Assembly (NCBI GenBank): GCA_965249055.1
Contig: CBDFKX010000002.1
Span: 2,957,800 to 3,021,799 of the forward strand
Direction of reading: 5' to 3'
Origin: Candidatus Aldehydirespiratoraceae bacterium
Lineage (GTDB): Bacteria; Actinomycetota; Acidimicrobiia; Acidimicrobiales; Aldehydirespiratoraceae
Length of the DNA: 64,000 nucleotides
Shown: positions 1-64,000 of the stretch, one piece after another
How positions within the stretch are numbered: the first letter of the stretch is position 1
Layout: each line of letters opens with the position of its first letter
Program-made: the position numbers and the translations under genes
Notes under the pieces: generated by a model
What the model was told of the DNA's origin: nothing
Database searches by the model: none
Seen by the model: only the letters and a program-made list of their open reading frames with translations

Positions 1-388
1 CGATGTGGTGGTCACCTCCATCGTGGATGGCGTGGACCTCGCAATCGATCCAAGCAATAGAACCGCTGATAACGGGCGAACCGGTGATCCTTGTGCTCCA
101 TTCGAGGCCGGCAAACTTGTCTTCTGACTTGCTCGCGAAAACGCCGCACACGTCGGCTTGGTCGTCACCGAGCACGTTGACGCAAAATCTGTCCGTCCCC
201 GACATCTTGATCCAAGTCGCAGATTCCTTGCCTGGACAGAACATGACCAGAGGTGGATCTAGCGAGACGCTGGCGAAAGATCCGATTGCCATGCCGACGG
301 GACCCTCGCCGGTTGGCGCAGTAACCACTGTCACGCCCGTGGCAAAGTGGCCGAGCACCCGTCGGAACTCACTTGAGTCAATAGACAT
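1..388 (-). CDS. flavin reductase family protein (3' end runs off the window)
   Basis: Not in the ORF track. My reverse-strand translation from the ATG at 386-388 gives MSIDSSEFRRVLGHFATGVTVVTAPTGEGPVGMAIGSFASVSLDPPLVMFCPGKES... This matches the GxFATGVTVVT / SFxSVSLxPPLV signature of NAD(P)H-flavin reductase domains. It begins 11 nt after the MBL gene stop. Confidence 0.75.
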   Translation of the reverse strand, partial: MSIDSSEFRRVLGHFATGVTVVTAPTGEGPVGMAIGSFASVSLDPPLVMFCPGKESATWIKMSGTDRFCVNVLGDDQADVCGVFASKSEDKFAGLEWSTRITGSPVISGSIAWIDCEVHAIHDGGDHHI

Positions 389-399
389 CCGGTTCCCTT

Positions 400-1344
400 C
401 TACGGCCGAACGGATTGCTCGCACAGGCCGGCGAAAGGCTCACTCATGGCGGAGAAAGTCAGGCTCGTGCCTTCGGTGGCCGCTAGCACAGTGCCTACGC
501 CAACTTCCGAACCCCGTTCGCTCAGGCGCGCGCTCATCTCATCGAGCGAGGCGTCGTCGTGAGAGGGGTCGTGATGAAACAGCACCAGCGTTTCAACACC
601 GGCCTGACGGGCGACCTCAAGTGCATACTCGGGCGTACTGTGACCCCAGGCCTGCTTCATCAATAGTTCATCGGGCCACAGTTGCCCGTCGTGAATCAAC
701 AGGTCGGCACCATCACACAGTTCAAGAACGGATTCATCGACATGTCTCGGATCGTGGATCGGCTCTTGGTGATCGGGAATATACGCGATTGACAAACCAT
801 GAAGATTGAGCCGGTAGCCGTTGGTGGTGCCGACATGGGGTACCGGTCTCGACATCACAGTGGCAAGGCCCACTGCAAAGTCGCTGTCGCAGACATCGTG
901 GAATTTGATGGTGGCTGGCAAATCGGTGGTTCGAATCGGGAAGAACGGCGGGGCAACAAAACGATCAAACGCCTCTGCCAACGACTCTCCGCGCTCAGCG
1001 CACCCATAGATGTTCAACGTGGTATCCGGACAAAGCAACGGCGCAAAAAATGGCAGACCCTGAATGTGGTCCCAGTGAAGATGTGTAACCAACGCATGCA
1101 GCGTCAACCCGCTGTGGGGCGACATTGCACAACCCCACGGGCGCAACCCCGTACCCAGGTCCAAAACGATCGGGTCGTGATCGGCAGTTTCAACCGAGAC
1201 GCAGCTGGTGTTGCCGCCATAGCGCTGCACCGTCGGACAACTACACGGCGTCGAACCACGAACACCGTGGAACGACACAACAACAGTCTCTTGCGTATCC
1301 CCCATTGACTTTGCACCGTACGCTAGCCGACTAGCCTCGCACAC
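400..1344 (-). CDS. MBL-fold metallo-hydrolase
   Basis: 314-aa ORF with the THLHWDHIQGLPFF (HxHxDH) zinc motif and a later HHDP motif. The true start may be the internal Met at about 1305. Confidence 0.8.
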   Translation of the reverse strand: MCEASRLAYGAKSMGDTQETVVVSFHGVRGSTPCSCPTVQRYGGNTSCVSVETADHDPIVLDLGTGLRPWGCAMSPHSGLTLHALVTHLHWDHIQGLPFFAPLLCPDTTLNIYGCAERGESLAEAFDRFVAPPFFPIRTTDLPATIKFHDVCDSDFAVGLATVMSRPVPHVGTTNGYRLNLHGLSIAYIPDHQEPIHDPRHVDESVLELCDGADLLIHDGQLWPDELLMKQAWGHSTPEYALEVARQAGVETLVLFHHDPSHDDASLDEMSARLSERGSEVGVGTVLAATEGTSLTFSAMSEPFAGLCEQSVRP

Positions 1345-1390
1345 CGAGTGTGACGGATGTCGCTTCTGTCAGCGTGACCGCCAACTTCTT

Positions 1391-2857
1391 GTGTGCCACA
1401 GTTGGCGAGTGCCCAATACGAAAACCGCTCCGCTCCCCGATGGTCTCGTAGCCGTTGTCAAAAAGGACTGCCCGACCTGTGTCCTAGTGGCACCAGTCTT
1501 AGCCGATATGGCCGAACGCATTGGAGTCTCAGTCATCACCCAGGACGACCCGACCTTTCCCCAAAGCGCCGACTGGGTAACCCACGATGCCGACCTCGCC
1601 TTGTCATGGCACAACCAAATCGAGACAGTACCCACGCTGCTGCGAGTCGACGACGGTTCCGAAGCCGATCGCATCGTCGGTTGGTCTCGCCAGGCTTGGG
1701 AGGAGTTCACTGGGCTCAACGGTCTCGGAACCGACCTTCCCGATTGGAGACCCGGATGCGGCTCACTGAGTGTCGATCCCAACCTCAGCGATGAACTCGC
1801 CGTGCGCTTCTCAGGTTCAATACTGAAGAGTCGGCGAATCGAACTCGCCGAGTTGGAAGATGAAGTGGAAGCCATGTTCGACCGCGGGTTCAGTGATGGA
1901 ATGCCGGTCGTACCCCCAACCGAGGCGCGTGTGCTGAGAATGCTTGAAGGCACAAGTCGCTCGGCGGAGGAGGTGGTGGCCGTCATACCACCCGATCTGG
2001 TCGAATGCACCGTCGAGAAAGTGGCTATCAACGCAGTAATGGCCGGCTGCAAGCCCGAGTATCTCCCTGTGGTGCTGAGCGCGGTCGAAGCAGCCTGCAC
2101 CGACGAGTTCAACATGCACGGACTGTTGGCCACCACTATGCCGGTAGGTCCGATCCTGATCGTCAACGGACCCATCCGTCACGAAATTCACATGAACAGC
2201 GGCCTCAATCTATTGGGCCAAGGGAACCGCGCCAACAACACCATCGGCCGTGCTCTCCAGCTGGTTATTCGCAATATCGGTGGAGGCAAACCCGGCGGTG
2301 TCGACCGCGCCACGCAGGGCAGCCCCTCAAAGATCGGGTTGTGCTTCGCCGAGGACGAAGAGGGCAGCGCCTTCGACACCTTCGCCGAATCTCGCGGTTT
2401 CGACCGCAACGTCTCCACCGTCACTCTGTTCCCCGGGGAAGGCCCCCGACTGATGTTCGATCAGAAGTCGCGTTCGCCGGAATCGCTCACCAAGCACTTC
2501 GCCGAAATGCTGCGCGTCAACGTCAGCCCGAGAATAGTCATGTCGATGGAAACCGTGATCGTGATGAGTCCTGAACATATGGCCCGATACCGAGATGCCT
2601 CCTGGGACAGGGCCCGCTTTCTGGCAGAACTTGAAGCGCTGCTGATGATCGACGGCGACGACATAATTGCCGGCTCCGGCGGAATCGAAGAGGGTATGCC
2701 GACATTACTCTCGGGCCATCAGCTACCGAAGTTCCCGCCTGGAGGGATTCATGTTGTTCACGGAGGCAGCCATGCTGGGTTGTTCTCTTCGACCATCGCT
2801 GGTTGGGTGACCGGCGCAACCGGTAGCGTGACTGTCACAAAGGAGATCACTCGATGA
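1391..2857 (+). CDS. thioredoxin-fold domain fused to a ~370-aa domain of unknown function
   Basis: 488-aa ORF. The N-terminal ~105 aa has a CPTC redox motif and an ETVPT cis-Pro loop, as in thioredoxin-like folds. I cannot assign the remainder (AINAVMAGCKPEYLPVV, IVNGPI, GQGNRANNTIGRA). Its stop overlaps the next gene's start (ATGA at 2854-2857). Confidence 0.7.
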   Translation: MCHSWRVPNTKTAPLPDGLVAVVKKDCPTCVLVAPVLADMAERIGVSVITQDDPTFPQSADWVTHDADLALSWHNQIETVPTLLRVDDGSEADRIVGWSRQAWEEFTGLNGLGTDLPDWRPGCGSLSVDPNLSDELAVRFSGSILKSRRIELAELEDEVEAMFDRGFSDGMPVVPPTEARVLRMLEGTSRSAEEVVAVIPPDLVECTVEKVAINAVMAGCKPEYLPVVLSAVEAACTDEFNMHGLLATTMPVGPILIVNGPIRHEIHMNSGLNLLGQGNRANNTIGRALQLVIRNIGGGKPGGVDRATQGSPSKIGLCFAEDEEGSAFDTFAESRGFDRNVSTVTLFPGEGPRLMFDQKSRSPESLTKHFAEMLRVNVSPRIVMSMETVIVMSPEHMARYRDASWDRARFLAELEALLMIDGDDIIAGSGGIEEGMPTLLSGHQLPKFPPGGIHVVHGGSHAGLFSSTIAGWVTGATGSVTVTKEITR

Positions 2858-3372
2858 CTGTTGTTCTTGATCCCACCGCTGAGTTGCGGCCCGAAAAACG
2901 TGAGCGTGTCGCTAGACCCGAGTCTCTCAACGGACTCACGGTCGGACTACTCGACATCTCCAAACCCCGCGGAGATATTTTTCTCAACCGTGTCGAGGAA
3001 AAGCTGACCGGCCTCGGTGCCAACGTGAAACGCTTCAAAAAGCCGACGTTCACCAAACCAGCGCCGATCGATCTGCGCCATGAGATTGCCGTGTCCTGCG
3101 ACGCGGTGATCGAAGCGCTCGCCGATTGAGGTTCCTGCACGACGTGCAGTGTGCACGACATCAACGATCTTGAACGCCGCGGCATTCCAGGAGTGTTCGT
3201 TGCCACCGTTGAGTTCGCCGACGGTGCCGAGCAACAAAGCAAGAGCCTCGGAGGTGACATAGCCCACGTCTTGACCGAGCACCCCATCCAGGACCGCACC
3301 GACTCAGAGATGGTCGCTATCGCCGATCAAGCAATCGACGCCCTGTTGAGTTCGCTTACAGGCCCCGGTTAA
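2854..3372 (+). CDS. UGSC family selenoprotein (TGA at 3127-3129 read as selenocysteine)
   Basis: ORFs 2854..3129 and 3151..3372 share a frame (297 nt apart) and are separated by one TGA. Read-through gives 172 aa with ...AVIEALAD-U-GSCTTCSVHDINDLERRGIP..., the U-G-S-C motif that names the family. Confidence 0.8.
3135..3157 (+). promoter_or_regulatory. candidate bacterial SECIS hairpin(s)
   Basis: There are two overlapping perfect 6-bp hairpins, starting 6 and 14 nt after the UGA. They are CTGCAC-GAC-GTGCAG (3135-3149) and CGTGCA-GTG-TGCACG (3143-3157). Confidence 0.5.
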
Positions 3373-3377
3373 CCCCT

Positions 3378-3504
3378 CCAGCCAACAAGCCCCGCCAGCC
3401 AACAAGCCGCGCCGACCGGCCAGCCCCGCCGACCGGCCAGCCCCGCCGTAGCAGCGAAGCTAGGTACTGGCCAGCGAATTACGTGTACTGGCCAAAAACT
3501 ACGT
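3378..3504. repeat. three consecutive pairs of short tandem duplications in a convergent intergenic region
   Basis: CCAGCCAACAAGCC(C/G)CG x2 at 3378-3411. CCGACCGGCCAGCCCCG x2 at 3412-3445. GTACTGGCCA(GCGAAT/AAAAAC)TACGT x2 at 3464-3504. The last copy overlaps the xsc stop codon. Confidence 0.85.
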
Positions 3505-5265
3505 GTATTCGGCGTACTTCTTCAGGTGGCGGACCGGGCGGCTCAAAGCATCCTTACGGAACGGATCGCCGAGTTCTTTGGTGGTCATGACTTCGATCAC
3601 TGTGGTCTGCCGTTTGGTCATCTGATCGTCGATCGCCCGTTCTAGGGCCGGACCGACATCATCAAGCTGATCAACACGAACACCCTTCGCTCCCATCGCT
3701 TGAGCGATTTGCGCGTAGTTCTCCCCCGCTTCAAGTTCCCCGGCCACAAAACGGCGATCGTAGAAATCAACCTGGTTCTTCTTTTCGGCACCCCATTGGC
3801 GATTGTGGAACACCACCGCGGTGACCGGAATATCGTGGCGCACCGCGGTCATCACCTCAACCATGCTCATAGCCCAGGCACCATCGCCAGCGTACGCCAC
3901 CGCCGGACGATCATCAGCAGCCTTCTTGGCTCCAATAATGGTCGGCAGCGCATAGCCGCAGTTACCCCAACTCATGGCTGCCAAAAACGACCTGGGCTCT
4001 TCGAAGCGCAGGTAGCTGTTGGACACCGAGTTGATGTTGCCGATGTCGGTGGACACCATTACCCGAGCTGGCATGGCCCGCTCCAGTTCCCGCAACACCT
4101 GGCGTGGGTGCAGCCAACTGCCTTCTTCGGCCGCTGCTTCTTTGATCATGTCGATACTGAAGTCGTCGGTTTCTTCGGTCCAATCGTCGAGTTCGTCTTC
4201 CCACGCGGTCTTCTCAGAAAGCAGCGTCGACTCTCGCTCGGCACGGTTTTGGTCGGCCACCAGCGTACGTTGAGCCAGCCGCTCTGTCAGCGCCCCAGCA
4301 GCTGCACCGGCATCACCGCAAATCCCGACATCAATCTTTTTGACCAAGCCGAGCATCTTCGAATCAGCATCAACCTGGATGATCTTGGCCTCTGTCGGCC
4401 AATAGTCGAGGCCATGCTGAGGCAAGGTGCCAAAGGGCCCCAAACGGGTGCCGAGCGCCAGCACCACGTCAGCCCGTGCGATCAACTTCATCGCCGCCTT
4501 TGAGCCTTGGTAGCCGAGCGGTCCACACCACTGTGGGTGGCCGGCCGGAAACGAGTCGTTGTGCAGGTAGCTGTTGACCACCGGACAGCCGAGTCTTTCG
4601 GCCAAGGCGACCGTTGCGGCCATACCATCTCCGATCACCACTCCACCGCCGCTGATCATGACTGGGAACTGCGCGCTCGCCAAGAGGTCGGCCGCTTCGT
4701 TGAGTGTGCGCTCACCACCGGGTCCGCGATCGAGCCGCATGGGGGTTCCGATCTCCACATTGATGTCGCCATAGAAGCGGTCACGGGGGATGTTGAGTTG
4801 CGTTGGACCCATCTCCGATAGCGCCCGGTCGAAGCAACGAGCCGTGATCTCTGCCATTCGGTGTTCGTTGTTGATGTGCCCCTGATACTTGGTGAACTCC
4901 TCAAACATCGGAAGCTGATTGGCTTCTTGGAAGCCGCCGAGTCCCATCCCCATCGTGCCGGCTTCGGGGGTAACGATGACAACGGGACTGTGTGCCCAAA
5001 AGGCTGCCGCGATCGCGGTCACACAGTTGGAAATACCAGGGCCATTCTGCCCGATCACGACTCCGTGGCGGCCACTGACCCGGGCATACCCGTCTGCCAT
5101 GTGGGCTGCACCCTGTTCGTGAACCACCGGTACCAACTCAATACCTGCCGGCTCAAAAATGTCCATGGCGTCCATGAACGCGCTGCCCATGATGCCAAAG
5201 ACAGTGGTCACACCGTTGGCCACCATGGTTTCGACAAACGCTTCGCTGGGAGTCATCCGGGTCAT
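3499..5265 (-). CDS. xsc: sulfoacetaldehyde acetyltransferase (ThDP-dependent)
   Basis: 588 aa. ThDP motif GDGAWAMSMVEVMTAV...FHNRQWGAEKKN. The blocks LGYQGSKAAMKLIARADVVLALGTRLGPFGTLPQHGLDYWP and ELGDPFRKDA closely match my memory of Xsc sequences. A pta gene lies in the same cluster. Confidence 0.8.
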   Translation of the reverse strand: MTRMTPSEAFVETMVANGVTTVFGIMGSAFMDAMDIFEPAGIELVPVVHEQGAAHMADGYARVSGRHGVVIGQNGPGISNCVTAIAAAFWAHSPVVIVTPEAGTMGMGLGGFQEANQLPMFEEFTKYQGHINNEHRMAEITARCFDRALSEMGPTQLNIPRDRFYGDINVEIGTPMRLDRGPGGERTLNEAADLLASAQFPVMISGGGVVIGDGMAATVALAERLGCPVVNSYLHNDSFPAGHPQWCGPLGYQGSKAAMKLIARADVVLALGTRLGPFGTLPQHGLDYWPTEAKIIQVDADSKMLGLVKKIDVGICGDAGAAAGALTERLAQRTLVADQNRAERESTLLSEKTAWEDELDDWTEETDDFSIDMIKEAAAEEGSWLHPRQVLRELERAMPARVMVSTDIGNINSVSNSYLRFEEPRSFLAAMSWGNCGYALPTIIGAKKAADDRPAVAYAGDGAWAMSMVEVMTAVRHDIPVTAVVFHNRQWGAEKKNQVDFYDRRFVAGELEAGENYAQIAQAMGAKGVRVDQLDDVGPALERAIDDQMTKRQTTVIEVMTTKELGDPFRKDALSRPVRHLKKYAEYT

Positions 5266-5304
5266 GTTTCATCCTCCATTCCAGACCGTCGCAAGAGCCT
5301 ATAA

Positions 5305-5907
5305 CTAATCTGCAAGACTATCTAGCGCAGAATTTCGCTCAAGATGGCGGATCCCGGCAATCAAGAGTTCCAGTAGATGATCGAACGTGTCATCAAGGTC
5401 GTGTTCGTGCGGATGTCCGTCACCAGATTCAAGATGGGAAAACCCGTGGAATGAACTCCGTAACCCACGTGCCACATGTACACGCTCATCCTCGTCAATG
5501 CTGAAACTCCCCAGAGCTCGAGCAATGACCGCCACGATCCGTTCGACCGCTTCTTCGAGTTCAACATCACCCGCGCAGGGATATCGGTCGGTGGCGGCGT
5601 ACAAACCGGGGTGAGTCCGCACTACCTCCCGCCAAGCCCTCCCGATGGCTACGACTGCGTTCTCTCCCGATACACCGATGGCCGCCTCAGTGAGCGAGCT
5701 AGCGAGTTTGGCACGGCCTCTCAAAGCCAGCAGTTTGACAAGATCGTCGTACCCGTCGACATGTCTATACAGCGCCGGTTGACGAACGCCGAGTTCGTCG
5801 GCCACACGAGTGAGGGTGACCGCGTCAAACCCTTCTCTGTCTGCTATTTCTGAGGCGCATTCAATTACTTGCGCCGGGTCCAGAGTCCGCTTGGGCGATC
5901 CGCTCAT
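5305..5907 (-). CDS. TetR/AcrR family transcriptional regulator
   Basis: 200 aa with the N-terminal HTH TLTRVADELGVRQPALYRHV. Confidence 0.85.
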   Translation of the reverse strand: MSGSPKRTLDPAQVIECASEIADREGFDAVTLTRVADELGVRQPALYRHVDGYDDLVKLLALRGRAKLASSLTEAAIGVSGENAVVAIGRAWREVVRTHPGLYAATDRYPCAGDVELEEAVERIVAVIARALGSFSIDEDERVHVARGLRSSFHGFSHLESGDGHPHEHDLDDTFDHLLELLIAGIRHLERNSALDSLAD

Positions 5908-5931
5908 GCGTTAGAAGCTATCACCGTTACG

Positions 5932-6867
5932 TTAGAGCGGACGCAACGCCGAGGCTTGGATTGAAGCGATAACCGCCACGTTGACAATGTCGTCCTCCGA
6001 GCAGCCACGCGAAAGGTCATGCAACACGCCATCAAGACCCTGCAGCAACGGCCCGAAAGCAAGCGCTTGACCCAGACGTTCGGTGATCTTGTAGGCGATG
6101 TTGCCGGAGTCAAGATCTGGGAAGACGAACACATTGGCTCTGCCGGCAACTTCAGAGTCGGGAGCCTTGACATCGGCAACCGCGGGAAGCCAAGCGGCAT
6201 CAAACTGCAACTCACCATCAATCTTGAGATGCGGCGCAGCCTGCTGAGCAATCGCGGTAGCGCTCCGCACCTTTTCGACACGCGGGTGTTGCGCACTCCC
6301 CCTGGTTGAAAACGAGAGCATGGCGACACGAGGCTCCTCACCGCAAAGTTGAGCAAACGTAGCTGCACTCGAAATAGCAACGGAGGCCAATTGCTGATCG
6401 TCGGGATCTGGCAACACTGCACAGTCTCCGTAGACAATCGGCCGACCGTCAGGCAGCACAAAAAAGAAGCAGCTACTCAGCGCTTCAACTCCGGGCGCGA
6501 CCCCGAGCACTCGCAACCCGGCCCGCACCACATCCGCGCTGGCGCGGCTTGCTCCACCCACACACCCCGCAGCCCAGCCTGTCTTCACCAAGGCCGCAGA
6601 AATCACCAGTGGATCGTCAACATCGAGCCGACGACCAGCCCACGGTCCTGTGTTTGCAGCAGCCAGTTCGTCAACGAGGCGCTCCGCTGGGCCATGAGCA
6701 ATCTCGGCGAGCAAGCCGAAGTCCCTGCCCGCAACGAGTGCTTCGGTCAAACCCTGCGCATTGAGGCGATCCGCGGCGGCGATAGCTCGCGGATCATTTG
6801 CGTCGGCCAAGATGATGCGCTGCGGGTTCGCCCGAGCGCGGCTGTACCAATCGTCGAGAACGCTCAC
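5932..6867 (-). CDS. pta: phosphate acetyltransferase (short form)
   Basis: 311 aa with PTA_PTB-type blocks (YGDCAVLPDP, AMLSFSTRGSA, NVFVFPDLDSGNIAYK). Overlaps the upstream aminotransferase gene by 4 nt. Confidence 0.85.
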   Translation of the reverse strand: MSVLDDWYSRARANPQRIILADANDPRAIAAADRLNAQGLTEALVAGRDFGLLAEIAHGPAERLVDELAAANTGPWAGRRLDVDDPLVISAALVKTGWAAGCVGGASRASADVVRAGLRVLGVAPGVEALSSCFFFVLPDGRPIVYGDCAVLPDPDDQQLASVAISSAATFAQLCGEEPRVAMLSFSTRGSAQHPRVEKVRSATAIAQQAAPHLKIDGELQFDAAWLPAVADVKAPDSEVAGRANVFVFPDLDSGNIAYKITERLGQALAFGPLLQGLDGVLHDLSRGCSEDDIVNVAVIASIQASALRPL

Positions 6868-8282
6868 AGCCGGGCGTTCAGCCCTTCCCTCGCCAAGGGA
6901 TCAGCCGCTTCTCGGCCATGCGCCTTCAGCCAACCGCCCACGCGGTCGAGCACTTGGTCGACCCGCTTGAGCAGGTCGTCGATCACGGTGGCGTCTGCCA
7001 CCAACGGCGGTGCCACAGCCAACATGGCAGCACCTCTAGAGTCGGGCCGGACCAGAACGCGCGCCTCGCGCACAAAGCGTTCTAGAACTCCGCCCGGTAG
7101 TAATTCAGCGAACTCGTCGTCAGTAAGATCCGAACCGCTGCGGCGGTCACGCATCAACTCCACGGAATGGAAGTACCCGGCGCCCCGCACGTCTTTGACA
7201 CAACGATGGGATTCCATCAGCGCGCGCAAGCCGTTCTTGAGGCGGTCCTCGTTTGCCAGAACGCGGTCGAATACCTTTTCGTCGCGCATGGCGGTCATGT
7301 TGGCCACCGCTACCGCTGTGGCCACTGGGTGGCCGCCGAACGTGGCCCCGTGGACGAACATCGCAGCGGGCGAGTCCCACACCCGATCCACCAGCGAGTC
7401 CCGTACAAGCAAACCTCCCAGAGGCACGTATGCGCTGGTGACACCCTTGGCGAAGGTGATCATGTCCGGCACGACGCCATAACGCTCGCTGCCGAACCAG
7501 TGACCGAGGCGTCCGAACGAGTTGATCACCTCATCTGCGCAGAGCAGCACGCCGTAGGTGTCGCAGATGCGGCGCAGTTCTTGCCAATAGCCGTCGGGTG
7601 GGACCAGTGCTCCCCTGCCGTTCTGTACTGGTTCTGCAATCACCATGGCCACCGTCTCAGGGCCCTCGGCGAGGATCGCCTGCTCGACGGCTGTTACACA
7701 CGGCAGTTCTGAAGCAGGAACGCCCTCGGCAGAACAGCCGAGTGTGTTGTCTACGTGGCGCACAAACCCGGCGAGCATCGGCTCGAACGGATCGCGGAAG
7801 TTGGGAATGCCGGTCACGGTCAGCGCACCCAGGGTGGTGCCGTGATAGGCCCATCGACGTGCAATCACCTTTTGGCGACTCTCAGCGCCGTTCGCCAAGT
7901 GGTAACAACGAGCGAACTTGAGGGCGGATTCAACCGCTTCTGAGCCAGAGTTCACAAAGAACACTCGGTTGAGATCGGCGGGTGCCACCGACGCGATCAG
8001 CGACGACGCCTCGATGGACGAAGGGTGGGCGAAACTCCAGTTGGGGCTGAAAGCCAGTTTGTCCATCTGCTTGGCCGCAACCGCGGTCAGATCACTGCGA
8101 CCGTGGCCGAGGTTGGTGCAGAACAACCCGGAGAGCCCGTCCAGGTATTCGTTGCCCTCGGTGTCCCAGACGTAACAGCCTTCACCTCGTTCGATGACGA
8201 GCAGGTCGTCGCGTTGCCAAGCATCGCCACGCGTAAAATGCGGCACCAAGTGGTCCCGGGCCTTGGCTCTAATCTCGGTCAA
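6864..8282 (-). CDS. class-III (omega) aminotransferase, candidate taurine:pyruvate aminotransferase by context
   Basis: 472 aa with class-III blocks (VNSGSEAVESALKFAR, ADEVINSFGRLG, TFAKGVTSAYVPLG carrying the PLP Lys). TTG start preceded by GGGGGA. Substrate is inferred only from linkage to pta and xsc. Confidence 0.75.
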   Translation of the reverse strand: MTEIRAKARDHLVPHFTRGDAWQRDDLLVIERGEGCYVWDTEGNEYLDGLSGLFCTNLGHGRSDLTAVAAKQMDKLAFSPNWSFAHPSSIEASSLIASVAPADLNRVFFVNSGSEAVESALKFARCYHLANGAESRQKVIARRWAYHGTTLGALTVTGIPNFRDPFEPMLAGFVRHVDNTLGCSAEGVPASELPCVTAVEQAILAEGPETVAMVIAEPVQNGRGALVPPDGYWQELRRICDTYGVLLCADEVINSFGRLGHWFGSERYGVVPDMITFAKGVTSAYVPLGGLLVRDSLVDRVWDSPAAMFVHGATFGGHPVATAVAVANMTAMRDEKVFDRVLANEDRLKNGLRALMESHRCVKDVRGAGYFHSVELMRDRRSGSDLTDDEFAELLPGGVLERFVREARVLVRPDSRGAAMLAVAPPLVADATVIDDLLKRVDQVLDRVGGWLKAHGREAADPLAREGLNARL

Positions 8283-8403
8283 ATGATTCCCCCAGCAAAT
8301 CAGTTACATGTTAGCAAGAATTCGTTAGGAGGGCTAGCGCTATTGCGACGGTGACTAACTTAGAACTTTCCCACCCAGCGCACCGACGGCCGAAACTTGG
8401 AAA

Positions 8404-10818
8404 TCAGCTACGGAGCGGCACGCCGTGGCGTTTGGCCACCGCATCGATGCACTCTTGACGGACATCAGCCACCTCGGCATCAGTCAAGGTGCGATCGTGA
8501 GCCTGGAGCCGCAGACGATACGCCAGACTCCGCGTACCGGTGGGCAAACCCTCGCCCCGGTACACGTCGAACAACTCGATGTCGGTCAGCAACGTTTGCC
8601 CCGCTTTGCGTAGCGAACTCTCAACCGCCGCGGCAGCCACCTCATCTGGGACTTCGAACGCAAGATCGACATCGCTCGACGGGTACTTCGACACAGGGCT
8701 GTACTTGCGATTGCTGCGAGGGCCACCGAGCAGTTCACCCAAGTCCAATTCGAGCCACGCCACTCTCCCCGCGACGCCGTAGTTGTCGAGCACAACCGGG
8801 TCTACCTCGCCAACCACTCCCCTAGCGCGTCCTGCAACTATCACCTCAGCGGAGCGGGTAGAATGCAAGCCCGGGGGCGAGGCCGAGCGTAAGACAACAT
8901 TCGGCAAGCCCAACTCCCGCTCCAACAAATCAAGCACCGCCACCGCCTGTGGCGCCTCCTCACCAGCCAGCGCAACCGCCAGGTACTCGCGTTCGTCAGG
9001 GAGTAACTGGTCGGGCGGGGGTGGCAAATAAACGTGATCGATTTCGAACAGGCGCACGTCAGCGCTGCGATGAGACTGGTTGTAGGCAATCGCTCTGAGC
9101 TGACCCGGAAGCAGCGAAGTACGCAAGACAGACTGCTCGGCAACCAGAGGGTTGGACAAAGTCACCCCATTGTCGGCGAGGCCCGCTTTCAACAAGTCTC
9201 CCGGCGCTAGGAACGGCATGGGGAAGGTTTCGTCACATCCACATCCGACGAGAACCTGCCTGACCAAACGACGACGAACTTGGTAATCACTGAGACCTCC
9301 GGGTAGTTCTCCCCTGGGTACGGTTCTCACGATGTTCTCGTAACCGTGCAAGCGTGCCACCTCTTCGGCTACGTCAGTTTCGGTTTCGGTGTCCCAGCGC
9401 CAGGTAGGAATCGTGACGGCCAGATCCTCAGTGCCACTATCAGACACAACAACATCGGCGCCAAAACCGATGGAAGACAGATACCCCGCCATCTCGGACG
9501 CACTCAGGTCAGTGCCGAGTAACCCGTTGATCTTGGCGCTGCGAACGTTGAGCGGTGTTCGATCAGGGGTGTTCCCCGACACGTCGACATATCCGGATAC
9601 CGCGGTTGCTCCGAGTTCCGAAGCGAGTTGGATGAAGCGCTGCATTGAGCGATCAACATTCTCGCCCCAATCGGTGCCCCGTCGGAACCTACTCGAAGCC
9701 TCGCTCACAAGATTGAGCCGTTTGACAGTGCGCGAGATCGTCGGCGGATCCCACCACGCCATCTCCAAGAGCACATCAGTCGTCTGCTCAGAGATCTCGG
9801 TGGTAGCGCCACCCATGACTCCAGCCAAGCTGACGATCTCGTCGGACTCGTTGGTGATCACCCCGTCGTTGGCTATGAGCTCACGCTCCAGACCATCGAG
9901 TGTGGTCAACGTCTCACCGGGTACCGCCCGGCGCACCCGCAGGTGGCCATTGGGAATCGTGGCCAGGTCGAAAGTGTGGTTGGGTTGACCCAACTCGAGC
10001 ATCACGTAGTTGGAGATATCAACAATCGAGTTGAGCGGCCGCATTCCCGCCAATATGAGCCGGTCAGCGAGCCACTGTGGCGAAGTCTGTACGGTGATCC
10101 CACGCAACACAGTCGCAACGAACCGGCCGCACAGTGTCGGGTCGAGGATCTCAACGGTCAACAGCTCGTCAACACTGTCTCTATTAGCAGAGCCGCCACT
10201 CGAGTAGTGGTCAGCAGCAACGCTGTAATCAGGGAACGAGAAGTCGACCCCCAAAGCGGCGGCTAGATCGCGAGCCACTCCCGCTACCGACATGGCGTCG
10301 GGACGGTTGGCATTCACCTCAAGGTCCCACAACACATCGGGTACCAGACCAATAGCAGCCGCCACACCCATCCCGAGCTCCGCTTCGGGAACCACCCGGT
10401 CATTGAGCACAAGGATTCCCTCGTGGTCATCGCTGAGACCTAGTTCAGCACCAGAACAACACATGCCTGCCGACACTTCGCCGCGCATCTTTCGCTGTTG
10501 AATCTCCAAGCCGTTGGCCATGACGGTCCCCGGTGTGGCGAACGGGATCAGATCACCGACGGCCATGTTGAAGGCCCCGCAACACACCTGCCGCGCCTCT
10601 CCGTCGCCGGCATCCACATCGACGAGTTGGATTTTGTCGGCTGCAGGATGGGGCCTGAGATCGAGCACCTTCGCCAGTACCACCCCATCGACGATGTCAC
10701 CGATGAAAGTCATCTCTTCCACAGTCAGACCGAGCGCGCTCAGGGTCTCGCTCAAGTCGACCGGATCACCATCGATATCAGGCGCGAACTCACGAAGCCA
10801 CGACAATGTCACCTTCAT
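8404..10818 (-). CDS. pheT: phenylalanine--tRNA ligase beta subunit
   Basis: I place the start at the internal MKVTLSWLREFAP (ATG 10816-10818), which overlaps the pheS stop. The 62 codons upstream in the track ORF lie inside pheS. Confidence 0.9.
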   Translation of the reverse strand: MKVTLSWLREFAPDIDGDPVDLSETLSALGLTVEEMTFIGDIVDGVVLAKVLDLRPHPAADKIQLVDVDAGDGEARQVCCGAFNMAVGDLIPFATPGTVMANGLEIQQRKMRGEVSAGMCCSGAELGLSDDHEGILVLNDRVVPEAELGMGVAAAIGLVPDVLWDLEVNANRPDAMSVAGVARDLAAALGVDFSFPDYSVAADHYSSGGSANRDSVDELLTVEILDPTLCGRFVATVLRGITVQTSPQWLADRLILAGMRPLNSIVDISNYVMLELGQPNHTFDLATIPNGHLRVRRAVPGETLTTLDGLERELIANDGVITNESDEIVSLAGVMGGATTEISEQTTDVLLEMAWWDPPTISRTVKRLNLVSEASSRFRRGTDWGENVDRSMQRFIQLASELGATAVSGYVDVSGNTPDRTPLNVRSAKINGLLGTDLSASEMAGYLSSIGFGADVVVSDSGTEDLAVTIPTWRWDTETETDVAEEVARLHGYENIVRTVPRGELPGGLSDYQVRRRLVRQVLVGCGCDETFPMPFLAPGDLLKAGLADNGVTLSNPLVAEQSVLRTSLLPGQLRAIAYNQSHRSADVRLFEIDHVYLPPPPDQLLPDEREYLAVALAGEEAPQAVAVLDLLERELGLPNVVLRSASPPGLHSTRSAEVIVAGRARGVVGEVDPVVLDNYGVAGRVAWLELDLGELLGGPRSNRKYSPVSKYPSSDVDLAFEVPDEVAAAAVESSLRKAGQTLLTDIELFDVYRGEGLPTGTRSLAYRLRLQAHDRTLTDAEVADVRQECIDAVAKRHGVPLRS

Positions 10819-11819
10819 CAGAACTGCCTCAGAAACCGAACATCGTTGTTGACCAGTTCGCGAATGTCGTCGAGTTCGTGGCGCATGACCGCCAGACGAT
10901 CGATGCCAAAACCGAATGCGAAGCCTTGCCATTCGTCGGGGTCGATGCCGCAGTTGCGCAAAACGTTGGGATGCACCATGCCGCAACCCCCCAATTCCAG
11001 CCACGTTCCATCGGCGCGGGAAATATCGAACTCGGCGCTTGGTTCAGTGAACGGAAAATATGAAGGGCGTAGCCGGCTCTTCACGTCGCCACCAAAAAAG
11101 GTGTGTACGAACTCGTCGATAGTCCCCGCGAGGTCACCCATGGTTATCCCCCTATCAACTACCAGACCCTCAATTTGGTTGAAGGCGGGGAGGTGGGTCG
11201 CGTCGGCAGTGTCGGTTCTGAAGGTCCTGCCCGGCGCGACGATATAGATAGGTGGCTTTTGATTCTCCATCGTGCGGATCTGAACCGGCGAGGTGTGCGA
11301 GCGCAGCATTACCTCTTCGGGCTCACCTAAATCCACGAAGATCGTGTCGAAACTGCCTCGAGCCGGATGCCATTCAGGAATGTTGAGAGCCTCGAAGTTG
11401 TACCAAGCCGATTCAACTTCGGGGCCTTCGGCAACCGTGAAACCCATGCCTACGAAGACATCTTCGAGTCTGTCGCGGGACTGGGTGACAAGATGAAGCG
11501 AGCCGCGCCGTGCCTTTTGGCGGAATTCCGTGAGATCGAGCCGTTCAGCCTCAAGTTGGCGAGTTCGAGCGGCCTGGGCTAGGCGCTCACGGGCAGAAGC
11601 AACCGCCGCTTCAATCTCAGTTCGGATCTCGTTGACGGCTTGTCCGGTGGTTCTGCGTTGCTCTGGGGCTAGCGATCCGAGTTGCCGTTTGGCCAAAGTC
11701 ACTGCCGATTTCTTCCCCAAGAACTCAACATCAAGCTCTGCTAACGCGTCGAGGTCTTCGACTTCGGCCAGTCGAGCCTCCGCTTCAATAGCGGTCTGGC
11801 GGAGCGTCTCTATCATCAA
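10818..11819 (-). CDS. pheS: phenylalanine--tRNA ligase alpha subunit
   Basis: 333 aa with class-II motifs (FRTDTADATHLPAFNQIEG, GCGMVHPNVL). Confidence 0.9.
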   Translation of the reverse strand: MMIETLRQTAIEAEARLAEVEDLDALAELDVEFLGKKSAVTLAKRQLGSLAPEQRRTTGQAVNEIRTEIEAAVASARERLAQAARTRQLEAERLDLTEFRQKARRGSLHLVTQSRDRLEDVFVGMGFTVAEGPEVESAWYNFEALNIPEWHPARGSFDTIFVDLGEPEEVMLRSHTSPVQIRTMENQKPPIYIVAPGRTFRTDTADATHLPAFNQIEGLVVDRGITMGDLAGTIDEFVHTFFGGDVKSRLRPSYFPFTEPSAEFDISRADGTWLELGGCGMVHPNVLRNCGIDPDEWQGFAFGFGIDRLAVMRHELDDIRELVNNDVRFLRQF

Positions 11820-11879
11820 ACGAACAGGTTACGAGGTCCACCCGCGCGTTGGCTCCAAATATCTGGGAGACTTTGTGGC

Positions 11880-12152
11880 GTGGTTCGAGACAATTCAGCA
11901 CGCCAGCGCTACGAATTGATCGTCGACGGCCGCATTGTGTCGATCGCTGACTACCAACTCGACGGCACCACCGTGGTGGTCCCCCATGTCGAAACAGATC
12001 CGTCGATGCGAGGTAAGGGTTTGGCCGACCAGCTAATGCGAGGCATGCTTGATGACTTGCGGGCGAACAACAAAACCATCCTGCCGCTGTGTGGATTCGC
12101 CGCCGCTTTCATCCGTGATCACCCCGAAGACGCAGACCTGCTGGCCTCGTAG
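11880..12152 (+). CDS. small GNAT-like N-acetyltransferase domain protein
   Basis: 90 aa, QRYELIVDG...VPHVETDPSMRGKGLADQLM...ILPLCGF, the short GNAT (YjdJ-like) pattern. Its 3' end overlaps the convergent TrmH gene by 34 nt. Confidence 0.55.
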   Translation: MVRDNSARQRYELIVDGRIVSIADYQLDGTTVVVPHVETDPSMRGKGLADQLMRGMLDDLRANNKTILPLCGFAAAFIRDHPEDADLLAS

Positions 12153-12934
12153 GCCAGCAGAGTTCCGGCCATTCCGACGTTGAGCGATTCTGTGTTGCCA
12201 ACCATGTCGATCCGGACCCAATCATCAACAAGAGAATCAATGGAACGGTCAAGACCGTGGGACTCGGAACCGAGCACAATCGCCAGTGGACCGTTGAGCA
12301 CACCACTGTCGTGAGGAACCCCCTCACGCACGTCGGTCGCCACTATTTTGGCTCCGGCTGCGCGCAACTGGCGCAAACTTGTTTGTGCATCAACTCCGCT
12401 CACGACCGGCACTCGCAACACCGAACCGGCCGAGGAGCGAACAGCCTTAGGACGCCACGGGTCTGCACCACCGGCGGCTACGACAACACAGGCCGCACCG
12501 GTCGCATCGGCAACCCGGATGAGCGTGCCGACATTGCCCGGATCAGCAACCCCAAGCAGCACCAAGGCGAAGTCACTGACGTCGAAACTGGTTGGGATCG
12601 AGGCTTGTGGACGTGGAGCCAAAGCCAACATCGGTTGGGGTGTCACCGATGGCGCCAAACGCTCAAACACTCTGTCTCTGACCACCAAAGTCTCAACGGT
12701 GTCGTCAAAGCGCGCCCCAAGCGTTGAACTCCGAAGCGATGAGCCAGTGAGACTGTTTGCTGTGCTCTCCGGGACAATGACCGTGATCAGCTGCAGTCCG
12801 GCATCAAGCGCCTCGCCGACGGTCCGCTCCCCCTCTAGCACGATCTCCGCTGAATTCGCGCCGACTCGGTCAATCAGTCGCCGTAACTCGACGACTCGAC
12901 GACTATTGGGGCCCTTGACGGCGACTCGGTCCAT
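12119..12934 (-). CDS. TrmH/SpoU family RNA 2'-O-methyltransferase
   Basis: 271 aa with SpoU motifs LVLLGVADPGNVGTLIR, IVLGSESHGL and ESLNVGMAGTLLAYE. Confidence 0.8.
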   Translation of the reverse strand: MDRVAVKGPNSRRVVELRRLIDRVGANSAEIVLEGERTVGEALDAGLQLITVIVPESTANSLTGSSLRSSTLGARFDDTVETLVVRDRVFERLAPSVTPQPMLALAPRPQASIPTSFDVSDFALVLLGVADPGNVGTLIRVADATGAACVVVAAGGADPWRPKAVRSSAGSVLRVPVVSGVDAQTSLRQLRAAGAKIVATDVREGVPHDSGVLNGPLAIVLGSESHGLDRSIDSLVDDWVRIDMVGNTESLNVGMAGTLLAYEASRSASSG

Positions 12935-12969
12935 TAAAGCGGGCGCAACTCAGCCGATCCGAACAACAC

Positions 12970-13332
12970 TCAGGCGTCGGCTAGTGCCCCGTTGGCTGTC
13001 TCGACCAGAATCGTGAACGTAGCAGGATCGTGAATCGCGGTTTCGGACAACATCTTGCGGTCAACCTCTATCTCCGCCGCCTTCAAACCCGCAATAAAGC
13101 GGCTATAGGAGGTGCCATTTTCGCGACACGCCGCGTTTATTCGCTGAATCCACAGCTTGCGGAACTGACCTTTGCGAGCCCGCCTGTCACGGAACGCATA
13201 GTTGCCGGCGTGCATAACGGACTCGTTCGCTGATTTGAAACTGCGAGAACGATTGCCGTAGTGCCCCTTGGCCCGCTCAAGGACGACCCGGCGATGTTTC
13301 TTGGAATGTACGGCGCGTTTAGCTCTTGCCAT
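12970..13332 (-). CDS. rplT: 50S ribosomal protein L20
   Basis: MARAKRAVHSKKHRRVVLERAKGHYG...FRKLWIQRINAA. Confidence 0.95.
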   Translation of the reverse strand: MARAKRAVHSKKHRRVVLERAKGHYGNRSRSFKSANESVMHAGNYAFRDRRARKGQFRKLWIQRINAACRENGTSYSRFIAGLKAAEIEVDRKMLSETAIHDPATFTILVETANGALADA

Positions 13333-13376
13333 CGTTAACTCCCTTTCTTAGTGGATGCGGCTTCAGTAGATGCGGT

Positions 13377-13568
13377 TCAGATGCCGAGGTCGCGGATGCG
13401 CGGCTCGTCAGCCGGGGACACCGAAGCCGGTCTGCGAAGCTGGCGTTTGCGCTTCGGAGACTTCTTTTCGAGGATGTGGTTCTTGTTTTGACTGCGCCGC
13501 CTCAGCTTGCCTGAGCCGGTACGTTTGAAGCGGGCCTGCGCGCCCTTGTGCGTCTTCATCTTGGGCAT
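13377..13568 (-). CDS. rpmI: 50S ribosomal protein L35
   Basis: [25 protein letters not shown]... Confidence 0.95.
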
Positions 13569-13625
13569 ATCGATTCTCGGTTCTCTTGATTTGGAGGATC
13601 TCTGAGCGGCGTTACCGCAAAAAGG

Positions 13626-14240
13626 TCACTCGGCTGTGGTTTGCTGAGCGGTTTCTGACTCGGCTCCGACGACCGTAGCTTCCGCTTCTTTGCGCATTTG
13701 TTTTTCGTGACGAGCTTGCGCTCGCTTGTCTGGGGCCAACACCATCACCATGTTGCGACCATCTTGGCGGGGATGAAACTCAACCTTGCCGACATGGGCC
13801 ACGGTCTCAGACACCCGATCTAGGATCTGGCGGCCAAGCTCGGGGTGTTGCATCTCGCGACCTCGGAACATGATCGTGACTTTGACCTTGTGGCCTCCGC
13901 CGAGAAACTCAACCACCTTGCGGGTCTTGGTGTCGAAGTCACCGGGCCCGATTTTGGGACGGTACTTCATCTCCTTGACCGTGAGGTTCGAAGACTTCTT
14001 TTTGGATTCTTTAGCCCGCTGTTCGGCCTCGTATCGCCACTTGCCGTAATCCATGATCCGACAGACCGGTGGATTGGCTTGCTCAGCCACCTCAACTAGG
14101 TCGAGATCTGCAGCTTGAGCGATGTTGCGCGCTTCGGATAATGAAGTGATGCCAATCTGCTCGCCGTCCTGCCCGACAAGTCGGACTTCTCGGGCGCGGA
14201 TCCGTTCGTTGATCCGTGGCTCGTTGTTTGGCGGTGCTAT
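13626..14240 (-). CDS. infC: translation initiation factor IF-3 (probable non-AUG ATA start)
   Basis: IAPPNNEPRINERIRAREVRLVGQDGEQIG... is the conserved IF-3 N-terminus. The ATA codon at 14238-14240 sits 9 nt downstream of an AGGAG. The track ORF start (14312) adds 24 unconserved residues. Confidence 0.8.
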   Translation of the reverse strand: MAPPNNEPRINERIRAREVRLVGQDGEQIGITSLSEARNIAQAADLDLVEVAEQANPPVCRIMDYGKWRYEAEQRAKESKKKSSNLTVKEMKYRPKIGPGDFDTKTRKVVEFLGGGHKVKVTIMFRGREMQHPELGRQILDRVSETVAHVGKVEFHPRQDGRNMVMVLAPDKRAQARHEKQMRKEAEATVVGAESETAQQTTAE

Positions 14241-14448
14241 TGCCCTGAACTCCTGGTGAGCACGAAACCTCCGTCGTGTAGTGGATACCGGAATGTCGAC
14301 ATCCACGATCACACTCAGCTAGAGCGTTACCGATTCGTCGACCTGGACGCACTGTGACCGCCGAAGATGGCGACTTGTGGCCAGGTGGGAGGCTTCTCGA
14401 GAGATTCCCCCACTTCGGTGTTCGAATTGTCAGCGATAGCGTATCAGC

Positions 14449-14913
14449 ATGAGTTCTTTGTGGACACCCGCCGGGGAACACCCCGTAGATCGCCCCTCAA
14501 TATCGGATCTAGGCGACACCGCCGGACCGGCACACGATGACAGCCTTGACGATGAGATCGCGGCCGCGTTGCCGGAGGGAATGAGTCTCAACGACCTGAG
14601 TCCCGAGGAGCGGGCAAGAGCCGAAGAAATGGTCAAAGAAATGGCCATCGCACGCGAACGGCTTGTTAGCACGCCTGCCGCCAACATCGTGGCCAACCAT
14701 GCAATGGGTCTGTACGAACTAGCGGCACTACATCTCTCCGCGCAGACGCCCGACTTCGCTGAGGCCACCGTCGCCATTGACGCCCTGAGCGCCATCGTCA
14801 ACGGGCTGGCGGGCCGGCTCGGGGAGGACGAACCTGCCGTGTCGCATGCTCTCGACCAGATCCGTCTGGCTTTCGTGCAGATCAAGGGCCAGGCTGACGC
14901 CAGTGGTGGCTGA
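14449..14913 (+). CDS. DUF1844 domain-containing protein
   Basis: 154 aa, acidic N-terminus then ANIVANHAMGLYELAALHL...ATVAIDAL, as I recall for DUF1844 proteins near infC in actinobacteria. Confidence 0.55.
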   Translation: MSSLWTPAGEHPVDRPSISDLGDTAGPAHDDSLDDEIAAALPEGMSLNDLSPEERARAEEMVKEMAIARERLVSTPAANIVANHAMGLYELAALHLSAQTPDFAEATVAIDALSAIVNGLAGRLGEDEPAVSHALDQIRLAFVQIKGQADASGG

Positions 14914-14926
14914 GATTTGTTCGGCT

Positions 14927-15832
14927 TCACGCAACGATCTTGGCGATCGGCAGTTCAACGATGTCGCTGGCCCCATGATCGCGTAGTGCTGGAATCAAGA
15001 TGTTGATCTCAGACTTGGACACAACGGTCTCAACCGCATATCCAGCGCCTCGAAACAGTTCGTTGACCGTAGGGGCCTTCATAGAGGGCAGAAGCTCAAT
15101 CACTTCATCAAGGCGCTCTGTCGGCACGTTCATCTTCACCAGTACTTTGCCCCGCGCCTCGAGCACACCCTGCAGCAGTGTGTTGATCTGACGCATAGCG
15201 TGCGCTTTTTCCGGGTCAGCGAACGACATCGGATTAGCAATCAGTTCGGTATAGGACGTGCACAGCGTGTCGATGATGCGCAACCCTGCGGCGCGTAACG
15301 CCCGTCCCGTCTCGGTGATGTCGACAACCAGATCAACAATGTCGGGGGCCTTCGCTTCGGTGGCTCCGTAACTGAGACGCACATCGGCCTCAACGCCGGC
15401 GTTCTTGAAATACCGTCGGGTAATTTCGAGATACTCCGTCGACACTCTCACGCCATCGGGAAGATCTGAGACCGAATGCCAGGGTGAATCCTCTGGAACA
15501 GCCAACACAATCTGTATCGGACGCGAAGTCGCTTTGGAGTACTTGAGTTCTCCAAGGCTTTCTACGTTGCTACTGGTCTCTTCAATCCAGTCTCGTCCGG
15601 TAATGCCGAGATCGAACAATCCGTCTGCCACGTAACCCGGAATCTCTTGTGGGCGCAGAATCCGAACCGACTCGATGCGCGGGTCAGCAATCGACGCTTT
15701 GTAGGCGACAGACGACGAACGCTCCACGCTTAGATCGGCGGCCTCGAAGAGCTCCAGCGTCGCCTTCTCCAGCGATCCTTTGGGAAGAACCAGCTTCAAC
15801 ACCGCGATGAGGCTAGCGGCGCACCGGTTCAA
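14927..15832 (-). CDS. hisG: ATP phosphoribosyltransferase (long form)
   Basis: LKLVLPKGSLEKATLELFEAADL..., about 290 aa. The track start is a TTG overlapping the ribD stop. A GTG at 15802 (giving MLKLVLPKGSL) is an equally good start. Confidence 0.85.
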   Translation of the reverse strand: MNRCAASLIAVLKLVLPKGSLEKATLELFEAADLSVERSSSVAYKASIADPRIESVRILRPQEIPGYVADGLFDLGITGRDWIEETSSNVESLGELKYSKATSRPIQIVLAVPEDSPWHSVSDLPDGVRVSTEYLEITRRYFKNAGVEADVRLSYGATEAKAPDIVDLVVDITETGRALRAAGLRIIDTLCTSYTELIANPMSFADPEKAHAMRQINTLLQGVLEARGKVLVKMNVPTERLDEVIELLPSMKAPTVNELFRGAGYAVETVVSKSEINILIPALRDHGASDIVELPIAKIVA

Positions 15833-16857
15833 CTAGCGGTGAATTTCACTACATCTATGCGTACATCGTCGCCCAGTTCTCGGACTTGCTCTATTTTTCC
15901 GCGCCAGATTTCGCTGATGGTCACCGCACCGGGACCGCTGAACAGCGGAGCGCCGTCATCTCCGCCCATAAAGGCCGGTGCCAGATAGAGAACATATTGG
16001 TCTACCAATCTTGCGCTGTGGAAGGAGTGGGCCACGGTCGGACCACCTTCGACCAGCAATTGCACGACTCCGGAGTCGCCGAGATGTTCGAGTAGTTCGT
16101 CAAGCTCCCGGTCCCATTCGAGACAGGGGTTTACCTTGGCGGCGGCCTGCACCGAACCGAGAACGACTCGGCGAGGATCGCTGACCTCTTTGGGGTCGAC
16201 TGTTTGTTCATGGCCGGGCCAGTGGCGCACGGTAAGTGACGGGTCGTCGGCACGTACGGTGCCCGCACCCACAACAATGGCGTCTGAAATTGCTCTCAGC
16301 CGGTGAACGTCGAGCCGTGCCTGCGTTCCGGTGATCCACTGTGAGGTTGCGTCAGGTGCGGCTACACGACCGTCGAGCGTTGCTGCGAGCTTGAGCACCA
16401 CCCAGGGTCGGCCAGTGCGACGATGGTGAAGGTAGGGACGCAGTTGCTGCTCGACTTCTTCGGCACACACACCCACTGTCACATCAATCTCTGCTTGACG
16501 AAGACGCTCAATCCCACTGCCGGCAACCAACCGGTCCGGGTCTTGGATCGCTGCGACAACCCGTGAGACTCCCGCTCGAATCAGCGCTTCAGTACAAGCG
16601 CCAGTGCGTCCGACGTGATTGCAGGGTTCAAGCGTAGTGTAGAGCGCGGCGCCTTGAGTATTAGTCGCCCCGTTCAAGGCCACTATCTCGGCGTGAGCTC
16701 CTCCATAGACTTGCGTGGAACCCGACACGACGCTGCCATCAGCACCGACCAGCACAGCCCCGACCCACGGGTTCGGCGACGACCGATGCCGAGCATTGCA
16801 AGCCGCCTTGATCGCCAGCCCCATATAGTGCTCGTCTTGGTTCATGCGAGCGACCAA
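15829..16857 (-). CDS. ribD: bifunctional riboflavin-biosynthesis deaminase/reductase
   Basis: Deaminase zinc motifs HAEIVAL and TLEPCNHVGRTGAC, followed by a reductase domain. Confidence 0.9.
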   Translation of the reverse strand: MVARMNQDEHYMGLAIKAACNARHRSSPNPWVGAVLVGADGSVVSGSTQVYGGAHAEIVALNGATNTQGAALYTTLEPCNHVGRTGACTEALIRAGVSRVVAAIQDPDRLVAGSGIERLRQAEIDVTVGVCAEEVEQQLRPYLHHRRTGRPWVVLKLAATLDGRVAAPDATSQWITGTQARLDVHRLRAISDAIVVGAGTVRADDPSLTVRHWPGHEQTVDPKEVSDPRRVVLGSVQAAAKVNPCLEWDRELDELLEHLGDSGVVQLLVEGGPTVAHSFHSARLVDQYVLYLAPAFMGGDDGAPLFSGPGAVTISEIWRGKIEQVRELGDDVRIDVVKFTAS

Positions 16858-17379
16858 CTAGTGGTGAGGGTGGGGGTCGGTGTTGTCGACCAGGAGTCGT
16901 ACCGCATGAGGGAGTACGTCGAGAACGGCGTCGACGGTTTCGACACAGCCCTTCGATGATCCTGGCGTGTTGAGGATCAAGGCCGCGTTGAGTGTCCCTG
17001 CCACGCCGCGGCTCAGGCGCCCCAGGGGATTCACCAATCGCATGGCCTCAGCCAAGCCCGGTGCCTCACGGTCGATGACTGCCCTGGTCCCTTCAGGGGT
17101 GCGGTCGCGTGGACCGAAACCCGTGCCTCCGGTGGTGACGATCAGACCGTGGAAGCCTTCGGCGAGGCGTGTCAAAGTCTCTGCCACCGGATGCTCTCCG
17201 TCTTCGCTCACAATCCGCTCCACGACCGTCCATCCAGCACCGGTCAGGTGGGACTCGAGAGCTTCTCCGGAGCGGTCTTGGCGGGTGCCGTGTACCACGC
17301 CGTCGGAGACGGTAAGAACCTTCGCGTACAAGGGCGCAGCAGCCGAGTCGTGTTCTTCGTGATGGTGGTGGTGAGCCAT
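16858..17379 (-). CDS. MogA/MoaB family molybdenum cofactor biosynthesis protein with His-rich termini
   Basis: Start at MAHHHHHEEHDSAAAPLYAKVLTVSDG (ATG 17377-17379). MoCF_biosynth blocks LIVTTGGTGFGPRDRTPE and LNTPGSSKG. C-terminus DPHPHH. Confidence 0.75.
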   Translation of the reverse strand: MAHHHHHEEHDSAAAPLYAKVLTVSDGVVHGTRQDRSGEALESHLTGAGWTVVERIVSEDGEHPVAETLTRLAEGFHGLIVTTGGTGFGPRDRTPEGTRAVIDREAPGLAEAMRLVNPLGRLSRGVAGTLNAALILNTPGSSKGCVETVDAVLDVLPHAVRLLVDNTDPHPHH

Positions 17380-17407
17380 GGCAACGACGATATACGCACT
17401 GGTTGCG

Positions 17408-18532
17408 CTACGAGCCCGGACGGCGAGTCCAGACCGCAAAGAACATGCCGTCCTGGTCGGTTGTCGGGAGTGAAAGATCGCTTGTTACTTGTTTGAAACC
17501 AAGCGCGCTGAGATCAGTGCCGGTCGCCTCAAGCACCTTGGTGGTTTCGGCCGCAGTGAGAGTGCAGACGCTGTAGACGAGGGTCCCGCCTGGTACGACG
17601 AGGTCCGCAGCGCTCGTCAACAGTTGCTGCTGTAGAGTCGCCAGATTGACAATGTCGCTGGGTTTGATGCGCCAGCGTGCGTCGGGACGACGCCGCAGAG
17701 ATCCCAAACCCGAGCACGGAGCGTCAACCAGAACCGCGTCGAACGTGCGGCTTGGAAACGGAGGCGCAGTGCCATCGGCTACTACGACAGCGACCCCATT
17801 CGGTTCGAGTTGGGGGCGACAGCCCAGCCTTTCGGCGTTTTGAACGATCAGCCCAGCTCTAGCGAGCCGAAGATCTGCGGCAAGCACAGCGGCACCCCGG
17901 CTGGAAATTTCAGTTGATTTCCCGCCTGGAGCAGCACACAGGTCCAACACCAGATCACCCGGCGCGGCCGGTACCAGAGTTGCGACTTGCTGGGAACTTC
18001 GGTCTTGGACGTAGCCGTCTTCACGACGTTGCCGTCGTGCCGGGAGGTTCATCGCCGTTAAGGCATCGGTGGCCTCTCGGCTGCCGAGATCTTCAATCAG
18101 ACGCGCAACCATCCAGTCTGGATAGCTGAGCGCCACCGCTTCGTTTGGATAGTCGATACCCGCCGAATGCGCTGTCGCAACCTTTCGCAAAACGGCGTTG
18201 ACAAGGCCGCGGAACCTCTTGGGTGTCGCCTCTACAGTGGCCGACACCGCAGCGTGGGGCGGGGTACCCAACTCAATTAGCTGATGGGCGCCCAGCCGAA
18301 GCGCGGCACGCGCTGTCGGTGGCGGATCCTGAACCAAGAACCGGTCGACAACATGATCAAGTGCACGTTTGCGTCGAGTGGACCCATAAACCAACTCGGT
18401 CACGAAGCCCTTGTCGCGGGCGTCCAGGTCGACCTCGGCGAGCATCTTTGGCAACAGCACGTTGGCGTAAGCACCGTCAGATTCGATGCGAACTACGGCA
18501 TCGATAGCGATCCGGCGGACATCTGCGGTCAT
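17408..18532 (-). CDS. rsmB: 16S rRNA (cytosine-C5)-methyltransferase, RsmB/Sun family
   Basis: N-terminal NusB-like domain plus SAM motif LDLCAAPGGKS and catalytic VDAPCSGLG and YSVCT blocks. Confidence 0.8.
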   Translation of the reverse strand: MTADVRRIAIDAVVRIESDGAYANVLLPKMLAEVDLDARDKGFVTELVYGSTRRKRALDHVVDRFLVQDPPPTARAALRLGAHQLIELGTPPHAAVSATVEATPKRFRGLVNAVLRKVATAHSAGIDYPNEAVALSYPDWMVARLIEDLGSREATDALTAMNLPARRQRREDGYVQDRSSQQVATLVPAAPGDLVLDLCAAPGGKSTEISSRGAAVLAADLRLARAGLIVQNAERLGCRPQLEPNGVAVVVADGTAPPFPSRTFDAVLVDAPCSGLGSLRRRPDARWRIKPSDIVNLATLQQQLLTSAADLVVPGGTLVYSVCTLTAAETTKVLEATGTDLSALGFKQVTSDLSLPTTDQDGMFFAVWTRRPGS

Positions 18533-18646
18533 CGGAGGCCGAGCGGATTGAGTCCAACTTGGCTGCCTTGGCGCGAGGCCGTGGCCCGAGCGGCCCAGTG
18601 AGCGCAGCGAACAAGAGCGGGAGACGACGTGTATTGACGCACGTTC

Positions 18647-19549
18647 TTAAACAAACCGATCTTCGGGTGTTAGCCGGGCACCGTTGCGCCAGGCGAATGC
18701 AACCTGCCGTGCTCGGCCTTGCGCTTGCACTTCAAGCAAATCAATTCGTCCCTCGCCGGTAGCAACCGACACACCGCTGATCGATCCCGGCAAAGCGGCA
18801 GGCGTTGCTTCAGCAACAGGAGCATCAGCTACAGCGGTACGCCAGATCTTGAAATGTTGGTTGCGAAAGGTTGTCCAAGCGCCTCCGACTCGCACTTGCC
18901 GGTGAATCTGAACCGCCGGTTGTGACCAGTCGATATGACGATCCGCCGAGGTGATCTTGGCAGCGTAGACCGGTTCACCAAGTTGCGGTTCTGGCGGACC
19001 AAGCCCCTCAGCAAGCGCGTCGATCAACACTTCGGTGCCAAGCTTTACCAGCCGCGCTCTCAATGCGCCGCATTCTTCTTCGGGGTCGATCGGCGTTTCG
19101 GCTCGTCGATAAACGGCTCCGGCGTCGAGACCCTCGGAAACCGCCATTAAACACACTCCGGTCACTTCATCGCCGGCAAGGATTGCCCGCTCCACTGGTG
19201 CAGCCCCGCGCCAACGCGGCAACAGCGAGAAATGAAGATTGACCATCGACACCTGTTCGAGCGCCGATGGCGGGATGATTTCACCGTAAGCGACCACTAC
19301 ACCGAGATCGGCGGTGATTCCCGCCAAGTCTTCGAGATCGTCGCTCACGTCCAAACCAAGATCAAGGGCAGCAGCTTTCACGGGGCTTGGCTGAAAGGAC
19401 ACGCCTCGTCCTCGTCGGGTGTCGGGGCGTGACACGACCAATGCGATCTCGTAACCAGCGTCACAAAGTGCACGCAAGGGCGGCACTGCGGTGGCGGGCG
19501 TGCCGAGATAGACAATGCGCTGAACCTCCGCCGGTGGCGGAATGGTCAC
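18647..19549 (-). CDS. fmt: methionyl-tRNA formyltransferase
   Basis: 300 aa, NLHFSLLPRWRGAAPVERAI. Overlaps def by 4 nt. Confidence 0.9.
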   Translation of the reverse strand: MTIPPPAEVQRIVYLGTPATAVPPLRALCDAGYEIALVVSRPDTRRGRGVSFQPSPVKAAALDLGLDVSDDLEDLAGITADLGVVVAYGEIIPPSALEQVSMVNLHFSLLPRWRGAAPVERAILAGDEVTGVCLMAVSEGLDAGAVYRRAETPIDPEEECGALRARLVKLGTEVLIDALAEGLGPPEPQLGEPVYAAKITSADRHIDWSQPAVQIHRQVRVGGAWTTFRNQHFKIWRTAVADAPVAEATPAALPGSISGVSVATGEGRIDLLEVQAQGRARQVAFAWRNGARLTPEDRFV

Positions 19550-20133
19550 GGCAGCCTTAGACCTTCGCGGGCACGGTTACTCGGCGGTACGGTGCTTGCC
19601 GATCCAGTGCTTGCCGATCCAGTGCTTGTCGATGAGGGCATGGCCTCAGCCATTTGCAGGTCGCGGATTGCCTTCAGCGCGGTCTTGCGAGTGTCGGAGT
19701 CGAGTCGCTCGATCAGCAAGGTACCGTCGAGATGGTCGATTTCGTGTTGGAACAGGCGAGCCTCGAGTTCGTCCACCTCGAAGGACATTTCGTTGCCGTC
19801 GAGATCACGGCCAACCAGGTGGACTGTTTTTGGGCGAACTATTTCCCAGGTCAAACCCGGAACCGAGAGGCAACCCTCGTCATAGAGCCATTCGCCGTCG
19901 GATTCAACAATTTCAGGGTTGACGATAACCCGAGGTCCTTCACCCATGTCCCAAACAAACAACCGCTTCTGCACCCCAACCTGCGGAGCAGCAAGCCCAA
20001 TCCCTGGCGCCTCATACATGGTTTCGATCATGTCGTCTGCAAGACGCACCAGCGCGCCATCAATATCGTTGACCTGGCGCGCTTTCTGGCGCAAGACAGG
20101 GTCTCCAATGACACGAATGTCGTAACTAGCCAC
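19546..20133 (-). CDS. def: peptide deformylase with Ser/Thr/Gly-repeat C-terminal tail
   Basis: Motifs GIGLAAPQ, EGCLSVPG and QHEIDHLDG. The tail is ...SSTSTGSASTGSASTV. Confidence 0.9.
   Translation of the reverse strand: MASYDIRVIGDPVLRQKARQVNDIDGALVRLADDMIETMYEAPGIGLAAPQVGVQKRLFVWDMGEGPRVIVNPEIVESDGEWLYDEGCLSVPGLTWEIVRPKTVHLVGRDLDGNEMSFEVDELEARLFQHEIDHLDGTLLIERLDSDTRKTALKAIRDLQMAEAMPSSTSTGSASTGSASTVPPSNRAREGLRLP
19591..19635. repeat. 15-bp tandem repeat x3 inside the def 3' end
   Basis: GGTGCTTGCCGATCC / AGTGCTTGCCGATCC / AGTGCTTGTCGATGA. In frame, it encodes the (STGSA)-type tail. Confidence 0.9.
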
Positions 20134-20181
20134 CAGCTCAGGTTAGCGGGCGGATTCACTTGCAAACTCGAACTCAAGACC

Positions 20182-20826
20182 GTGGCTGCCAACGCGCCGC
20201 CGAGTACGGTCGAAGCTGTGGGGACCGCGCACTATTTTGATCAGGAGCCGACGGCGGCATCGAAGCCTGCGCCAGTAGAGATCAACCTCTTTGACGTGTC
20301 TGTGACCCTCACATCGGACCGGGGAGTGTTTTCGCAAGACCGGCTCGACCCTGGCACCAAATTACTGTTGACAGAAGCTCCTCCGGTCGACGACAACGCG
20401 GTGACACTCGACATTGGCTGCGGTTGGGGTCCGATTGCCTGCGTCACGGCGTTGCGAACCGGCGACGTGCGAATCTGGGCCATAGACACCAACACACGGG
20501 CCCGGACCCTGACCGAGATCAATGCCCGAGCAATAGGTGCTGCTGATCGCATCACCGTGGCGTCACCCGCCGAGGTCCCAGCGGGTGTTCGCTTTGATCG
20601 AATCTTATCCAACCCGCCGATTCGGATCGGCAAATCGGCGTTGCATCAACTGCTTGAGAGTTGGCTCAGCCGCTTGAACCCCGACGGTCAAGCTCATCTT
20701 GTTGTGCAAAAGCATCTGGGCAGCGATTCTTTGAATCGTTGGCTGATAGACCAAGGATTCCCAACAATTCGGTTGGTCAGTCGCTCGGGTTATCGCATAC
20801 TCGAAGTCAACCCACGGGAGGACTAG
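20182..20826 (+). CDS. class I SAM-dependent methyltransferase (RsmC/RsmD-like small-domain type)
   Basis: HYFDQEP..., SAM motif LDIGCGWGPIA and NPPIRIG motif. The start is uncertain (GTG at 20182 or 20218). The 5' part of track ORF 19654..20826 is antisense to def. Confidence 0.7.
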   Translation: MAANAPPSTVEAVGTAHYFDQEPTAASKPAPVEINLFDVSVTLTSDRGVFSQDRLDPGTKLLLTEAPPVDDNAVTLDIGCGWGPIACVTALRTGDVRIWAIDTNTRARTLTEINARAIGAADRITVASPAEVPAGVRFDRILSNPPIRIGKSALHQLLESWLSRLNPDGQAHLVVQKHLGSDSLNRWLIDQGFPTIRLVSRSGYRILEVNPRED

Positions 20827-21362
20827 TGGCACAACTCGATGGCACTGGCATGAAACGGCTTCACCGGTCATGGCGCCAGCGCACCACCGGCCGCGTCGCC
20901 TTGATCCTCGACGGCGTAGCCAACCCATTCAATGTCGGGTCGATTGTTCGCACGGCTGCTGCGCAGAGAGTAGACCACCTGTGGATCGCCTCGGGCACTG
21001 CCCCGGACCACGACAAGGTCGACAAAACGGCGCTCGGAAGCGCCCGATATCTGAGTTGGACGGAGATCGATTCGGGTCCCGCGGCAGTAACCGCGGCACG
21101 AGCCAACGGCTATCGCGTCGTGGCGGTCGAACTCACCAGCGATGCTCTGCCGTTGCACGACACCGATCTAGCAGGCGACATCGCTTTGGTGATCGGCCAT
21201 GAGGATCGAGGGATCACACCAGCGACGCTCGCCGTCTGCGACAGCGTCGCCTTCATTCCCCAACTCGGCAAAGTCGGCTCGCTCAACGTAGCAATCGCAA
21301 CCGCAATCGCCCTCTACGAGACCCGCCGCACCAACTGGACCGCTTATGGGCAGCTTGGTTGA
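20826..21362 (+). CDS. TrmH/SpoU family RNA methyltransferase
   Basis: LILDGVANPFNVGSIVRTAAA, VIGHEDRGI and GSLNVAIATAIALYE. Start is GTG 20826 (overlapping the upstream stop) or ATG 20850. Confidence 0.75.
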   Translation: MAQLDGTGMKRLHRSWRQRTTGRVALILDGVANPFNVGSIVRTAAAQRVDHLWIASGTAPDHDKVDKTALGSARYLSWTEIDSGPAAVTAARANGYRVVAVELTSDALPLHDTDLAGDIALVIGHEDRGITPATLAVCDSVAFIPQLGKVGSLNVAIATAIALYETRRTNWTAYGQLG

Positions 21363-21432
21363 TGCCAGCACCCATAGATCGTCCATGACCCACGAGAGGC
21401 CGCGCACCGTTGTTGAGCCGTCAGCGGCGGAA

Positions 21433-21463
21433 CCGACGTCGTAGTCGTCGGGGCTTTGTTGTC
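21433..21463 (+). terminator. weak candidate intrinsic terminator
   Basis: CCGACG-TCGTAGT-CGTCGG hairpin (21433-21451) followed by GGCTTTGTTGTC. The stem is only 6 bp and the T-tract is interrupted. Confidence 0.25.
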
Positions 21464-21527
21464 AATGCACGTGAACCCGACGGGGATGCCTCCCAATGCT
21501 CTGCACGCCGCGGCTGACTCGCACAAC

Positions 21528-21743
21528 TCATGAGGTCGCCCAGACCCGCCACAACACTGCTTCGATCTCAGCGACGAGCGGATCGTAGATCTCCAGCGTC
21601 TGGGCGGGCCCCCGGCAGACCCAACAGTGACACACGGCACCGTTCGGCCGCGGCCCACGGCTGTTGCGACCACGAGTGGCCGGGATGCTGGTATTCGCCG
21701 CCGTTAACAGAAGCCAGAAAATGCTCAGCACATATTGAGTCAA
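21528..21743 (-). CDS. hypothetical small protein (N-terminal hydrophobic helix, CHCWVC motif)
   Basis: 71 codons with a TTG start. Third-position GC is about 73% by my count, consistent with coding. Divergent from the arsR-arsC gene. No family recognised. Confidence 0.25.
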   Translation of the reverse strand: MTQYVLSIFWLLLTAANTSIPATRGRNSRGPRPNGAVCHCWVCRGPAQTLEIYDPLVAEIEAVLWRVWATS

Positions 21744-21763
21744 CAGCTGCGGATCGATAGTAT
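21735..21763 (+). promoter_or_regulatory. candidate promoter giving a leaderless arsR-arsC transcript
   Basis: TTGAGT (21735-21740), a 17-nt spacer, then TAGTAT (21758-21763). The ATG at 21770 lies 6 nt after the -10 element and has no Shine-Dalgarno. Confidence 0.3.
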
Positions 21764-21769
21764 CGGCCT

Positions 21770-22435
21770 ATGCAGACCGATCTGATCCGGCGGGCCGAGG
21801 TGCACGCGGCTCTGGGGGATCCGGTGCGGTTGGCCATGGTGGAGGATCTGGCCGCGAGCGACTGGTCGCCCGGAGAGCTTTCGATCCGCCACGGATTGGC
21901 CGGCAACCTGCTGGCTCACCATCTGGGCAGGCTGGCGCAGGCCGGCCTGGTGGAGAGGCTCATCTCCGGCGGGGACCGGCGCCGCCGCTACGTTCGGCTC
22001 AGACGCGAGGGGCTGTCCGACCTCGCGATCGGGGCTGTCCGCCCGGACGGCCGTGTGCTGTTCGTGTGCACCTGCAATTCGGCCCGTTCCCAGATGGCGG
22101 CCGCGCTCTGGCACGACCTGGTGGGCACCCCCGCCGCCTCGGCCGGTACCCGCCCGGCGGAGCGGGTGCATCCCGGCGCCGTGGCCGCCGCCGGGCGGGC
22201 TGGAATTAACCTCGCGGATACCTCGCCCACACAGCTCGACGGCGCTCTGCACGCCGATTTGACCGTCACCGTGTGCGATCGGGCCCACGAGGACCTGAAT
22301 CCGCCTGCGTCCTGGTGGCACTGGTCGATACCTGACCCGGTGGCCGAAGGCGCAGACGCAGCCTTCGAGTCGGCCTTGTGGACCCTCGACGACCGGATCC
22401 GATCGCTCGCCCGATCTTCCCTACCCGCAAGCTGA
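21770..22435 (+). CDS. ArsR-family HTH regulator fused to a low-molecular-weight-phosphatase-type arsenate reductase
   Basis: N-terminus LGDPVRLAMVEDL...SPGELSIRHGLAGNLLAHHLGRLAQAGLV (ArsR wHTH). C-terminus VLFVCTCNSARSQMAAALW (CX5R P-loop) ...TVTVCDRA. Confidence 0.8.
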   Translation: MQTDLIRRAEVHAALGDPVRLAMVEDLAASDWSPGELSIRHGLAGNLLAHHLGRLAQAGLVERLISGGDRRRRYVRLRREGLSDLAIGAVRPDGRVLFVCTCNSARSQMAAALWHDLVGTPAASAGTRPAERVHPGAVAAAGRAGINLADTSPTQLDGALHADLTVTVCDRAHEDLNPPASWWHWSIPDPVAEGADAAFESALWTLDDRIRSLARSSLPAS

Positions 22436-22449
22436 ATGAAAGGAGGCCC

Positions 22450-22875
22450 ATGACCACCGCAGCGAGTGCCCGGCCGGGGTTCCTCACGCGGACGGTCCAG
22501 CTCATCACTGTGCGCAACGCCGGGCGCTCTCAGATGGCGGCTGGCTGCCTGCGGCAGATGAGGGGCGAGCGGATCGACTTTTTTACCGGCGGCTTCGACC
22601 CTGGCCACAACACCGAAAAGGTGGTCGTGGCGGTCATGGCCGAGGAGGGCATCGGCATCTGCAGCGAGTACCCGAAGCCCTGCACCGATGAGATCGCCCG
22701 GGCCGCGGACGTGATGGTCACCACGGGCTGCGGTGGTGCCTGTCCGGTGCGACCCGGCGAACGCTATAGGCGCTGGGTGTTGGAAGATCCCTCCGACCAG
22801 CCCATCGAGGTCGTGACGGGCGTCCGCGACGAGATCAAGAGCCAGGTCGAAGCCCTGCTGGCCATCCTGAAGTAG
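22450..22875 (+). CDS. ArsC-like (LMW-PTPase family) protein lacking the P-loop cysteine
   Basis: AAGGAGG lies 4 nt upstream of ATG 22450. LITVRNAGRSQMAAG aligns with the canonical actinobacterial FVCVHNAGRSQMAAG, with Thr in place of Cys. The TTGCGGACP block is retained. Confidence 0.75.
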   Translation: MTTAASARPGFLTRTVQLITVRNAGRSQMAAGCLRQMRGERIDFFTGGFDPGHNTEKVVVAVMAEEGIGICSEYPKPCTDEIARAADVMVTTGCGGACPVRPGERYRRWVLEDPSDQPIEVVTGVRDEIKSQVEALLAILK

Positions 22876-22876
22876 T

Positions 22877-25800
22877 GTGATGCGGCGGATCGCTCCCATA
22901 GTGCTGGGCTTGGCCATCGCGATCGCAGTGGCGGGGGGTTGGCTGCTCGGCACTGACCGGGCCGCGGCGACAAGCCATCTGAGATTTGACCCGGCCCCGG
23001 CGGGCCTGGAGTGGACGGCGGGGTTCGCGAACTCCGATGTGCTGGCGGAGGGCACTGGGGGCACGGGCACGCTGTCGTACACGTTGCTGCAGAACGACGG
23101 GTCCGGCGGCACGCAGGCGCTGCCGACGGGGTTCAGGTTCGTTGGGGCAAACCGGAGGCTGTCGAGCACTACGGACGTGAGCACGGCCAACTCTCCGTAT
23201 TCGTTGGTGTACACGGTGACCGACGACAACCAGGTGTCGGCGACGGCGACGTTCACGGTGACGGTCAACGAGGCGCCGTTGGTTTCTCCGGGTGATTTGG
23301 GGTGGACAGCGAAGCATGCGAACTCCGATATGCTGCCTGCGGCGTCGGGGGGCACGGAGCCTTTGTCGTACACGTTGCTGGGGGAGCGCGACTCGACGCT
23401 GCCGACGGGGTTCTCGTTCGACGAGTCGGAGCGGAAGCTGACGAGCACTGATACTGTCGACACGGGCAACTATTCGTTGGTGTACACGGTGACCGACGAC
23501 AACGAGGCGTCGTATTCGGCGACGTTCAAGGTGACGGTGGCCGCGGCTGTGGAGCTGGTTTCTGATGATCCGGGTGATTTGGGGTGGACAGCGGGGCATG
23601 CGAACACGGCGGTGACGCTGCCTGCGGGCACTGGGGGCACGGGCACGCTGTCGTACTCGGTGGTGGAGTTCGGCACGGATGCGCTGCCGACGGGGTTCGT
23701 GTTCAACTCGTCGGATCGGAAGTTGTCGAGCACTACGGACGTGAGCACGGCCAACTCTCCGTATTCGTTGGTGTACACGGTGACCGACGACAACGAGGCG
23801 TCGTATTCGGCGGATTTCGATGTGACGGTCAACGAAGCTGTGTCGCTGGTTTCTGATGATCCGGGTGATTTGGGGTGGACAGCGGGGCATGCGAACACGG
23901 CGGTGACGCTGCCTGCGGGCACTGGGGGCACGGGCACGCTGTCGTACTCGGTGGTGGAGTTCGGCACGGATGCGCTGCCGACGGGGTTCGTGTTCAACTC
24001 GTCGGATCGGAAGTTGTCGAGCACTACGGACGTGAGCACGGCCAACTCTCCGTATTCGTTGGTGTACACGGTGACCGACGACAACGAGGCGTCGTATTCG
24101 GCGGATTTCGATGTGACGGTCAACGAAGCTGTGTCGCTGGTTTCTGATGATCCGGGTGATTTGGGGTGGACGGCGGGGCATGCGAACACGGCGGTGACGC
24201 TGCCTGCGGGCACTGGGGGCACGGGCACGCTGTCGTACACGTTGGTGGAGTTCGGCACGGATGCGGCTGCCGACGGGGTTCGTGTTCGACGAGTCGGATC
24301 GGGAGTTGTCGAGCACTACGGACTGTGAGCACGGCCGACTCTCCGTATTCGTTGGTGTACACGGTGACCGACGACAACGAGGCGTCGTATTCGGCGACGT
24401 TCAAGGTGACGGTGGCCGCGGCTGTGTCGCTGGTTTCTGATGATCCGGGTGATTTGGGGTGGACAGCGGGGCATGCGAACACGGCGGTGACGTTGCCTGC
24501 GGGCACTGGGGGCACGGGCACGCTGTCGTACTCGTTGAAGTGGAGTTCGGCACGGATGCGCTGCCGACGGGGTTCGTGTTCAACGGAGTCGGATCGGAAG
24601 TTGTCGAGCACTACGGACTGTGAGCACGGCCAACTCTCCGTATTCGTTGGTGTACACGGTGACCGACGACAACGAGGCGTCGTATTCGGCGGATTTCGAC
24701 GGTGACGGTCAACGAAGCTGTGTCGCTGGTTTCTGATGTTCCGGGTGATTTGGGGTGGACGGCGGGGCATGCGAACACGCCGGTGACGTTGCCTGCGGGC
24801 GTCTGGGGGCACGGGCACGCTGTCGTACACGTTGGTGGAGTTCGGCACGGATGGGGCTGCCGACGGGGTTCGTGTTCGACGAGTCGTCGCGGGAGTTGTC
24901 GAGCACTACGGACTGTGAGCACGGCCGACTCTCCGTATTCGTTGGTGTACACGGTGACCGACGACAACGAGGCGTCGTATTCGGCGACGTTCAAGGTGAC
25001 GGTGGCCGCGGCTGTGTCGCTGGTTTCTGATGATCCGGGTGATTTGGGGTGGACAGCGGGGCATGCGAACACGCCGGTGACGTTGCCTGCGGGCGTCTGG
25101 GGGCACGGGCACGCTGTCGTACTCGTTGAAGTGGAGTTCGGCACGGGTGCTGCTGCCGACGGGGTTCGTGTTCAACGGAGTCGGATCGGCAGTTGTCGAG
25201 CACTACGGACTGTGAGCACGCCAACTCTCCGTATTCGTTGGTGTACACGGTGACAGACGACAACGAGGCGTCGTATTCGGCGGATTTCGCGGTGACGGTC
25301 AACGAAGCTGTGTCGCTGGTTTCTGATGTTCCGGGTGATTTGGGGTGGACGGCGGGGCATGCGAACACGCCGGTGACGCTGCCTGCGGGCGTCTGGGGGC
25401 ACGGGCACGCTGTCGTACACGTTGGTGGAGTTCGGCACGGATGGGGCTGCCGACGGGGTTCGTGTTCGACGAGTCGTCGCGGGAGTTGTCGAGCACTACG
25501 GACTGTGAGCACGGCCGACTCTCCGTATTCGTTGGTGTACACGGTGACCGACGACAACGAGGCGTCGTATTCGGCGACGTTCAAGGTGACGGTGCAACGT
25601 GGCTGTGTCGCTGGTTTCTGATGATCCGGGTGATTTGGGGTGGACAGCGGGGCATGCGAACACGCCGGTGACGTTGCCTGAGGCGCACGGGGGGCACGGC
25701 GCACTTTGTCGTATTCGGTGGTGGAGTTGTCGGCACGGGTCGCTGCTGCCGACAGGTTTGGTGTTCACGGAGTCGTCGCAGCAGTTGTCGAGCACGACGG

Positions 25801-28125
25801 ACTGTGAGTCGCGGGTTCTCATACTTTGCGCTATTCAGTTGGATGTACAGTGACCGACGATCAACCGTCGTATTCGGCGGATTTCGCGGTGACGGTCAAC
25901 GAAGCTGTGTCGCTGGTTTCGGATCCGGCTGGCTTGAGGTGGTCGGCAGAGAACTGCGAACACGCCGGTGACGTTGCCTGCCGGCACGGGGGGCACGGGC
26001 ACGCTGGTCGTACTCGTTGGTGGAGGACGGCACGTCGATGGGCTGCCGACGGGGTTCGTGTTCGACGAGTCGTCGGATCGGGAGCTGTCGAGCACTACGG
26101 ACTGTGAGCACGGCCGACTCTCCGTATTCGTTGGTGTACACGGTGAAAGACGTCAACGAGGCGTCGTATTCGGCGACGTTCAAGGTGACGGTGCAACGTG
26201 GCTGTGTCGCTGGTTTCTGATGATCCGGGTGATTTGGGGTGGACAGCGGGGCATGCGAACACGCCGGTGACGTTGCCTGAGGGCACGGGGGGCACGGGCA
26301 CGCTGTCGTACTCGTTGAAGTTGTCTGACGGGTGCTGCTGCCGACGGGGTTCGTGTTCACGGAGTCGTCGGCGGCAGTTGTCGAGCACTACGGACTGTGA
26401 GTCGCGGGTTCTCATACTCTCCGCTATTCGTTGGTGTACACGGTGACCGACGATCAACGAGGCGTCGTATTCGGCGGATTTCGCGGTGACGGTCAACGAA
26501 GCTGTGTCGCTGGTTTCTGATGTTCCGGGTGATTTGGGGTGGACAGCGGAGCATGCGAACACGCCGGTGACGCTGCCTGCGGGCGTCTGGGGGCACGGGC
26601 ACGCTGTCGTACACGTGGTGGAGTTCGGCACGGATCGGGGCTGCCGACGGGGTTCGTCGTTCGACGAGTCGTCGGATCGGGAGCTGTCGAGCACTACGGA
26701 CTGTGAGCACGGCCGACTCTCCGTATTCGTTGGTGTACACGGTGAAAGACGTCAACGAGGCGTCGTATTCGGCGACGTTCACGGTGACGGTCAACTGAAG
26801 CTGTGTCGCAGTCGTTCGTTTCTGAGCCAGATCCGGGTGGTTTGGAGTGGACAGCGGGGCATGCGAACACGCCGGTGACGCTGCCTGAGGGTCTGGGGGC
26901 ACGGGCACGCTGTCGTATTCGTTGAAGTTGTCTGACGGGTGCTGCTGCCGACGGAGTTCGTGTTCACGGAGTCGTCGAGCGGCAGTTGTCGAGCACGACG
27001 GACTGTGGTCGCGGGTCTCCGTATTCGTTGGTGTACACGGTGACAGACGACAACGAGGCGTCGTATCGGCGGATTTCGCGGTGACGGTGAGGGAGGTGGC
27101 GGAGGTGGCGGAGGTTTTCTGGTGGTGGGTTTTCTGGTCGGCCGGTTCGGTTGCCTGTCTATGTCCCGGATCCGGGTGACTTGGTGTGGACGGCGGACGG
27201 CATGAATACGTCAGTAGTGTTGCCTGAGGGGGCGACTGCCCCGACGACACCGACAGTAGACAACGCGAGTAGGTCAGTCGTGCTGCCTGAGGGTTCGGGG
27301 GGCGTGGGCGCGTTGTCGTACTCGTTGACGTTGATTAACAGGTGGGCGCTGCCGTCGGGGTTCGAGTTCGCGTCCACACGGATGTTGACTGCGTCCGCAC
27401 AGATATTCTCGAGCATGCGCGCAATAGAGGCGGTCTCTCATACATTGCGTTATACGGTGACTGATGCTAGGCGCGTGTCAGCGTCACGGGACTTCACGGC
27501 GACGCTGGTGTCGTCGATCCCTGATGTAGGTCGTGATGCGCCGTATCGGCCGGCGGTGGTGTGGATGGTCGCCAACGGTATTGCCAGGGGATGCTCGCAA
27601 GATCGGTTCTGTCCTGACGACCAGTTGACGCGTGGCGAGTTCGTGACGTTCTTGTGGCGCGCGGTGGGCAGGCCCACGCCAGCTTATGCTGGTTCGGATG
27701 TCTACTCTGATGTTGTGGAGGGCTCGTATTCGGACTTGGCCATCGGTTGGGCAGCAGCCACAGGCCTGACCTTGGGTTGCTCTTCGGGACAGCCCGATGA
27801 TCCAGACTGGCGGTTCTGTCCCGCCGACAAAGTTACCCGGGCTCAGACCGCTGCATTCTTGTACCGCTTCCTGGGAGTCAAGCTTCGGCGCCCGCAGCCG
27901 TTGCCTCTTGAGGATGTGAGTCTTTACAGCTACTACGCAAACGCTGTCGCGTGGCTGCACGTCAACAACATCATGGCCCCCTGCGAACCAGACCGGTTCT
28001 GCCCGAATCAGAACCCGAGCCGGGCCGACTTGGCCACCTTCATGCACAGAATCGCCGCCACTCCGTCAAGCTGGGCCACCGACCGCGCCCCCCTGCCCCA
28101 ACTAGCACTGACCAACTCAAACTAA
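22877..28125 (+). pseudogene. giant cell-surface repeat protein gene (signal/TM N-terminus, ~15 Ig-like 97-aa repeats, three SLH-like C-terminal modules); frame broken repeatedly between ~24258 and ~27150
   Basis: The intact 5' ORF 22877..24328 begins MMRRIAPIVLGLAIAIAVAGGWLL and carries five repeats. The repeat is DLGWTAGHANTAVTLPAGTGGTGTLSYSVVEFGTDALPTGFVFNSSDRKLSSTTDVSTANSPYSLVYTVTDDNEASYSADFDVTVNEAVSLVSDDPG. The same repeat continues to ~27150 but hops between all three frames. The 3' ORF 27151..28125 has a last divergent repeat plus the SLH-like modules. The total length of 5249 nt is not a multiple of 3. Confidence 0.7.
23003..27177 (+). repeat. tandem array of 14 units of about 291 bp (plus a divergent 15th), with a ~590-bp two-unit higher-order repeat from 24451
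   Basis: GATTTGGGGTGGAC anchors (or variants) lie at 23003, 23294, 23576, 23867, 24158, 24451, 24747, 25041, 25337, 25632, 25931, 26231, 26531, 26839 and 27178. Units at 23576 and 23867 look identical: alternative-frame ORFs 23584..23856 and 23875..24147 give identical peptides. Confidence 0.9.
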
Positions 28126-28208
28126 CCTCACAACAACCGCAACCCCCCAAACCAACCCGGCACCCAAGACCGAACCGACACCGCCGCGTTCACCCCCGAC
28201 GCCGTGGG

Positions 28209-28284
28209 GGCTTCGGTCTGCTCTAGCTCCGCTAGAAGCCCGCTTACGGCAGAGAGCCGGACTCTCAACTGGACTACCGAAGCC
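28209..28284 (-). other. 76-nt multi-hairpin element closed by an 8-bp stem, downstream of the IS110 remnant
   Basis: On the minus strand, GGCTTCGG...CCGAAGCC closes three hairpins. These are GAGAG-TCCGG-CTCTC (plus coordinates 28252-28266), CCG-TAAG-CGG (28240-28249) and TTCTAGC-GGA-GCTAGAG (28221-28237). It is tRNA-sized but lacks D-arm, T-arm and anticodon-arm geometry. Confidence 0.3.
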
Positions 28285-28315
28285 GTTGGTCCTGGGACTG
28301 TCAGACGCTCCCTTG

Positions 28316-28648
28316 TCAAGCCGCTAGTGGGTGGGGCTGTTGTCGGGCGGTTTCGTCGCGCCACATTCGGCGGATGATGCGGTTGGCGAGTTGGCGTTTG
28401 TGGGCTCGTCGGGCTTCGCGTCGGGTCTTGCCTTCGGTGGCTTTGCGGGCGAGGTAGGCGGCGGCGTCGGGCTGGCTGCGCTGCTCGGTGACCGACGCGA
28501 TGTAGAGCACGCTGTTGATGCGCCGGTTGCCTCTGAAGTCGAGAGTGTGCGGGCCGCGACCAGGGCGCGACGGTGCTCGAGCACTGATCCACTGATGTCG
28601 CCACAGGCCAGGCAGTGGTTCAGTGTTGGTTGATTTCGCGAGCCTCAA
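28316..28648 (-). mobile_element. IS110-family transposase gene remnant (C-terminal ~90 codons only)
   Basis: HTLDFRGNRRINSVLYIASVTEQRSQPDAAAYLARKATEGKTRREARRAHKRQLANRIIRRMWRD matches the conserved C-terminal (Transposase_20-type) block of IS110 transposases. The first ~20 codons of the ORF are unrecognisable. No N-terminal DEDD domain is present, and the fragment abuts the priA stop. Confidence 0.65.
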
Positions 28649-30402
28649 ACCCGGAGCGGGTCGACCTCTATTCGCAGACGACTATCCGGGCGGGGGGTGG
28701 CTTCGAGGGCGTTGAGGAGTGGCTCATGGGTGTCGGCTTGCAACAACCAACGGTCATTGGAGGGGCCAAGGATTCGAACTCCAACCGGATGACCCAGCGC
28801 GCCCATGAACCCCTTGGCACCGGCACCGGAGACCAAGACCTGTGCTCCATAAGGAGCGATCCCCGCGGCTTTGCGGCGATCGCGTTCTGCGACGGCGACG
28901 ATCGAGGGGTCGCCGCGCAACACAGCCCGCACGACCTCATGGTCGGGTTGGCGGGTTTGCAGTACGAGACGGCCACCGGAGTCCCTTGGTCCCAACAAAC
29001 GAGCCGCCCGTGCCAACAATGCCATCGTCTGTTCCACAGCTCTTTGGCGAGGTGCTAACAGTTCCTGGTCAAGATCCAAAAACACGACGACATCGGCCGC
29101 TGCGACACGATGCAGCACCGCTTCGGTCCCGATCACGACGCGCGTGGTCGGTTCTGCCACAGATGATGCGGTGACCTCGTCGACTGCTTCGCCGACGAGA
29201 GGCGCTAGTTCTTCTCTGGCCCTTGTGACACCTGCACGGAGGTTCTTCAAACGAGTATTGCCACAGTGGGCACAAACCGGCGGGCGCACCTCAGTCCCGT
29301 CGGGCGAACGAAGCTCATGGTCTGCAAGAAGCATGGGCGAGGCACCGTCGAGGGTACGCACCAGTTCACCGCAGGATGCGCAGGACAAAAGCCGTGAACG
29401 TCCCTTGCGATTCAGTACGCAAACCACTCGACCCTCGCCGCGAAGCAAACCGACAATATTCTCGGCAAAAAGACCCGCGTTGGTGGGGTCTTCATCACGA
29501 CGATCAAGCACTTCAAGCAGCGGCCAGCCGGTGCGCTGCGCGGTACGGTCGGGCCGCAACAACGGACCCGCTCTCAGAGCTTCCAGTGACGGCACCGGGG
29601 AACTGAGAACCGCCGGCACGCCACGACGGCGCGCTCGTTCCAACCCGACCACACGCGCGTGCCAGGTGGGTGACGACTGCTCAACAAGCGACTCGTCGTG
29701 TTCATCAAAGACCACGACCGCGGATAGTCGCGGCATGGGCATCCAGGCCGCTGAACGAGTCCCCACCACCGTGGAGCCACTCGCGGCCACAGACCACTCC
29801 TGAGTCCCGAGCGCGACCTTCACACCAGCACGGCGCAAAGCAATCCCCAGGCGGCGAGCTCGACCAGAATCAGCCAACAGCAACAACGCATCACCGGTTC
29901 GGCAAGCTTCAAGAGCGAGGGGCACATCGTCGTTGCTCGGTGGTGTCCGAACCACGGCAACGGCTTTTTTTTGGGCCAGCTCAAAGGCTTGCGAAAACAC
30001 ATCTACCGGTCCAGAAGGCACCAGTTCGCGGTTCGCGGCCTGCGGCACTCCGGCGAGCATCGAAGGCGGCGAAGCTGCACGCAGGAACTTCACTCGGCTA
30101 CCCGCCCAGCGCCACGCGGCCCAAGTGGCCAACTCCATCATCTCAGCGCTGGGTCCAACGCCGCTCAAGGTCTTCAGTGGGGCTAACTCCACTCCCACTA
30201 CAGGCTCAACATCAACGGCACACACCCAGGCACCCACCCGTCGCCCCGCAAGAGACACCCGCACCATCGAACCCACACCCAGCCGCTCCGAGCGGCCATC
30301 AGCCTCCCACGCTTCAGGAACAAAATAGTCGAACTCCCGATTGATCCCCAAGACATCGGGAATAACCCGCACAACCCTTCGTTCGGTTTTGTCCAAGGTC
30401 AT
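28645..30402 (-). CDS. priA: primosomal protein N' (PriA), actinobacterial divergent type
   Basis: 585 aa. N-terminal EFDYFVP...GSMVRVSLAGRRVGAWV, VVFDEHDES (motif II), a Cys-rich insert CASCG...CAHCGN, and a position upstream of metK. No GxGK[ST] Walker A motif is visible. Confidence 0.8.
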   Translation of the reverse strand: MTLDKTERRVVRVIPDVLGINREFDYFVPEAWEADGRSERLGVGSMVRVSLAGRRVGAWVCAVDVEPVVGVELAPLKTLSGVGPSAEMMELATWAAWRWAGSRVKFLRAASPPSMLAGVPQAANRELVPSGPVDVFSQAFELAQKKAVAVVRTPPSNDDVPLALEACRTGDALLLLADSGRARRLGIALRRAGVKVALGTQEWSVAASGSTVVGTRSAAWMPMPRLSAVVVFDEHDESLVEQSSPTWHARVVGLERARRRGVPAVLSSPVPSLEALRAGPLLRPDRTAQRTGWPLLEVLDRRDEDPTNAGLFAENIVGLLRGEGRVVCVLNRKGRSRLLSCASCGELVRTLDGASPMLLADHELRSPDGTEVRPPVCAHCGNTRLKNLRAGVTRAREELAPLVGEAVDEVTASSVAEPTTRVVIGTEAVLHRVAAADVVVFLDLDQELLAPRQRAVEQTMALLARAARLLGPRDSGGRLVLQTRQPDHEVVRAVLRGDPSIVAVAERDRRKAAGIAPYGAQVLVSGAGAKGFMGALGHPVGVRILGPSNDRWLLQADTHEPLLNALEATPRPDSRLRIEVDPLRV

Positions 30403-30426
30403 CTGAGACGCTCGGCCTCTGGACCC

Positions 30427-31629
30427 TCAGAGACCCAACGCTGATTTGAGTTCGTCGACCCGGTTCGTTTTCTCCCACGGGAACAGGCCGTCGTCGCTGG
30501 AGCGGCCAAAATGGCCGTATGCAGCGGTCTTTTGGTAGATCGGGCGCCGCAGGTCGAGATCGCGAAGAATCGCCGCAGGACGGAGATCGAAAATCTCGTC
30601 GATAGCGGTGTCGACCGCGGCCTTGTCGACAGTCTCAGTGCCGAACGTTTCAATAAGAACTGAAACGGGGCGTGCCATGCCAATGGCGTAGGCAACCTGG
30701 ACCTCACACCGGCTAGCCGCTCCGGAGGCAACCAGGTTCTTTGCCACCCAGCGAGCCGCGTAAGCGGCGGAACGGTCAACCTTGGAGGGATCCTTGCCTG
30801 AGAATGCGCCTCCCCCGTGGCGAGCCATGCCGCCATAGGTGTCGACGATGATCTTGCGCCCGGTAAGCCCGCAGTCCCCTACCGGTCCACCGATGACGAA
30901 ACGGCCGGTTGGGTTGACGTACACGTCGTAATTGTCATCGGCGAATTCGGCGGGAATAACCGGGGCGATGACATGCTCAATCAAGTCAGGCCGGATCATC
31001 GTGTCGCGGTCGATGCCATCGTTGTGTTGAGTAGAAACCAGGACCGTCTTGAGACGGATGGGTTTGCTGTCCTCGTATTCGAAAGTCACCTGGGTTTTGG
31101 CGTCAGGGCGAATGTACGGGATCGTTCCCGCTCTACGGACCTCAGCGTGGCGCTCGGCCATTCGATGAGCCAGATGGATGGGCAGAGGCATCAATTCTTC
31201 GGTTTCATCGCAGGCGTAGCCGAACATCATTCCCTGATCGCCGGCACCCTGCATGTCGAGCACGTCCTGTTCTCCCGCGATACCCGAACGAACCTCCTCA
31301 GAAGCGCGGAGACCTAGATCTATGTCGGGCGACTGATCGTCGATGGTGACCATGACGCCGCAGGTATTTCCGTCGTAACCGAACGCTTCACGGTCGTAAC
31401 CGATTCCCCTGATCGTCTCGCGAACCGTGCTGGCGATATCTACGTACGCTTCGGTGGTTATCTCACCGGCAACGATGGCCAGGCCAGTCGTGACCATTGT
31501 TTCGCAAGCCACGCGACTCATCGGATCCTGAGCCAACATGGCATCCAGAATCGAATCTGAAATCTGATCTGCCATCTTGTCTGGATGGCCCTCTGTCACG
31601 CTTTCAGAGGTGAAGGCCCAGCGAGTCAC
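30427..31629 (-). CDS. metK: S-adenosylmethionine synthase
   Basis: [32 protein letters not shown] and [16 protein letters not shown]. Confidence 0.95.
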
Positions 31630-32870
31630 TCTTGCTCCTTGTCATCTCGGTTGAGGGTTCCGCGGTTGAAGGTTCCGCGGTTGAGGGTTTCGACTGCAGC
31701 ATCGAGCACGACCCGAGCCACCTCGTCTTTGCTGCACAGTGGCGTTTGCCGCCGCACACCATTGGCACAAAGCACAACAACCTCATTGGTTTCGTGCTCA
31801 AAACCCACACCTGGTTTCGAAACATCGTTGGCCACAATGATGTCGAGGTTTTTTTTGTCGAGTTTTGCGGCCGCGTTGTGTTCAACGTCGTCAGTCTCCG
31901 CAGCGAATCCGATCAGAACCTGACCGTTGGGTTTGGCTGCGCCTAGTTCGGCGAGGATGTCGACGGTGGGTTCAAATTCAACGCTGAGCGTGCCCTGATC
32001 CTTCTTGAGCTTGCGATCCACGATTTCTTGGGGTCGGAAGTCCGCAACCGCGGCAGCCATTACAACCACATCAGCTTGAGGCGCCTCATCGCTGCAGGCC
32101 CGGTGCATTTCGTCGGCTGTGGACACATTCACGACGCGAACGCCGCTTGGGGCGTTCACCGGACTGGTAGTTACCAGCACAACATCAGCACCGCGTTCAG
32201 CAGCGTTTTGGGCCAATGCGTGACCTTGTTTACCCGAGGATCGGTTGCCAACGAAGCGGACTGCATCGATCGGTTCGCGGGTGCCGCCTGCGGTGACCAG
32301 CACTCGCTTGCCCGCAAGATCGCCGGTGGCAAGAACATTTTCGACAGCAGTCACAATCGCGGCTGGTTCGGCGAGACGCCCAAGCCCAAAATCGCCTCCC
32401 GCGAGGCGACCGCTCTCGGGATCGACTACATGCACTCCACGGGAACGCAGTACCGCAAGGTTGTCTTGCACGGAGACCTGTTCCCACATTTCGGTGTGCA
32501 TCGCCGGGCAGACCATTAGCGGCGCTCGGGTGGCAAGAATCGTGGCTGTCAGTAGATCGCCGGAACGCCCGGTGCGAATATCGGAAATGATCCGGGCAGT
32601 TGCCGGGGCTACAAGAACCATGTCTGCGTTCTGTCCCATCACGGTATGGGGAATTGGAGTGGCGGGGTCGTTGAACAGCGATGTGCGGGCTCCTTCGCTG
32701 GCCAACGCAGAAAAGGTGACCTCACCAACCATCTCAAGGGCACCCTTGGTCAAGACCGGTGTTACATGTGCCCCGGCCTCAACTAGACGACGACATAGAT
32801 CCACCGCCTTGTAGGCGGCGATCCCACCGGTGACACCGAGAATGATGCGTCGACCCGAGAGCGTGGTCAT
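31626..32870 (-). CDS. coaBC: bifunctional phosphopantothenoylcysteine decarboxylase / phosphopantothenate--cysteine ligase
   Basis: [24 protein letters not shown] and [25 protein letters not shown]. The C-terminal tail is [18 protein letters not shown]. Confidence 0.9.
31649..31693. repeat. 15-bp tandem repeat x3 inside the coaBC 3' end
   Basis: GGTTGAGGGTTCCGC / GGTTGAAGGTTCCGC / GGTTGAGGGTTTCGA. In frame, it encodes the NRGT(F/L) repeats. Confidence 0.9.
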
Positions 32871-32897
32871 GCCGCAGACACTGCCAAATGATTCGGG

Positions 32898-33194
32898 TCA
32901 GGCACCCACGTAGTCCGGAGCGGTTTCAGCTTCAGCTTCGGCTTCGGGATCAACCTCGATTGCTACGATCTTGTCCGCGGCGATTTCTTCAAAGGCAATC
33001 GACAATGGCTTGCTGGCCGTCGATGCAACCTGGGGAGGTATCGACGCTCCCATACCGCGGCCAAGTTGCCCCACATAGTTGGTGATTTCACGACTCCGCA
33101 TTGCTGAGAGGGTGACGAGACGGAACTTGGAACCGACATCATCAAGGAGACCCTCAATCGAAGGATTCATCATCGTGTCGTAGCCGTGAGCCAT
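32898..33194 (-). CDS. rpoZ: DNA-directed RNA polymerase subunit omega
   Basis: PSIEGLLDDVGSKFRLVTLSAMRSREI..., sited between gmk and coaBC. Confidence 0.85.
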   Translation of the reverse strand: MAHGYDTMMNPSIEGLLDDVGSKFRLVTLSAMRSREITNYVGQLGRGMGASIPPQVASTASKPLSIAFEEIAADKIVAIEVDPEAEAEAETAPDYVGA

Positions 33195-33273
33195 AGTGCC
33201 TTCTCCCGAGATGTCGACGAACCTTGCCGTCTACCGCATGGTGTTCAACCGATTTACAAGCGTAGCAGCGCCA

Positions 33274-33831
33274 CTAGCTCCCGCGACGCTCGCGAATCAA
33301 GCCTTCCAACTCAGTCAGCGCCCGATCCAAGTCGTCGTTGATCAAGATCTCCGCACCAAGTTCGTGGGCCATAGCCAACTCATCCGCGGCCTTCGCCAGT
33401 CTGGCTTCAATCTTGTTTGCTGGATCGCCACGGCCCTGGAGCCGGGCTCGCTGAGCTTCACGGGAGGGAGCGTCTACAAAAACGACCAGAGCCTTTGGAA
33501 AGTGCTGTCGGATCTGTTGAGCACCGTACGCATCGATCTCATAGACAAGATCATGTCCGGGTGGTGGCTCCACTGCCGGCGTACCCTGTCGATAATCTAG
33601 AAAGTCCACCCACTCAAGAAACCCTCCGGCTTCCAAGTGCCTGTCGAAGTACTCCCGGTTTGTGAAGTGGTAGGCCTCCATTGGCTCGCCGGGACGCCGC
33701 GCTCGGGTCGTCCAACTGCGCGAAAGCCAGAGCCGTTGGTCCCGGTCCAATAGACGGGCTACAAGCGTGCCTTTCCCGACCCCACCTGGGCCAGAGATAA
33801 CGATGACCAACTGGTCCGAGGCCGCAATCAC
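33274..33831 (-). CDS. gmk: guanylate kinase
   Basis: VISGPGGVGKGTL P-loop, TTRARRPGE and YHF. Confidence 0.9.
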   Translation of the reverse strand: MIAASDQLVIVISGPGGVGKGTLVARLLDRDQRLWLSRSWTTRARRPGEPMEAYHFTNREYFDRHLEAGGFLEWVDFLDYRQGTPAVEPPPGHDLVYEIDAYGAQQIRQHFPKALVVFVDAPSREAQRARLQGRGDPANKIEARLAKAADELAMAHELGAEILINDDLDRALTELEGLIRERRGS

Positions 33832-33864
33832 TGTTGATCAACCAGCCTCTCTTGAGACCTTGGG

Positions 33865-34179
33865 TCAGCCAAACCTATCCAGAAGTTCAGCTCTTTGTTT
33901 TTGGCCGAGGCCTCGAAGACGACGGTTTTCAGCGATACCGATGTCTTCCATGGCGCGTCGGGCCTTGACCTTCCCTACTCCGGGAAGCGATTCGATCACC
34001 GCCAGCGTCTTCGTCTTGGCAACGATTTCGTCGCTGTCGGCTCTTTCGAGAACCTCTGCGAGAGTCAACGATCGCATCTTTAACAGATGCTTCAACTCTC
34101 GACGGGCCTTGCGCGCTTCGGTTGCCTTTGCAAGTGCTGCGGCTCGCGCTTCGTCTGACAACTTCGGAGGGTTAGACAT
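33865..34179 (-). CDS. mihF: integration host factor, actinobacterial type
   Basis: Start at MSNPPKLSDEARAAALAKATEARKARRELK..., with C-terminus LPGVGKVKARRAMEDIGIAENRRLRGLG. Confidence 0.8.
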   Translation of the reverse strand: MSNPPKLSDEARAAALAKATEARKARRELKHLLKMRSLTLAEVLERADSDEIVAKTKTLAVIESLPGVGKVKARRAMEDIGIAENRRLRGLGQKQRAELLDRFG

Positions 34180-34231
34180 GACAGAAACACTAGAGGCCAA
34201 GAGAAAAGAAGGCAATTACACGTGCCGATAG

Positions 34232-35146
34232 TTAGTCATGTGCCGCGCCTACGAGGTCACTTGAGTGCGTCACGTCGTGGCGATCGCACCATTGTTCAAA
34301 TTCTCCGAGGATCTGTCGCGGCGCTCGAGGATCGGCGAATGTGGCTGTGCCAACCTGAACCGCGCAAGCACCCGCAAGCAGGTACTCCACCACATCAATT
34401 CCGCTGGTAACGCCACCGACTCCAACGATCGGCAACGCAGACATTGCCTCGTGGACGTCGTAGACAGCTCTAACTGCTACCGGACGCATGGCCGCTCCCG
34501 AGAGTCCACCTCGCTTCGCTCCCAGTACTGGACGGCGGGTCTCGGGATTGATCACCATCGCCAGCAGAGTATTGGTCAAAACTACAGCCTCTGCGCCGGC
34601 GGCATGGGCGGCCGCGGCGATTTCTGCAATGTCGGGGGCGTTGGGGCTGAGCTTGGCCCAGCGGGGCCGACCGCAGCCTGCGGTGGCTGCAATGGCGTCA
34701 GAGGTCGCCCTAGCGCTATGGGCGAACATGCGACTGCGGTCTTCGAGGTTGGGGCATGACACGTTGACTTCCAGCGCCACCACACAGGAAGGTGCTTGCG
34801 CCAGAGCATCAGCGGCCTGCCGGTATTCGTCGATGGTGTTGCCCCAGATGCTGGCCACAATGGTTGCACCGGTGGCCTCCAAGGGTGGCAGTTCATGTTC
34901 GAGCCAGTGCTTTGCCCCTAAGCCTTGGAGTCCGACACTGTTGATCATGCCGGCGGGGGTCGGGTGTACACGAGGTGCGGGATTGCCTTCCCACGGCGTG
35001 GCTTTCATCGACTTGACCACTACTGCGCCTAGTTCCGCGGGACGCAGGTATCGAGCGAACTCTGCACCATACCCAACCGTGCCTGAAGCGGTCAGAACCG
35101 GAGCTTTCAGCTTCACCGAGCCCACAGACGTCGAAAGATCGATCAC
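34232..35146 (-). CDS. pyrD: dihydroorotate dehydrogenase (class 1 type catalytic subunit)
   Basis: 304 aa, PVLTASGTVGYG, EVNVSCPN and GGLSGAAMRPVA. It is the last gene of the pyr operon. Confidence 0.85.
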   Translation of the reverse strand: MIDLSTSVGSVKLKAPVLTASGTVGYGAEFARYLRPAELGAVVVKSMKATPWEGNPAPRVHPTPAGMINSVGLQGLGAKHWLEHELPPLEATGATIVASIWGNTIDEYRQAADALAQAPSCVVALEVNVSCPNLEDRSRMFAHSARATSDAIAATAGCGRPRWAKLSPNAPDIAEIAAAAHAAGAEAVVLTNTLLAMVINPETRRPVLGAKRGGLSGAAMRPVAVRAVYDVHEAMSALPIVGVGGVTSGIDVVEYLLAGACAVQVGTATFADPRAPRQILGEFEQWCDRHDVTHSSDLVGAAHD

Positions 35147-35149
35147 TGC

Positions 35150-38100
35150 TCAGTCACCGCTTGGCCATTCGAAACCACCAACCGCACCCGGATATCCGCC
35201 TCGCTGGTGATACTCCTGAAGACTCCGAACCCGCAACGGGTACCGAGCCCAGTCTCGCAACCCTTCAACCGCAGCCATCGCTGCGGCTGCGGTGGTCAGC
35301 AGCGGCACGTTAGCCAGTCCCGCAGCAGTGCGAATGTGCGCTCCGTCAGCGCGGGGGCGGCGGCCCCTCGGAGAATTGACGACCAGTTGCACATCACCGC
35401 GTTCGATCAACTCAACCGCGTGGACTCCGCCACTTTCACCAAGTTTGGAGACGATGGTGTCTACGGTAACCCCAACGGCTTGCAGCATTGCTGCGGTGCC
35501 GCTGGTGGCAACAATCGAAAATCCAAGATCTCGAAAACCGCGTCCTACAGCAGCACCGAGGGTCTTGTCGCGGTCCGCTAGCGACATGAACACCGTGACA
35601 TCTTCTGGTCCAGCTTCTGGAAGTCGGGTACCGGCCGACAGTTGTGATTTCATGAACGCCAATCCTGGGGTCAGATCAATCCCCATCACCTCACCGGTGG
35701 AACGCATTTCTGGCCCGAGCACCGCGTCGGCTTCAGGGAACCGATCGAACGGCAGCACCGCTTCCTTCACCGCCACATGTTCAGAGTTCCCCCGCTCTGT
35801 CAGCAGACCTTCGGCGCGAAGTTCTTCCAGCGTGGCGCCGAGCATTACTCGGCTGGCCACTTTGGCGAGCGGAACACCGGTTGCTTTGGCGACGAATGGC
35901 ACCGTTCTCGAAGCTCGCGGGTTCGCCTCGATCACAAAGACCTGGTTCGCCTTCACCGCGTACTGAACGTTGATCAGTCCCCTGACGTCTAGGGCCGCGG
36001 CAATCCTGGCGGTGTAGCTCTCGATCAGTTCGACAGTGGGGGCGGTGAGATTCGTCGGTGGAATCGAACAAGCTGAGTCTCCGCTGTGCACACCGGCTTC
36101 CTCGACGTGCTCCATTACTGCGCCAATGACGAAATCGCCGAGGTGATCTCGTATCGCATCCACATCAACCTCGGTGGCATCTTCGAGGAAACGATCGATT
36201 AGGACCGGGCGTTGCGCGGACAGTCCTCCCTCACGCCCGAGAGATCCAAAACCTGCTAGTTCGTCCATCGCTCTGCGGAGGTTTTCGTCGTCGTAGACGA
36301 TTTCCATGGCCCGTCCGCCGAGCACATATGACGGGCGCACCAGCGCCGGGTAGCCAATACGGGAGGTGATCTCGAGAGCTTCTTCAGTGTTTTTGGCTGT
36401 TCCACCAGCGGGCTGGGGGATTTCAAGCCGGGCACAGAGTGCGTTCCACTGCTCTCGATCTTCTGCTGCGTCAATAGCGCTTGGCGATGTGCCCAAAATG
36501 AGTTCTGCAGGCAGTTGATCGGCGAGCTTCAGAGGCGTTTGTCCCCCCAAAGACACTATGACGCCGAGCGGTTTCTCGCTCTCAATGATGTTCATCACAT
36601 CCTCATAGGTGAGAGGCTCAAAATAGAGGCGGTCCGAGGTGTCGTAGTCGGTGGAGACCGTTTCGGGGTTGCAGTTGACCATTACCGTCTCAAATCCGGC
36701 ATCTCTGAGAGCAAAGCTGGCATGCACACAGCAGTAGTCGAACTCGATGCCTTGACCGATGCGGTTTGGTCCCGAACCCAAGATGATGACCCGTTCACGC
36801 TCACCGGGCCGAACCTCATCGGTGTCTTCGTAGGTCGAATAGTGATAAGGGGTTTCGGCGTCGAACTCCGCAGCGCAAGTATCGACCGTTTTGAACGTCG
36901 TTTTGACGCCAACAGCCAACCGTCGTTCACGCACTTGCGCCTCTGTGGTACTCCACAGATAGGCGAGTTGACAGTCGGAGAAGCCGAGTTGCTTGGCGCG
37001 TTTGAGATCCCGCCTGTCAATGTCGTCGAGCGTACGAGTGGCGAGGTAGGCCCGCTCCTCGGTAATCAACAGCATCTGGTCAAGGAACCAGAGATCAACG
37101 GCCGTCGCTTCATAGATTTTCTCTACCGAAGTTCCTCGCCGAAGCAGGGCTTCCAACTGAAACGGACGGTCGGGTGTGGCCACCGACGCGGCAGCCAGCA
37201 GTGCTTGGTCGTCAAGTTGGTCGAACGCTGCTTCTCCTGGGTCGCAGTTGAGGCCGTAGCGTCCTTGTTCGAGTGAGCGCAGCGCCTTTTGTAACGACTC
37301 TGGAAAAGTCCTGCCAATGGCCATCACCTCGCCAACGCTTTGCATCGAAGTCCCCAAGATTCCCGATGTACCCGGGAACTTCTCGAATGCCCAGCGCGGC
37401 ACCTTCGTAACCACATAGTCGATTGAAGGCTCAAAGGAGGCCGGCGTTTTTTTGGTGATGTCGTTGGGTATCTCGTCGAGGGCGTAACCCACGGCAAGTT
37501 TTGCTGCGATCTTGGCTATCGGGAACCCGGTTGCTTTCGAGGCCAACGCTGATGAGCGGCTCACACGCGGGTTCATCTCGATGATGACTTGCCGACCAGT
37601 GTCGGGGTGGACCGCCCATTGCACATTGGACCCTCCTGTCTCGACCCCGACCCGGCGGATACACGCAAACGATCCGTCGCGAAGTTTCTGGTACTCGACA
37701 TCGGTGAGGGTCTGGGTCGGTGCCACAGTTATCGAATCACCGGTGTGCACACCCATGGGATCGAAGTTTTCGATGGCACACACCACCACGCAGTTGTCGT
37801 GGCGGTCGCGCATGACTTCCAGTTCGTATTCTTTCCAACCCGCTATCGACTCTTCAATCAGAATCTCTGAGATTGGGCTGCACTCGAGGCCGTAGCTGGC
37901 TATTTTCTCAAACTCTTGGCGTGTCGAAGCGATCCCGGTACCCCGGCCACCGAGGATGTACGCGGGGCGGACAATGACAGGTAGGCCGACTTCGTCGACC
38001 ACTTCACGCGCTTTTTCCATGTCGTGGGCGATCCCGGAACGGGCGACTTCCAACCCAATTTCGGTCATTGCCAGCTTGAAAAGGTCTCGGTCTTCGGCTG

Positions 38101-38491
38101 TGGCGATTGCGGTTGCATCTGCGCCGATCAGTTCAACGTTGTGCTCTCCCAGCACGCCTTCCCGTTCGAGTTCCATCGCCAGGTTCAACCCGGTTTGTCC
38201 ACCCAGTGTCGGTAGCAGAGCCATGGTTTTGTCAGGGTTGTCGCGTTTTTCTTTTTCGATGATCTTGGCGAGGAACGCTGAATCAAGGGGTTCAATGTAG
38301 GTGGCGTCGGCGAAATCGGGATCGGTCATGATCGTCGCCGGGTTCGAGTTGGCCAGGATGACGCGGTAGCCCTCCTCTTTGAGTGCTCGGCACGCTTGTG
38401 TCCCGGAGTAGTCGAACTCACAAGCCTGTCCAATGACGATTGGGCCAGAACCGATGATCAGGATTGATTCGATGTCGTCTCTGCGCGGCAC
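35150..38491 (-). CDS. carB: carbamoyl-phosphate synthase large subunit
   Basis: 1113 aa with duplicated ATP-grasp halves. GTG start overlaps the carA stop by 1 nt. Confidence 0.95.
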
Positions 38492-39591
38492 TAGGCGACC
38501 AAACCTGTTGTGTCCATAAGCTGCGCGAAATCCTTGAACAGGTAGCGGCTGTCGTGGGGACCCGGCCCGGCTTCAGGGTGGTACTGCACGCTGAACACCG
38601 GAAGGTCTTTGTGGAACATCCCTTCGAGAGAGCCATCGTTTAGGCACACATGCGTTTCAACGACATTGGAAACCGATCCGATCTCCACCGCGAAGTTGTG
38701 GTTTTGGCTGGTGATCTCAACTTTGCCGCTACGAACATCTTTCACCGGCACGTTGCCGCCGTGGTGCCCGAACTTCATCTTGAAGGTGTTGCCACCAAGG
38801 GCCAACGACAGCACTTGGTGTCCGAGGCAAATCCCGAAGATCGGCACACGTCCAAGCAGCTTCGGGAGTTCGTTGACAATCGATCCAGCCATTTGTGGAT
38901 CACCGGGACCGTTGGACAAGAAGACGCCGTCGGGTGAGGCGGCCAGCACATCTGTGGCAGGGGTGTCTGCGGGCACGACCGTGACCGTTGCCAACTCCGA
39001 CAGATGACGCAGCATTGTGGACTTGATCCCGAGGTCATAGGCGATAACCCGGCGCTTGCCGCTCCCGACCGTGTATGGCTCTTTGGTGGACACCACTCGC
39101 ACAAGGTCAACCCCACTCGTTGTGGGGTCTGCGATGGCCGCGGCCCGCAGTTTCTCTTCGTCGGCTGAACCGAATGCTGCCGGCATAGCTCCGAAGTCGC
39201 GAATATGACGGGTGAGGCGACGAGTGTCCACGCCCGCGATACCAGCCAGGTTGTGGGTACGCAAGAAAGTGTCAAGATCACCTTGTGAGCGCCAATTGCT
39301 GTGTCGACGGGCAAGGTCGCGGATGATGACACCCTCACAAAACGGCCTGTGTGCTTCGTTGTCTGTGGGATTCACCCCGTAGTTGCCGATGTGTGGGTAG
39401 GTGAACGTAATGATCTGTCCCGCATACGACGGATCGGTAATCACCTCTTGGTAGCCGGACAGAACCGTGTTGAACACGACCTCGCCCGACGCAACACCAT
39501 CGACTGGATCAGCGCCTATACCTTCGCCTTCAAAGACTTCACCGTCAGCCAACACCAGCCGATAGGCGCGAATCGAACGAGAACCGCTCAT
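38491..39591 (-). CDS. carA: carbamoyl-phosphate synthase small subunit (glutamine amidotransferase)
   Basis: GICLGHQ catalytic Cys block and HHGGN. Confidence 0.95.
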
Positions 39592-40886
39592 CGTTGCGCG
39601 ACACCGTCGATTACCACGGCCTCCCCTTGGTAGATGGTGTGACGCACTCTCCCCCGTAGCGCCATTCCCTCATAGGGCGTGTTGGAGCTACGGCTCGCCA
39701 TCGCCGCTGCTGAAACTGTCCAAGCCGCGTTGGGGTCGATCACCGTGAGGTTGGCCACGGAACCTGCTTTGATTGGTCTGCCATGGGTTTCGCTCAGGCC
39801 GGCAATGGCCGCGGGGCGCCAAGACATCGCCCTGAGCAGCGACTCAATCGGCATATTGAGATGCGTGTTGGCCAGCGCGAAGGCAGTCTCAAGTCCGAGC
39901 ATTCCTGGGGACGCGTCGGCGAACGTCTGTTGCTTCGACTTGGGCGTGTGAGGGGCATGGTCAGTAGCGATGGCGTCGATTGTGCCATCGGCGAGACCAG
40001 CTTTCACCGCTTCCACATCCGCGTCGGTGCGCAGCGGTGGATGCACCTTGTAGACCGGGTCGTAACTCTGACAACAAGCCTCGGTCAGGCAAAAGTGGTG
40101 AGTCGCAGCCTCAGCTGTGACTGGCAGCCCTGCGGCTTTGGCCGCTCGGATCATGGAAACCGAACCGGCGGTCGACATGTGCTGGAAATGGACCCGTGCA
40201 CCGGTGAGACGGCAAAGCGCGATATCTCTCATCACCATCAACTCTTCTGCTTCGGATGGTTGACCGGGGATTCCCAGCCAGCTCGACCACTTTCCCTCAT
40301 GCATGAAACCGCCCTTGCTGAGAGATTCGACTTCGCAGTGCTGTGCCAACACGATGGCTTCACCACCGCACAAGTGCTCTAGTGAACTGGCGTATTCCAA
40401 AGCAGTGCGCATCAGTTTGTCGTCCTGCACTCCGTTGCCGTCGTCTGTGAAAATCCGAACTCCTGCACGCACGAGTTCGGCCATGGGTGCCAGCGCTTCG
40501 CCTCGGCGTCCCACCGAAATTGCCGCTGAGGGAACCACCTCGCAAATCGCCGTCTCGCCAAGAGCCCGTACTTCGCTGATCACCGAAACACAATCCATGG
40601 CCGGGTCGGTGTTGGGCATAGCCACCACCGCGGTAAATCCGCCCAAAGCTGCCGCGCGGGCACCGGTGTCGATGGTTTCGGCTTCCTCGTTTCCGGGTTG
40701 ACGGAGATGAACGTGAAGATCGACAAATCCTGGTGAGACAACACAGTCACTGGCATCAAGGGAACGATCGGCGGTGAGTCCCGAATCAACGGCGAGAATT
40801 GTGCCCTCATCACCGATCACCACATCGGCACGTCGAGAGCCTTGCGGGTCAATCACTGTTCCGCCGCGAATGGCCAGGGTGCTCAT
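39588..40886 (-). CDS. pyrC: dihydroorotase
   Basis: FVDLHVHLRQPG and ATDHAPH motifs, 432 aa. Confidence 0.9.
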   Translation of the reverse strand: MSTLAIRGGTVIDPQGSRRADVVIGDEGTILAVDSGLTADRSLDASDCVVSPGFVDLHVHLRQPGNEEAETIDTGARAAALGGFTAVVAMPNTDPAMDCVSVISEVRALGETAICEVVPSAAISVGRRGEALAPMAELVRAGVRIFTDDGNGVQDDKLMRTALEYASSLEHLCGGEAIVLAQHCEVESLSKGGFMHEGKWSSWLGIPGQPSEAEELMVMRDIALCRLTGARVHFQHMSTAGSVSMIRAAKAAGLPVTAEAATHHFCLTEACCQSYDPVYKVHPPLRTDADVEAVKAGLADGTIDAIATDHAPHTPKSKQQTFADASPGMLGLETAFALANTHLNMPIESLLRAMSWRPAAIAGLSETHGRPIKAGSVANLTVIDPNAAWTVSAAAMASRSSNTPYEGMALRGRVRHTIYQGEAVVIDGVAQR

Positions 40887-41851
40887 GCCACCGCACTCTC
40901 GGAGTCGACAAGACTGCCTTCTTCGACGAGATCAAGTCTCGAACCGATCAGCACGAACAGCACTGCCATGCGCACGGCAACACCGTTTGCGACCTGCTCG
41001 GTAATGACGGCATTGGGGCGGTCAGCAACGTCGCCAGCGATTTCAACGTCTCGGTTCATCGGGCCGGGATGCATGATTAACGCATCGTCTTTGAGCCGGT
41101 CTGCACGGGCCGCGGTCAGCCCGAACTCGTGGTGAAACTCTCGCAGCGTGGGCACCGCGGCATCATGCTGGCGTTCGAGTTGCATGCGCAGCAGATAACA
41201 GATATCAACCTCGTCAACTACTTCGTCGAGGTTATGGGTAACGCCGACCGGCCAGCCTTCAAGACTTGCCGGCAGCAGCGTTCGCGGGGCAACGAAGATT
41301 ACTTCTGCACCCATTTTGGTGAACCCGATGGCGTTGGATCGAGCAACTCGCGAGTTCTTGATGTCGCCCACGATGGCGACACGCTTACCGTCGAGTTCTC
41401 CTAGATGTTGACGCGCCGTGAACAGATCGGCCAGAGACTGGGTGGGGTGTTGGTTGCGGCCGTCACCCCCGTTGATCACTGAGGCATCGGTCCATTCGCA
41501 GACACGCCAAGGGGCACCCGCGCCAAAGTGACGCAGCACGACGCCATGGACACCCATTGCGGAAATGGTCTCGATCGTGTCGCGCAATGACTCGCCCTTG
41601 CTGACCGAAGAACGCTTGACATCGAACCCTAAGGTGTCCGCGGAGAGTCGACTAGCAGCGGTAGCGAAGCTGATTCGGGTGCGCGTGGAATCCTCGTAGA
41701 AGACCAGGGCCACGGTCTTGCCTCGAAGCGCGGGGATACGCGGGATCTTCCGTTCGCTTACTTCGACGTATCGTTCCGTGAGGTCGAGCAGGTAATCGAT
41801 ATCGTCGCGGTCGAGGTCGTCCATCGACAGCAGATGCCGCAGGGCTTTCAC
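40883..41851 (-). CDS. pyrB: aspartate carbamoyltransferase catalytic subunit
   Basis: EDSTRTRISF, HPTQSLAD and HPGP motifs. Confidence 0.95.
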   Translation of the reverse strand: MKALRHLLSMDDLDRDDIDYLLDLTERYVEVSERKIPRIPALRGKTVALVFYEDSTRTRISFATAASRLSADTLGFDVKRSSVSKGESLRDTIETISAMGVHGVVLRHFGAGAPWRVCEWTDASVINGGDGRNQHPTQSLADLFTARQHLGELDGKRVAIVGDIKNSRVARSNAIGFTKMGAEVIFVAPRTLLPASLEGWPVGVTHNLDEVVDEVDICYLLRMQLERQHDAAVPTLREFHHEFGLTAARADRLKDDALIMHPGPMNRDVEIAGDVADRPNAVITEQVANGVAVRMAVLFVLIGSRLDLVEEGSLVDSESAVA

Positions 41852-42414
41852 GAGATCTCCCCCAGGTCAACACCGCCGCTGTTGACATCGACCATTTCAG
41901 CTCGGCGGGTCGGCAGGTTCTTGCCGACGAAGTCGGGGCGGATCGGAAGTTCGCGGTGGCCGCGATCAACCATCACCGCGAGCTGAATCGCTTTTGGTCG
42001 TCCATAACTGTGAATCGCGTCGAGTGCAGCACGCACCGTGCGCCCCGTGTAGAGGACATCATCGACCAACACGATGATCTTGCCGGTTGGGTCGACTGGG
42101 ATCACGGTGGCCGCTTCGGACATGATCGGGCGGAGATCAAAATCGTCGCGGTGCATGGTGGCGTCGAGACTCCCGACCGCGACATCGGTTCCTTCGATTT
42201 GACTGATGTCGTTCACTAGGCGCTCGGCGAGGCTGACTCCGCCTGTTTGCAAACCGACTATCACGACATCCACGCAACCCGAGTTGCGTTCGAGAATCTC
42301 GTGAGCCATGCGCCGAATCGCTCGGGTTACATCCGACGCTGTCATTACTTGCGTCCGGGCCTGGAAAACACCGCCCGAGGGTGTGCCAGCCAATCGCCGT
42401 TCTCGCTCTGCCAC
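41848..42414 (-). CDS. pyrR: bifunctional pyr operon regulator / uracil phosphoribosyltransferase
   Basis: PRPP motif VLVDDVLYTGRTVRAALD. I prefer the GTG start at 42412-42414, 6 nt after GGGAG; the track uses the TTG at 42417. Confidence 0.9.
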   Translation of the reverse strand: MAERERRLAGTPSGGVFQARTQVMTASDVTRAIRRMAHEILERNSGCVDVVIVGLQTGGVSLAERLVNDISQIEGTDVAVGSLDATMHRDDFDLRPIMSEAATVIPVDPTGKIIVLVDDVLYTGRTVRAALDAIHSYGRPKAIQLAVMVDRGHRELPIRPDFVGKNLPTRRAEMVDVNSGGVDLGEIS

Positions 42415-42420
42415 CAAATT

Positions 42421-42449
42421 CTCCCGTCCATTCGAGCCTCACTGGACTC
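42421..42449 (-). promoter_or_regulatory. PyrR-binding RNA hairpin abutting the pyrR ribosome-binding site
   Basis: The minus strand reads GAGUCCAGUGAGGCUCGAAUGGACGGGAG. AGUCCAGUGAGGCU fits the PyrR box consensus ARUCCAGAGAGGYU. A GUCCA/UGGAC stem is followed directly by the GGGAG Shine-Dalgarno. Confidence 0.6.
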
Positions 42450-42523
42450 GTTTCATGGTCGAAACCCGAAGGTATCACGCGCGTACGCTTACTCCACGGC
42501 ACCCACCTGTGGATTTCCCGGTT

Positions 42524-43063
42524 TTACTTCGGCTGTGCCCCGCTGGCGCGGCGCACAAAAACGGCTGGGGTTGAGTCGCGGGCCGGGCGCAGAAGATCGA
42601 AACCGCAACGAGTGGCCAGCTCTTGGGACTTGACGTTGTTCATCTTGATTTCAGCGAGAACCGCGTTCAGCGGACCATCCAACGCCCAAGTGGCTAAAAG
42701 GTTCACAGCTCGAGTGGCGATACCTCTACCCCGCGCCGGAGCCGACAACCACCAACTGATCAAGGACGCGCGCCTTGATTTGTCGAACCTGTACAGACCC
42801 ACCTCACCAAGCAGTAAATCGCTTGAGGCATCCGCAACAACCAGATCCACCGCTACGCCGGCACGCCGACGGACATCGGTTCTCGATATCCACTTGCGGG
42901 CATCTCGCAGCGAACGGTCTTCGGGCCCGACCGAGTCGCTTAAGATCGCGGGGTCCGTCCAGGCCTTTTCCAACTCGGGGGCATCTGCGAGTTGCCACGG
43001 TCGCAGGCGAATCAACTCGCATTTCAGGTCCGGTACCTCAAGCACGATCGCCCGCTCGCTCAC
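42524..43063 (-). CDS. GNAT family N-acetyltransferase (RimJ/RimL-like)
   Basis: 179 aa, LRPWQLADAPEL...WLSAPARGRGIATRAV...NNVKSQELATRCGF. Confidence 0.75.
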   Translation of the reverse strand: MSERAIVLEVPDLKCELIRLRPWQLADAPELEKAWTDPAILSDSVGPEDRSLRDARKWISRTDVRRRAGVAVDLVVADASSDLLLGEVGLYRFDKSRRASLISWWLSAPARGRGIATRAVNLLATWALDGPLNAVLAEIKMNNVKSQELATRCGFDLLRPARDSTPAVFVRRASGAQPK

Positions 43064-43096
43064 TGCTCTGGCCTCATCTCGGTGGTCTGGAGGTGC

Positions 43097-43519
43097 TCAT
43101 TGTTCCTCCGCTCCTCGAGCTTCGGTGGCGATGGCACGCAGCACGCCGTTGAGGAAGCGGGGTGATTCCTCGCCGGAGTATTGCGAGGCGAGTTCCACTG
43201 CCTCGCTCAGCACTACGCCGGTTGGTACGTCTTTGCGTTCAAACAACTCCCAGGTCGCCATGCGGGCAAGCACACGATCAACCACTGCTAGTCGATCAAC
43301 GGTCCAACCCATCAGGTGAGCACCTATCCGCTCGTCGAACTCGAAGACCTGACTGGTAACACCCTCGATCATTTGCAGGGCATAGTCCTCCGGTGGCAAA
43401 GGTTTGGCTTTCAAGGCTGCTTGCAGCGAATCACCGGTGACTTCCATCTCATAGAGGAAACCCAGGGCTTCTTCTCGGGCCTCCCGACGACCACCGATGC
43501 TTGAGGGAAGGTCGTTCAC
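43097..43519 (-). CDS. nusB: transcription antitermination factor NusB
   Basis: 140 aa, RREAREEALGFLYEME...VDRVLARMATWEL...EAVELASQYSGEESPRFLNGVL. Confidence 0.9.
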   Translation of the reverse strand: MNDLPSSIGGRREAREEALGFLYEMEVTGDSLQAALKAKPLPPEDYALQMIEGVTSQVFEFDERIGAHLMGWTVDRLAVVDRVLARMATWELFERKDVPTGVVLSEAVELASQYSGEESPRFLNGVLRAIATEARGAEEQ

Positions 43520-44079
43520 GCGCGACTGAGGTATTGACCCGAACGGGTGTCGATCTTGACCCGTTCGCCGGTCTCGATGAATAGCGGAACCTGAATCACC
43601 AACCCGGTCTCCAAGGTGGCCGGTTTGGTGCCGCCGGACGAACGGTCACCCTGCAAACCTGGTTCAGTTGCTGCCACGCTCAGCTCGACAGCCGCGGCCA
43701 TGTCGGTACCGATGATTTCAGTTCCGAACATCAACAGGATGGCGGTAGATCCATCGACAATGAAATTTGTGGTGTCGCCGAGCGTGGCGGGGGCAACGTT
43801 GATCTGCTCGTAGGACTCATTGTCCATAAAGACGTAGTCCTCGCCGTCTCGGTAGAGAAACTGCATCTCGCGCTTGTCGATGTTGGCCCGTTCGACCTTC
43901 TCGCCGGCCCGAAAGGTACGTTCCACAGTCCCCCCGGCGCGCAAGTTGCGGAGATTCGTGCGAACAAAGGCATGACCTTTACCCGGCTTCACATGCTGAA
44001 ATTCGACAATCTGAAAGAGTCCATCGTTGAGATTCAGGGTCATCCCGTTCTTCAGATCGTTGGTTGTGATGACAGGCAC
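43516..44079 (-). CDS. efp: elongation factor P
   Basis: GTG start at 44077-44079, 5 nt after AAGGAG. ITTNDLKNGMTL...HVKPGKGHAFVRTNLRNL. Confidence 0.9.
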   Translation of the reverse strand: MPVITTNDLKNGMTLNLNDGLFQIVEFQHVKPGKGHAFVRTNLRNLRAGGTVERTFRAGEKVERANIDKREMQFLYRDGEDYVFMDNESYEQINVAPATLGDTTNFIVDGSTAILLMFGTEIIGTDMAAAVELSVAATEPGLQGDRSSGGTKPATLETGLVIQVPLFIETGERVKIDTRSGQYLSRA

Positions 44080-45191
44080 ACAAACTCCTTGGGATACTTG
44101 GTCAACGGGCGGCAACCGTCATTGGTGACGACCACCATGTCTTCGACTCGCACACCCCCGTAACCAGAGAGATAGATCCCTGGCTCGACGGTGATTACTT
44201 GGCCCGGCGAAAGGATAGCGGTGTTGCCGTGGCGCACCGCCGGAAGTTCGTGAATGTCGAGACCGACTCCATGGCCAGTTCCGTGTGCGAAGGCATCTCC
44301 GTATCCCTCGCTCGCAATGAAATCCCGGCAGACCCTGTCGATTTCACCCGCCTCAACGCCGGCACGCACCGTCGCCACTCCCTCCGCTTGAGCTCGGGTC
44401 ACGATGTCGTGGATCTCCACCGCCCGATCGTCGGGAGAGCCGACAACAAAGGTACGAGTCATGTCGCTGCGATAGCCCTCAACCAAGGCTCCCGCGTCGA
44501 CCACCACCAGATCACCGTTGGCGAGTCGTCTGGAACTCGCACGGGCATGGGGCAACGCCGCGTTGGGGCCCGAAGCCACGATCGTGTCGTAGGCCGGACC
44601 TTCGGCGCCCGCCGCGCGCATGCCGTCCTCCAACATTTGAGCCAGTTCACGCTCGCTGATGCCCAGAACAAAGCGGTTCTGGCAATCTCTGAGTACCGCG
44701 TCAACGATTTCCGCCGCGGTCTCCATCCGAACCAATTCCGCTTCGTCCTTCACGCTGCGCAACTCCGCGATAAGACCAACGGTCCCTATCAACTCCGCAG
44801 CGAGCGCGTCGACCAAGCGACGCTGATCTGCCCACACGATCCGATCTGCTTCAAGTGCAACTTTTCCGGCGCCGTTCACGCCGGTGACATCGTTGAGGAT
44901 CCTGGCGACGGTGGCGATCCAGGCCGAGTCAATACACACCTCCGTGCCGGAGCCCGCAGCGTCGAGTTGAGCCGGGGCTTGATCGCGATATCTGCTGTCG
45001 GTGATCAACACGCCGCGGTCTCTGCTGATGACGAGCACACCAGCCGAACCTGTGAAGCCGGTGCACCAACGGATGTTGGTCAGGTCCGTGACCACCAACG
45101 CGTCAGCACCTTTCGCCTCCGCCGCGGCCTGTACGCGTTCGCTGCGACCCTGTGCACTCAGCGGCGGCAGATCATGGGGTTGGGCGTTCAC
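44052..45191 (-). CDS. Xaa-Pro aminopeptidase (M24 family)
   Basis: HGTGHGVGLDIHE and GGVRVEDMVVVT metal-ligand blocks. GTG start at 45191, just after the aroQ stop. The upstream part of the track ORF overlaps aroQ. Confidence 0.8.
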   Translation of the reverse strand: MNAQPHDLPPLSAQGRSERVQAAAEAKGADALVVTDLTNIRWCTGFTGSAGVLVISRDRGVLITDSRYRDQAPAQLDAAGSGTEVCIDSAWIATVARILNDVTGVNGAGKVALEADRIVWADQRRLVDALAAELIGTVGLIAELRSVKDEAELVRMETAAEIVDAVLRDCQNRFVLGISERELAQMLEDGMRAAGAEGPAYDTIVASGPNAALPHARASSRRLANGDLVVVDAGALVEGYRSDMTRTFVVGSPDDRAVEIHDIVTRAQAEGVATVRAGVEAGEIDRVCRDFIASEGYGDAFAHGTGHGVGLDIHELPAVRHGNTAILSPGQVITVEPGIYLSGYGGVRVEDMVVVTNDGCRPLTKYPKEFVCLSSQPTI

Positions 45192-45195
45192 AAAC

Positions 45196-45636
45196 TCATG
45201 TTTCCAGCTTTGCTGCGACAGCTTCCATCGCGAGGCGATAACCGTCCGCGCCAAAACCGACGATTGATCCTGTGGCCACCGGGGCGACAACTGAAACGTG
45301 ACGCCACGATTCACGTGCTTTGGGGTTCGACAAATGGAGTTCAACTATGACTCCGGAAAACGCGGCGAGGGCATCGTGAATGGCCCACGATGAGTGTGTG
45401 AGAGCGCCCGGGTTGATCACGATGGCAGCCACCCGATCTCTAGCACCATGGATCGCCTCGATCAGTTCCCCTTCGTGGTTGGACTGAAAGTGCTCGATCT
45501 CCAAGCCGTAGACAGCCGCAGTGGCAGTCGCGTTTGCTACGTGGTCATCGAGGGTCTCGGTACCGTAAACCTCAGGTTCTCGCGTGCCCAACAAATTGAG
45601 ATTGGGTCCCGATAGAAGCAGAACAACAGAACTCAT
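45196..45636 (-). CDS. aroQ: type II 3-dehydroquinate dehydratase
   Basis: LLLSGPNLNLLGTREPEVYG...INPGALTHSS...ELHLSN. Confidence 0.9.
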   Translation of the reverse strand: MSSVVLLLSGPNLNLLGTREPEVYGTETLDDHVANATATAAVYGLEIEHFQSNHEGELIEAIHGARDRVAAIVINPGALTHSSWAIHDALAAFSGVIVELHLSNPKARESWRHVSVVAPVATGSIVGFGADGYRLAMEAVAAKLET

Positions 45637-45685
45637 GGATGGTCTCCAGTCCTCGCGCCCAACTCGATTGCTGAATCAGACCCGG

Positions 45686-46705
45686 TCATCGCAGCGTACC
45701 CAGCGCGTCGCGCAGGATCGCAGGGTCGATCCCGGTGACCGGTTCGACCCCGCTGGGTCCGTCGAGCACCAATGTGACGCCTTCGATCGCTTTTTTGTCG
45801 CGGCTGAACAGGTTCAGCAATTTCTCGGTATCCAACCCTTCGGGTAACCCGCAAGGCAGGTCATAGCCGGCTAGCACCTGGTGATGCTCCATCACGCGCT
45901 CGTCGCCGATGCGTTCAAGGCGTCGTGCGACCTCGGCCGCGTAGGCGATACCGACGGCTACAGCCTCACCGTGACGCAAGTCGTATTGCCCCGCAGTTTC
46001 GATGGCATGGGCGAGCGTATGGCCATAGTTGAGAATCGCTCGTCTGCCTCCTTCCCGCTCGTCTACAGCTACAACATCGGCTTTGATCTGCACGCAGGCA
46101 GCCACAACTTCGGCATCCACTCTCACCTCCGGTGAACCCTTAGGTACAGCGGGAACCGGGCCGAGGAAGTGATATTTGGCGACTTCTCCCAAACCGCTGC
46201 GATATTCGCGAATCGGAAGCGTTGTCAACATCTCCGTGTCGCAAATTACCGCGGAGGGTTGCCAAAAAGCACCCACCAGGTTCTTACCTTCAACCAGGTT
46301 GACTCCTGTTTTTCCTCCGATAGCGGCATCAACCTGAGCCAACAGCGTGGTTGCCACGTTGATGAAACGAACACCGCGGTGATAAACCGCTGCTGCGAAT
46401 CCGCCAACGTCGGTGACGACGCCTCCACCAACTGCCACCACCACATCGGCGCGATTGAACCCGGCGACCGTCATCTTCCGACAGATGTCCTCGACGACGC
46501 TCATCGACTTCGCTGATTCTCCATCCGGAACCGTGATCGTTAGTCTCTTGAGGCCGGGATCGACTGTCCATGGGATTGACTCCTGGGTGATAACGGCAAC
46601 CTGTTTTGCGCCCGCTGGGATCAGGCCACCAAGAAGTCCGCGCATCCCGGACCCCACATGCACTGGGTAGCCGCGATCACGCAGTTCAACGTTGATTACC
46701 GGCAC
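45686..46705 (-). CDS. aroB: 3-dehydroquinate synthase
   Basis: 339 aa, VAVGGGVVTDVGGFAAA, GKNLVGAFWQP and LNYGHTLAHAIE. Confidence 0.9.
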   Translation of the reverse strand: MPVINVELRDRGYPVHVGSGMRGLLGGLIPAGAKQVAVITQESIPWTVDPGLKRLTITVPDGESAKSMSVVEDICRKMTVAGFNRADVVVAVGGGVVTDVGGFAAAVYHRGVRFINVATTLLAQVDAAIGGKTGVNLVEGKNLVGAFWQPSAVICDTEMLTTLPIREYRSGLGEVAKYHFLGPVPAVPKGSPEVRVDAEVVAACVQIKADVVAVDEREGGRRAILNYGHTLAHAIETAGQYDLRHGEAVAVGIAYAAEVARRLERIGDERVMEHHQVLAGYDLPCGLPEGLDTEKLLNLFSRDKKAIEGVTLVLDGPSGVEPVTGIDPAILRDALGTLR

Positions 46706-47232
46706 GGCGTCGGCCTCTTCTTCGCACGCGCCGCGGTGATCAGATCGACACAGTCCTCAACGGTCATATCGGAGGTGTCGATTCGGATGTCTGCGACCTC
46801 GTTGTACCGGTCGGCGCGCTTGGCGACGGTGGTTCGCAGTGCGCCCTCAACATCGTCGCCGGCCAACAATGGCCTTGTTGCGCCGTCGTCGACCCGACCG
46901 GTCAACACCTCCACCGAAGCATCGAGCCAGACAACCAGAGCACCGGATCGGCCCAACAGGTCCCGGTTGGACTCGATTGTGACCACACCACCTCCAGTGG
47001 ATATCACCGCAGGCCCCGCGACAAGCGCGCTTGACAAGGCATCGTGTTCAAGAGTTCGAAATCCAGATTCACCCTCGACCTCGAAGATCTCGGGAATTGT
47101 GAGTCCGCGAGCCGCCACGACCATCTCGTCGAGGTCGAGGTGGTTCATCTGCTCACGATCCGCCAGGGCGCGACCGACCGTCGACTTCCCCGATCCCATG
47201 GGACCAACCAGAACGACCGAATCCAACGACAT
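46696..47232 (-). CDS. aroK: shikimate kinase
   Basis: VLVGPMGSGKSTVG P-loop, 178 aa. Confidence 0.9.
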   Translation of the reverse strand: MSLDSVVLVGPMGSGKSTVGRALADREQMNHLDLDEMVVAARGLTIPEIFEVEGESGFRTLEHDALSSALVAGPAVISTGGGVVTIESNRDLLGRSGALVVWLDASVEVLTGRVDDGATRPLLAGDDVEGALRTTVAKRADRYNEVADIRIDTSDMTVEDCVDLITAARAKKRPTPCR

Positions 47233-47630
47233 GGCAGAAGGTTACCGGACCCGCTCCCCCACCCCGGGACGATTATGGCGCGCGTCCGTGTCGGGCCGCA
47301 TCGCTCTGGTGCGCAGTGTCAGATATACGGTGAGTTAGACACACAGGGCGGATTCATATGGTCGTCGCAACACCGGCTGCGGGAGCACGTCCAAGACCGG
47401 TTCGCTGGTGAGATCGAGCACCCCGTTGCCGGTGCCTTCAGCCAGGGGGTTACGGTCTGGTTCCTACACCACCCTCCAAACCACCCAAATTGACATAGGA
47501 GTTCACCTGCGCCCAAACCAACGGGGGACCTGCCTGAAGCGCCGGCTTCAATCGTTTAGCATGATTGCTTCAGGTCAGTGCACGCGCAGGTTGCGGGAAG
47601 TAGCGCAGATTGTGCGACTCGATTGTGAAG

Positions 47631-48389
47631 CTATTCATCACTGCGAGTGAGACGGCCATCTATTTTAGTCAAGTTGACGGTTCGCGGTGGGTCCAACAGC
47701 TCTTCCAGCTTGATCGATGCGGCACCTTCCGGATAGGGGTTGAAGGTGCGCGCCGCGGGGAAGGTGACCTCGTTGTCAGCATCCACATACCCCAAGAACT
47801 CGCCGCCGCGGAACACTTCGAAGACACCCGGTTCGTGGTCAGCGAAGATGGAGACCTCGTTGGAGTACAGCGGTGCAACGATGGTCTTGCCCGTGACTTC
47901 AGACTTCAGGGACCCCAAGTCGATGGGACTCAACAGGGCCAGCCCCACAGTGATTTCCTTCAGACCCTCGAAAGCCTTGTCCCTATAGAGGGAATGGGTG
48001 ACCCTGACCGACAGATGCACAGTCGAGATATCCGCCTCTGAATCGTCGAAATCATGTAGACGCCGGCTAGAAGCCTGACCCTCAGTCTGCGGCTCCCCTG
48101 ACCATGAATATCCTTTGCCGCCAGATACTTCTTGAACCGTGCCGACCACGAACAAATCCGACACCGGGTACGGGTCCTCCACACCGTCGATCACGAATAC
48201 CGTCAAAGGCGTGGTTTCGAGAGCCGACGCAAACGGGACCTCCACATAGGTGCTGCCCGCGTTCAACTCGACTATCTGATCGGACAGAGGAATGTCCGCT
48301 GATTCCTGTCCGCTGCCGCAAGCGCTTGCAGCGACAGCCAGCGCCACAATCGCCGACACCACCGAAAGAGCTTGCCGTCCTAATGTCAA
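47631..48389 (-). CDS. hypothetical lipoprotein
   Basis: A candidate TTG start gives MTLGRQALSVVSAIVALAVAASAC-GSG (lipobox ASAC). No family recognised. The start is uncertain; the track ORF runs to 48443. Confidence 0.5.
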   Translation of the reverse strand: MTLGRQALSVVSAIVALAVAASACGSGQESADIPLSDQIVELNAGSTYVEVPFASALETTPLTVFVIDGVEDPYPVSDLFVVGTVQEVSGGKGYSWSGEPQTEGQASSRRLHDFDDSEADISTVHLSVRVTHSLYRDKAFEGLKEITVGLALLSPIDLGSLKSEVTGKTIVAPLYSNEVSIFADHEPGVFEVFRGGEFLGYVDADNEVTFPAARTFNPYPEGAASIKLEELLDPPRTVNLTKIDGRLTRSDE

Positions 48390-48468
48390 AATGCACGTTC
48401 TCAGGCAGAAACGCGGAAGGAAACCGTTCAAGAAGTCCAGCATCGAGCTATCACCGCGGACAGCACAA

Positions 48469-49332
48469 CTAGTTGAGTTCGAACCACGTTGGCTGGTGGT
48501 CGGACCCGACCGCGTCGTCGTCGATCCACGCAGATTCGACCCTTGATGCCAGGCCCGGCGTCACGAATCCGTAGTCGAGCTTCAAGCCGACCTCGAACCC
48601 TCGACTCCCGTCATACCAGCTGATTCCCTCGTCGACGGAGTTGCCGGCTGCAGTCCACGTGTCCACGAGCCGGTCACCCGCGAGAGTACGGCCGTAGTAG
48701 TAGTCAGCCTCGCCGACGATGAGTGAATACTCGGTTGACGTTGGAGTCAGATTGAAGTCGCCCATCACCACGAACTCCGCTGGCGCTGGGCTCTCGCTGA
48801 TACCCATCCATTCGATTCCGGTGACCGACGCCCCGTCGAAGGGAACTCTAAACAGAAATGGCAGCAGATACTCGATCTCCGTCCGCCGCTGCCGGGAGTT
48901 GACGGAATCGAGATGGACTGAGTAGCACCGAAGCGGCCCGAACGGAGCGTCTATGATTGCTTCGAGCGCGCCCTGCTGTACGCCGATGGCATCGATGCTC
49001 CGCGTTCTCGGCAAGAGCAGATTCCGACACGCGAGGATCGGCCAGCGGGAGAGAATCATATTGCCAAACTGAAGTCGACGATGCTCGGTTGACCCGTTGA
49101 GAGTTCCCGTGCTCGCGTCGAGATCGACGTTGGGTCCGTACACCCAGTGATGCTGCGAAAGCAACTCCCCCAACCGGGCTGGTTGATCTTTGTCAGGAGG
49201 CGCGTCGAGGTTGCGCACGACTTCCTGCAGTGCGATCACGTCGGCGCTTCGTACCGAGGCCGCGGTCCTTTCGAGGTCGAAACGGCCGTCCCTGCCTTGT
49301 GAGTAGCGGATGTTGTACGACACGAACTTCAT
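48469..49332 (-). CDS. endonuclease/exonuclease/phosphatase (EEP) family protein
   Basis: MKFVSYNIRYSQG...ADVIALQEV...GDFNLTP...SDHQP catalytic blocks. Confidence 0.75.
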   Translation of the reverse strand: MKFVSYNIRYSQGRDGRFDLERTAASVRSADVIALQEVVRNLDAPPDKDQPARLGELLSQHHWVYGPNVDLDASTGTLNGSTEHRRLQFGNMILSRWPILACRNLLLPRTRSIDAIGVQQGALEAIIDAPFGPLRCYSVHLDSVNSRQRRTEIEYLLPFLFRVPFDGASVTGIEWMGISESPAPAEFVVMGDFNLTPTSTEYSLIVGEADYYYGRTLAGDRLVDTWTAAGNSVDEGISWYDGSRGFEVGLKLDYGFVTPGLASRVESAWIDDDAVGSDHQPTWFELN

Positions 49333-49407
49333 CGGGGCAACCTCCGGGGAGCGAGTTTAGTGGGACAGGCTAGATGATGGCCTCGGGTTGGGGGTAACGG
49401 AGTGAAC

Positions 49408-50493
49408 TCACCGCGCGACCTCCACTGATAAGCGAGGCTCACCGACGATCGACGACCCTTCCCGATCGGCGAGATGACATGCAGCCCAATGGTTGGGGGT
49501 GATCGCACGGAGTTCGGGTACCTCAGCACGACAGCGGTCGATAACCAAGGGGCAGCGGGTCGAGAAGACACACCCGGGCGGCGGCGCGGCAGGGCTCGGA
49601 ACCTCGCCCACGAGCGGTACACGGGTCCGATTGGCCTCGGCCACAGGATCCGGTACCGGAACCGCCGACAGCAACGCCTGCGTGTACGGGTGAAGCGTTG
49701 CCTCGAACAGAGGCTCGGTCGGGGCGATCTCGACGATGTGTCCGAGATACATCACCGCGACTCGGTCGGAGATGTGCTCCACCATCGAGAGGTCGTGGGC
49801 CACGAACAGGTAGGCGATTCCGAACTCGTCTTGAAGATCGGCGAAGAGGTTGATCGCCTGCGCTTGGATCGACACATCGAGCGCAGAGATGGGCTCGTCG
49901 CAGACGATCAGGTCGGGGCTGAGGGCGAGCGCCCGGGCGATGTTGATTCGCTGGCGCTGACCGCCGGAGAATTCGTGAGGGTAGCGGGTACGGTGAGCAG
50001 CACGGAGGCCGACCCGGTCGAGAAGCTCCAGCACCCGGTCGTTAACCTGTTGCGTTGTCATCTGCGTGTGGACCCTCATCGGCTCGCCGATGATGCGGCC
50101 GACGGTATGGCGGGGATTCAGCGACGCATAGGAGTCCTGGAAGATCATCTGCATCCGCGGTCGGAGTTTGCGCAGCTCCTTTTCGCCGAGGTTCGTGAGT
50201 TCGATGTCGCCCAGCCAAACCTGCCCGGAAGAAGGGCGATGGAGCTGGAGTACAGCCCTTCCGGTGGTGGATTTGCCGCACCCGCTCTCGCCGACCAGCC
50301 CAAGCGTTTCGCCCGCGAAGAGCTCGAAGCTCACGCCATCGACCGCCTTGATCGGTTTGTCACTCGACCTTCCCGGAAAATACTTCGTCATGTTCACGAC
50401 CCGAAGCACGGGCTCAGCAGAACCCCTGACCGTGGCCGACGCCGCCGACTCCGCGACGGGTTGGGCCGACTCAGCCGAGCCGGGCTCAGCCAT
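49408..50493 (-). CDS. peptide ABC transporter ATP-binding protein (OppF/DppF-like)
   Basis: Walker A GESGCGKST, signature SGGQRQR, Walker B LIVCDE and a C-terminal oligopeptide-type extension. I choose the start at MAEPGS (50493). Confidence 0.85.
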   Translation of the reverse strand: MAEPGSAESAQPVAESAASATVRGSAEPVLRVVNMTKYFPGRSSDKPIKAVDGVSFELFAGETLGLVGESGCGKSTTGRAVLQLHRPSSGQVWLGDIELTNLGEKELRKLRPRMQMIFQDSYASLNPRHTVGRIIGEPMRVHTQMTTQQVNDRVLELLDRVGLRAAHRTRYPHEFSGGQRQRINIARALALSPDLIVCDEPISALDVSIQAQAINLFADLQDEFGIAYLFVAHDLSMVEHISDRVAVMYLGHIVEIAPTEPLFEATLHPYTQALLSAVPVPDPVAEANRTRVPLVGEVPSPAAPPPGCVFSTRCPLVIDRCRAEVPELRAITPNHWAACHLADREGSSIVGEPRLSVEVAR

Positions 50494-51493
50494 GTCGTGG
50501 TACCCCCGCCTCGACGTCGTAGAAACAAGTGACGTGTCGACCATCGACCGGCTCGATCAGCGTCGGCATCTCGCTTCTGCATCGGTCGAACACATGGGGG
50601 CAGCGAGCCGCGAACGGGCAATGAGTCGGCTCTTCAGTGAGATCGGGCGGCAGACCGGGGATGCTGGTCAACCGATCAGCTCGGTCTCCCATCTTGGGCA
50701 GGGCATTCAGGAGCCCTATGGTGTACGGGTGAAATGGCCGCTGGTACAGGCTGGCCACATCGGATATCTCTACAAGCCGGCCAGCATACATAACCGCTAC
50801 TCGATCGGCCAGACCGGCAACGACGCCGAGATCGTGGGTGATCCAGATCAGGGCCAGCCCGAGTTCGTCGCGCAGATCCTGCATGAGTTCCACGATCTGG
50901 GCCTGTACCGTCACGTCGAGCGCCGTGGTTGGCTCATCGGCGATCAGCAGCTGGGGGTTGCACGCCACTGCGATGGCGATCATGACGCGCTGTCGCATCC
51001 CTCCCGAGAACTGGTGAGGGTAGGCATTGATGCGGCCGGCGGCGTCGGGTATCCCGACCCTCTCCAGCAGATCGATAGCGCGGTTGCGAGCCTGCCGTCT
51101 CGATAGACCGAGATGGGTGCGGATCATGTCGATGAGCTGGGTTGAGATCCGCACTGTTGGATTGAGGGAACTCATGGGGTCCTGGGCAATGAACCCGATC
51201 TCGGCCCCTCGAATCCGTCGCAGCCGGCGCTGAGACTCTTGCAGGAGGCTGACCCTTCCGTCCGCTGTCTCGAGGGTCGCTGTGCCGTTGGATATCCGCG
51301 CCGGCGGCTCGGCGAGCAGCCGCAGCAGGGCTAGCATCGTCACAGATTTTCCGCTTCCGCTTTCGCCCACGATGGCCAGCGTCTCACCCTTGGCGACCGA
51401 GAACGTGACGCCGTTCACCGCATGCACGGTGCCTTCCGGGATGTCGAACCTGACCTCGAGGTTCTTCACGTCGATCAGTGCCGGCTCGTTCAC
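50486..51493 (-). CDS. peptide ABC transporter ATP-binding protein (OppD/DppD-like)
   Basis: Walker A GESGSGKS, signature SGGMRQR and Walker B LLIADEPTTALD. GTG start at 51493 overlaps the permease stop (GTGA). Confidence 0.85.
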   Translation of the reverse strand: MNEPALIDVKNLEVRFDIPEGTVHAVNGVTFSVAKGETLAIVGESGSGKSVTMLALLRLLAEPPARISNGTATLETADGRVSLLQESQRRLRRIRGAEIGFIAQDPMSSLNPTVRISTQLIDMIRTHLGLSRRQARNRAIDLLERVGIPDAAGRINAYPHQFSGGMRQRVMIAIAVACNPQLLIADEPTTALDVTVQAQIVELMQDLRDELGLALIWITHDLGVVAGLADRVAVMYAGRLVEISDVASLYQRPFHPYTIGLLNALPKMGDRADRLTSIPGLPPDLTEEPTHCPFAARCPHVFDRCRSEMPTLIEPVDGRHVTCFYDVEAGVPRHG

Positions 51494-52449
51494 TGTTTCA
51501 CTCGTTGAGATCGGGGGTCGAGTGCGTCGCGCAACCAATCGCCGAGCAAGTTGAGCCCGAGTCCGGCAAAGACGATGGCGAACCCCGGCGCGAGCGAGAT
51601 CCACGGACGAATCGTCAGCACGCCTCGACCGGCGTTGATCATGTTGCCCCAGCTCGGCGTGCTGGGCGGCACCGAAAGACCGAGGAATCCGAGGCCGGCC
51701 TCGTAGAGGATCATGGCCGACATCTCGAACGTGGCCAGCGTGGCCAGCGGGCCGACGAGGTTGGGCAACAGGTGCAGCCGTAGGATCTGGCCCTCCGGTA
51801 CGCCGACGTTTCTCGCTGCCTCGATGAACGTGCTCTCCCGTAGCTTCAAGACCTCACCCCGCGTCACACGGGCAAACACCGGAATCGACGTGAAGCCGAA
51901 GATGAGAATCACGTTGAGCAGGCTTCGCCCAACGACGGCTGCGAAGAACACCACGAACAACAGGTAGGGCAGCGACAGGATCAGATTGATGAAACCGACG
52001 ATCATGGCGTCGATCTTGCCGCCTCGGTAGCCGGCGATCAGACCGATCGCCATACCCAACGTGATGGCGATTCCAACGCCACCGAGAGCCACACCAAGCG
52101 AGACTCGGGTTCCGAAGATGATGCGGCTGAGAATGTCGCGTCCGAGGGTGTCGGTGCCGATCAGGTAGTCGTTGGAGCCACCATCGGACCAGAACGGCGG
52201 GGTATTGGCATCGCTCAGTGTCTGCTGGAGAGGATCATGGGGAGCGATCCATGGCGCGAACGTGGCGAGGATGAGCAACATGACGAAGACGAAGGCACCG
52301 AACATGCCGCCCTTGGACCGGCGAAGTAGCCGCAGGGCATCGCGAGCCCGGGCCCGGAGCCGCAGATCCTTTTCGGTGTCGACTTGATGGTGGGTTTCAA
52401 TCTCCTCAGCAGAGAAATCCGCGCCTCTTGGAGTGGCGTGATCGGTCAT
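51490..52449 (-). CDS. ABC transporter permease (OppC/DppC-like)
   Basis: 319 aa, multi-TM, with the binding-protein-dependent transport EAA-type loop EAARNVGVPEGQILRLHLLPN. Confidence 0.85.
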   Translation of the reverse strand: MTDHATPRGADFSAEEIETHHQVDTEKDLRLRARARDALRLLRRSKGGMFGAFVFVMLLILATFAPWIAPHDPLQQTLSDANTPPFWSDGGSNDYLIGTDTLGRDILSRIIFGTRVSLGVALGGVGIAITLGMAIGLIAGYRGGKIDAMIVGFINLILSLPYLLFVVFFAAVVGRSLLNVILIFGFTSIPVFARVTRGEVLKLRESTFIEAARNVGVPEGQILRLHLLPNLVGPLATLATFEMSAMILYEAGLGFLGLSVPPSTPSWGNMINAGRGVLTIRPWISLAPGFAIVFAGLGLNLLGDWLRDALDPRSQRVKQ

Positions 52450-53480
52450 GTGATCCCCTCTCCGCGTGGCTTCGGTATCGCCGCAGACGCATCGTCCGCG
52501 GCTGATCTACGCCGACCGGTCCCCGTCTGTCCCAACGTTCCCACTCTGATCCGCGGGTCGGCGACTGTGTACAGCACATCAGAAACAAGCGAGAAGAGGA
52601 TGACGATGAGCGCACCGAAGAACGCTATGCCCTGTACGAGTTGGAAGTCGCGATTGCTCACGGCCTCGGCCAACAACCCTCCGGCGCCAGGCCACGCAAA
52701 AACAGCTTCGATATACAACGATCCACCCAGCAGCGCCCCGATCTGCAGGCTCATTACACTGATGAGAGGGATAAGCGCGTTGCGCAATATATAACGAATG
52801 TAGATGACTGGCGCTCTGAGGCCTTTGCTGCGAGCGATGCGCACGTACTCCTCATTGACGATCTCCAGCACCGACGATCTCGTGAACCGCAGAAACTGAG
52901 CCATCGGAAACAAGCCGAGAGCAACCGCCGGCAAGATTATCGACTTGTCAGGAATGGTGAGGAACCACATCGACATCGTGCTGCGCCCGAACGACGGCAA
53001 CCATCCAAACTTGACGGCGAACACCACGATGAAGACCAACGACAGCCAGAAATTCGGGATCGTCTGGCCGAGCAGGCCGAACCCGCGCGCCGCACCATCC
53101 CAGCGGCCGCCCGCCTTGACGCCGGCCAGAATTCCGAGCGGTACTCCGACCGCGACCGCGAAGGCCATCGCCACGACGCCGAGCTCGATCGTCGCCGGCA
53201 TCCGGTCGAAGATCACTTCTCGTACCGGGATCTTGTAACGAAGCGAGCTACCGAAGTCAAGGCGGGCCGAATCGCCCACGAAGTCGACAAACTGCTCAGC
53301 AACGGTCCGGTTCAAGCCGTGCGCCTCTCGTGCCGCTTCTCTTTGCTCCTGGGTTGCCTCCCGAGGAACGAGCAGGTTGGTCGGATCCCCTGACACCCTC
53401 AGCATCGAAAAGACGATCACCATCACGCCGAGCACCAGCAGCAGTGACTGACCTATGCGCCCGACCAAGTACTTAGTCAC
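52446..53480 (-). CDS. ABC transporter permease (OppB/DppB-like)
   Basis: GTG start giving MTKYLVGRIGQSLLLVLGV, preceded by GGGGGAAG. EAA loop YVRIARSKGLRAPVIYIRYILRNA. Confidence 0.85.
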   Translation of the reverse strand: MTKYLVGRIGQSLLLVLGVMVIVFSMLRVSGDPTNLLVPREATQEQREAAREAHGLNRTVAEQFVDFVGDSARLDFGSSLRYKIPVREVIFDRMPATIELGVVAMAFAVAVGVPLGILAGVKAGGRWDGAARGFGLLGQTIPNFWLSLVFIVVFAVKFGWLPSFGRSTMSMWFLTIPDKSIILPAVALGLFPMAQFLRFTRSSVLEIVNEEYVRIARSKGLRAPVIYIRYILRNALIPLISVMSLQIGALLGGSLYIEAVFAWPGAGGLLAEAVSNRDFQLVQGIAFFGALIVILFSLVSDVLYTVADPRIRVGTLGQTGTGRRRSAADDASAAIPKPRGEGIT

Positions 53481-53581
53481 CGACTTCCCCCTCTGCTCGT
53501 GCCCGCTCTTTCGATTGGCAAGGGCCGAGGCGTAGTGCCTCGGCCCTGCCAATCGACTATTAGCTCAGTGATCGGCGTCGA

Positions 53582-55294
53582 TCAGCCGGCCACGGCCAGG
53601 TCCCAAAGCCAGTACTCCTCGGCCGAGCGCGGCTTGTAGTTGGCGACCCGATCGCTGATTGCCTCGAACGAGAACGGCACGTAGAGATAGATGAACGGTG
53701 GGTCGTCGTACATCTGCTGCTGCAATTGCCGGTACAGATCCGCTCGGGCCTCGTCGTCGGGCGTCGCGAGTATCTGGACGAGGAAGTCATCAACCGTTGG
53801 GTCGGACCATGCTGAGTAGCTCGCATCGTTGCCGCCCATTGCTCCCTGCAGGCGATCCCATCCTTCAGGATTGGCGTTCGACCAGCTATCGCCGAAGAGC
53901 GGCGGCAGCTGCTTCTCTGACTCAAGGTCCCAGTATGCCCCGGACTCGATGATCTCAAGTGACGCGTTGACCCCTACGTCGCCGAGCTGCGCCGCGATGG
54001 CTTCGCACACCTGCGCGAAGTTGGTGTAGGCGCCCGATGGACACGCAAATCCAATATCGAACCCGTTGGCGAACCCAGCTTCGGTCAGCAGTTCCCGCGC
54101 CCGGTCAGGGTCGTAGGAATACGGTGTGAGCCCAGCGTTGTAGCCGAAATCTGCCGACGTCATGAGCCCAGTAGCTTGGCTGCCCTTGCCATTGAACAGA
54201 GCGCCGATGATGCCTTCGACGTCAACCGCATAGTTGAGGGCTTGGCGTACGAGAGGATCCGCTATTGGTGTGCCCACTCCGGAGGTGAGGTTATTGAATG
54301 CGATGTAGTACACGCGGTTGGTCGGGTACTCGATGACGTTGACCCCGTCGACACCCTCGAGCGATGCCGCTTCGTCGGGGCTGAGGCGGCTCACGATGTC
54401 GACTTCGCCTGTCTGGATCGCTGCAGCCCGCGTCGAGGACTCGGTGATCGGCCGGAAGATGAGCCGGTCAAGGTTGGGGTATCCCGTACGCCAGTAGTTC
54501 GGGTTCCGGTCCAACACAATGCGGTCGCCCTTGACCCATTCGGTCAGCATGAACGGACCGGTGCCTACCGGCGCCTGGCTGAAGCCCGTGAGCCCGACCT
54601 CGGTGTAATACTCAGGTGGGACAAAAGCCCACAAGGCAGCCGTGAGGCCGAGCAAAAGCGCATTGGGTTCCGGTGCGACGATTTCGACGGTGAATTCGTC
54701 GACCTTGTTCACCTCGGAGGCTCGCTCGTAGTAATTGAAGTACGCATTTTCCGGAGCTTTTTGCACCTCCCACGAGAACACCACGGAGTCCGCGTTGAAG
54801 GGTTCGCCGTTATGGAACACCACATCCTCACGCAACTTGAACGTGTACCTGAGGCCGTCGTCGGACACGGTCCACGACTCGGCAAGCGCCGGCTCAAACT
54901 CCAAGTCGTCATTTATCCACACCAACGGATCGAATATCTGCTGGGACACGTTTGATGCGTTGCGTTCGGCAGAATTCGCGTTATCGATTGCGTTCGGCTG
55001 CGTCGTGAGCGCGATTATCAACTCACCGCCGGCCGCGGGCTCCTGACCCTCTTCGGGCTCCTGACCCTCTTCGGGCTCCTGACCCTCTTCGGGCTCCTGA
55101 CCCTCTTCGGCCTCCTGACCCTCTTCGGGCTCCTGACCCTCTTCGGGCTCCTGACCCTCTTCGGGCTCCTCCTCGACCACGAGACTCGTGCCAGGACCAT
55201 CGCCGCTGTCGTCGCCACAAGCCGCAGCGATCAGAGCGAACACGCCCAGCAGCAACCACAATTTCCTCATTCTGGCTGTTCGTAGATATGTCAT
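53582..55294 (-). CDS. ABC transporter substrate-binding lipoprotein (family 5, peptide/nickel type) with acidic repeat linker
   Basis: ATG 55294 lies 7 nt after AGGAGG. Signal and lipobox LLLGVFALIAAAC, then a (PEEGQE)7 linker, then family-5 SBP blocks such as VVFHNGEPFNADSVVFSWE and DRNPNYW. Confidence 0.85.
   Translation of the reverse strand: MTYLRTARMRKLWLLLGVFALIAAACGDDSGDGPGTSLVVEEEPEEGQEPEEGQEPEEGQEAEEGQEPEEGQEPEEGQEPEEGQEPAAGGELIIALTTQPNAIDNANSAERNASNVSQQIFDPLVWINDDLEFEPALAESWTVSDDGLRYTFKLREDVVFHNGEPFNADSVVFSWEVQKAPENAYFNYYERASEVNKVDEFTVEIVAPEPNALLLGLTAALWAFVPPEYYTEVGLTGFSQAPVGTGPFMLTEWVKGDRIVLDRNPNYWRTGYPNLDRLIFRPITESSTRAAAIQTGEVDIVSRLSPDEAASLEGVDGVNVIEYPTNRVYYIAFNNLTSGVGTPIADPLVRQALNYAVDVEGIIGALFNGKGSQATGLMTSADFGYNAGLTPYSYDPDRARELLTEAGFANGFDIGFACPSGAYTNFAQVCEAIAAQLGDVGVNASLEIIESGAYWDLESEKQLPPLFGDSWSNANPEGWDRLQGAMGGNDASYSAWSDPTVDDFLVQILATPDDEARADLYRQLQQQMYDDPPFIYLYVPFSFEAISDRVANYKPRSAEEYWLWDLAVAG
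55040..55165. repeat. 18-bp tandem repeat x7 inside the SBP gene
   Basis: CTCCTGACCCTCTTCGGG x7, with one GGC variant. In frame, it encodes PEEGQE repeats. Confidence 0.9.
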
Positions 55295-55804
55295 AAATTC
55301 CCCTCCTAGGTAAATTGTCACCTTCACAGCCGGAGTCCTGAGGCTGGACCCTTCGCCGATGGCCGCGATATCGAATCAACGCGTATCATGCCGAATCGCC
55401 AGCCGGCGGTCTACACGATCTGAGCGCCCTCCCTCAAGAGTCTAGCGGTGATTCCGTACCATGAATCGTGGGATGCTGCGCTTCGGGCGCTGCCGCGTCG
55501 TGCTGTTCAACCCTCTGACCTTGGGAAACGCCGATCTCGCTCGGGTTGATCGTCACACACCTGTAATAATCTTTTCCGGATTCGGGCCGAATCCATTCCA
55601 CGGCCCAACAACTCCAACGCTCTAACCTTGGCGTTTGTTAATCCGCGCATACCCGACGAGGGCGGGGCTTGGTCGGTGCGCTTCGCGGCGCGAATTGCGC
55701 TCGATAACTGCTGACCTTGTGGTCTGAGACTAGCCGCAAGCCACTTGGGGGACGCTCGGACATCCACCGCGGCAGGGCATCCACGCCAGATATGTTCAAA
55801 CATC

Positions 55805-56220
55805 ATGTGGAAGGTGTTAACAACACCAGAGTACCGAACATGGTTTCGTGCCCTGCCGGGCAGGGACAAGGCACGCCTCGAACGAGCCCACGAACAGCTC
55901 GCATGATGGGCCCGCACTTGGGTTGACCCTACGCGGACACCGTCAAGGACTCCCGCCACGCCTACCTCAAAGAACTCCGAACACGCGGCTCCGTGCGAGC
56001 CTTCGACGCGTTCGATGAGCAACGCCGCGCCGTGCTGCTGTGCGGCGGAGACAAGGCCAAGGCCAAAAGAAGCGCCATGTGGTACAAGAAGATCGTGGAT
56101 CGCGCCGACAGGCTCTTGGACCGGCACCCGCGGCAATGGCGGCCACTTGGGCTCTTCCGGGCATCTATGGTTGGCAACGATTCGCAACCCCCGGCTTCGT
56201 CAGCACCCTCCTGGGCGTGA
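55805..56220 (+). pseudogene. RelE/ParE-superfamily (Gp49/HigB-like) toxin gene with one frameshift and one in-frame TGA
   Basis: Frame A from ATG 55805 reads MWKVLTTPEYRTWFRALPGRDKARLERAHEQLA* (stop at 55904-55906). Shifted by one base it continues MMGPHLG-TGA(55924-55926)-PYADTVKDSRHAYLKELRTRGSVRAFDAFDEQRRAVLLCGGDKAKAKRSAMWYKKIVDRADRLLDRH. This fits the family pattern GPxLGRPxVDTVKGSRH...LRILFAFDPxRxAILLLGGDK...WY, with Arg (CGA) expected at the TGA. Confidence 0.5.
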
Positions 56221-56841
56221 GCCATCGCGCGGGCCGGACCTACACCCGGTAGAAGAGCTGAACGATGAAGTTCGGCCTGCCTGATGCCGAATGGCTCTTC
56301 GCCGAGGTGGACGAGGAGTACCGCCAAATGGAAGCCCACCACGCGGCTAGCCAAGCAGCCGACCACTTTCGCCGAGCCGGCCGCAGACCGAGACGCTGAC
56401 GCACCCAGCGAACACCGACCGCCACCACCTGTGGGGAGTGGCAACGGAATTTCGAGCCATCCCCGCCGGTGCTGCCACCCCAATCCTGACACGTAAAGGG
56501 AATTTCAGTGATCGCCGTCGCAGCGGGCTACAGCTGGGACATTAACGACATCTTCCGACGGTTGGAACGGAACCGACCGGGACTTCCCGACGAACGAGGG
56601 CGAACTCCACCGGTGGATGCGACAGGTCGGCCATGATGGCCGGTTGTTGAAGTCAACATCCAACCGATGGAGGTTCTTAGTATGGCACAGCGGCTCAGTT
56701 GCGACGAACGCGCCTGGATCGAGGCGATGCGCGCCGCGGGGGTCAGGAAGCGTCCACCTCCTGGCGCGAAAGCACGATGAACCTCACCGGGGCACCCCAC
56801 TCTGATCCTTGAGAGTTGCGTCGGGCTTGCCTCCGCAGAAA

Positions 56842-57717
56842 TTACGAGCCAGGGACAGATTCGACGAAGAGCACCACGGTCATGGTTCCGCAGGCCAGGG
56901 CCGGACCGAAGGGAAAACTCCACGCCAGGAGTCTTGTGGGTCGACCCCCTTCAGCCTGCGGATCGGCTAGCACATCCCGATTCAACTTTCGCCTGAGAAC
57001 ACCAAGCAACAGACCTCCGAAAAGACCGAGAATGCTTGCCAGAAGCTGAGCCCAGAACACCAGGCGGACTACCAGTACCCAATCCGTCACAGAGTCCGAG
57101 TCTGAGCGCGTGATCCCCGCGGCCCAACCCAAGTTGAGTCCGAGCAGGAGTGACAACTTGACGTCGCCGAATCCCAGGCCCTGAGGCGAGATCAGATGCA
57201 CCACCAGCAGGAAACCGAAATAGACGAACATGCCGACAATCCCATACCCGACAACACTCAGATCGCCGGTAGCAACCGCTCCACACAGCATCGCCGTCAA
57301 TGACAGGCCCAAAGACCAGAAGACAAGCCGATCAGGAAGCCTGTAGCTGTACAGATCCACCACCGAAAGCGCCAACAACGCACCAACCAACACAAGCGGT
57401 GCAAGTGACTGCCAACCCCAACCGAAACGCAACACGACAACAACCCACAACGCAGAGGTTGCCGCCTCGACGCTGGGATACATCAACGAGATCTTCTTGG
57501 CGCAATACCGACATCGGCCGCTGAGCAACAACCACGACAACAACGGAATCGCCTCGTGGAGGGCCAGCCGGGCCTTGCACGAACCACACCGAAAGCGAAA
57601 CGACAGTGCCTCGCTGCGAGCGATCCGCTCAGCCAACATTGTCACTACCCCGCCAGCGATCAACCCACCAGCGGACACAGCAACGATCAGCGCCGTAATC
57701 ATGCTTCCGCCTCTCAT
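56842..57717 (-). CDS. prepilin peptidase (A24 family)
   Basis: 291 aa, multi-TM, N-terminal CGSC...CRYC zinc-like motif and GFGDVKL catalytic Asp block. Confidence 0.8.
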   Translation of the reverse strand: MRGGSMITALIVAVSAGGLIAGGVVTMLAERIARSEALSFRFRCGSCKARLALHEAIPLLSWLLLSGRCRYCAKKISLMYPSVEAATSALWVVVVLRFGWGWQSLAPLVLVGALLALSVVDLYSYRLPDRLVFWSLGLSLTAMLCGAVATGDLSVVGYGIVGMFVYFGFLLVVHLISPQGLGFGDVKLSLLLGLNLGWAAGITRSDSDSVTDWVLVVRLVFWAQLLASILGLFGGLLLGVLRRKLNRDVLADPQAEGGRPTRLLAWSFPFGPALACGTMTVVLFVESVPGS

Positions 57718-57830
57718 TTGGTCCGTTTCGCGGCGTTTTCTTCGTTGGTAACGAACACCGTCGCTAGAGCAGCCGAACCTAACCGCGTCGCGACTTTCAA
57801 CACAACAAGTTGCTGCTTCCCTGTCCCTGG

Positions 57831-58661
57831 CTATAGCAGGCGAGTTTTCAACGCTGACCTCATGGCATCTATGGGAGCGGGTTGCCCCGTCCAGTGGGTA
57901 ATGGCAAACCCAGCCTGGTGAACCAACATTGAAAGACCGTTGTAAGAGCGGATCCCCGCGGCACGCGCAGCCGCCAACCAGACGGTCTCAGACGGGTTGT
58001 AGACAATGTCAACCACGATTTGACCCCGGTGCAGCAACGCTGGGTCACACGGCATGGCGCTATCGGGTGCCATGCCGACCGTTGTGGCGTTGACCACAAT
58101 GTCGACGCTGGGTATATCCGCCTGCTGGGCCACCACACCAACCGAGCCGGCCAACCCCGCACAGACCTCAGCGCGCTGCGCAGTGCGGTTGACAACCAAC
58201 ACCCCGGCCGCCCCTGCATCAGCGCAGGCGACCGAGATTGCCCGGGCCGCGCCGCCGGCACCGAGAACCACGACCGTCTTTTCTCGAACCGTGGTGTCGG
58301 CATCTTCGAGCAAGCCCCCAAGGAATCCGTCCCCGTCGGTGTTTTCGGCACGAACCCGTCCGTCTGCGGAAGCCACGAGACAGTTCGCCGCGCCGAGAGC
58401 CGCGACCGCGTCTGACACCGAGTCCGCGGTTTGAGCCACCGCGTCCTTGTGCGGAGTTGTGACCGACAAGCCAACCAATCCAAGGGTTCGCATCGCTGCA
58501 ACTGCTTCGGAACCCTTGCCCGCGCTGACGGGAAAGGGCACTGACACCCAGTCAAGTCCAAGCGCGTCGTACGCCGCGTTGTGCAACGCCGGCGAAAGCG
58601 AGTGGGTCACCGGATCGCCGATCACACCCGTCACTCTGGTAGCGCCCGATACCTGACTCAT
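57831..58661 (-). CDS. aroE: shikimate dehydrogenase
   Basis: Start MSQVSGATRVTGVIGDPVTHSLSPALHNAAY (ATG 58659-58661, ATGA overlap with the mltG stop). NADP motif VLGAGGAARA. Confidence 0.85.
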   Translation of the reverse strand: MSQVSGATRVTGVIGDPVTHSLSPALHNAAYDALGLDWVSVPFPVSAGKGSEAVAAMRTLGLVGLSVTTPHKDAVAQTADSVSDAVAALGAANCLVASADGRVRAENTDGDGFLGGLLEDADTTVREKTVVVLGAGGAARAISVACADAGAAGVLVVNRTAQRAEVCAGLAGSVGVVAQQADIPSVDIVVNATTVGMAPDSAMPCDPALLHRGQIVVDIVYNPSETVWLAAARAAGIRSYNGLSMLVHQAGFAITHWTGQPAPIDAMRSALKTRLL

Positions 58662-60196
58662 CCGCAATACCCAAGTTGGCGACAAACGGCCACTGCCGCG
58701 TTGTGGTCGTTGATATTGGTGGTGAACGTGTGAGCACCGTCTACTCCACCGTGGTCGGTCCGAGCCCAAAACAGCAGCTCGGGGCTGGGATCCGGTTGCA
58801 GTGCCGCGCGCAGCGCCGCCTCACCTGGAGCGGCGATCGGAGTCGGAGGAATCCCGGTGTTGAGACGGGTGTTGTAGGGCGAGTCGACGAGAAGGTCCGA
58901 TGCGGTCAAACCTTCAGTGAACGACTTGTTGAGCGCGAAATAGACACTGGCGTCAACACCGAGAGGTTCGCCCCGCAACAAACGGTTGTACATGACCCTC
59001 GCCATTTGGGGACGATCAACATCTACCCTCGCCTCTTCTTCAATCAACGATGCAATGGTGATGATCTGGTAGTCGGTCAGCCCGAGTTGCTCTATCACCG
59101 GATCTTTTCCAACCTCATCGAGAAGGGCGCTGAAACGCTGGTCGAAGGTGTTGCTCATTCGCTGAATAAACCTAGCCTCGTCCCTCAGGTCGTCTTCGGC
59201 AACATCGTAAGTGGCAGGGAAAAGCAAGCCCTCGAACCACGAGTATTGACCGATGTCTTCGGGGAGATAATTCGAAACGTAGGCCGGGTTGTTGAGCGCT
59301 ACCACGATCTGTTCACGATCGAACTGGGGGTTTGCCTCAATCATCCGGTCAATGATCTCCACAACCCTCAAACCCTCAGGAATCGTGAAGTTCTCATACA
59401 CCTCAGGAATCGGACCGCTGATGAGAATGTTGTTCACATCGGCGTACGGCATGTTTTCAAAGAGTGCGTATTCGCCTATCTCAAACGAAGAGTCAATGTC
59501 GCATCGCAAAAAACCCGAAATGGTGATCTCCCCACCATTGGGGCCGTCGCAGCGAAGCCAATAGCGAAAGGCCGTGGCGTTACCGATCACCCCAGCGTTG
59601 TCAAGGTTGGTGGCTATCTGGTTGACCGCTTCACCATTTCCGATCGTGAAAATCACGGGTTCGCCGATGGGTCCCGACGGAACGATCTGACCGTCAATCC
59701 AATCGTAGATTCGCCCACGAATCGTCGTGAGCAGAAAGAAAATGATCACGGCAACGCCGAGCAGGCGCAAGAACCCACCCCAGTGACTCCGGTAGTGAAC
59801 CCAATTCCGATCCTCGGCGTCGTATCGGGGATCCACAAGCGGGTCAGCCTCGGGTTCATCTTCGAAGACATACTCCGTGCCATCGGCGTCAAAGCCCGCT
59901 GACAGCTCCACCGCCGGTGGCGCTTCATAATCCGGTAACGCGAATGGGATTTCTCTGCCTTCAGCGCGCATTTCCCATTCGTCTTCATAGCCCTGCGGCA
60001 CTGCGCTTCGGGGCACCACGCCGGCACCAACCAGAGCGCGATCATCCAACCGAGAACCTTCGATTCCCGCCGATTGAGCGATTCGTTCCGATTGAGCTTC
60101 GACGGGGATTTGCTTGATCCGACCGAGCAGAAAAGCAAGATAGTCGGTACGGACTTGACGAGGATCTTTTTCAGGCACGAGGCATTCCGGCGTCAA
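58658..60196 (-). CDS. mltG: endolytic murein transglycosylase MltG (YceG-like) with a long N-terminal extension
   Basis: C-terminal YceG blocks ASLIEEEA, SPYNTRLNTGIPPTPIAAPG. One TM segment (LLGVAVIIFFLL) at about residue 150. Confidence 0.85.
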   Translation of the reverse strand: MTPECLVPEKDPRQVRTDYLAFLLGRIKQIPVEAQSERIAQSAGIEGSRLDDRALVGAGVVPRSAVPQGYEDEWEMRAEGREIPFALPDYEAPPAVELSAGFDADGTEYVFEDEPEADPLVDPRYDAEDRNWVHYRSHWGGFLRLLGVAVIIFFLLTTIRGRIYDWIDGQIVPSGPIGEPVIFTIGNGEAVNQIATNLDNAGVIGNATAFRYWLRCDGPNGGEITISGFLRCDIDSSFEIGEYALFENMPYADVNNILISGPIPEVYENFTIPEGLRVVEIIDRMIEANPQFDREQIVVALNNPAYVSNYLPEDIGQYSWFEGLLFPATYDVAEDDLRDEARFIQRMSNTFDQRFSALLDEVGKDPVIEQLGLTDYQIITIASLIEEEARVDVDRPQMARVMYNRLLRGEPLGVDASVYFALNKSFTEGLTASDLLVDSPYNTRLNTGIPPTPIAAPGEAALRAALQPDPSPELLFWARTDHGGVDGAHTFTTNINDHNAAVAVCRQLGYCG

Positions 60197-60593
60197 GCCA
60201 CGACTGCAACATCACTGCCGCGGCGACCTTGTCAACGACACGACGGCGGGCGTCGGCTTTCATCTCTTGTTGCATGAGAACGCGCTCCGCAGAAACCGTG
60301 GTCAGGCGTTCATCGTAGGCAACCACTTCAAGACCGAGAGTTTCGCCGAGTGCCGTCGCCTCGCGCAGATACTTTTTGGCCGCAGGTCCGAGCGATCCAT
60401 CCATGTTGTACGGCACGCCCACTACAACGATCTCGGCTTCCCACTCGGTAGCCAAAGCAGCCAGTTCACGATGTTCACGCTGCCGATCTCCTTGCCGTTT
60501 CACCACCTCGATTGGTGTCGCCACCGAACCTCGGGAGTCGCTCACAGCTACACCTATTCGTTTCGAGCCGAGATCAATCCCGAGGGCTCGCAT
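60171..60593 (-). CDS. ruvX: Holliday junction resolvase-like nuclease RuvX (YqgF)
   Basis: MRALGIDLGSKRIGVAVSD...DERLTT. Confidence 0.9.
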   Translation of the reverse strand: MRALGIDLGSKRIGVAVSDSRGSVATPIEVVKRQGDRQREHRELAALATEWEAEIVVVGVPYNMDGSLGPAAKKYLREATALGETLGLEVVAYDERLTTVSAERVLMQQEMKADARRRVVDKVAAAVMLQSWLDAGMPRA

Positions 60594-60594
60594 G

Positions 60595-63195
60595 TCAGTT
60601 GCGGTTGGCCGCGGCGCGGACCTCGTCGAGAGCGTCGTCTAGCGCCTCGGCATTGGATCCCCCGGCCACCGCAAATTCGTCACCGGGTTTGCCTCCGCCA
60701 CCCACGGTTTTCTTGGCATCTTCGATCAGCACGCCAGCGTTGAAACCGCCCTGAGGGGTGACCGCTGATACCAGAGCCACACCACCACTGTCGAGCGCCG
60801 CTCCCAGCACCACAGCATCAATTCCGTCGTGACCACGGACCGACACGGCTAAATCGCGAAGCCCGTTGCGGTCCAGCCCGTCCACCCGCGCAACCACCAC
60901 ACCGTCAACGGCCTGACTGGCCAGTGTCGGTGCTTGGCCGATCGCCATCTTCTGTTTGAGTGCAGCAACTTCATGGCGCAGAGACTTGGCTTCGGTCGTG
61001 AGCCGCTCGACACCGTCTAGCAGGTCATTGGCTGGAACACCCAGAGTCTTAGCGGCCGCGGTGGCACTGTTGCCAACCGAGCGGAAGGAGTCGATCGTGG
61101 CCTGACCAGTCAGCGCCTCAACACGACGAATGTTGCTACCAATCGAGCCTTCCGAGACGATTCGTACCGGCCCAATATCACCCAGAGCGCGTACGTGAGT
61201 CCCGCCGCAAAGTTCTGTTGAGTGAGGGCCGGCCTGCAGCACTCGCACCACATCGCCGTACTTGTCGCCAAAAAAGGCGATCGCCCCGAGACGTTGAGCC
61301 TCGTCCATCGTCGTCTCGAAATGTTCACAGGCAGGGTTGGCGAGCACCTCTGCGTTGACGAAGTCTTCGATTTCTGTGATCTGGCCCGCAGTCAACGCCT
61401 CGTAGTGGCTGAAGTCGAAACGCAGCCGATCAGGACCAACATAGGACCCTTGCTGCTTAACGTGTTCGCCAACGATCATACGCAACGCTGAGTGCAGCAG
61501 GTGAGTGGCCGTGTGGTTGCGGCGAATCAATTCTCTGCGCTCGTTGTCGATCGCAGCCTTTGCCGTTTGGCCCACTGCCACGTCGCCGATCACAGACTCG
61601 ATCGCATGCACGACGAGTCCGGGCACGCCGTAACGGGTGTCCCCGACAGCAATCACGCCGGTGTCGGTGCGAATCGTCCCAGTGTCGCCGATCTGACCAC
61701 CGGATTCGGCGTAGAAAGGCGTGCGGTCGAGCACCACAATCTCGTTGTCTAGATGGACGATCTCCGCGACCGTCTCTATCTCGTCACGGCCCGTGAACTC
61801 GGTCTCGCCGTGTTTCTCAACCAACTGAACGAGGGTGCCAGTGTCGTTGGCGGTCATTTCCCCGCGGGCATCTTTGGCGCGCTTCTGCTGCTCTGCCATG
61901 GCCACGCGGAAACCCTCAATGTCGACGGCAATGCCCCTCTCCTTGGTGATCTCCTCAGTGAGTTCTAGAGGGAAACCGTAGGTGTCGTGAAGTAGGAACG
62001 CGGTAGGACCGGGCAGCGAATCCGCGGTGCCAGCGCTATCAACTGCGGCCAACTTGGCAAGCTCAGCATCAAGGATGGCCTGACCCGTGCGCAGCGTCTC
62101 TCGGAATCGTCGTTCCTCGCGATCAATCACGTCGCGGATGAACTGATGGTTCTTGACCAGATCCGGGTAGTCAGCGCCCATCACTTCCACCACACGGTCA
62201 ACCATTTGACCCATAACGGTGTCGTCCGCGCCGTCGGTTTCTTCGACACCGAGTATGTAGGAATGGCGCACCGCGCGGCGGAGGATGCGACGCAGCACGT
62301 AGCCGCGAGCCTCGTTCGACGGAAAGACACCATCGCTGACCAGCATTGACGTGCTGCGAGCATGGTCAGCCAGAATCCGCAACGAAACCAACTGCTCTTC
62401 TGACGCTTTGGAAGCATCGACCCCAGTGAGCTGCGCCGCGGTTTCCAACAACGATTGGAGTTCGTCGGTCTCCCACACCGAATCAACACCCTGAAGCACC
62501 GACACAGTGCGTTCCAAACCCATGCCAGTATCTATCGACGGCTTCGGCAAGGGAGTCTTGGAACCATCGGTCTGCTGGTCGAACTGCATGAAGACGAGGT
62601 TCCAGATCTCGATGTAGCGATCCTCGTCGCCGTGTTCGGGACCTCCGCCCGCCCCGAATTGAGGACCCTTGTCCCAAAAGATCTCAGAACACGGACCACA
62701 TGGACCCGAAGCGCCCATCTTCCAGTAATTGTCCTCGTCGAGGCGCTGGAGCCGTTCGGCGGGAATCCCTACTTCATTCAGCCAAATCGCCGCGGCTTCG
62801 TCATCGCTGAGATGCACGGTGACCCACAGACGCTCCGGGTCCAGGCCCAGAACATCGACGACGAACTCCCACGCCCAGGCGATCGCCTCAGACTTGAAGT
62901 AGTCACCAAAACTAAAATTGCCCATCATCTCAAAGAAGGTGAAATGACGGCTGGTACGCCCTATCTCGTCAAGGTCGTTGTGTTTGCCGCCTGCTCTCAC
63001 ACATTTCTGAATCGTCACGGCCCGATCGAAGGGTGCGGCTTGTTCCCCGGTGAAGTAGGTCTTGAACGGAACCATTCCCGCCACGGTGAAAAGCAAGGTC
63101 GGGTCGTGGGGAATAAGGCTCGCGGACCGCTGGTGGCTATGGCCGCGCTCAGAGAAGAAAGACGTGAAAGCACGGCGAACTTCGTTGGCTTGCAT
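60595..63195 (-). CDS. alaS: alanine--tRNA ligase
   Basis: 866 aa, FTVAGMVPFK, editing-domain HTATHLLH and CGGTH. Confidence 0.95.
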   Translation of the reverse strand: MQANEVRRAFTSFFSERGHSHQRSASLIPHDPTLLFTVAGMVPFKTYFTGEQAAPFDRAVTIQKCVRAGGKHNDLDEIGRTSRHFTFFEMMGNFSFGDYFKSEAIAWAWEFVVDVLGLDPERLWVTVHLSDDEAAAIWLNEVGIPAERLQRLDEDNYWKMGASGPCGPCSEIFWDKGPQFGAGGGPEHGDEDRYIEIWNLVFMQFDQQTDGSKTPLPKPSIDTGMGLERTVSVLQGVDSVWETDELQSLLETAAQLTGVDASKASEEQLVSLRILADHARSTSMLVSDGVFPSNEARGYVLRRILRRAVRHSYILGVEETDGADDTVMGQMVDRVVEVMGADYPDLVKNHQFIRDVIDREERRFRETLRTGQAILDAELAKLAAVDSAGTADSLPGPTAFLLHDTYGFPLELTEEITKERGIAVDIEGFRVAMAEQQKRAKDARGEMTANDTGTLVQLVEKHGETEFTGRDEIETVAEIVHLDNEIVVLDRTPFYAESGGQIGDTGTIRTDTGVIAVGDTRYGVPGLVVHAIESVIGDVAVGQTAKAAIDNERRELIRRNHTATHLLHSALRMIVGEHVKQQGSYVGPDRLRFDFSHYEALTAGQITEIEDFVNAEVLANPACEHFETTMDEAQRLGAIAFFGDKYGDVVRVLQAGPHSTELCGGTHVRALGDIGPVRIVSEGSIGSNIRRVEALTGQATIDSFRSVGNSATAAAKTLGVPANDLLDGVERLTTEAKSLRHEVAALKQKMAIGQAPTLASQAVDGVVVARVDGLDRNGLRDLAVSVRGHDGIDAVVLGAALDSGGVALVSAVTPQGGFNAGVLIEDAKKTVGGGGKPGDEFAVAGGSNAEALDDALDEVRAAANRN

Positions 63196-63244
63196 GAACG
63201 GCGAAGTCTATCGTCGCCAGTAAGCCACCTAGAGCGGAATTCGC

Positions 63245-63538
63245 TCAGTGTCGGACACGTGCTGGGCGGTGACGGTGAGCTTGGTTGTCCGCAGCGAACT
63301 CCGAGCGTAAATCCTGCTCTTCTTGGCGCATCGTCTCGCCGCCCTGCTGCGCCGCGTCGCGCAGATCCAATATCAGATCTCGGGTTCGGGCAGCGACCCG
63401 TTTGCCGGCGCCCGCTACATCTTGTCGGACCTGTTCGGGGGTGTAACGCTCCACCGCCCGACGAAGCCGTTTCTGAAGATAAACGGAACTACCGACACCG
63501 AGAGTGAAGCCGGTGGCAGCCCAAAATGTGCGTTTCAT
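63245..63538 (-). CDS. DUF6167-like small membrane protein
   Basis: MKRTFWAATGFTLGVGSSVYLQKRLRRAVERYTPEQV... resembles the small proteins found upstream of alaS in other actinobacteria. Confidence 0.55.
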   Translation of the reverse strand: MKRTFWAATGFTLGVGSSVYLQKRLRRAVERYTPEQVRQDVAGAGKRVAARTRDLILDLRDAAQQGGETMRQEEQDLRSEFAADNQAHRHRPARVRH

Positions 63539-64000
63539 CGAACCCTCGACTTTCTCGACCGTCTTGCGACTCGTGAACTTTTTGAGCCTTTCGAGTTGCG
63601 CGAGCTGTGCGCTGTGCTTGCTTTTAGCGCAGGGCTTGCCTTTCGAGCAGGGATTGCTTTTCGAGAACGTCCCCTCCGCAGCGTCATCGTGGCTCTACCC
63701 GCGCCTTTCATTATTGCCGCTGTCTTGATCAGTGGAGGCGTGAAGACTCTCTGGGTCAGACGCGAGGCGACATCCGCGGTTGCGACGACCCGCTCGACCC
63801 GACCGATCACCTCATCGACCCGTTCGAGTTCGTCACCTGCTTTGGTGACCGTGGTGCGCAGATCATCAAACATGGGAAGGCTCTCGCCTCGCAGTTCGTC
63901 GATGGTCTCGCGGAGTTGGCGCAAGGTCGCAACCAGTGCCTGCACGGCCAATACCAGAATCACCACCACGACGAGACAAACAATCGTGACCACAACCGCG
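63535..64000 (-). CDS. DUF948-like membrane/coiled-coil protein (5' end probably beyond the window)
   Basis: N-terminal TM IVCLVVVVILVLAVQALVATL, then a coiled-coil region and PPLIKTAAIMKG. The frame stays open to the window edge. Confidence 0.55.
   Translation of the reverse strand, partial: AVVVTIVCLVVVVILVLAVQALVATLRQLRETIDELRGESLPMFDDLRTTVTKAGDELERVDEVIGRVERVVATADVASRLTQRVFTPPLIKTAAIMKGAGRATMTLRRGRSRKAIPARKASPALKASTAHSSRNSKGSKSSRVARRSRKSRVR

Follow-up and report, generated by a model that had tools for sequence, protein, structure and literature searches.

Organization of the UGSC locus

The window, that is, the whole 64-kb stretch of DNA that was analyzed, contains at positions 2854-3372 of the forward strand a complete coding sequence for a predicted UGSC-family selenoprotein, which lies in a single reading frame whose sole interruption is a TGA at 3127-3129. 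The frame opens with an ATG at 2854, located 8 nt downstream of the Shine-Dalgarno sequence AAGGAG (2840-2845), and ends with a TAA stop at 3370-3372. An ORF listing divides this frame into two parts, 2854-3129 (91 aa) and 3151-3372 (73 aa). The original prediction described these two ORFs as sharing one frame with only the TGA between them, and as giving on read-through a 172-aa protein with the sequence ...EALAD-U-GSCTTCSVHD..., in which the UGA takes the first position of the motif; both descriptions were confirmed. The UGA would encode residue 92 of the read-through product, position 1 of a U-G-S-C-x-x-C motif, and the peptide across this selenocysteine (Sec, U) site reads EALAD-U-GSCTTCSVHDINDLER.

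A gene for a partner protein of approximately 482 aa lies immediately upstream (1391-2857, forward strand; start probably at about 1409). Its TGA stop overlaps the ATG of the UGSC gene (ATGA), indicating that the two genes are translationally coupled. Further upstream, two forward-strand ORFs (3-809 and 799-1308) had no NCBIfam match. On the other side, the UGSC stop codon is directly followed by two tandem repeats with 17-nt units (2.4 and 2.6 copies), and a 20-nt repeat occupies 3464-3507; all of these repeats (3373-3507) lie in the gap between the UGSC gene and the convergent xsc gene.

We also considered the genetic code of the window. TGA is the stop codon of 18 of the 27 genes identified there, and an internal TGA was found in no other gene. 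Because TGA thus serves as an ordinary stop in this DNA, a reassigned genetic code was rejected.

Family membership of the read-through product

To place the read-through product in a family, we scored it against curated profile models, substituting C for U. The protein matched NCBIfam NF041046 ('UGSC family (seleno)protein') with 151 bits (cutoff 125), with residues 27-168 aligned to model positions 2-146 of 147, and Pfam PF24696 with 137 bits (cutoff 25), with residues 4-169 aligned to model positions 2-171 of 172. Both matches run across the UGA and span either side of it. The protein is therefore a full-length member of the family, scoring above the curated cutoffs of both models.

A database search with the UGSC protein returned 3961 homologues, which were of two kinds. 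The full-length homologues (approximately 175 aa, 45-66% identity) carry Cys at the column of residue 92, the position at which the original prediction called for Cys or Sec. The short homologues, which are many (approximately 94 aa, 73-88% identity), all terminate exactly at ...EALAD, because gene callers stop at the Sec codon. An exact look-up of the 91-aa fragment of the window found nothing on record. At the conserved column, the motif reads U-G-S-C-T-T-C in the window and C-G-S-C-T-S-C in the homologues, and C95, G96, S97 and C98 are invariant in the homologue alignment (A4).

A UGSC-containing protein has been reported from the selenoproteomes of the Sargasso Sea and GOS (PMC2398784) and from Hyphomonas neptunium (PMC1976440), and UGSC appears together with NF041046 in a review of prokaryotic selenoproteomes from 2026 (PMC13188914). 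UGSC is thus an established Sec/Cys family (PMC2398784, PMC13188914). The window protein shares with the known family the full-length HMM match, the alignment of Sec to the Cys of homologues, a length of about 170 aa, an aquatic or environmental actinobacterial lineage, and an uncharacterised, presumed redox function; nothing essential differs between them.

A weak local similarity to another selenoprotein family was detected at the Sec site. Over approximately 40 residues, the UGSC protein (78-120) aligned to the models of GrdB/GrdF (glycine/sarcosine/betaine reductase selenoprotein B; TIGR01917, TIGR01918; model positions 333-374) with 22 bits (E = 6e-5), whereas the cutoff of that family is 602 bits and UGSC is a 172-aa single domain without the other GrdB regions. 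No grd or prd genes were found near the UGSC gene. Membership in the GrdB/PrdB selenoprotein B family was rejected on the score.

Conservation of the UGA and of the downstream frame

To assess the conservation of the UGA, we compared the window with 85 related loci (86 sequences in total), drawn from metagenomes and from 80 species-level genomes. All 80 genomes are Acidimicrobiia-type MAGs (best match, 92% identity), and the loci are not copies of one assembly, with protein identities of 65-92%. The results revealed TGA at the Sec codon in 86 of 86 loci, with TAA or TAG in none, whereas the terminal stops of the same 86 genes were divided among TGA (43), TAG (32) and TAA (11). In every locus, 78-84 open codons followed the TGA in frame, and the entropy at the three codon positions downstream of the UGA was 0.77/0.64/1.48, indicating that this region is translated and under purifying selection. 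Gene callers split every orthologous locus into a protein of 94-96 aa and a protein of 73 aa, both PF24696-positive, which bears out the expectation in the original prediction that ordinary ORF callers would split or truncate the gene. That prediction would have been undermined by orthologues that end at the equivalent position and have a separate gene downstream; the orthologues instead keep the TGA and the downstream frame.

Single-base variants at the Sec codon were recorded in metagenomes, namely TGT (Cys) in L086 (1229) and TGG (Trp) in L087 (603), and one protein (P0004) carried Arg at the Sec position. Genuine variation, inactive alleles and errors are all possible sources of the Trp and Arg forms.

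We weighed these data against a reading in which the UGA is a true stop, so that the locus would be a pseudogene, or a UGSC gene of the Cys type that acquired the TGA by nonsense mutation or through an error of sequencing. A single base separates TGT or TGC from TGA, and the TGT and TGG variants demonstrate that such changes exist. However, a chance stop is hardly compatible with the same TGA, never TAA or TAG, at this codon in all of these independent loci across 80 species, nor with the integrity of the downstream codons, and the purifying selection acting on them, in every locus, and we regard this reading as exceedingly improbable.

Similarly, the locus could hold two independent genes, one encoding a 91-aa protein that ends at the TGA and the other a 73-aa protein that starts at GTG 3151. 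This is how gene callers annotate every orthologous locus, and GTG 3151 could serve as a start codon. However, no Shine-Dalgarno sequence precedes GTG 3151 in the window, and this codon encodes the Val that is invariant in the S-V-H-D motif. Moreover, the conserved GSCxxCS is encoded by the 21 nt that separate the two ORFs, a stretch that runs on without a break in the Cys homologues, and the family HMMs bridge the junction. An arrangement of two genes is thus scarcely credible, and a single read-through gene remains the preferred reading.

A conserved and covarying hairpin downstream of the UGA

The original prediction placed two overlapping hairpins where a bacterial SECIS element should lie, and both can be formed by the sequence. 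The first, CTGCAC-GAC-GTGCAG (3135-3149), and the second, CGTGCA-GTG-TGCACG (3143-3157, forward strand), are palindromes contained within the codons TGC ACG ACG TGC AGT GTG CAC, and the first represents another way of pairing the same 3' arm. In the second hairpin, the stem is formed by 3143-3148 and 3152-3157 and the G-U-G loop by 3149-3151, which corresponds to positions +23 to +25 from the U of the UGA; a G3141-C3159 pair lengthens the stem beyond an A·A mismatch.

We examined codon use around the UGA in 80 unique sequences. Synonymous sites were nearly frozen from codon -1 to codon +10, with a third-position entropy of 0.36 over these codons compared with 1.25-1.48 in the flanks. The same codon was used in 80 of 80 sequences for Asp -1 (GAT), Cys +6 (TGC), Ser +7 (AGT), Val +8 (GTG) and Asp +10 (GAC), whereas several codons are in use for the same amino acids elsewhere in the UGSC gene.

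The pairing pattern distinguished the two hairpins. All six core stem pairs of the second hairpin were formed in 72 of 72 distinct sequences, and the G-U-G loop was invariant (72/72). The pair between columns 24 and 36 (codon +5 position 3 and codon +9 position 3) was GC in 59 sequences, AU in 8 and GU in 5, with no A·C combination; both changes are synonymous, so that the exchange of G-C for A-U is a doubly synonymous compensatory one. Where column 24 holds A, as in 8 sequences, the first hairpin acquires a C·A mismatch, with no compensation. In addition, the pair probability in a 60-mer of the window favoured the second hairpin (0.67) over the first (0.05). Because the change at column 24 is compensated in the second hairpin and mismatched in the first, and because the pair probabilities agree, the second hairpin (3143-3157) is the selected structure, and the first (3135-3149) is probably not. 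Thus, of the two hairpins proposed originally, one was upheld as a conserved, covarying apical stem-loop in the orthologous loci and the other was set aside. The freezing of synonymous sites together with compensation across 80 species indicates that a specific RNA signal is maintained here.

This selection was visible only in the comparative data, because the fold of the window itself is at chance level: in single-sequence folds of 3127-3186 and 3100-3220, the folding energy of the hairpin region was no better than that of dinucleotide shuffles (z = +1.3 to +1.5). No SECIS match was obtained from Rfam, either at the gathering threshold over the whole window or at E values up to 10 over 3060-3260, in a database with few bacterial SECIS models.

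The Cys forms served as a control, which comprises few sequences and in which differences in the peptide are a confounding factor. The nearest of these forms, L086 (TGT), retains the hairpin, as expected after a recent one-base conversion, whereas the distant Cys forms L088 and L089 use other codons and the hairpin is absent. Protein constraint also contributes to the conservation of the hairpin, since its codons encode the conserved C-S-V-H-D and L086 keeps it.

Beyond the apical stem-loop, an extended SECIS stem-loop (3126-3173, forward strand) was predicted, in which a lower helix (3126-3133/3166-3173) would surround the UGA. In this helix, the U of Asp codon -1 (3124-3126) is predicted to pair with the invariant A3173 (+47). 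Conservation of the lower helices is partial, some of their pairs being open in as many as 34 of 72 sequences, and for this reason we infer, rather than assert, that a lower helix enclosing the UGA is part of the SECIS element. The fixation of GAT at codon -1 in 80 of 80 sequences occurs in spite of a GC content of about 60% in the lineage, and may alternatively reflect an effect of codon context on UGA decoding.

Comparison with the bacterial SECIS consensus and with E. coli fdhF

The published bacterial SECIS (bSECIS) consensus describes an apical loop of 3-9 nt on an upper stem of 4-16 bp, a G in the first two loop positions that is usually followed by G or U, a distance of 16-37 nt from the UGA to the apical loop, and a minimum free energy (MFE) of -7.5 kcal/mol or lower (PMC13188914, Fig. 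2A). A bSECIS prediction over 3127-3180 had been proposed as a check, and the element agreed with the consensus on all four counts. The UGSC hairpin of the window has a 3-nt loop (GUG) on a stem of 6 bp, the majority of orthologues having 8 bp, and the loop starts with G followed by U. Its first nucleotide (3149) is separated from the UGA (3127-3129) by 19 nt. The MFE was -10.7 kcal/mol for the 47-mer 3127-3173 and -13.8 kcal/mol for the window 60-mer, with -7.4 kcal/mol for the apical hairpin alone.

We further compared the element with the SECIS of E. coli fdhF, the sequence of which was verified in more than 5,400 E. coli genomes. In both, a stem-loop lies just 3' of the UGA within the coding region, with the UGA inside a lower helix (predicted in the window). 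The loop G23-U24 of fdhF, counted from the U of the UGA, is in the same register as G23-U24-G25 of the window, and the 3' arm U26-G27-C28-A29-C30 is identical in the two elements. G23 and U24 are the SelB contacts in E. coli fdhF. The elements differ in the loop, which is a 4-nt GGUC in fdhF and a 3-nt GUG in the window, and in the bulged U17 of fdhF, in place of which the window has an A·A mismatch beneath the stem. Apart from the shared features, the two sequences are unrelated.

Selenocysteine machinery and decoding of the UGA

To locate the Sec machinery, we scanned 30 ORFs of the 64-kb window with NCBIfam models together with 795 kb of related flanks, and found no selA, selB or selD in either. 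ARAGORN detected no tRNA-Sec in the window or in 90 loci, and the window has no tRNA of any kind. In Actinomarina, which belongs to another order of Acidimicrobiia, selC, selA and selD were reported to be universal and a divergent selB to be present (preprint, bioRxiv 10.64898/2026.04.03.716425). This report makes Sec use in Acidimicrobiia plausible and speaks for the class rather than for this particular genome.

These results bear on a further reading, in which the UGA is read through without Sec, by a near-cognate Trp or Cys tRNA, or mostly terminates translation, with the hairpin as a relic or as a device that slows the release factor. The scan of the window and related flanks, in which the Sec machinery was not found, and the TGG variant L087 would both fit such a reading. 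However, it leaves the G-U of the loop standing exactly in the SelB register of fdhF, and it does not sit well with synonymous sites that are frozen over 80 species with compensation, with the established standing of UGSC as a Sec/Cys family, or with TGA as an efficient ordinary stop in this DNA. We therefore consider decoding without Sec improbable. The original inference of a true selenoprotein is supported by the family match, the conserved TGA, the coding selection downstream and the covarying hairpin, and on this sequence evidence 2854-3372 is very likely one UGSC-family selenoprotein gene, pending the Sec machinery.

By analogy with E. coli fdhF, decoding would proceed as follows. As the ribosome arrives at the UGA (3127-3129), the downstream mRNA would fold so that the apical loop of the stem-loop presents G23-U24. 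SelB carrying Sec-tRNA(Sec) would then bind the loop and deliver selenocysteine, and translation would run on for 80 more codons.

Upstream partner and gene neighborhood

To characterize the partner, we examined its linkage and its domains. The partner adjoins the UGSC gene in no fewer than 57 loci, some of which carry the Cys form of UGSC, and belongs to a family of more than 8000 homologues with no Pfam domain. Profile and fold searches revealed that its first ~100 residues form a thioredoxin fold in which a CxxC, reading CPTC in the window, is invariant; a PDB sequence-profile search with this N-terminus gave only a weak thioredoxin match. Foldseek found no convincing solved-structure match for the C-terminal ~300 residues, and a likeness of this domain to fumarate hydratase was rejected (TM about 0.2). 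The C-terminal domain contains several invariant Cys residues (C123 in PGCGSLSVDP, C220 and C236).

On the reverse strand, a cluster of the taurine/sulfoacetaldehyde type (3499-8282), comprising genes for Xsc, a TetR regulator, a phosphotransacetylase and an aminotransferase, converges on the UGSC gene. A functional link between UGSC and these genes was rejected because the xsc-tetR-pta-aminotransferase context is not conserved in orthologous loci. Elsewhere in the window, a 291-bp tandem repeat array (23107-27088; 13.5 copies, 85% matches) coincides with a raised GC content (0.62-0.66), a strongly positive GC skew and stacked, overlapping long ORFs on both strands. This array may encode a repeat protein, as 291 bp corresponds to 97 codons.

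Predicted fold and proposed function

To assess the fold of UGSC, we examined an AF2 model of the closest Cys-form protein (pLDDT 89.9). The model is a five-stranded beta-alpha flavodoxin-like sandwich in which the Sec/Cys position sits at the N-terminus of a helix. Its best structure matches in the PDB were lumazine synthase, RecJ DHH and CheY-like domains (TM <=0.5), with no thioredoxin among them, and a PDB sequence-profile search with UGSC returned nothing. A thioredoxin-like fold was suggested for UGSC in 2008 (PMC2398784); the flavodoxin-like model of the Cys form argues against that assignment.

Taken together, the motif, the fold and the gene linkage suggest that UGSC is most likely a selenol/thiol redox centre that works with the thioredoxin domain of the partner. 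Within a flavodoxin-like alpha/beta domain, the U-G-S-C-x-x-C centre would occupy the N-terminal end of a helix, and electron exchange would take place between this centre and the thioredoxin-like domain, with its CxxC, of the coupled upstream protein. A more specific proposal, which we advance tentatively and which is rather less likely to hold than to fail, is that UGSC and the ~482-aa thioredoxin-fusion partner form a dedicated two-component selenol/thiol redox enzyme that is widespread in aquatic Actinomycetota, with a flavodoxin-like UGSC domain bearing a GrdB-like U-x-x-C-x-x-C and with a C-terminal domain of the partner that might bind the substrate.

Implications

Since about 2005-2008, UGSC has been known as a family that occurs in Sec and Cys forms and is abundant in aquatic metagenomes, and the present locus is a further ordinary instance. 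The locus should be annotated as one 172-aa selenoprotein and not as two fragments, and the same annotation error occurs in every metagenome call that we examined. By implication, this Acidimicrobiia organism would use selenocysteine. The additions made here are modest, namely a well-supported SECIS model for the clade in the fdhF register, a conserved thioredoxin-fusion partner and a predicted non-thioredoxin fold, and they could guide the first biochemistry on an uncharacterised, very abundant selenoprotein.

What the first reader, a model, noticed from the sequence alone, without database searches (positions are those of the whole stretch)
1391..3372. Thioredoxin-fold/unknown-domain fusion translationally coupled to the UGSC selenoprotein: an uncharacterised two-gene redox module
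Seen: the 488-aa gene ends in an ATGA overlap with the UGSC start (2854-2857). Its first ~105 residues look like a thioredoxin fold (CPTC plus ETVPT cis-Pro loop). A GCGS tetrapeptide follows at about residue 123. I cannot place the remaining ~370 aa in any named family. The partner protein carries U-G-S-C-T-T-C. Inference: a CxxC protein coupled to a UxxCxxC selenoprotein suggests a dedicated thiol/selenol redox relay with unknown substrate. The divergently transcribed neighbours are an MBL hydrolase and a flavin reductase, and the convergent neighbour is the sulfite-releasing xsc cluster. Either could hint at the chemistry, but I cannot show a functional link.
Basis: inference. Interest (0 to 1): 0.65.

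Follow-up and report, generated by a model that had tools for sequence, protein, structure and literature searches.

The report
Selenoprotein UGSC and its dedicated partner
The two overlapping genes form a real module conserved across many bacterial phyla: a thioredoxin-like protein with a large domain of unknown fold, paired with the abundant but unexplained selenoprotein UGSC, most likely forming a thiol/selenol-driven reductase whose substrate is still unknown.

Summary
ORF 1391-2857 ends in an ATGA overlap with a UGSC gene (2854-3372). That gene has an in-frame TGA at 3127-3129 and a covariation-supported SECIS hairpin.

The large protein has three parts: a thioredoxin fold (CPTC, cis-Pro), a flexible linker with an invariant PG-C-GS, and a 344-aa domain ("U1"). 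U1 matches no Pfam or NCBIfam model and has no convincing PDB relative.

The linkage is close to obligate:
- 78 of 79 informative genome loci from many phyla carry UGSC directly downstream.
- 74 of 77 informative UGSC-seeded metagenome loci carry U1 directly upstream.
- Stand-alone and tandem U1 genes also sit beside UGSC.
- U1-UGSC fusions exist in both orders.

Other U1 proteins carry Prx-like or ferredoxin:thioredoxin-reductase-like modules at the N-terminus, so the input is always thiol-disulfide chemistry.

New here: the linker Cys123 is selenocysteine (PG-U-GS, with its own SECIS hairpin) in widespread marine Acidimicrobiia and in one betaproteobacterial MAG. NCBI names the resulting truncated ORFs only "thioredoxin family protein".

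The xsc cluster is never linked to the module elsewhere (0/80). MBL plus flavin reductase is upstream in only about 22 of 80 genome loci, all labelled Actinomycetota or Acidimicrobiia except one.

Substrate and chemistry remain unknown. The best analogy is GrdB/PrdB-type selenoprotein reductases.

The parts
1391..2857 (+). Gene for the Trx-fold / linker / U1-domain protein. The longest ORF is 488 aa; the probable true start is the GTG at 1409, giving 482 aa.
   Evidence: ORF. More than 8000 homologues, the closest called at 482 aa. Alignment.
1430..1720 (+). Thioredoxin-fold domain (about residues 14-110), with CPTC at 1469-1480 and the cis-Pro loop ETVPT at 1622-1636.
   Evidence: AF2 pLDDT 84-96. 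Foldseek hits to thioredoxins, prob 1.0. Profile versus PDB thioredoxins E 2e-4. C27, C30 and P81 are invariant or nearly so.
1751..1765 (+). Linker motif P-G-C-G-S (residues 121-125). The Cys123 codon TGC is at 1757-1759. This position is TGA (Sec) in some homologues.
   Evidence: Invariant in 35 close relatives. Conserved in all Trx- and Prx-fused forms. TGA at this position in 2/80 genome loci and 5/51 metagenome loci, each with a downstream hairpin. The linker that follows (residues 124-174) has pLDDT below 50 and is presumably flexible.
1823..2854 (+). U1 domain (residues 145-488), a family of unknown function. The near-invariant Cys220 codon is at 2048-2050.
   Evidence: AF2 pLDDT 95.4, pTM 0.93. 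No Pfam or NCBIfam match. Best PDB fold match has TM of only 0.30-0.35. Conserved residues.
2840..2845 (+). Shine-Dalgarno sequence AAGGAG, 8 nt upstream of the UGSC ATG and inside the end of the upstream gene.
   Evidence: Read directly from the sequence.
2854..3372 (+). UGSC-family selenoprotein gene (172 aa including Sec92). Its start overlaps the upstream stop (ATGA, 2854-2857).
   Evidence: PF24696 E 8e-40; NF041046 151 bits against a cut-off of 125.
3127..3129 (+). In-frame TGA read as selenocysteine (A-D-U-G-S-C-T-T-C).
   Evidence: The same codon position is TGA in 76 and TAG in 2 of 78 genome loci, and TGA in 79 of 79 scorable metagenome loci. It is never Cys in the Trx-fused clade.
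3141..3159 (+). SECIS-like hairpin: stem 3141-3147 / 3153-3159, apical loop 3148-3152 (A-G-U-G-U), beginning 11 nt after the UGA. In this window, pair 16-32 is an A-A mismatch.
   Evidence: Across 81 sequences, 95.4% of cells pair and 3 pairs show compensatory changes. Pair 18-30 is GC 56, GU 21, AU 4 and never unpaired. G23 and U24 are invariant. 0 of 500 shuffles reach the observed values. A competing hairpin shows no covariation.

Best explanation
The two genes encode the subunits of one thiol/selenol-dependent reductase.

Shown: U1-domain proteins and UGSC proteins are almost always encoded side by side and are sometimes fused. UGSC is decoded with selenocysteine. The linker residue 123 alternates between Cys and Sec in nature. 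U1 is preceded by thiol-disulfide redox modules in several architectures (Trx-like, Prx-like, FTR-like).

Inferred: the two proteins form a complex. Reducing equivalents enter through the Trx-fold CPTC (C27/C30). They pass to the Cys123 (or Sec) carried on the flexible PG-C-GS linker, which acts as a swinging arm. They then re-reduce a selenenylsulfide formed between UGSC Sec92 and Cys95 (or Cys98), or U1 Cys220. The active site is composite, made by the conserved face of U1 (D169, T177, C220, H243, R280, N282, R287, E321, H396) together with the UGSC Sec loop.

By analogy with GrdB/PrdB, whose Sec loop UGSC locally resembles, Sec92 would attack a bound substrate. That substrate is probably small and anionic. 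The Se-adduct would be resolved by a neighbouring Cys, and the oxidised centre would be recycled by the fused Trx module. The substrate and the bond reduced are not known.
For: Gene linkage:
- 78 of 79 informative GTDB loci from Actinomycetota, Myxococcota, Chloroflexota, Spirochaetota, Nitrospirales and Alpha-, Beta- and Deltaproteobacteria have UGSC directly downstream.
- In the reverse test, 74 of 77 informative UGSC-seeded metagenome loci have U1 directly upstream on the same strand.
- Stand-alone U1 (P0180, P0189, P0196, P0223, P0238) and tandem U1 (P0183) also sit next to UGSC, in either order.
- Fusions exist as UGSC-U1 (P0260, P0262, P0265) and U1-UGSC (P0190).

Sec decoding:
- The codon is TGA (or TAG) in all 78 scored genome loci. 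The SECIS hairpin covaries, and a Cys-form homologue lacks it.

Redox role of residue 123:
- It is TGA in L011 and L075, and in the marine clades represented by P0271, P0295, P0319 and P0323. These are 113-157-aa ORFs ending in ...F-K-P-G, found on many long contigs and in many samples.
- There is a single in-frame stop and the frame stays open through U1.
- A hairpin at positions 16-23 / 29-36 covaries at pair 21-31 (UA versus CG).

Input modules:
- AhpC/Redoxin-like N-termini (P0136, P0138, P0172, P0186, P0195, P0197), some monothiol (CPTS or CPTT) but keeping the PG-C motif.
- Recurrent FTR-catalytic-subunit fusions (P0218, P0368-P0373).

GrdB-like Sec loop:
- UGSC residues 78-120 match TIGR01917 positions 333-374 at E 6e-5. 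Six of 14 diverse UGSC proteins hit GrdF and 4 of 14 hit GrdB at E <= 0.01.

Other:
- selA and selB lie directly beside the module in 11-12 of 80 loci, in two different arrangements.
Against: - No biochemical data exist for any member. Reviews from 2022 and 2026 still list UGSC as of unknown function.
- The complex and the electron path are inferred only. I could not model the heteromer, and the AF2 linker is disordered.
- The GrdB similarity is local, about 40 residues, and far below the family cut-off (22 bits versus 602).
- Stand-alone U1/UGSC pairs have neither a Trx domain nor the linker Cys, so the relay is accessory to the core.
- Some Cys-type fusion proteins lack Cys95 and Cys98 (P0265, P0262), so the resolving residue is not fixed.
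- A few UGSC genes have no U1 within 3 kb (L154, L158) and one U1 gene has no UGSC downstream (L066).
Confidence: 0.62

Rival explanations
1. A metal or Fe-S enzyme rather than a thiol/selenol reductase. In this reading, U1 is a remote relative of the alpha subunit of class I (4Fe-4S) fumarate or tartrate hydro-lyases. The UGSC U/C-x-x-C-x-x-C motif, plus U1 Cys220, ligates a cluster or metal. UGSC would play the part of the small beta subunit.
For: The only PDB fold matches with E < 1e-3 for both AF2 models are class I fumarate hydratases: 7xky_A at E 2e-4, and L. major FH at E 6e-5 to 8e-4. The subunit sizes (about 340 aa plus about 170 aa) and the adjacent or fused gene layout mimic two-subunit FH. 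CxxCxxC is a classic cluster-binding spacing.
Against: TM-scores are only 0.2-0.35 with rmsd of 14-17 A. There is no Pfam Fumerase hit, even at E <= 1, in 45 family members. Only one Cys (C220) is conserved in U1 across the family, where FH uses three. Cys95 and Cys98 are missing in some Cys-type homologues. Sec is essentially fixed at position 92 and also appears in the linker, which fits nucleophilic redox catalysis. All fused N-terminal modules are dithiol-exchange domains.
Confidence: 0.1
2. A generic antioxidant system, such as a peroxidase or a sulfoxide- or disulfide-repair enzyme. In this reading, UGSC is the peroxidatic or repair selenoprotein, the Trx/Prx-like module is its recycling partner, and U1 is mainly a scaffold or regulatory domain.
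For: Most bacterial selenoproteins with UxxC are thiol oxidoreductases. Relatives carry AhpC/TSA-Redoxin-like N-termini. The module is abundant in oxic surface waters. It usually stands alone without conserved metabolic neighbours.
Against: U1 is the largest and most conserved part. It has invariant Arg, Asp, His and Glu residues and occurs in tandem or multiple copies, which suggests a substrate-binding catalytic domain. Stand-alone U1/UGSC pairs sit among CoA ligase, thiolase-like, MaoC, SDR and TRAP-transporter genes, which points to small-molecule metabolism. The window's Trx domain gives no Prx hit.
Confidence: 0.17
3. A true glycine/proline-reductase-type enzyme. In this reading, the large protein is a proprotein that self-cleaves at Gly122-Cys123 to give a pyruvoyl group, as in PrdA and GrdE, and UGSC is the PrdB/GrdB equivalent.
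For: UGSC has a local GrdB/GrdF-like Sec loop. An invariant Cys sits in an exposed flexible segment between two domains.
Against: Position 123 is Sec in many homologues, and each carries its own SECIS hairpin. A costly recoded residue is unlikely to be sacrificed to make a pyruvoyl group. Stand-alone U1 proteins lack the segment entirely. No member matches Gly_reductase PF09338 or any Grd/Prd partner model. The scan that compared flanking ORFs across the 80 genome loci found no third gene family shared by more than about 25 loci; I did not search the flanks for GrdA specifically.
Confidence: 0.04
4. The two genes are merely neighbours, through chance or lineage synteny, and have unrelated functions.
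For: MBL and flavin reductase are also conserved upstream in related Acidimicrobiia, which shows that synteny alone can persist.
Against: The pairing holds across at least eight phylum-level groups. It survives changes of gene order and occurs as fusions in both orientations.
Confidence: 0.01

Closest known systems
Selenoprotein B of the glycine, sarcosine, betaine and D-proline reductases (GrdB, GrdF, GrdH, PrdB), working with thioredoxin
   Same: Both have a Sec in a U-x-x-C-x-x-C loop, placed between a beta-strand and a helix. UGSC 78-120 aligns to GrdB 333-374 (E 6e-5). Both are two-subunit designs in which a small Sec protein works with a larger substrate-binding partner. Established knowledge of these systems says that reducing power comes from a thioredoxin-type dithiol, and here that module is fused to the partner.
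   Different: UGSC is 172 aa, against 240-436 aa, and scores 22 bits against a 602-bit cut-off. The partner (U1) is unrelated to the pyruvoyl proproteins PrdA and GrdE. No GrdA, GrdC or GrdD equivalents are conserved nearby. The hosts are mostly aerobic aquatic bacteria rather than amino-acid-fermenting anaerobes. A second Sec/Cys site lies in the partner's linker.
The 'UGSC/Unknown_1' fusion proteins noted by Zhang and Gladyshev 2008 (PMC2398784)
   Same: This is the same selenoprotein family. Fusion proteins of the type they describe (UGSC N-terminal to a conserved unknown domain) were recovered here as P0260, P0262 and P0265, and their C-terminal domain is U1.
   Different: The paper records only the fusion, in one sentence and one figure. 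That figure is an image I could not read, so the identity of U1 with Unknown_1 is probable but not proven. It does not describe the near-obligate operon, the Trx, Prx or FTR-fused architectures, the linker Cys/Sec site or the predicted structure.
Two-subunit class I (4Fe-4S) fumarate hydratase (M. jannaschii 7xky; L. major FH)
   Same: It is the best, though weak, structural match to U1. It also has a large subunit plus a small one of about 170-180 aa, encoded adjacently or fused.
   Different: TM is only 0.2-0.35. The three cluster-binding Cys are absent. There is no sequence-family match. U1's partner is a selenoprotein and its input modules are dithiol oxidoreductases.
Reductases fused to their own thioredoxin-fold electron donor (for example Trx-MsrA/B fusions of the PilB type; comparison from general knowledge)
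   Same: A Trx-fold CxxC module is covalently attached to the enzyme it recycles.
   Different: The catalytic domain here is uncharacterised. A separate selenoprotein subunit and an extra linker Cys/Sec intervene.

Membership tests
UGSC family (Pfam PF24696 / NCBIfam NF041046) | Whole-protein HMM score above the curated cut-off | tested here: met
   137.3 bits against 25 (Pfam) and 151 bits against 125 (NCBIfam) for 2854-3372 with U read as C.
UGSC family (Pfam PF24696 / NCBIfam NF041046) | U/C-G-S-C motif with Sec encoded by an in-frame UGA followed by a SECIS hairpin | tested here: met
   A-D-U-G-S-C-T-T-C with TGA at 3127-3129. The hairpin at 3141-3159 is supported by covariation in 81 sequences.
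Thioredoxin-fold superfamily | Trx fold with CxxC at the start of helix 1 and a cis-Pro loop | tested here: met
   CPTC at 27-30 and V-P81-T. The AF2 secondary-structure order is E18-23, H28-43, E46-50 ... E82-87, E90-96, H100-107. Foldseek hits to thioredoxins at prob 1.0. Profile E 2e-4.
Thioredoxin proper (TIGR01068) / TraF-like (PF13728) | HMM score above the curated cut-off | tested here: not met
   17 bits against 96.8, and 18.2 bits against 23. The NCBI names 'thioredoxin' and 'TraF' for homologues therefore describe the fold only.
Glycine/betaine/sarcosine/D-proline reductase selenoprotein B | Family HMM above cut-off | tested here: not met
   TIGR01917 22.1 bits against 602. TIGR01918 15.7 bits against 65. 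The match is local only.
Glycine/betaine/sarcosine/D-proline reductase selenoprotein B | U-x-x-C-x-x-C active-site motif | tested here: met
   U92, C95, C98. C98 is present in 13 of 14 diverse members.
Glycine/betaine/sarcosine/D-proline reductase selenoprotein B | Pyruvoyl-forming proprotein partner (GrdE/PrdA, PF09338) encoded alongside | tested here: not met
   The partner gene gives no such hit. Its candidate cleavage Cys is Sec in homologues.
Glycine/betaine/sarcosine/D-proline reductase selenoprotein B | Reductive C-N cleavage activity that depends on a dithiol | not testable with these tools
   Needs enzymology.
Class I Fe-S fumarate/tartrate hydro-lyase alpha subunit | Shared fold | tested here: inconclusive
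   These are the top Foldseek hits (E 6e-5 to 2e-4, prob 0.9-0.97), but TM is 0.2-0.35 and rmsd 14-17 A.
Class I Fe-S fumarate/tartrate hydro-lyase alpha subunit | Three conserved cluster-ligating cysteines and a Fumerase Pfam match | tested here: not met
   Only C220 is conserved family-wide. There is no PF05681 hit in 45 members at E <= 1.

The most novel reading that the evidence does not exclude
U1 plus UGSC is a previously undescribed class of selenium-dependent reductase, with a new catalytic fold. It is widespread in aerobic aquatic and soil bacteria. In part of its range it is a two-selenoprotein machine: Sec92 in UGSC, plus a Sec in the PG-U-GS swinging linker of the partner, which is an uncatalogued selenoprotein family currently annotated as a truncated 'thioredoxin family protein'. 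It would carry out a GrdB/PrdB-like reductive bond cleavage on a still unknown, probably anionic metabolite. Electrons would be delivered by fused Trx-, Prx- or ferredoxin:thioredoxin-reductase-like modules.
Probability: 0.3. Interest if true: 0.85.

Novelty: new variant of a known kind. Interest (0 to 1): 0.68.

Why it matters
[quoted passage not shown] Reviews from 2022 and 2026 still list it with no known function.

This work makes the question experimentally approachable in three ways:
- UGSC nearly always comes with one specific partner domain, which gives a defined two-protein system to co-express.
- The partner is wired to thiol-disulfide input modules, which gives a predicted electron path and specific residues to mutate or trap.
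- The partner is itself a selenoprotein in abundant marine Acidimicrobiia, which adds a probable new entry to the prokaryotic selenoproteome. It also shows that standard annotation splits this gene into "thioredoxin family protein" plus "hypothetical protein".

The U1 domain has thousands of members, all named "hypothetical" wherever a source gives a name, and no solved relative. That makes it a good target for structure determination and enzyme discovery.

Tried and rejected
- Sequence searches of the large protein against Pfam, NCBIfam and PDB gave only weak Trx hits for residues 18-100 and nothing for residues 145-488.
- Foldseek of a high-confidence U1 model against PDB and BFVD gave only marginal class I fumarate hydratase similarity, and nothing among viral proteins. 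I considered the Fe-S hydro-lyase reading and ranked it low.
- A UGSC profile against PDB found no relative.
- RNAfold on the single window sequence favoured a different small hairpin at positions 9-23 and gave a z-score of +1.5. I rejected that hairpin because it shows no covariation, while the 15-33 hairpin does.
- Rfam and tRNA scans of the window found nothing. No selA or selB lies in the window.
- I tested the neighbourhood hypotheses (xsc/taurine cluster, MBL, flavin reductase) and rejected them as general links.
- An unbiased clustering of flanking ORFs in 80 loci found no third conserved gene. Shadow ORFs in these high-GC genomes made the clustering noisy.
- I looked for Sec at other cysteines of the large protein (C27, C30, C220) in the 80 genome loci and found none. 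Those loci were selected with a pattern that requires C220, so its absence there is uninformative.
- I could not read panel A of Figure S1 in the 2008 paper, and part of its sequence supplement is truncated. Whether PG-U-GS forms were already collected there remains unknown.
- The protein downstream of UGSC (163-167 aa) in marine Sec-form loci is only weakly Redoxin-like and is unrelated to the 156-aa protein in L085.
Full report
**1. Observation**

The window contains a 488-aa ORF at 1391-2857 (+). Its TGA stop shares three bases with the ATG of the next ORF (A2854-T-G-A2857), and an AAGGAG Shine-Dalgarno sequence lies at 2840-2845. Read in one frame, 2854-3372 encodes a 172-residue protein with one in-frame TGA (3127-3129), in the context EALAD-U-GSCTTCSVHD. 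With U read as C, it scores well above the curated cut-offs of Pfam UGSC (PF24696, 137 bits against 25) and NCBIfam NF041046 (151 bits against 125).

Close homologues are called at 482 aa, so the GTG at 1409 is the likelier start.

**2. Selenocysteine decoding**

I compared 81 homologous sequences starting at the Sec codon.
- A hairpin with stem positions 15-21 / 27-33 (window 3141-3147 / 3153-3159) pairs in 95.4% of cells.
- Three pairs show compensatory changes. Pair 18-30 is GC 56, GU 21 and AU 4, and is never unpaired.
- G23 and U24 in the apical loop are invariant even though they sit in codons that could vary synonymously.
- No shuffle out of 500 reaches the observed values.
- An overlapping alternative hairpin, which RNAfold preferred on the single sequence, shows no covariation.
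- A Cys-type homologue (L085) lacks the hairpin.

The codon is TGA in 76 and TAG in 2 of 78 genome loci. The two TAG cases are Geodermatophilaceae, where tRNASec(CUA) and TAG-encoded UGSC proteins have already been reported.

**3. The large protein**

An AF2 model built from 35 close homologues gives a confident thioredoxin fold for residues 11-120. Foldseek matches it to thioredoxins (prob 1.0, TM about 0.6 on the target). Residues 124-174 are a disordered linker.

Residues 145-488 were modelled alone with a more diverse 45-sequence alignment and gave pLDDT 95.4 and pTM 0.93. I call this domain U1.
- U1 has no Pfam or NCBIfam match, even at E <= 1, in 45 members, and no PDB sequence relative.
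- Its best structural matches are class I Fe-S fumarate hydratases, at E about 1e-4 but with TM of only 0.2-0.35.
- Nothing turned up among viral structures.
- The family is large: 5433 representatives at 50% identity have E <= 1e-3. Sources that give a name call the stand-alone U1 proteins 'hypothetical protein', and the Trx-fused forms 'thioredoxin' or 'hypothetical protein'.
- Family-wide conserved residues include D169, P172, T177, T207, C220 (the only near-invariant Cys), G260, R280, N282, R287, E321, P394 and G459. H243 and H396 are invariant within the Trx-fused clade.

**4. Linkage with UGSC**

- Forward test: a scan of one genome per GTDB species returned 80 loci from Actinomycetota, Myxococcota, Chloroflexota, Spirochaetota, Nitrospirales and several proteobacterial classes, among others. 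Of the 79 with sequence downstream, 78 have a UGSC gene immediately after the U1 gene. The exception is L066.
- Reverse test: 80 metagenome loci were seeded with UGSC. In 74 of them a U1 gene sits directly upstream on the same strand. Three of the others have no upstream sequence, and three (L125, L154, L158) are real exceptions.
- Every stand-alone U1 protein I could place also sits beside UGSC, upstream or downstream: P0180, P0189, P0196, P0223 and P0238. So does a tandem-U1 protein, P0183.
- Fusion proteins exist in both orders: UGSC-U1 in P0260, P0262 and P0265, and U1-UGSC in P0190. The first type fits the 'UGSC/Unknown_1' fusion mentioned in one sentence by Zhang and Gladyshev in 2008.
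- Nothing else is conserved around the module. The next most frequent flanking gene families occur in 25 or fewer of 80 loci.
- selA and selB (both above cut-off) abut the module in 11-12 loci. The arrangement is selA-selB-module in Actinomycetota and module-selA-selB in Beta- and Gammaproteobacteria.

**5. The neighbours proposed as hints**

xsc (TIGR03457, 991 bits), pta, an aminotransferase and a TetR regulator form a sulfoacetaldehyde/taurine cluster convergent to the module. xsc is linked to the module in 0 of 80 other loci. MBL plus flavin reductase lie upstream in about 22 of 80 loci. All of these are labelled Actinomycetota or Acidimicrobiia except L046, which is labelled Acidobacteriota. 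These are best read as lineage synteny, not as part of the module.

**6. Evidence that the module is a thiol/selenol relay**

(a) The N-terminal extension of U1 varies, but wherever one was recognised it is a thiol-disulfide module (P0207's N-terminus gave no match). It can be Trx-like as here, AhpC/TSA-Redoxin-like (P0136, P0138, P0172, P0186, P0195, P0197), or the catalytic subunit of ferredoxin:thioredoxin reductase (PF02943; P0218 and six further clusters, P0368-P0373).

(b) Some Prx-like forms are monothiol (CPTS or CPTT), yet they keep the PG-C motif of the linker.

(c) Position 123, the Cys of PG-C-GS, is TGA in some homologues.
- It is TGA in L011 (Acidimicrobiaceae) and L075 (a betaproteobacterial MAG).
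- A search with the N-terminal 116 residues of L011 returned 88 proteins. Most are ORFs of about 110-160 aa, and all eight short ORFs I inspected end in ...F-K-P-G. Several come from dozens to hundreds of contigs and samples, including Tara.
- In L092, L096 and L099 the DNA shows a single in-frame TGA. The frame then stays open through the whole U1 domain, and UGSC follows.
- Five of 51 metagenome loci that cover the linker have the TGA.
- All Sec forms carry a hairpin at positions 16-23 / 29-36 after the UGA, with loop CGGGC. Pair 21-31 covaries (CG 5, UA 3) and pair 18-34 varies between CG and UG. The Cys-type window sequence has no such hairpin.

A natural Sec/Cys alternation is an accepted indicator of a catalytic redox cysteine. 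This is general knowledge from the selenoprotein literature, not something tested here. NCBI names these 117-aa pieces 'thioredoxin family protein' or 'TraF'. I found no PG-U-GS family in the GOS supplements that were readable, nor in the 2026 review.

**7. Mechanism**

UGSC locally resembles the Sec loop of the glycine, sarcosine and proline reductase B proteins. UGSC 78-120 matches GrdB 333-374 at E 6e-5, and 6 of 14 diverse UGSC proteins hit GrdF. It fails family membership by a wide margin, and its partner is not a pyruvoyl proprotein.

The model I favour (confidence about 0.6) is a heteromeric reductase.
- U1 binds the substrate.
- UGSC Sec92 is the nucleophile.
- Cys95, Cys98 or U1 Cys220 resolves the adduct to a selenenylsulfide.
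- The fused Trx module re-reduces it through the mobile linker Cys123 (or Sec).

Gene pairing, Sec decoding, the Cys/Sec site and the nature of the fused modules are shown. The complex, the order of electron transfer and the chemistry are inferred.

Stand-alone U1/UGSC systems sit among CoA-ligase, thiolase-like plus DUF35, MaoC, SDR and TRAP-transporter genes. Together with the conserved arginines in U1, this weakly suggests an anionic organic substrate. That is speculation.

**8. Rivals**

- Fe-S or metal reading (FH-like fold plus CxxCxxC): kept at about 0.1. The fold match is marginal, the FH cysteines are absent, and Cys95 and Cys98 are dispensable in some homologues.
- Generic antioxidant role: about 0.17.
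- Pyruvoyl proprotein: about 0.04. It is disfavoured because the putative cleavage residue is Sec in many homologues.
- Chance adjacency: excluded.

**9. Verdict**

The window's locus is an ordinary (Cys123) member of a module that is widespread but essentially undescribed beyond the UGSC family entry and one 2008 sentence.

I rate it a new variant of a known kind: a Trx-linked selenoprotein reductase with an unknown catalytic domain. Interest is about 0.68. It ties one of the most abundant orphan selenoproteins to a defined partner. It also reveals a probable uncatalogued selenoprotein and turns 'function unknown' into a short list of feasible experiments.

Noticed in passing
L022:7299-7301 and L082:1947-1949 (homologous to window 3127-3129): The UGSC Sec codon is TAG instead of TGA in Candidatus Blastococcus massiliensis and a Geodermatophilus MAG, and the same SECIS hairpin is present. 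This matches the published tRNASec(CUA) recoding in Geodermatophilaceae (PMC5330540).
   Followed up: partly
L011:5935-5937, L075:5338-5340, L092:5424-5426, L096:3352-3354, L099:3358-3360 (homologous to window 1757-1759): The linker Cys123 codon is TGA in these homologues, with a dedicated hairpin 13 nt downstream. Gene callers and NCBI split the gene into a 113-157-aa 'thioredoxin family protein' and a roughly 320-aa hypothetical protein. This is probably an uncatalogued selenoprotein family.
   Followed up: yes
L048, L054, L056, L065, L069, L079 (upstream of the module); L038, L055, L057, L074, L083 (downstream); L058 (downstream on the opposite strand): selA and selB (L057 selA only, L038 and L083 selB only) lie directly beside the Trx-U1/UGSC pair, in several arrangements and in different phyla. 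In these genomes the module may be a principal client of the Sec machinery.
   Followed up: partly
P0218, P0368-P0373 (no window coordinates): These U1 proteins have an N-terminal ferredoxin:thioredoxin reductase catalytic-subunit domain (PF02943) instead of the Trx fold. This implies ferredoxin-driven input in that lineage.
   Followed up: partly
window 3499-8282 (-): This is a sulfoacetaldehyde/taurine-type cluster: xsc (TIGR03457, 991 bits), a TetR-family regulator, pta and a class-III aminotransferase. It is convergent to the module but xsc is not linked to the module in any of 80 related loci.
   Followed up: partly
window 1-1344 (-): An MBL-fold (Lactamase_B_2) gene and a flavin reductase (HsaB/FerA-like, cut by the window edge) are divergently transcribed from the module. 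The same pair is upstream in about 22 of 80 loci, all labelled Actinomycetota or Acidimicrobiia except L046 (labelled Acidobacteriota). In the annotated relatives a hexapeptide-repeat gene follows.
   Followed up: partly
L085:2235-5985; L088:3230-5917: Some systems have several U1 copies in a row next to one UGSC: a 714-aa tandem-U1 protein plus a 338-aa U1, or two U1 genes of about 350 aa. This suggests hetero-oligomeric U1 assemblies.
   Followed up: no
L154:3001-3498, L158:3001-3498, L125:402-911, L066:494-1927: These are rare exceptions to the pairing. Three UGSC genes have no U1 in the available flanks (3 kb on each side for L154 and L158, about 400 nt upstream for L125). L154 sits among phosphotriesterase-like, thiolase-like and NUDIX-like genes, judged by eye from the ORF translations. 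One Trx-U1 gene has no UGSC downstream.
   Followed up: partly
L100:3001-4568: An ORF for the Trx part (ending at the Sec codon) is followed by a PAPS-reductase gene instead of U1. This could be a rearrangement or an assembly chimera.
   Followed up: no

Follow-up and report, generated by a model that had tools for sequence, protein, structure and literature searches.

Recurrent frame changes in the Ig-like repeat array of an SLH-anchored surface protein gene: a merged long-read consensus or a decayed gene?

In a window of 64,000 nucleotides from a Candidatus Aldehydirespiratoraceae bacterium (the whole stretch of DNA that was analysed), a surface protein gene is broken many times by small indels that recur at homologous positions of its tandem repeat units. 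The question is whether these frame changes exist in the cell, having arisen once and then been copied in blocks, as the original prediction held, or whether they were brought about when the reads were assembled. The gene truly exists, and so does the higher-order repeat of two units within it; on either reading, a phenomenon of this kind is already known. Based on our analysis, we put at about one half the probability that the deposited units 5-14 are a chimera in which a long-read metagenome assembly mixed repeat alleles into one consensus with a bias towards insertions, and it is probable that most of the lesions that break the frame are absent from any single DNA molecule.

The gene, its array and its relatives

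The stretch 22877-28125 of the forward strand holds a single gene with a signal-peptide-like N-terminus, 14 tandem He_PIG (Ig-like) units of ~291 bp and a unique C-terminus with the SLH anchor (Table 1). The gene is open only in 22877-24328 and 27091-28125, the ORF from the signal peptide to the anchor being interrupted, and all the plus frames are closed repeatedly between 24328 and 27090. In Pfam, the 483-aa open part matches He_PIG (PF05345) in four stretches with an E of 1.9e-20; within it the source's annotation calls a 482-aa protein, with P0020 100% identical. The C-terminal frame is 1,035 bp long, with P0001 100% identical; its ORF 27151-28125 has an SLH match (PF00395, E 1.6e-10, Pfam) at ~27517-27642, and residues 125-310 of the frame align to many SLH proteins.

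Table 1. Features of the repeat gene and of its lesions
Feature	Position	Strand	Basis or remark
Open N-terminal part, 483 codons and stop	22877..24328	+	ORF list
Signal-peptide-like N-terminus, MMRRIAPIVLGLAIAIAVAGGWLLGTDRAAATS	22877..22975	+	read from translation
Units 1-4 (starts 23003, 23294, 23576, 23867)	23003..24157	+	all in frame
Units 5-14, ~41 frame-changing events	24158..27177	+	frameshift-aware alignment
First lesion, extra G, GGATGCGCTGCC to GGATGCGGCTGCC	24265..24266	+	
Recurrent T insertion, GGAC-GTG to GGACTGTG, one per unit	24324..27004	+	
Interval with the last frame change, linker with tandem copies of GGAGGTGGC	27090..27120	+	
Lesion-free open C-terminal frame, last degenerate He_PIG-like unit and SLH anchor	27091..28125	+	

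The same layout, from signal peptide to SLH C-terminus, is present in the He_PIG (PF05345)/cadherin-like Ig-repeat SLH proteins of Acidimicrobiia (L001, L068/L143 and L069). These orthologues have in common with the gene here units of 93-98 aa, a degenerate last unit, 64-67% identity at the C-terminus and the unit motifs DLxWTAG, LxY, LPTGF, LSS, Y(T/R)VTDxN and F.VTV; single-frame tblastn of the C-terminal frame against orthologues aligns residues 5-322 at 67% and 3-323 at 65%, and the L068 and L143 orthologues open alike, with MRRIALIVLGVGAIATGVLLLGTGQAPATS. By contrast, the orthologues are single open frames (>2,487 aa; 1,523 aa) or have one frameshift (L068), while here ~41 frame changes occur in units 5-14. 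Intact versions at orthologous loci, which the original prediction had proposed to look for, do exist in related long-read MAGs, namely the arrays of L001 (23 units, 0% indels), of L143 (1,523 aa) and the second one of L068 (>3,217 aa). In L068 a frameshifted copy (+G at 9999) stands beside an intact copy in a co-occurring strain. Between two co-occurring strains of a relative there are 179 substitutions, 2 in-frame indels and 1 frameshift, and close strains with 96%-identical copies of the gene live together in one sample of a relative. The collections searched held no second assembly from the same species.

Measured between the anchors, units 1-14 are 291, 282, 291, 291, 293, 296, 294, 296, 295, 299, 300, 300, 308 and 339 bp long, exactly as claimed in the original prediction, and units 3 and 4 are identical. 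The alternation of unit types in ~590-bp blocks is also confirmed, with five A-B dimers of 589-647 bp (24158-24746, 24747-25336, 25337-25930, 25931-26530 and 26531-27177) and antisense ORFs 24709-24906 and 25299-25496 that are offset by 590 bp. In the identity matrix, same-type identity is 97-99% among u05/u07/u09 and among u06/u08/u12 and drops to 87-95% once the further diverged units u10, u11, u13 and u14 are involved, while A versus B identity is 92-93%, and 86-95% across all A-B pairs. As in a higher-order repeat, units i and i+2 are closer than units i and i+1 over the five dimers, more weakly so in the diverged 3' units.

The lesions and the clean regions

In the frameshift-aware alignment, frame changes are absent from units 1-4, units 5-14 have 2, 4, 3, 4, 4, 3, 5, 5, 6 and 5 events, respectively, and no nonsense codon occurs on the native reading path. 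The extra G of the first lesion puts the TGA at 24326-24328 in frame. The T insertion that had been claimed for every unit from 24158 to 26839 is present in all ten, as CGAGCACNACGGACTGTG, with zero matches expected by chance (24324, 24619, 24914, 25211, 25504, 25803, 26103, 26396, 26702 and 27004), and only units 23003, 23576 and 23867 have the form without the T. At this place, unit position 165, the flanking context is identical over >30 nt on each side to that of the T-less units 3 and 4. In unit 8 a -G that lies 9 nt downstream (25220) makes up for the T, giving the in-frame read TTDCEHANSPY, and in unit 14 it is compensated by a nearby deletion, giving TTDCGRGSPY.

The other two recurrent lesions were likewise found where they had been placed, GGGCGTCTGGGGG in units 24747, 25041, 25337 and 26531 and GGATG(C/G)GGCTGCC in units 24158, 24747 and 25337. 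The recurrence at homologous sites is far beyond chance, and random read noise is excluded, as the original prediction had argued. The statement that three +1 events add up to +3 in units 24747 and 25337 holds for the former (unit 7, 294 bp), through which ORF 24702-25253 reads as claimed, but not for the latter, where a fourth +1 at ~25594 gives 295 bp and the frame is not regained. Nor are the lesions all insertions as first thought, though they mostly are: the 37 distinct frame-changing indel alleles relative to unit 4 comprise 26 insertions and 11 deletions (for example the -G at 25220, -T at ~26615, which the aligner called -G, and -T at 27066). Most of the insertions do not simply lengthen a homopolymer, and all units with lesions exceed 291 bp. 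The ratio of frame-changing indel alleles to substitution alleles is 37:66 = 0.56 in the lesioned array, compared with 0.10 in the in-frame units 1-3, 0.09-0.17 in the L068/L143 arrays and 0 in L001.

The allele at a given site often depends on the unit. The site before CTGCCG reads GCGG, GGGG, GCTG, TGGG, CGGGG and others, the PAG-TGG site has +G, +C or -C, and two codons bear three to seven distinct lesion alleles across the units. Some of the differences of units 10, 12 and 14 from unit 4 are native in-frame orthologue-like variants (LKLSDG, GSHTLRY, DDQPSYS) and do not count as lesions. AA@87 belongs to an LKLSDG variant of this orthologue-like kind, and T@215 together with -4 in unit 10 reads in frame as DDQPSYS, while T@215 stands alone in unit 12. 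Taken at the exact position, 23 of the 37 lesions are at positions that are variable among the in-frame units, versus a background of 40% (p = 0.006), with the association weaker when 1-3 nt of tolerance is allowed (p = 0.05-0.26).

Outside the array the picture is different. Both the ORF list and tblastn against orthologues give no lesion in the C-terminal frame, where a uniform process, with 15 of the 25 single-unit indel alleles counted as independent (~5.7 per kb), would be expected to leave ~5.8 (Poisson P(0) ~0.003). About 35 genes tile the window with frames that stay open, 24 of them with full-length Pfam coverage. As would be expected of a long-read consensus artefact at a heterogeneous repeat, the lesions are confined to the repeated locus and the unique flanks are clean, except for an accessory gene: a Gp49-like toxin gene at 55806-56220 has two +1 shifts and is the sole other frameshifted gene in the window.

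Merged alleles or a decayed gene

How the lesions are built, that they stay within the array and that compensated pure alleles exist can all be read directly from the assembled sequence. Several of the lesions look as if two in-frame alleles, set apart by a pair of indels that cancel each other, had been added together, with parental alleles that we infer. On this reading, the assembler or polisher would have merged, in units 5-14, reads from at least two in-frame allele families of the repeat unit, which could stem from strains that live side by side or from copies of the repeat placed out of register. Where such alleles are distinguished by two small indels that offset each other, or by substitutions in a cluster, a consensus that favours insertions would keep both extra bases, with a "union" sequence one base too long as the outcome. 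A lesion-spanning k-mer of this kind would be CGAGCACTACGGACTGTGAGCACGGCC, with GGACGTGAGCACGGCC versus GGACTGTGAGCACGCC as an example of the parental in-frame classes. Because the same allele mixture would err alike in each homologous unit, the same-site recurrence, the +1 excess and the units longer than 291 bp would all follow. We infer that the merging takes place in the software and not in the cell; the true locus would then encode an uninterrupted secreted SLH-anchored surface protein of ~1,700-1,750 aa with ~15 Ig-like domains.

Counting for such a merged consensus are the array-only lesions with the untouched C-terminal frame and the clean window, the abnormal indel-to-substitution ratio, the excess of mostly non-homopolymer insertions, the several alleles per codon with no stops on the native path, the compensated pure alleles (T@165, T@215, AA@87), and the intact arrays in related long-read MAGs together with the co-occurring 96%-identical strains. 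The location of lesions at variable positions counts for it at exact positions, while its weakening under tolerance counts against it. The mis-polishing that the original prediction had mentioned as an alternative is at least as likely as copying, and takes a refined form here, in which two families of in-frame alleles are merged into the consensus. A preprint by Trigodet et al. (10.1101/2025.04.22.649783) reports that metaFlye and metaMDBG HiFi assemblies have indels without any read support, with thousands of genes affected. The locus here resembles those errors in being variable and repeated within an otherwise clean megabase contig, with indel-dominated changes that break ORFs; it differs from random consensus errors in the uniform T of ten units and in the neighbour-wise lesion sharing, and for the case here the resemblance is one seen in the assembled sequence.

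The other reading that has a real chance of being correct, though we would not put it at even odds, is that the gene is a true pseudogene, inactivated by frameshift, with a lesioned A-B dimer that unequal recombination multiplied and gene conversion made uniform. The later lesions would come from recombination-associated, error-prone or template-switching synthesis restricted to the repeats, and the sole possible product would be a truncated 482-aa secreted fragment without the SLH anchor. The best support for it is the identical T, in identical context, in ten units and its lack in units 1, 3 and 4, which argues against merging because a single origin with copying is simpler than ten parallel consensus errors. 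The sharing of lesions is moreover nested and neighbour-wise, following the array neighbourhood and the dimer as inheritance predicts, with three lesions (a, b', T) in units 7/9, +1 at 254 in 9/11, T@215 in 10/12, and AA@87 and +G@132 in 6/8. The load climbs from 2 per unit at the 5' side to 5-6 per unit at the 3' side and the four clean units are all at the 5' end (1 in 1,001 under random placement), which fits progressive truncation with selection on the part that is still translated. In addition, the flanks are accurate, and arrays of still greater uniformity have been assembled free of error in related long-read MAGs; units 13 and 14 are heavily lesioned yet adjoin well-anchored unique sequence, which argues against mis-registration although not against a strain mixture; and merging would be unlikely had hifiasm-meta been the assembler, as it was for L068, a relative (contig name ptg000649l). 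The frameshifted copy of L068 also counts for this reading, as does the Gp49-like toxin gene, whose two +1 shifts may just as well reflect genuine decay that favours insertions.

In its alternating units, in the i/i+2 identity that exceeds i/i+1 and in the lesions common to copies, the array is like pseudogenised tandem-repeat adhesins and satellite higher-order repeats, and there are 41 frame changes against intact orthologues, as in a pseudogene. The spectrum, however, is not that of ordinary decay. Published surveys of bacterial pseudogenes report a bias towards deletions and slippage at runs, whereas here insertions exceed deletions (26 vs 11) and are mostly outside homopolymers, neither nonsense codons nor larger deletions are present, and codons are multi-allelic. 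The C-terminal frame, the longest untranslated one, is without lesion, and the indel-to-substitution ratio is 3-6 times that of the family's natural in-frame arrays. In-register homologous recombination of in-frame units cannot make +/-1 junctions, and out-of-register junctions should yield +1 and -1 equally. It would also be surprising that deletions compensate the T within 9-14 nt in two units of a gene no longer under selection. Because of the clean C-terminal frame, the multi-allelic codons, the high indel ratio, the non-homopolymer insertions and the lack of nonsense, simple neutral decay with copying is opposed; of the original proposal that the lesions arose once and were then copied in blocks, there remains the sharing that partly follows the dimers, while a single origin in a dead gene is not established.

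It is conceivable, but on balance unlikely, that the lesions are real and that the array of the dead gene continued to evolve like a minisatellite, amplifying the frameshifted 590-bp dimer, with a repeat-restricted, recombination-coupled process (e.g. template switching between diverged units) making the clustered non-homopolymer +1 insertions much faster than the genomic background rate. Bacteria would then offer a natural case of frameshift mutagenesis that is specific to repeats and biased towards insertions, with the adjacent unique 3' kilobase untouched.

Remaining readings and meaning of the locus

It is very improbable that a single protein is still made from the gene, with the out-of-frame stretches tolerated or with the ribosome or RNA polymerase shifting frame at the recurrent sites. 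Unit 7 does regain the frame, as ORF 24702-25253 shows, but in no other unit do the changes sum to a multiple of three with no additional lesion; the map of stop codons between 24328 and 27090 brings this reading close to refutation; ~41 shifts would be required; and the shift sites GGAC-T-GTG, GCG-G-CTG and GGGC(A to GT)CTGG have no slippery heptamer or homopolymer run. The suggestion that selection tolerates the out-of-frame segment finds no support either; this segment reads VWGHGHAVVHVGGVRHGWGCRRGSCSTSRRGSCRALRT and takes the place of the conserved He_PIG core with LSY and LPTGF. Slighter still is the chance that units 5-14 are silent cassettes for antigenic variation of the 5' units by gene conversion, as in vls, pilS and msp2: in a surface protein, translated units are indeed followed directly by non-translated variant units of their own family, with a fine-scale mosaic between unit variants that suggests conversion, but the expression site is incomplete, its SLH anchor lying beyond the silent units and unjoinable in frame, the window holds no separate complete copy, and the orthologues are single uninterrupted ORFs.

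We thus lean slightly towards the chimeric consensus over the real pseudogene with dimer-copied lesions. If the lesions are artefacts, the locus is a clean and diagnosable case of a long-read consensus corrupting a hypervariable repeat gene within an otherwise accurate megabase contig, and such loci would be miscounted as pseudogenes and symbiont surface adhesins under-reported. The signature by which they could be flagged without reads consists of a +1 excess, lesions in repeats only, several alleles per codon, a lack of nonsense and, close by, pure alleles that are compensated. Should the lesions be real, the locus shows post-mortem expansion of a repeat array together with a repeat-specific mutational process, which is of moderate interest for repeat evolution and has no wider consequence. 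Finally, we note that a higher-order repeat is also present in the orthologue L001, as a three-unit block of 840 bp.

Repeat gene and its lesions

The stretch 22877-28125 of the forward strand is one large gene, in which a signal-peptide-like N-terminus is followed by a 4.2-kb array of 14 tandem units of about 291 bp, each coding for a He_PIG "putative Ig" domain (PF05345, E 1.9e-20), and the 3' end combines a last, degenerate unit with an S-layer-homology anchor (PF00395, E 1.6e-10). The open frame is limited to 22877-24328 (483 codons) and 27091-28125, and the source's own annotation has exactly two products here, P0020 (482 aa) and P0001 (281 aa), both matched with 100% identity, on a contig of 3,552,646 bp.

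Coordinates of features of the repeat gene and of two orthologous copies in relatives
Feature	Position	Strand	Remark
Signal-peptide-like N-terminus	from 22877	+	MMRRIAPIVLGLAIAIAVAGG..., read from ORF translation
Unit starts	23003, 23294, 23576, 23867, 24158, 24451, 24747, 25041, 25337, 25632, 25931, 26231, 26531, 26839	+	located by anchors
First lesion	24265/6	+	extra G, brings TGA 24326-8 into frame
Last lesion	within 27090-27120	+	
L068 copy	6997-11578		split by single +G in GG run at 9999
L143 copy	6001-10572		intact, 1,523 aa

The unit lengths of the original prediction (291, 282, 291, 291, 293, 296, 294, 296, 295, 299, 300, 300, 308 and 339) are reproduced exactly from the anchors. The higher-order repeat is real: the identity matrix gives the alternation of two unit types in two-unit blocks that had been described, with five A-B dimers of 589-647 bp, and the offset of the antisense ORF pair is indeed 590 bp. 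The A-type units have ...ATFKVTVAAAV and the B-type units ...ADF(D/A)VTVNEAV; the same-type identity is 97-99% within units 5, 7 and 9 and within units 6, 8 and 12, falling to 87-95% for the diverged 3' units, versus 92-93% between the types (86-95% across all A-B pairs). At the 5' end of the array, units 3 and 4 (23576-24157) are 100% identical in all their 291 bp, a sign that a duplication or conversion took place there very recently. After the last unit, a linker (27088-27150) contains about 2.5 tandem copies of GGAGGTGGC plus repeats of a TTTTCTGGT motif; translated in the final open frame, the linker gives GRWRRWRRFSGGGFSG, which resembles GDGRWRG of the L068 orthologue.

Each unit was aligned by a frameshift-aware dynamic programme to a protein profile of intact units, namely units 1-4 of the window and the orthologue units of two relatives, L001 and L068. 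In this alignment no frame change is needed in units 1-4, and units 5-14 need 2, 4, 3, 4, 4, 3, 5, 5, 6 and 5, respectively, in total 41, with 29 being net +1 and 12 net +2/-1. The recovered native path of units 5-14 meets no stop codon, and its amino-acid sequence is close to the family consensus. The extra T at unit position 165, which turns GGAC|GTG into GGACTGTG, is present in 10 of 10 units from 24158, where zero matches are expected by chance, and is missing from units 1, 3 and 4; the two other recurrent motifs are also located where they had been reported, GGGCGTCTGGGGG in units 7, 8, 9 and 13 and GGATG(C/G)GGCTGCC in units 5, 7 and 9.

Two of the earlier claims hold in part. Insertions are in the majority, with most of them not lengthening a run, but the lesions are not all insertions, since a comparison with unit 4 gives 26 insertion alleles and 11 deletion alleles. 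The recovery of the frame by three +1 events is seen in unit 7 but not in unit 9, where there is a fourth +1, so that only unit 7 returns to frame.

It is noted that units 5-14 have 37 frame-changing indel alleles versus 66 substitution alleles, a ratio of 0.56, while the ratio is 0.10 in units 1-3, 0.09-0.17 in the L068 and L143 arrays (all compensated) and 0 in L001. Different lesions can affect one codon in different units, the PAG|TGG site having three alleles and the site directly ahead of CTGCCG at least five. In units 10, 12 and 14 some differences from unit 4, namely YSLKLSDG, VAGSHTLRY and DDQPSYS, resemble the orthologues, the first having the counterpart YTLKLSNGSALPTGF in L001 and the second ADSHTLRY in L001 and GSHTLRY in L068; these three are older in-frame variants and not lesions. 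By codon position and synonymous versus non-synonymous change, the in-frame units 1-3 differ by 6 synonymous versus 30 non-synonymous differences, meaning that the variable patches evolve without third-position bias and that the same comparison is uninformative on the lesioned units.

Orthologous arrays in relatives

The closest relatives are Acidimicrobiia MAGs. Several matches are presumably sponge-associated contigs or lineages, judging from record titles, two accession sets and PMC11706023. An intact version at orthologous loci, which the original prediction had asked for, does exist. In L001, with a C-terminal identity of 65%, the open frame exceeds 2,487 aa, and the array, a three-unit (840-bp) higher-order repeat, is made of 23 units of 279 bp that are 95% identical and show 0% indels. 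This open frame (1-7481) is cut by the start of its 2.56-Mb contig, and thus that assembly breaks inside the array. L068 and L143, two contigs with hifiasm-style names from one ENA sample (ERZ18545484), each carry a copy of the orthologous gene; the two copies are 96% identical, with 179 substitutions, two in-frame indels and one frameshift between them.

From the comparison of L001, L068 and L143, intact arrays are the norm in the family. Long-read pipelines can assemble such arrays, and close strains with divergent alleles of the array gene do co-occur. Note also that the L068 copy has IS21 elements on either side and the L143 copy an IstB_IS21 fragment upstream. Near the L068 orthologue, but on the other strand, there is a second giant repeat gene (14427-21578, minus strand) of >3,217 aa with about 21 units of 276 bp; it is intact and has no Pfam match on record.

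A same-species copy was found neither in a protein-guided metagenome scan (best identity 67%) nor in a scan of GTDB genomes (best 65%). Three protein searches gave 100% only to the source's own 482-aa and 281-aa products, the next being 64% and 50%; exact-protein look-ups of the 483-aa ORF, PriA and P0001 returned nothing on record; the T-site motif had 0 matches in a metagenome scan, whether the T was included or not; and the out-of-frame ORF 24702-25250, used as a query, had no match. The other SLH loci, L002-L011, were rejected as orthologues, being paralogues and uninformative on the lesions.

Readings of the lesions

The sequence features are really present in the deposited record, and both leading readings of them are already known kinds of phenomenon. 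With a probability of about 0.5, we consider that the array is a chimeric, insertion-biased consensus of mixed in-frame alleles and that the true gene is intact, with about 1,700-1,750 aa. Several lesions look like two merged in-frame alleles with the extra base of each retained. Unit 8 lacks a G 9 nt downstream of its T at position 165 and so reads in frame as TTDCEHANSPY, and units 5-7, 9, 11 and 13 have the T with the G kept; in unit 10 a T at position 215 is followed by a 4-nt deletion, giving in-frame DDQPSYS, and unit 12 has the T alone. Similarly, in units 6 and 8 the AA at position 87 is the beginning of the LKLS variant, fused to the VVEFGTD variant; in unit 6, TTCGACGGTG combines the A of GAT with the CG of GCG; and GCGGGCGTCTGG contains GGC and GCG in overlap. 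The lesion alleles fall at positions variable among in-frame units in 23 of 37 cases versus a 40% background (p = 0.006), an excess that fades with a tolerance of 1-3 nt.

A partial-order "heaviest bundle" consensus favours the longer path once the minor allele exceeds roughly one third. Consensus on a mixed pile-up could yield such unions systematically, and the same allele mixture would then give the same error in every homologous unit. If so, GGACTGTGAGCACGGCC, GCGGGCGTCTGGGGG, GGATGCGGCTGCC and TTCGACGGTGACG would be union k-mers and GGACGTGAGCACGGCC and GGACTGTGAGCACGCC k-mers of in-frame haplotypes. According to a recent preprint, HiFi assemblies by metaFlye and metaMDBG have indels without any read support, with thousands of genes affected (10.1101/2025.04.22.649783).

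The main alternative, that the gene is a genuine pseudogene with lesions spread by dimer duplication and conversion, is a serious possibility at somewhat less than even odds. The T is identical in ten units, with more than 30 nt of context on each side the same as in the T-less units 3 and 4, and most of the ten have no obvious parental allele pair for it; moreover, lesion sharing tracks neighbourhood and dimer structure. The four clean units are all 5'-terminal (1 in 1,001 by chance) and the lesion load climbs toward the 3' end, both of which are predicted by progressive truncation with selection on the translated part, and units 13 and 14 are heavily lesioned despite good 3' anchoring. However, the C-terminal kilobase, which under decay would have been untranslated for at least as long as any unit, has zero lesions where about 5.8 are expected (from a conservative 15 independent single-unit lesions in 2.65 kb; Poisson P(0) about 0.003), and a mutational process restricted to the repeats would also be required. 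Bacterial pseudogene decay is deletion-biased and slippage-driven, but the lesions here are mainly insertions and mostly without run extension, nonsense codons are absent, the same codons have different lesions in different units, and the indel-to-substitution ratio lies outside the 0-0.17 of in-frame arrays. In-register homologous recombination between in-frame units is unable to make the union junctions, and out-of-register recombination would be expected to give +1 and -1 in equal numbers. Simple decay followed by copying thus does not fit well.

Tolerated or programmed frameshifts and silent cassettes are together very improbable, as the stop-codon map and the gene architecture speak against them, and programmed frameshifting and silent cassettes were set aside; mixed or other possibilities take a similarly small residue.

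Accuracy outside the array

Over residues 3-323, the C-terminal frame of 1,035 bp can be aligned to orthologues without a change of frame, with 64-67% identity. The window is otherwise filled by about 35 genes, which are separated by short gaps or have typical overlaps of 4-30 nt, and 24 of them have full-length Pfam coverage, including PheS, PheT, Fmt, Def, RsmB, MetK, CoaBC, shikimate-pathway enzymes and RuvX; for PriA the Pfam match is to the N-terminal domain only. With the flanking genes clean, the base-level accuracy outside the array is high and general sequencing noise is ruled out as the cause of the lesions, as the original prediction had held for random read errors. A context-dependent basecalling error is likewise ruled out for the T by units 3 and 4, which share its context and lack it. 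An Rfam search of the window gave no match.

Elsewhere in the window just one more gene was seen to be broken, a small, accessory Gp49/HigB-like toxin gene (55806-56220, plus strand). Two +1 shifts, GCA[T]GATGGG and GGGTTG[A]CCC, separated by about 30 nt and both outside homopolymers, divide it among three frames, the same signature as that of the array lesions. The region around it (55375-56842) has a low coding score and a strong AT skew.

In 21770-24328, which covers an ArsR-LMWP fusion gene, an LMWP arsenate-reductase-like gene and the repeat gene, the third-position GC is 0.81-0.82, versus 0.62-0.77 in the rest of the window, and the overall GC is raised; a strongly positive GC skew extends over 22-28 kb. 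This region may be an acquired island. Finally, we note that the mechanical ORF 19654-20826 (plus strand), with an MTS methyltransferase domain in residues 217-383 only, overlaps the genuine peptide deformylase gene of the opposite strand (19546-20139), and therefore the start of the methyltransferase gene must be after about 20140.
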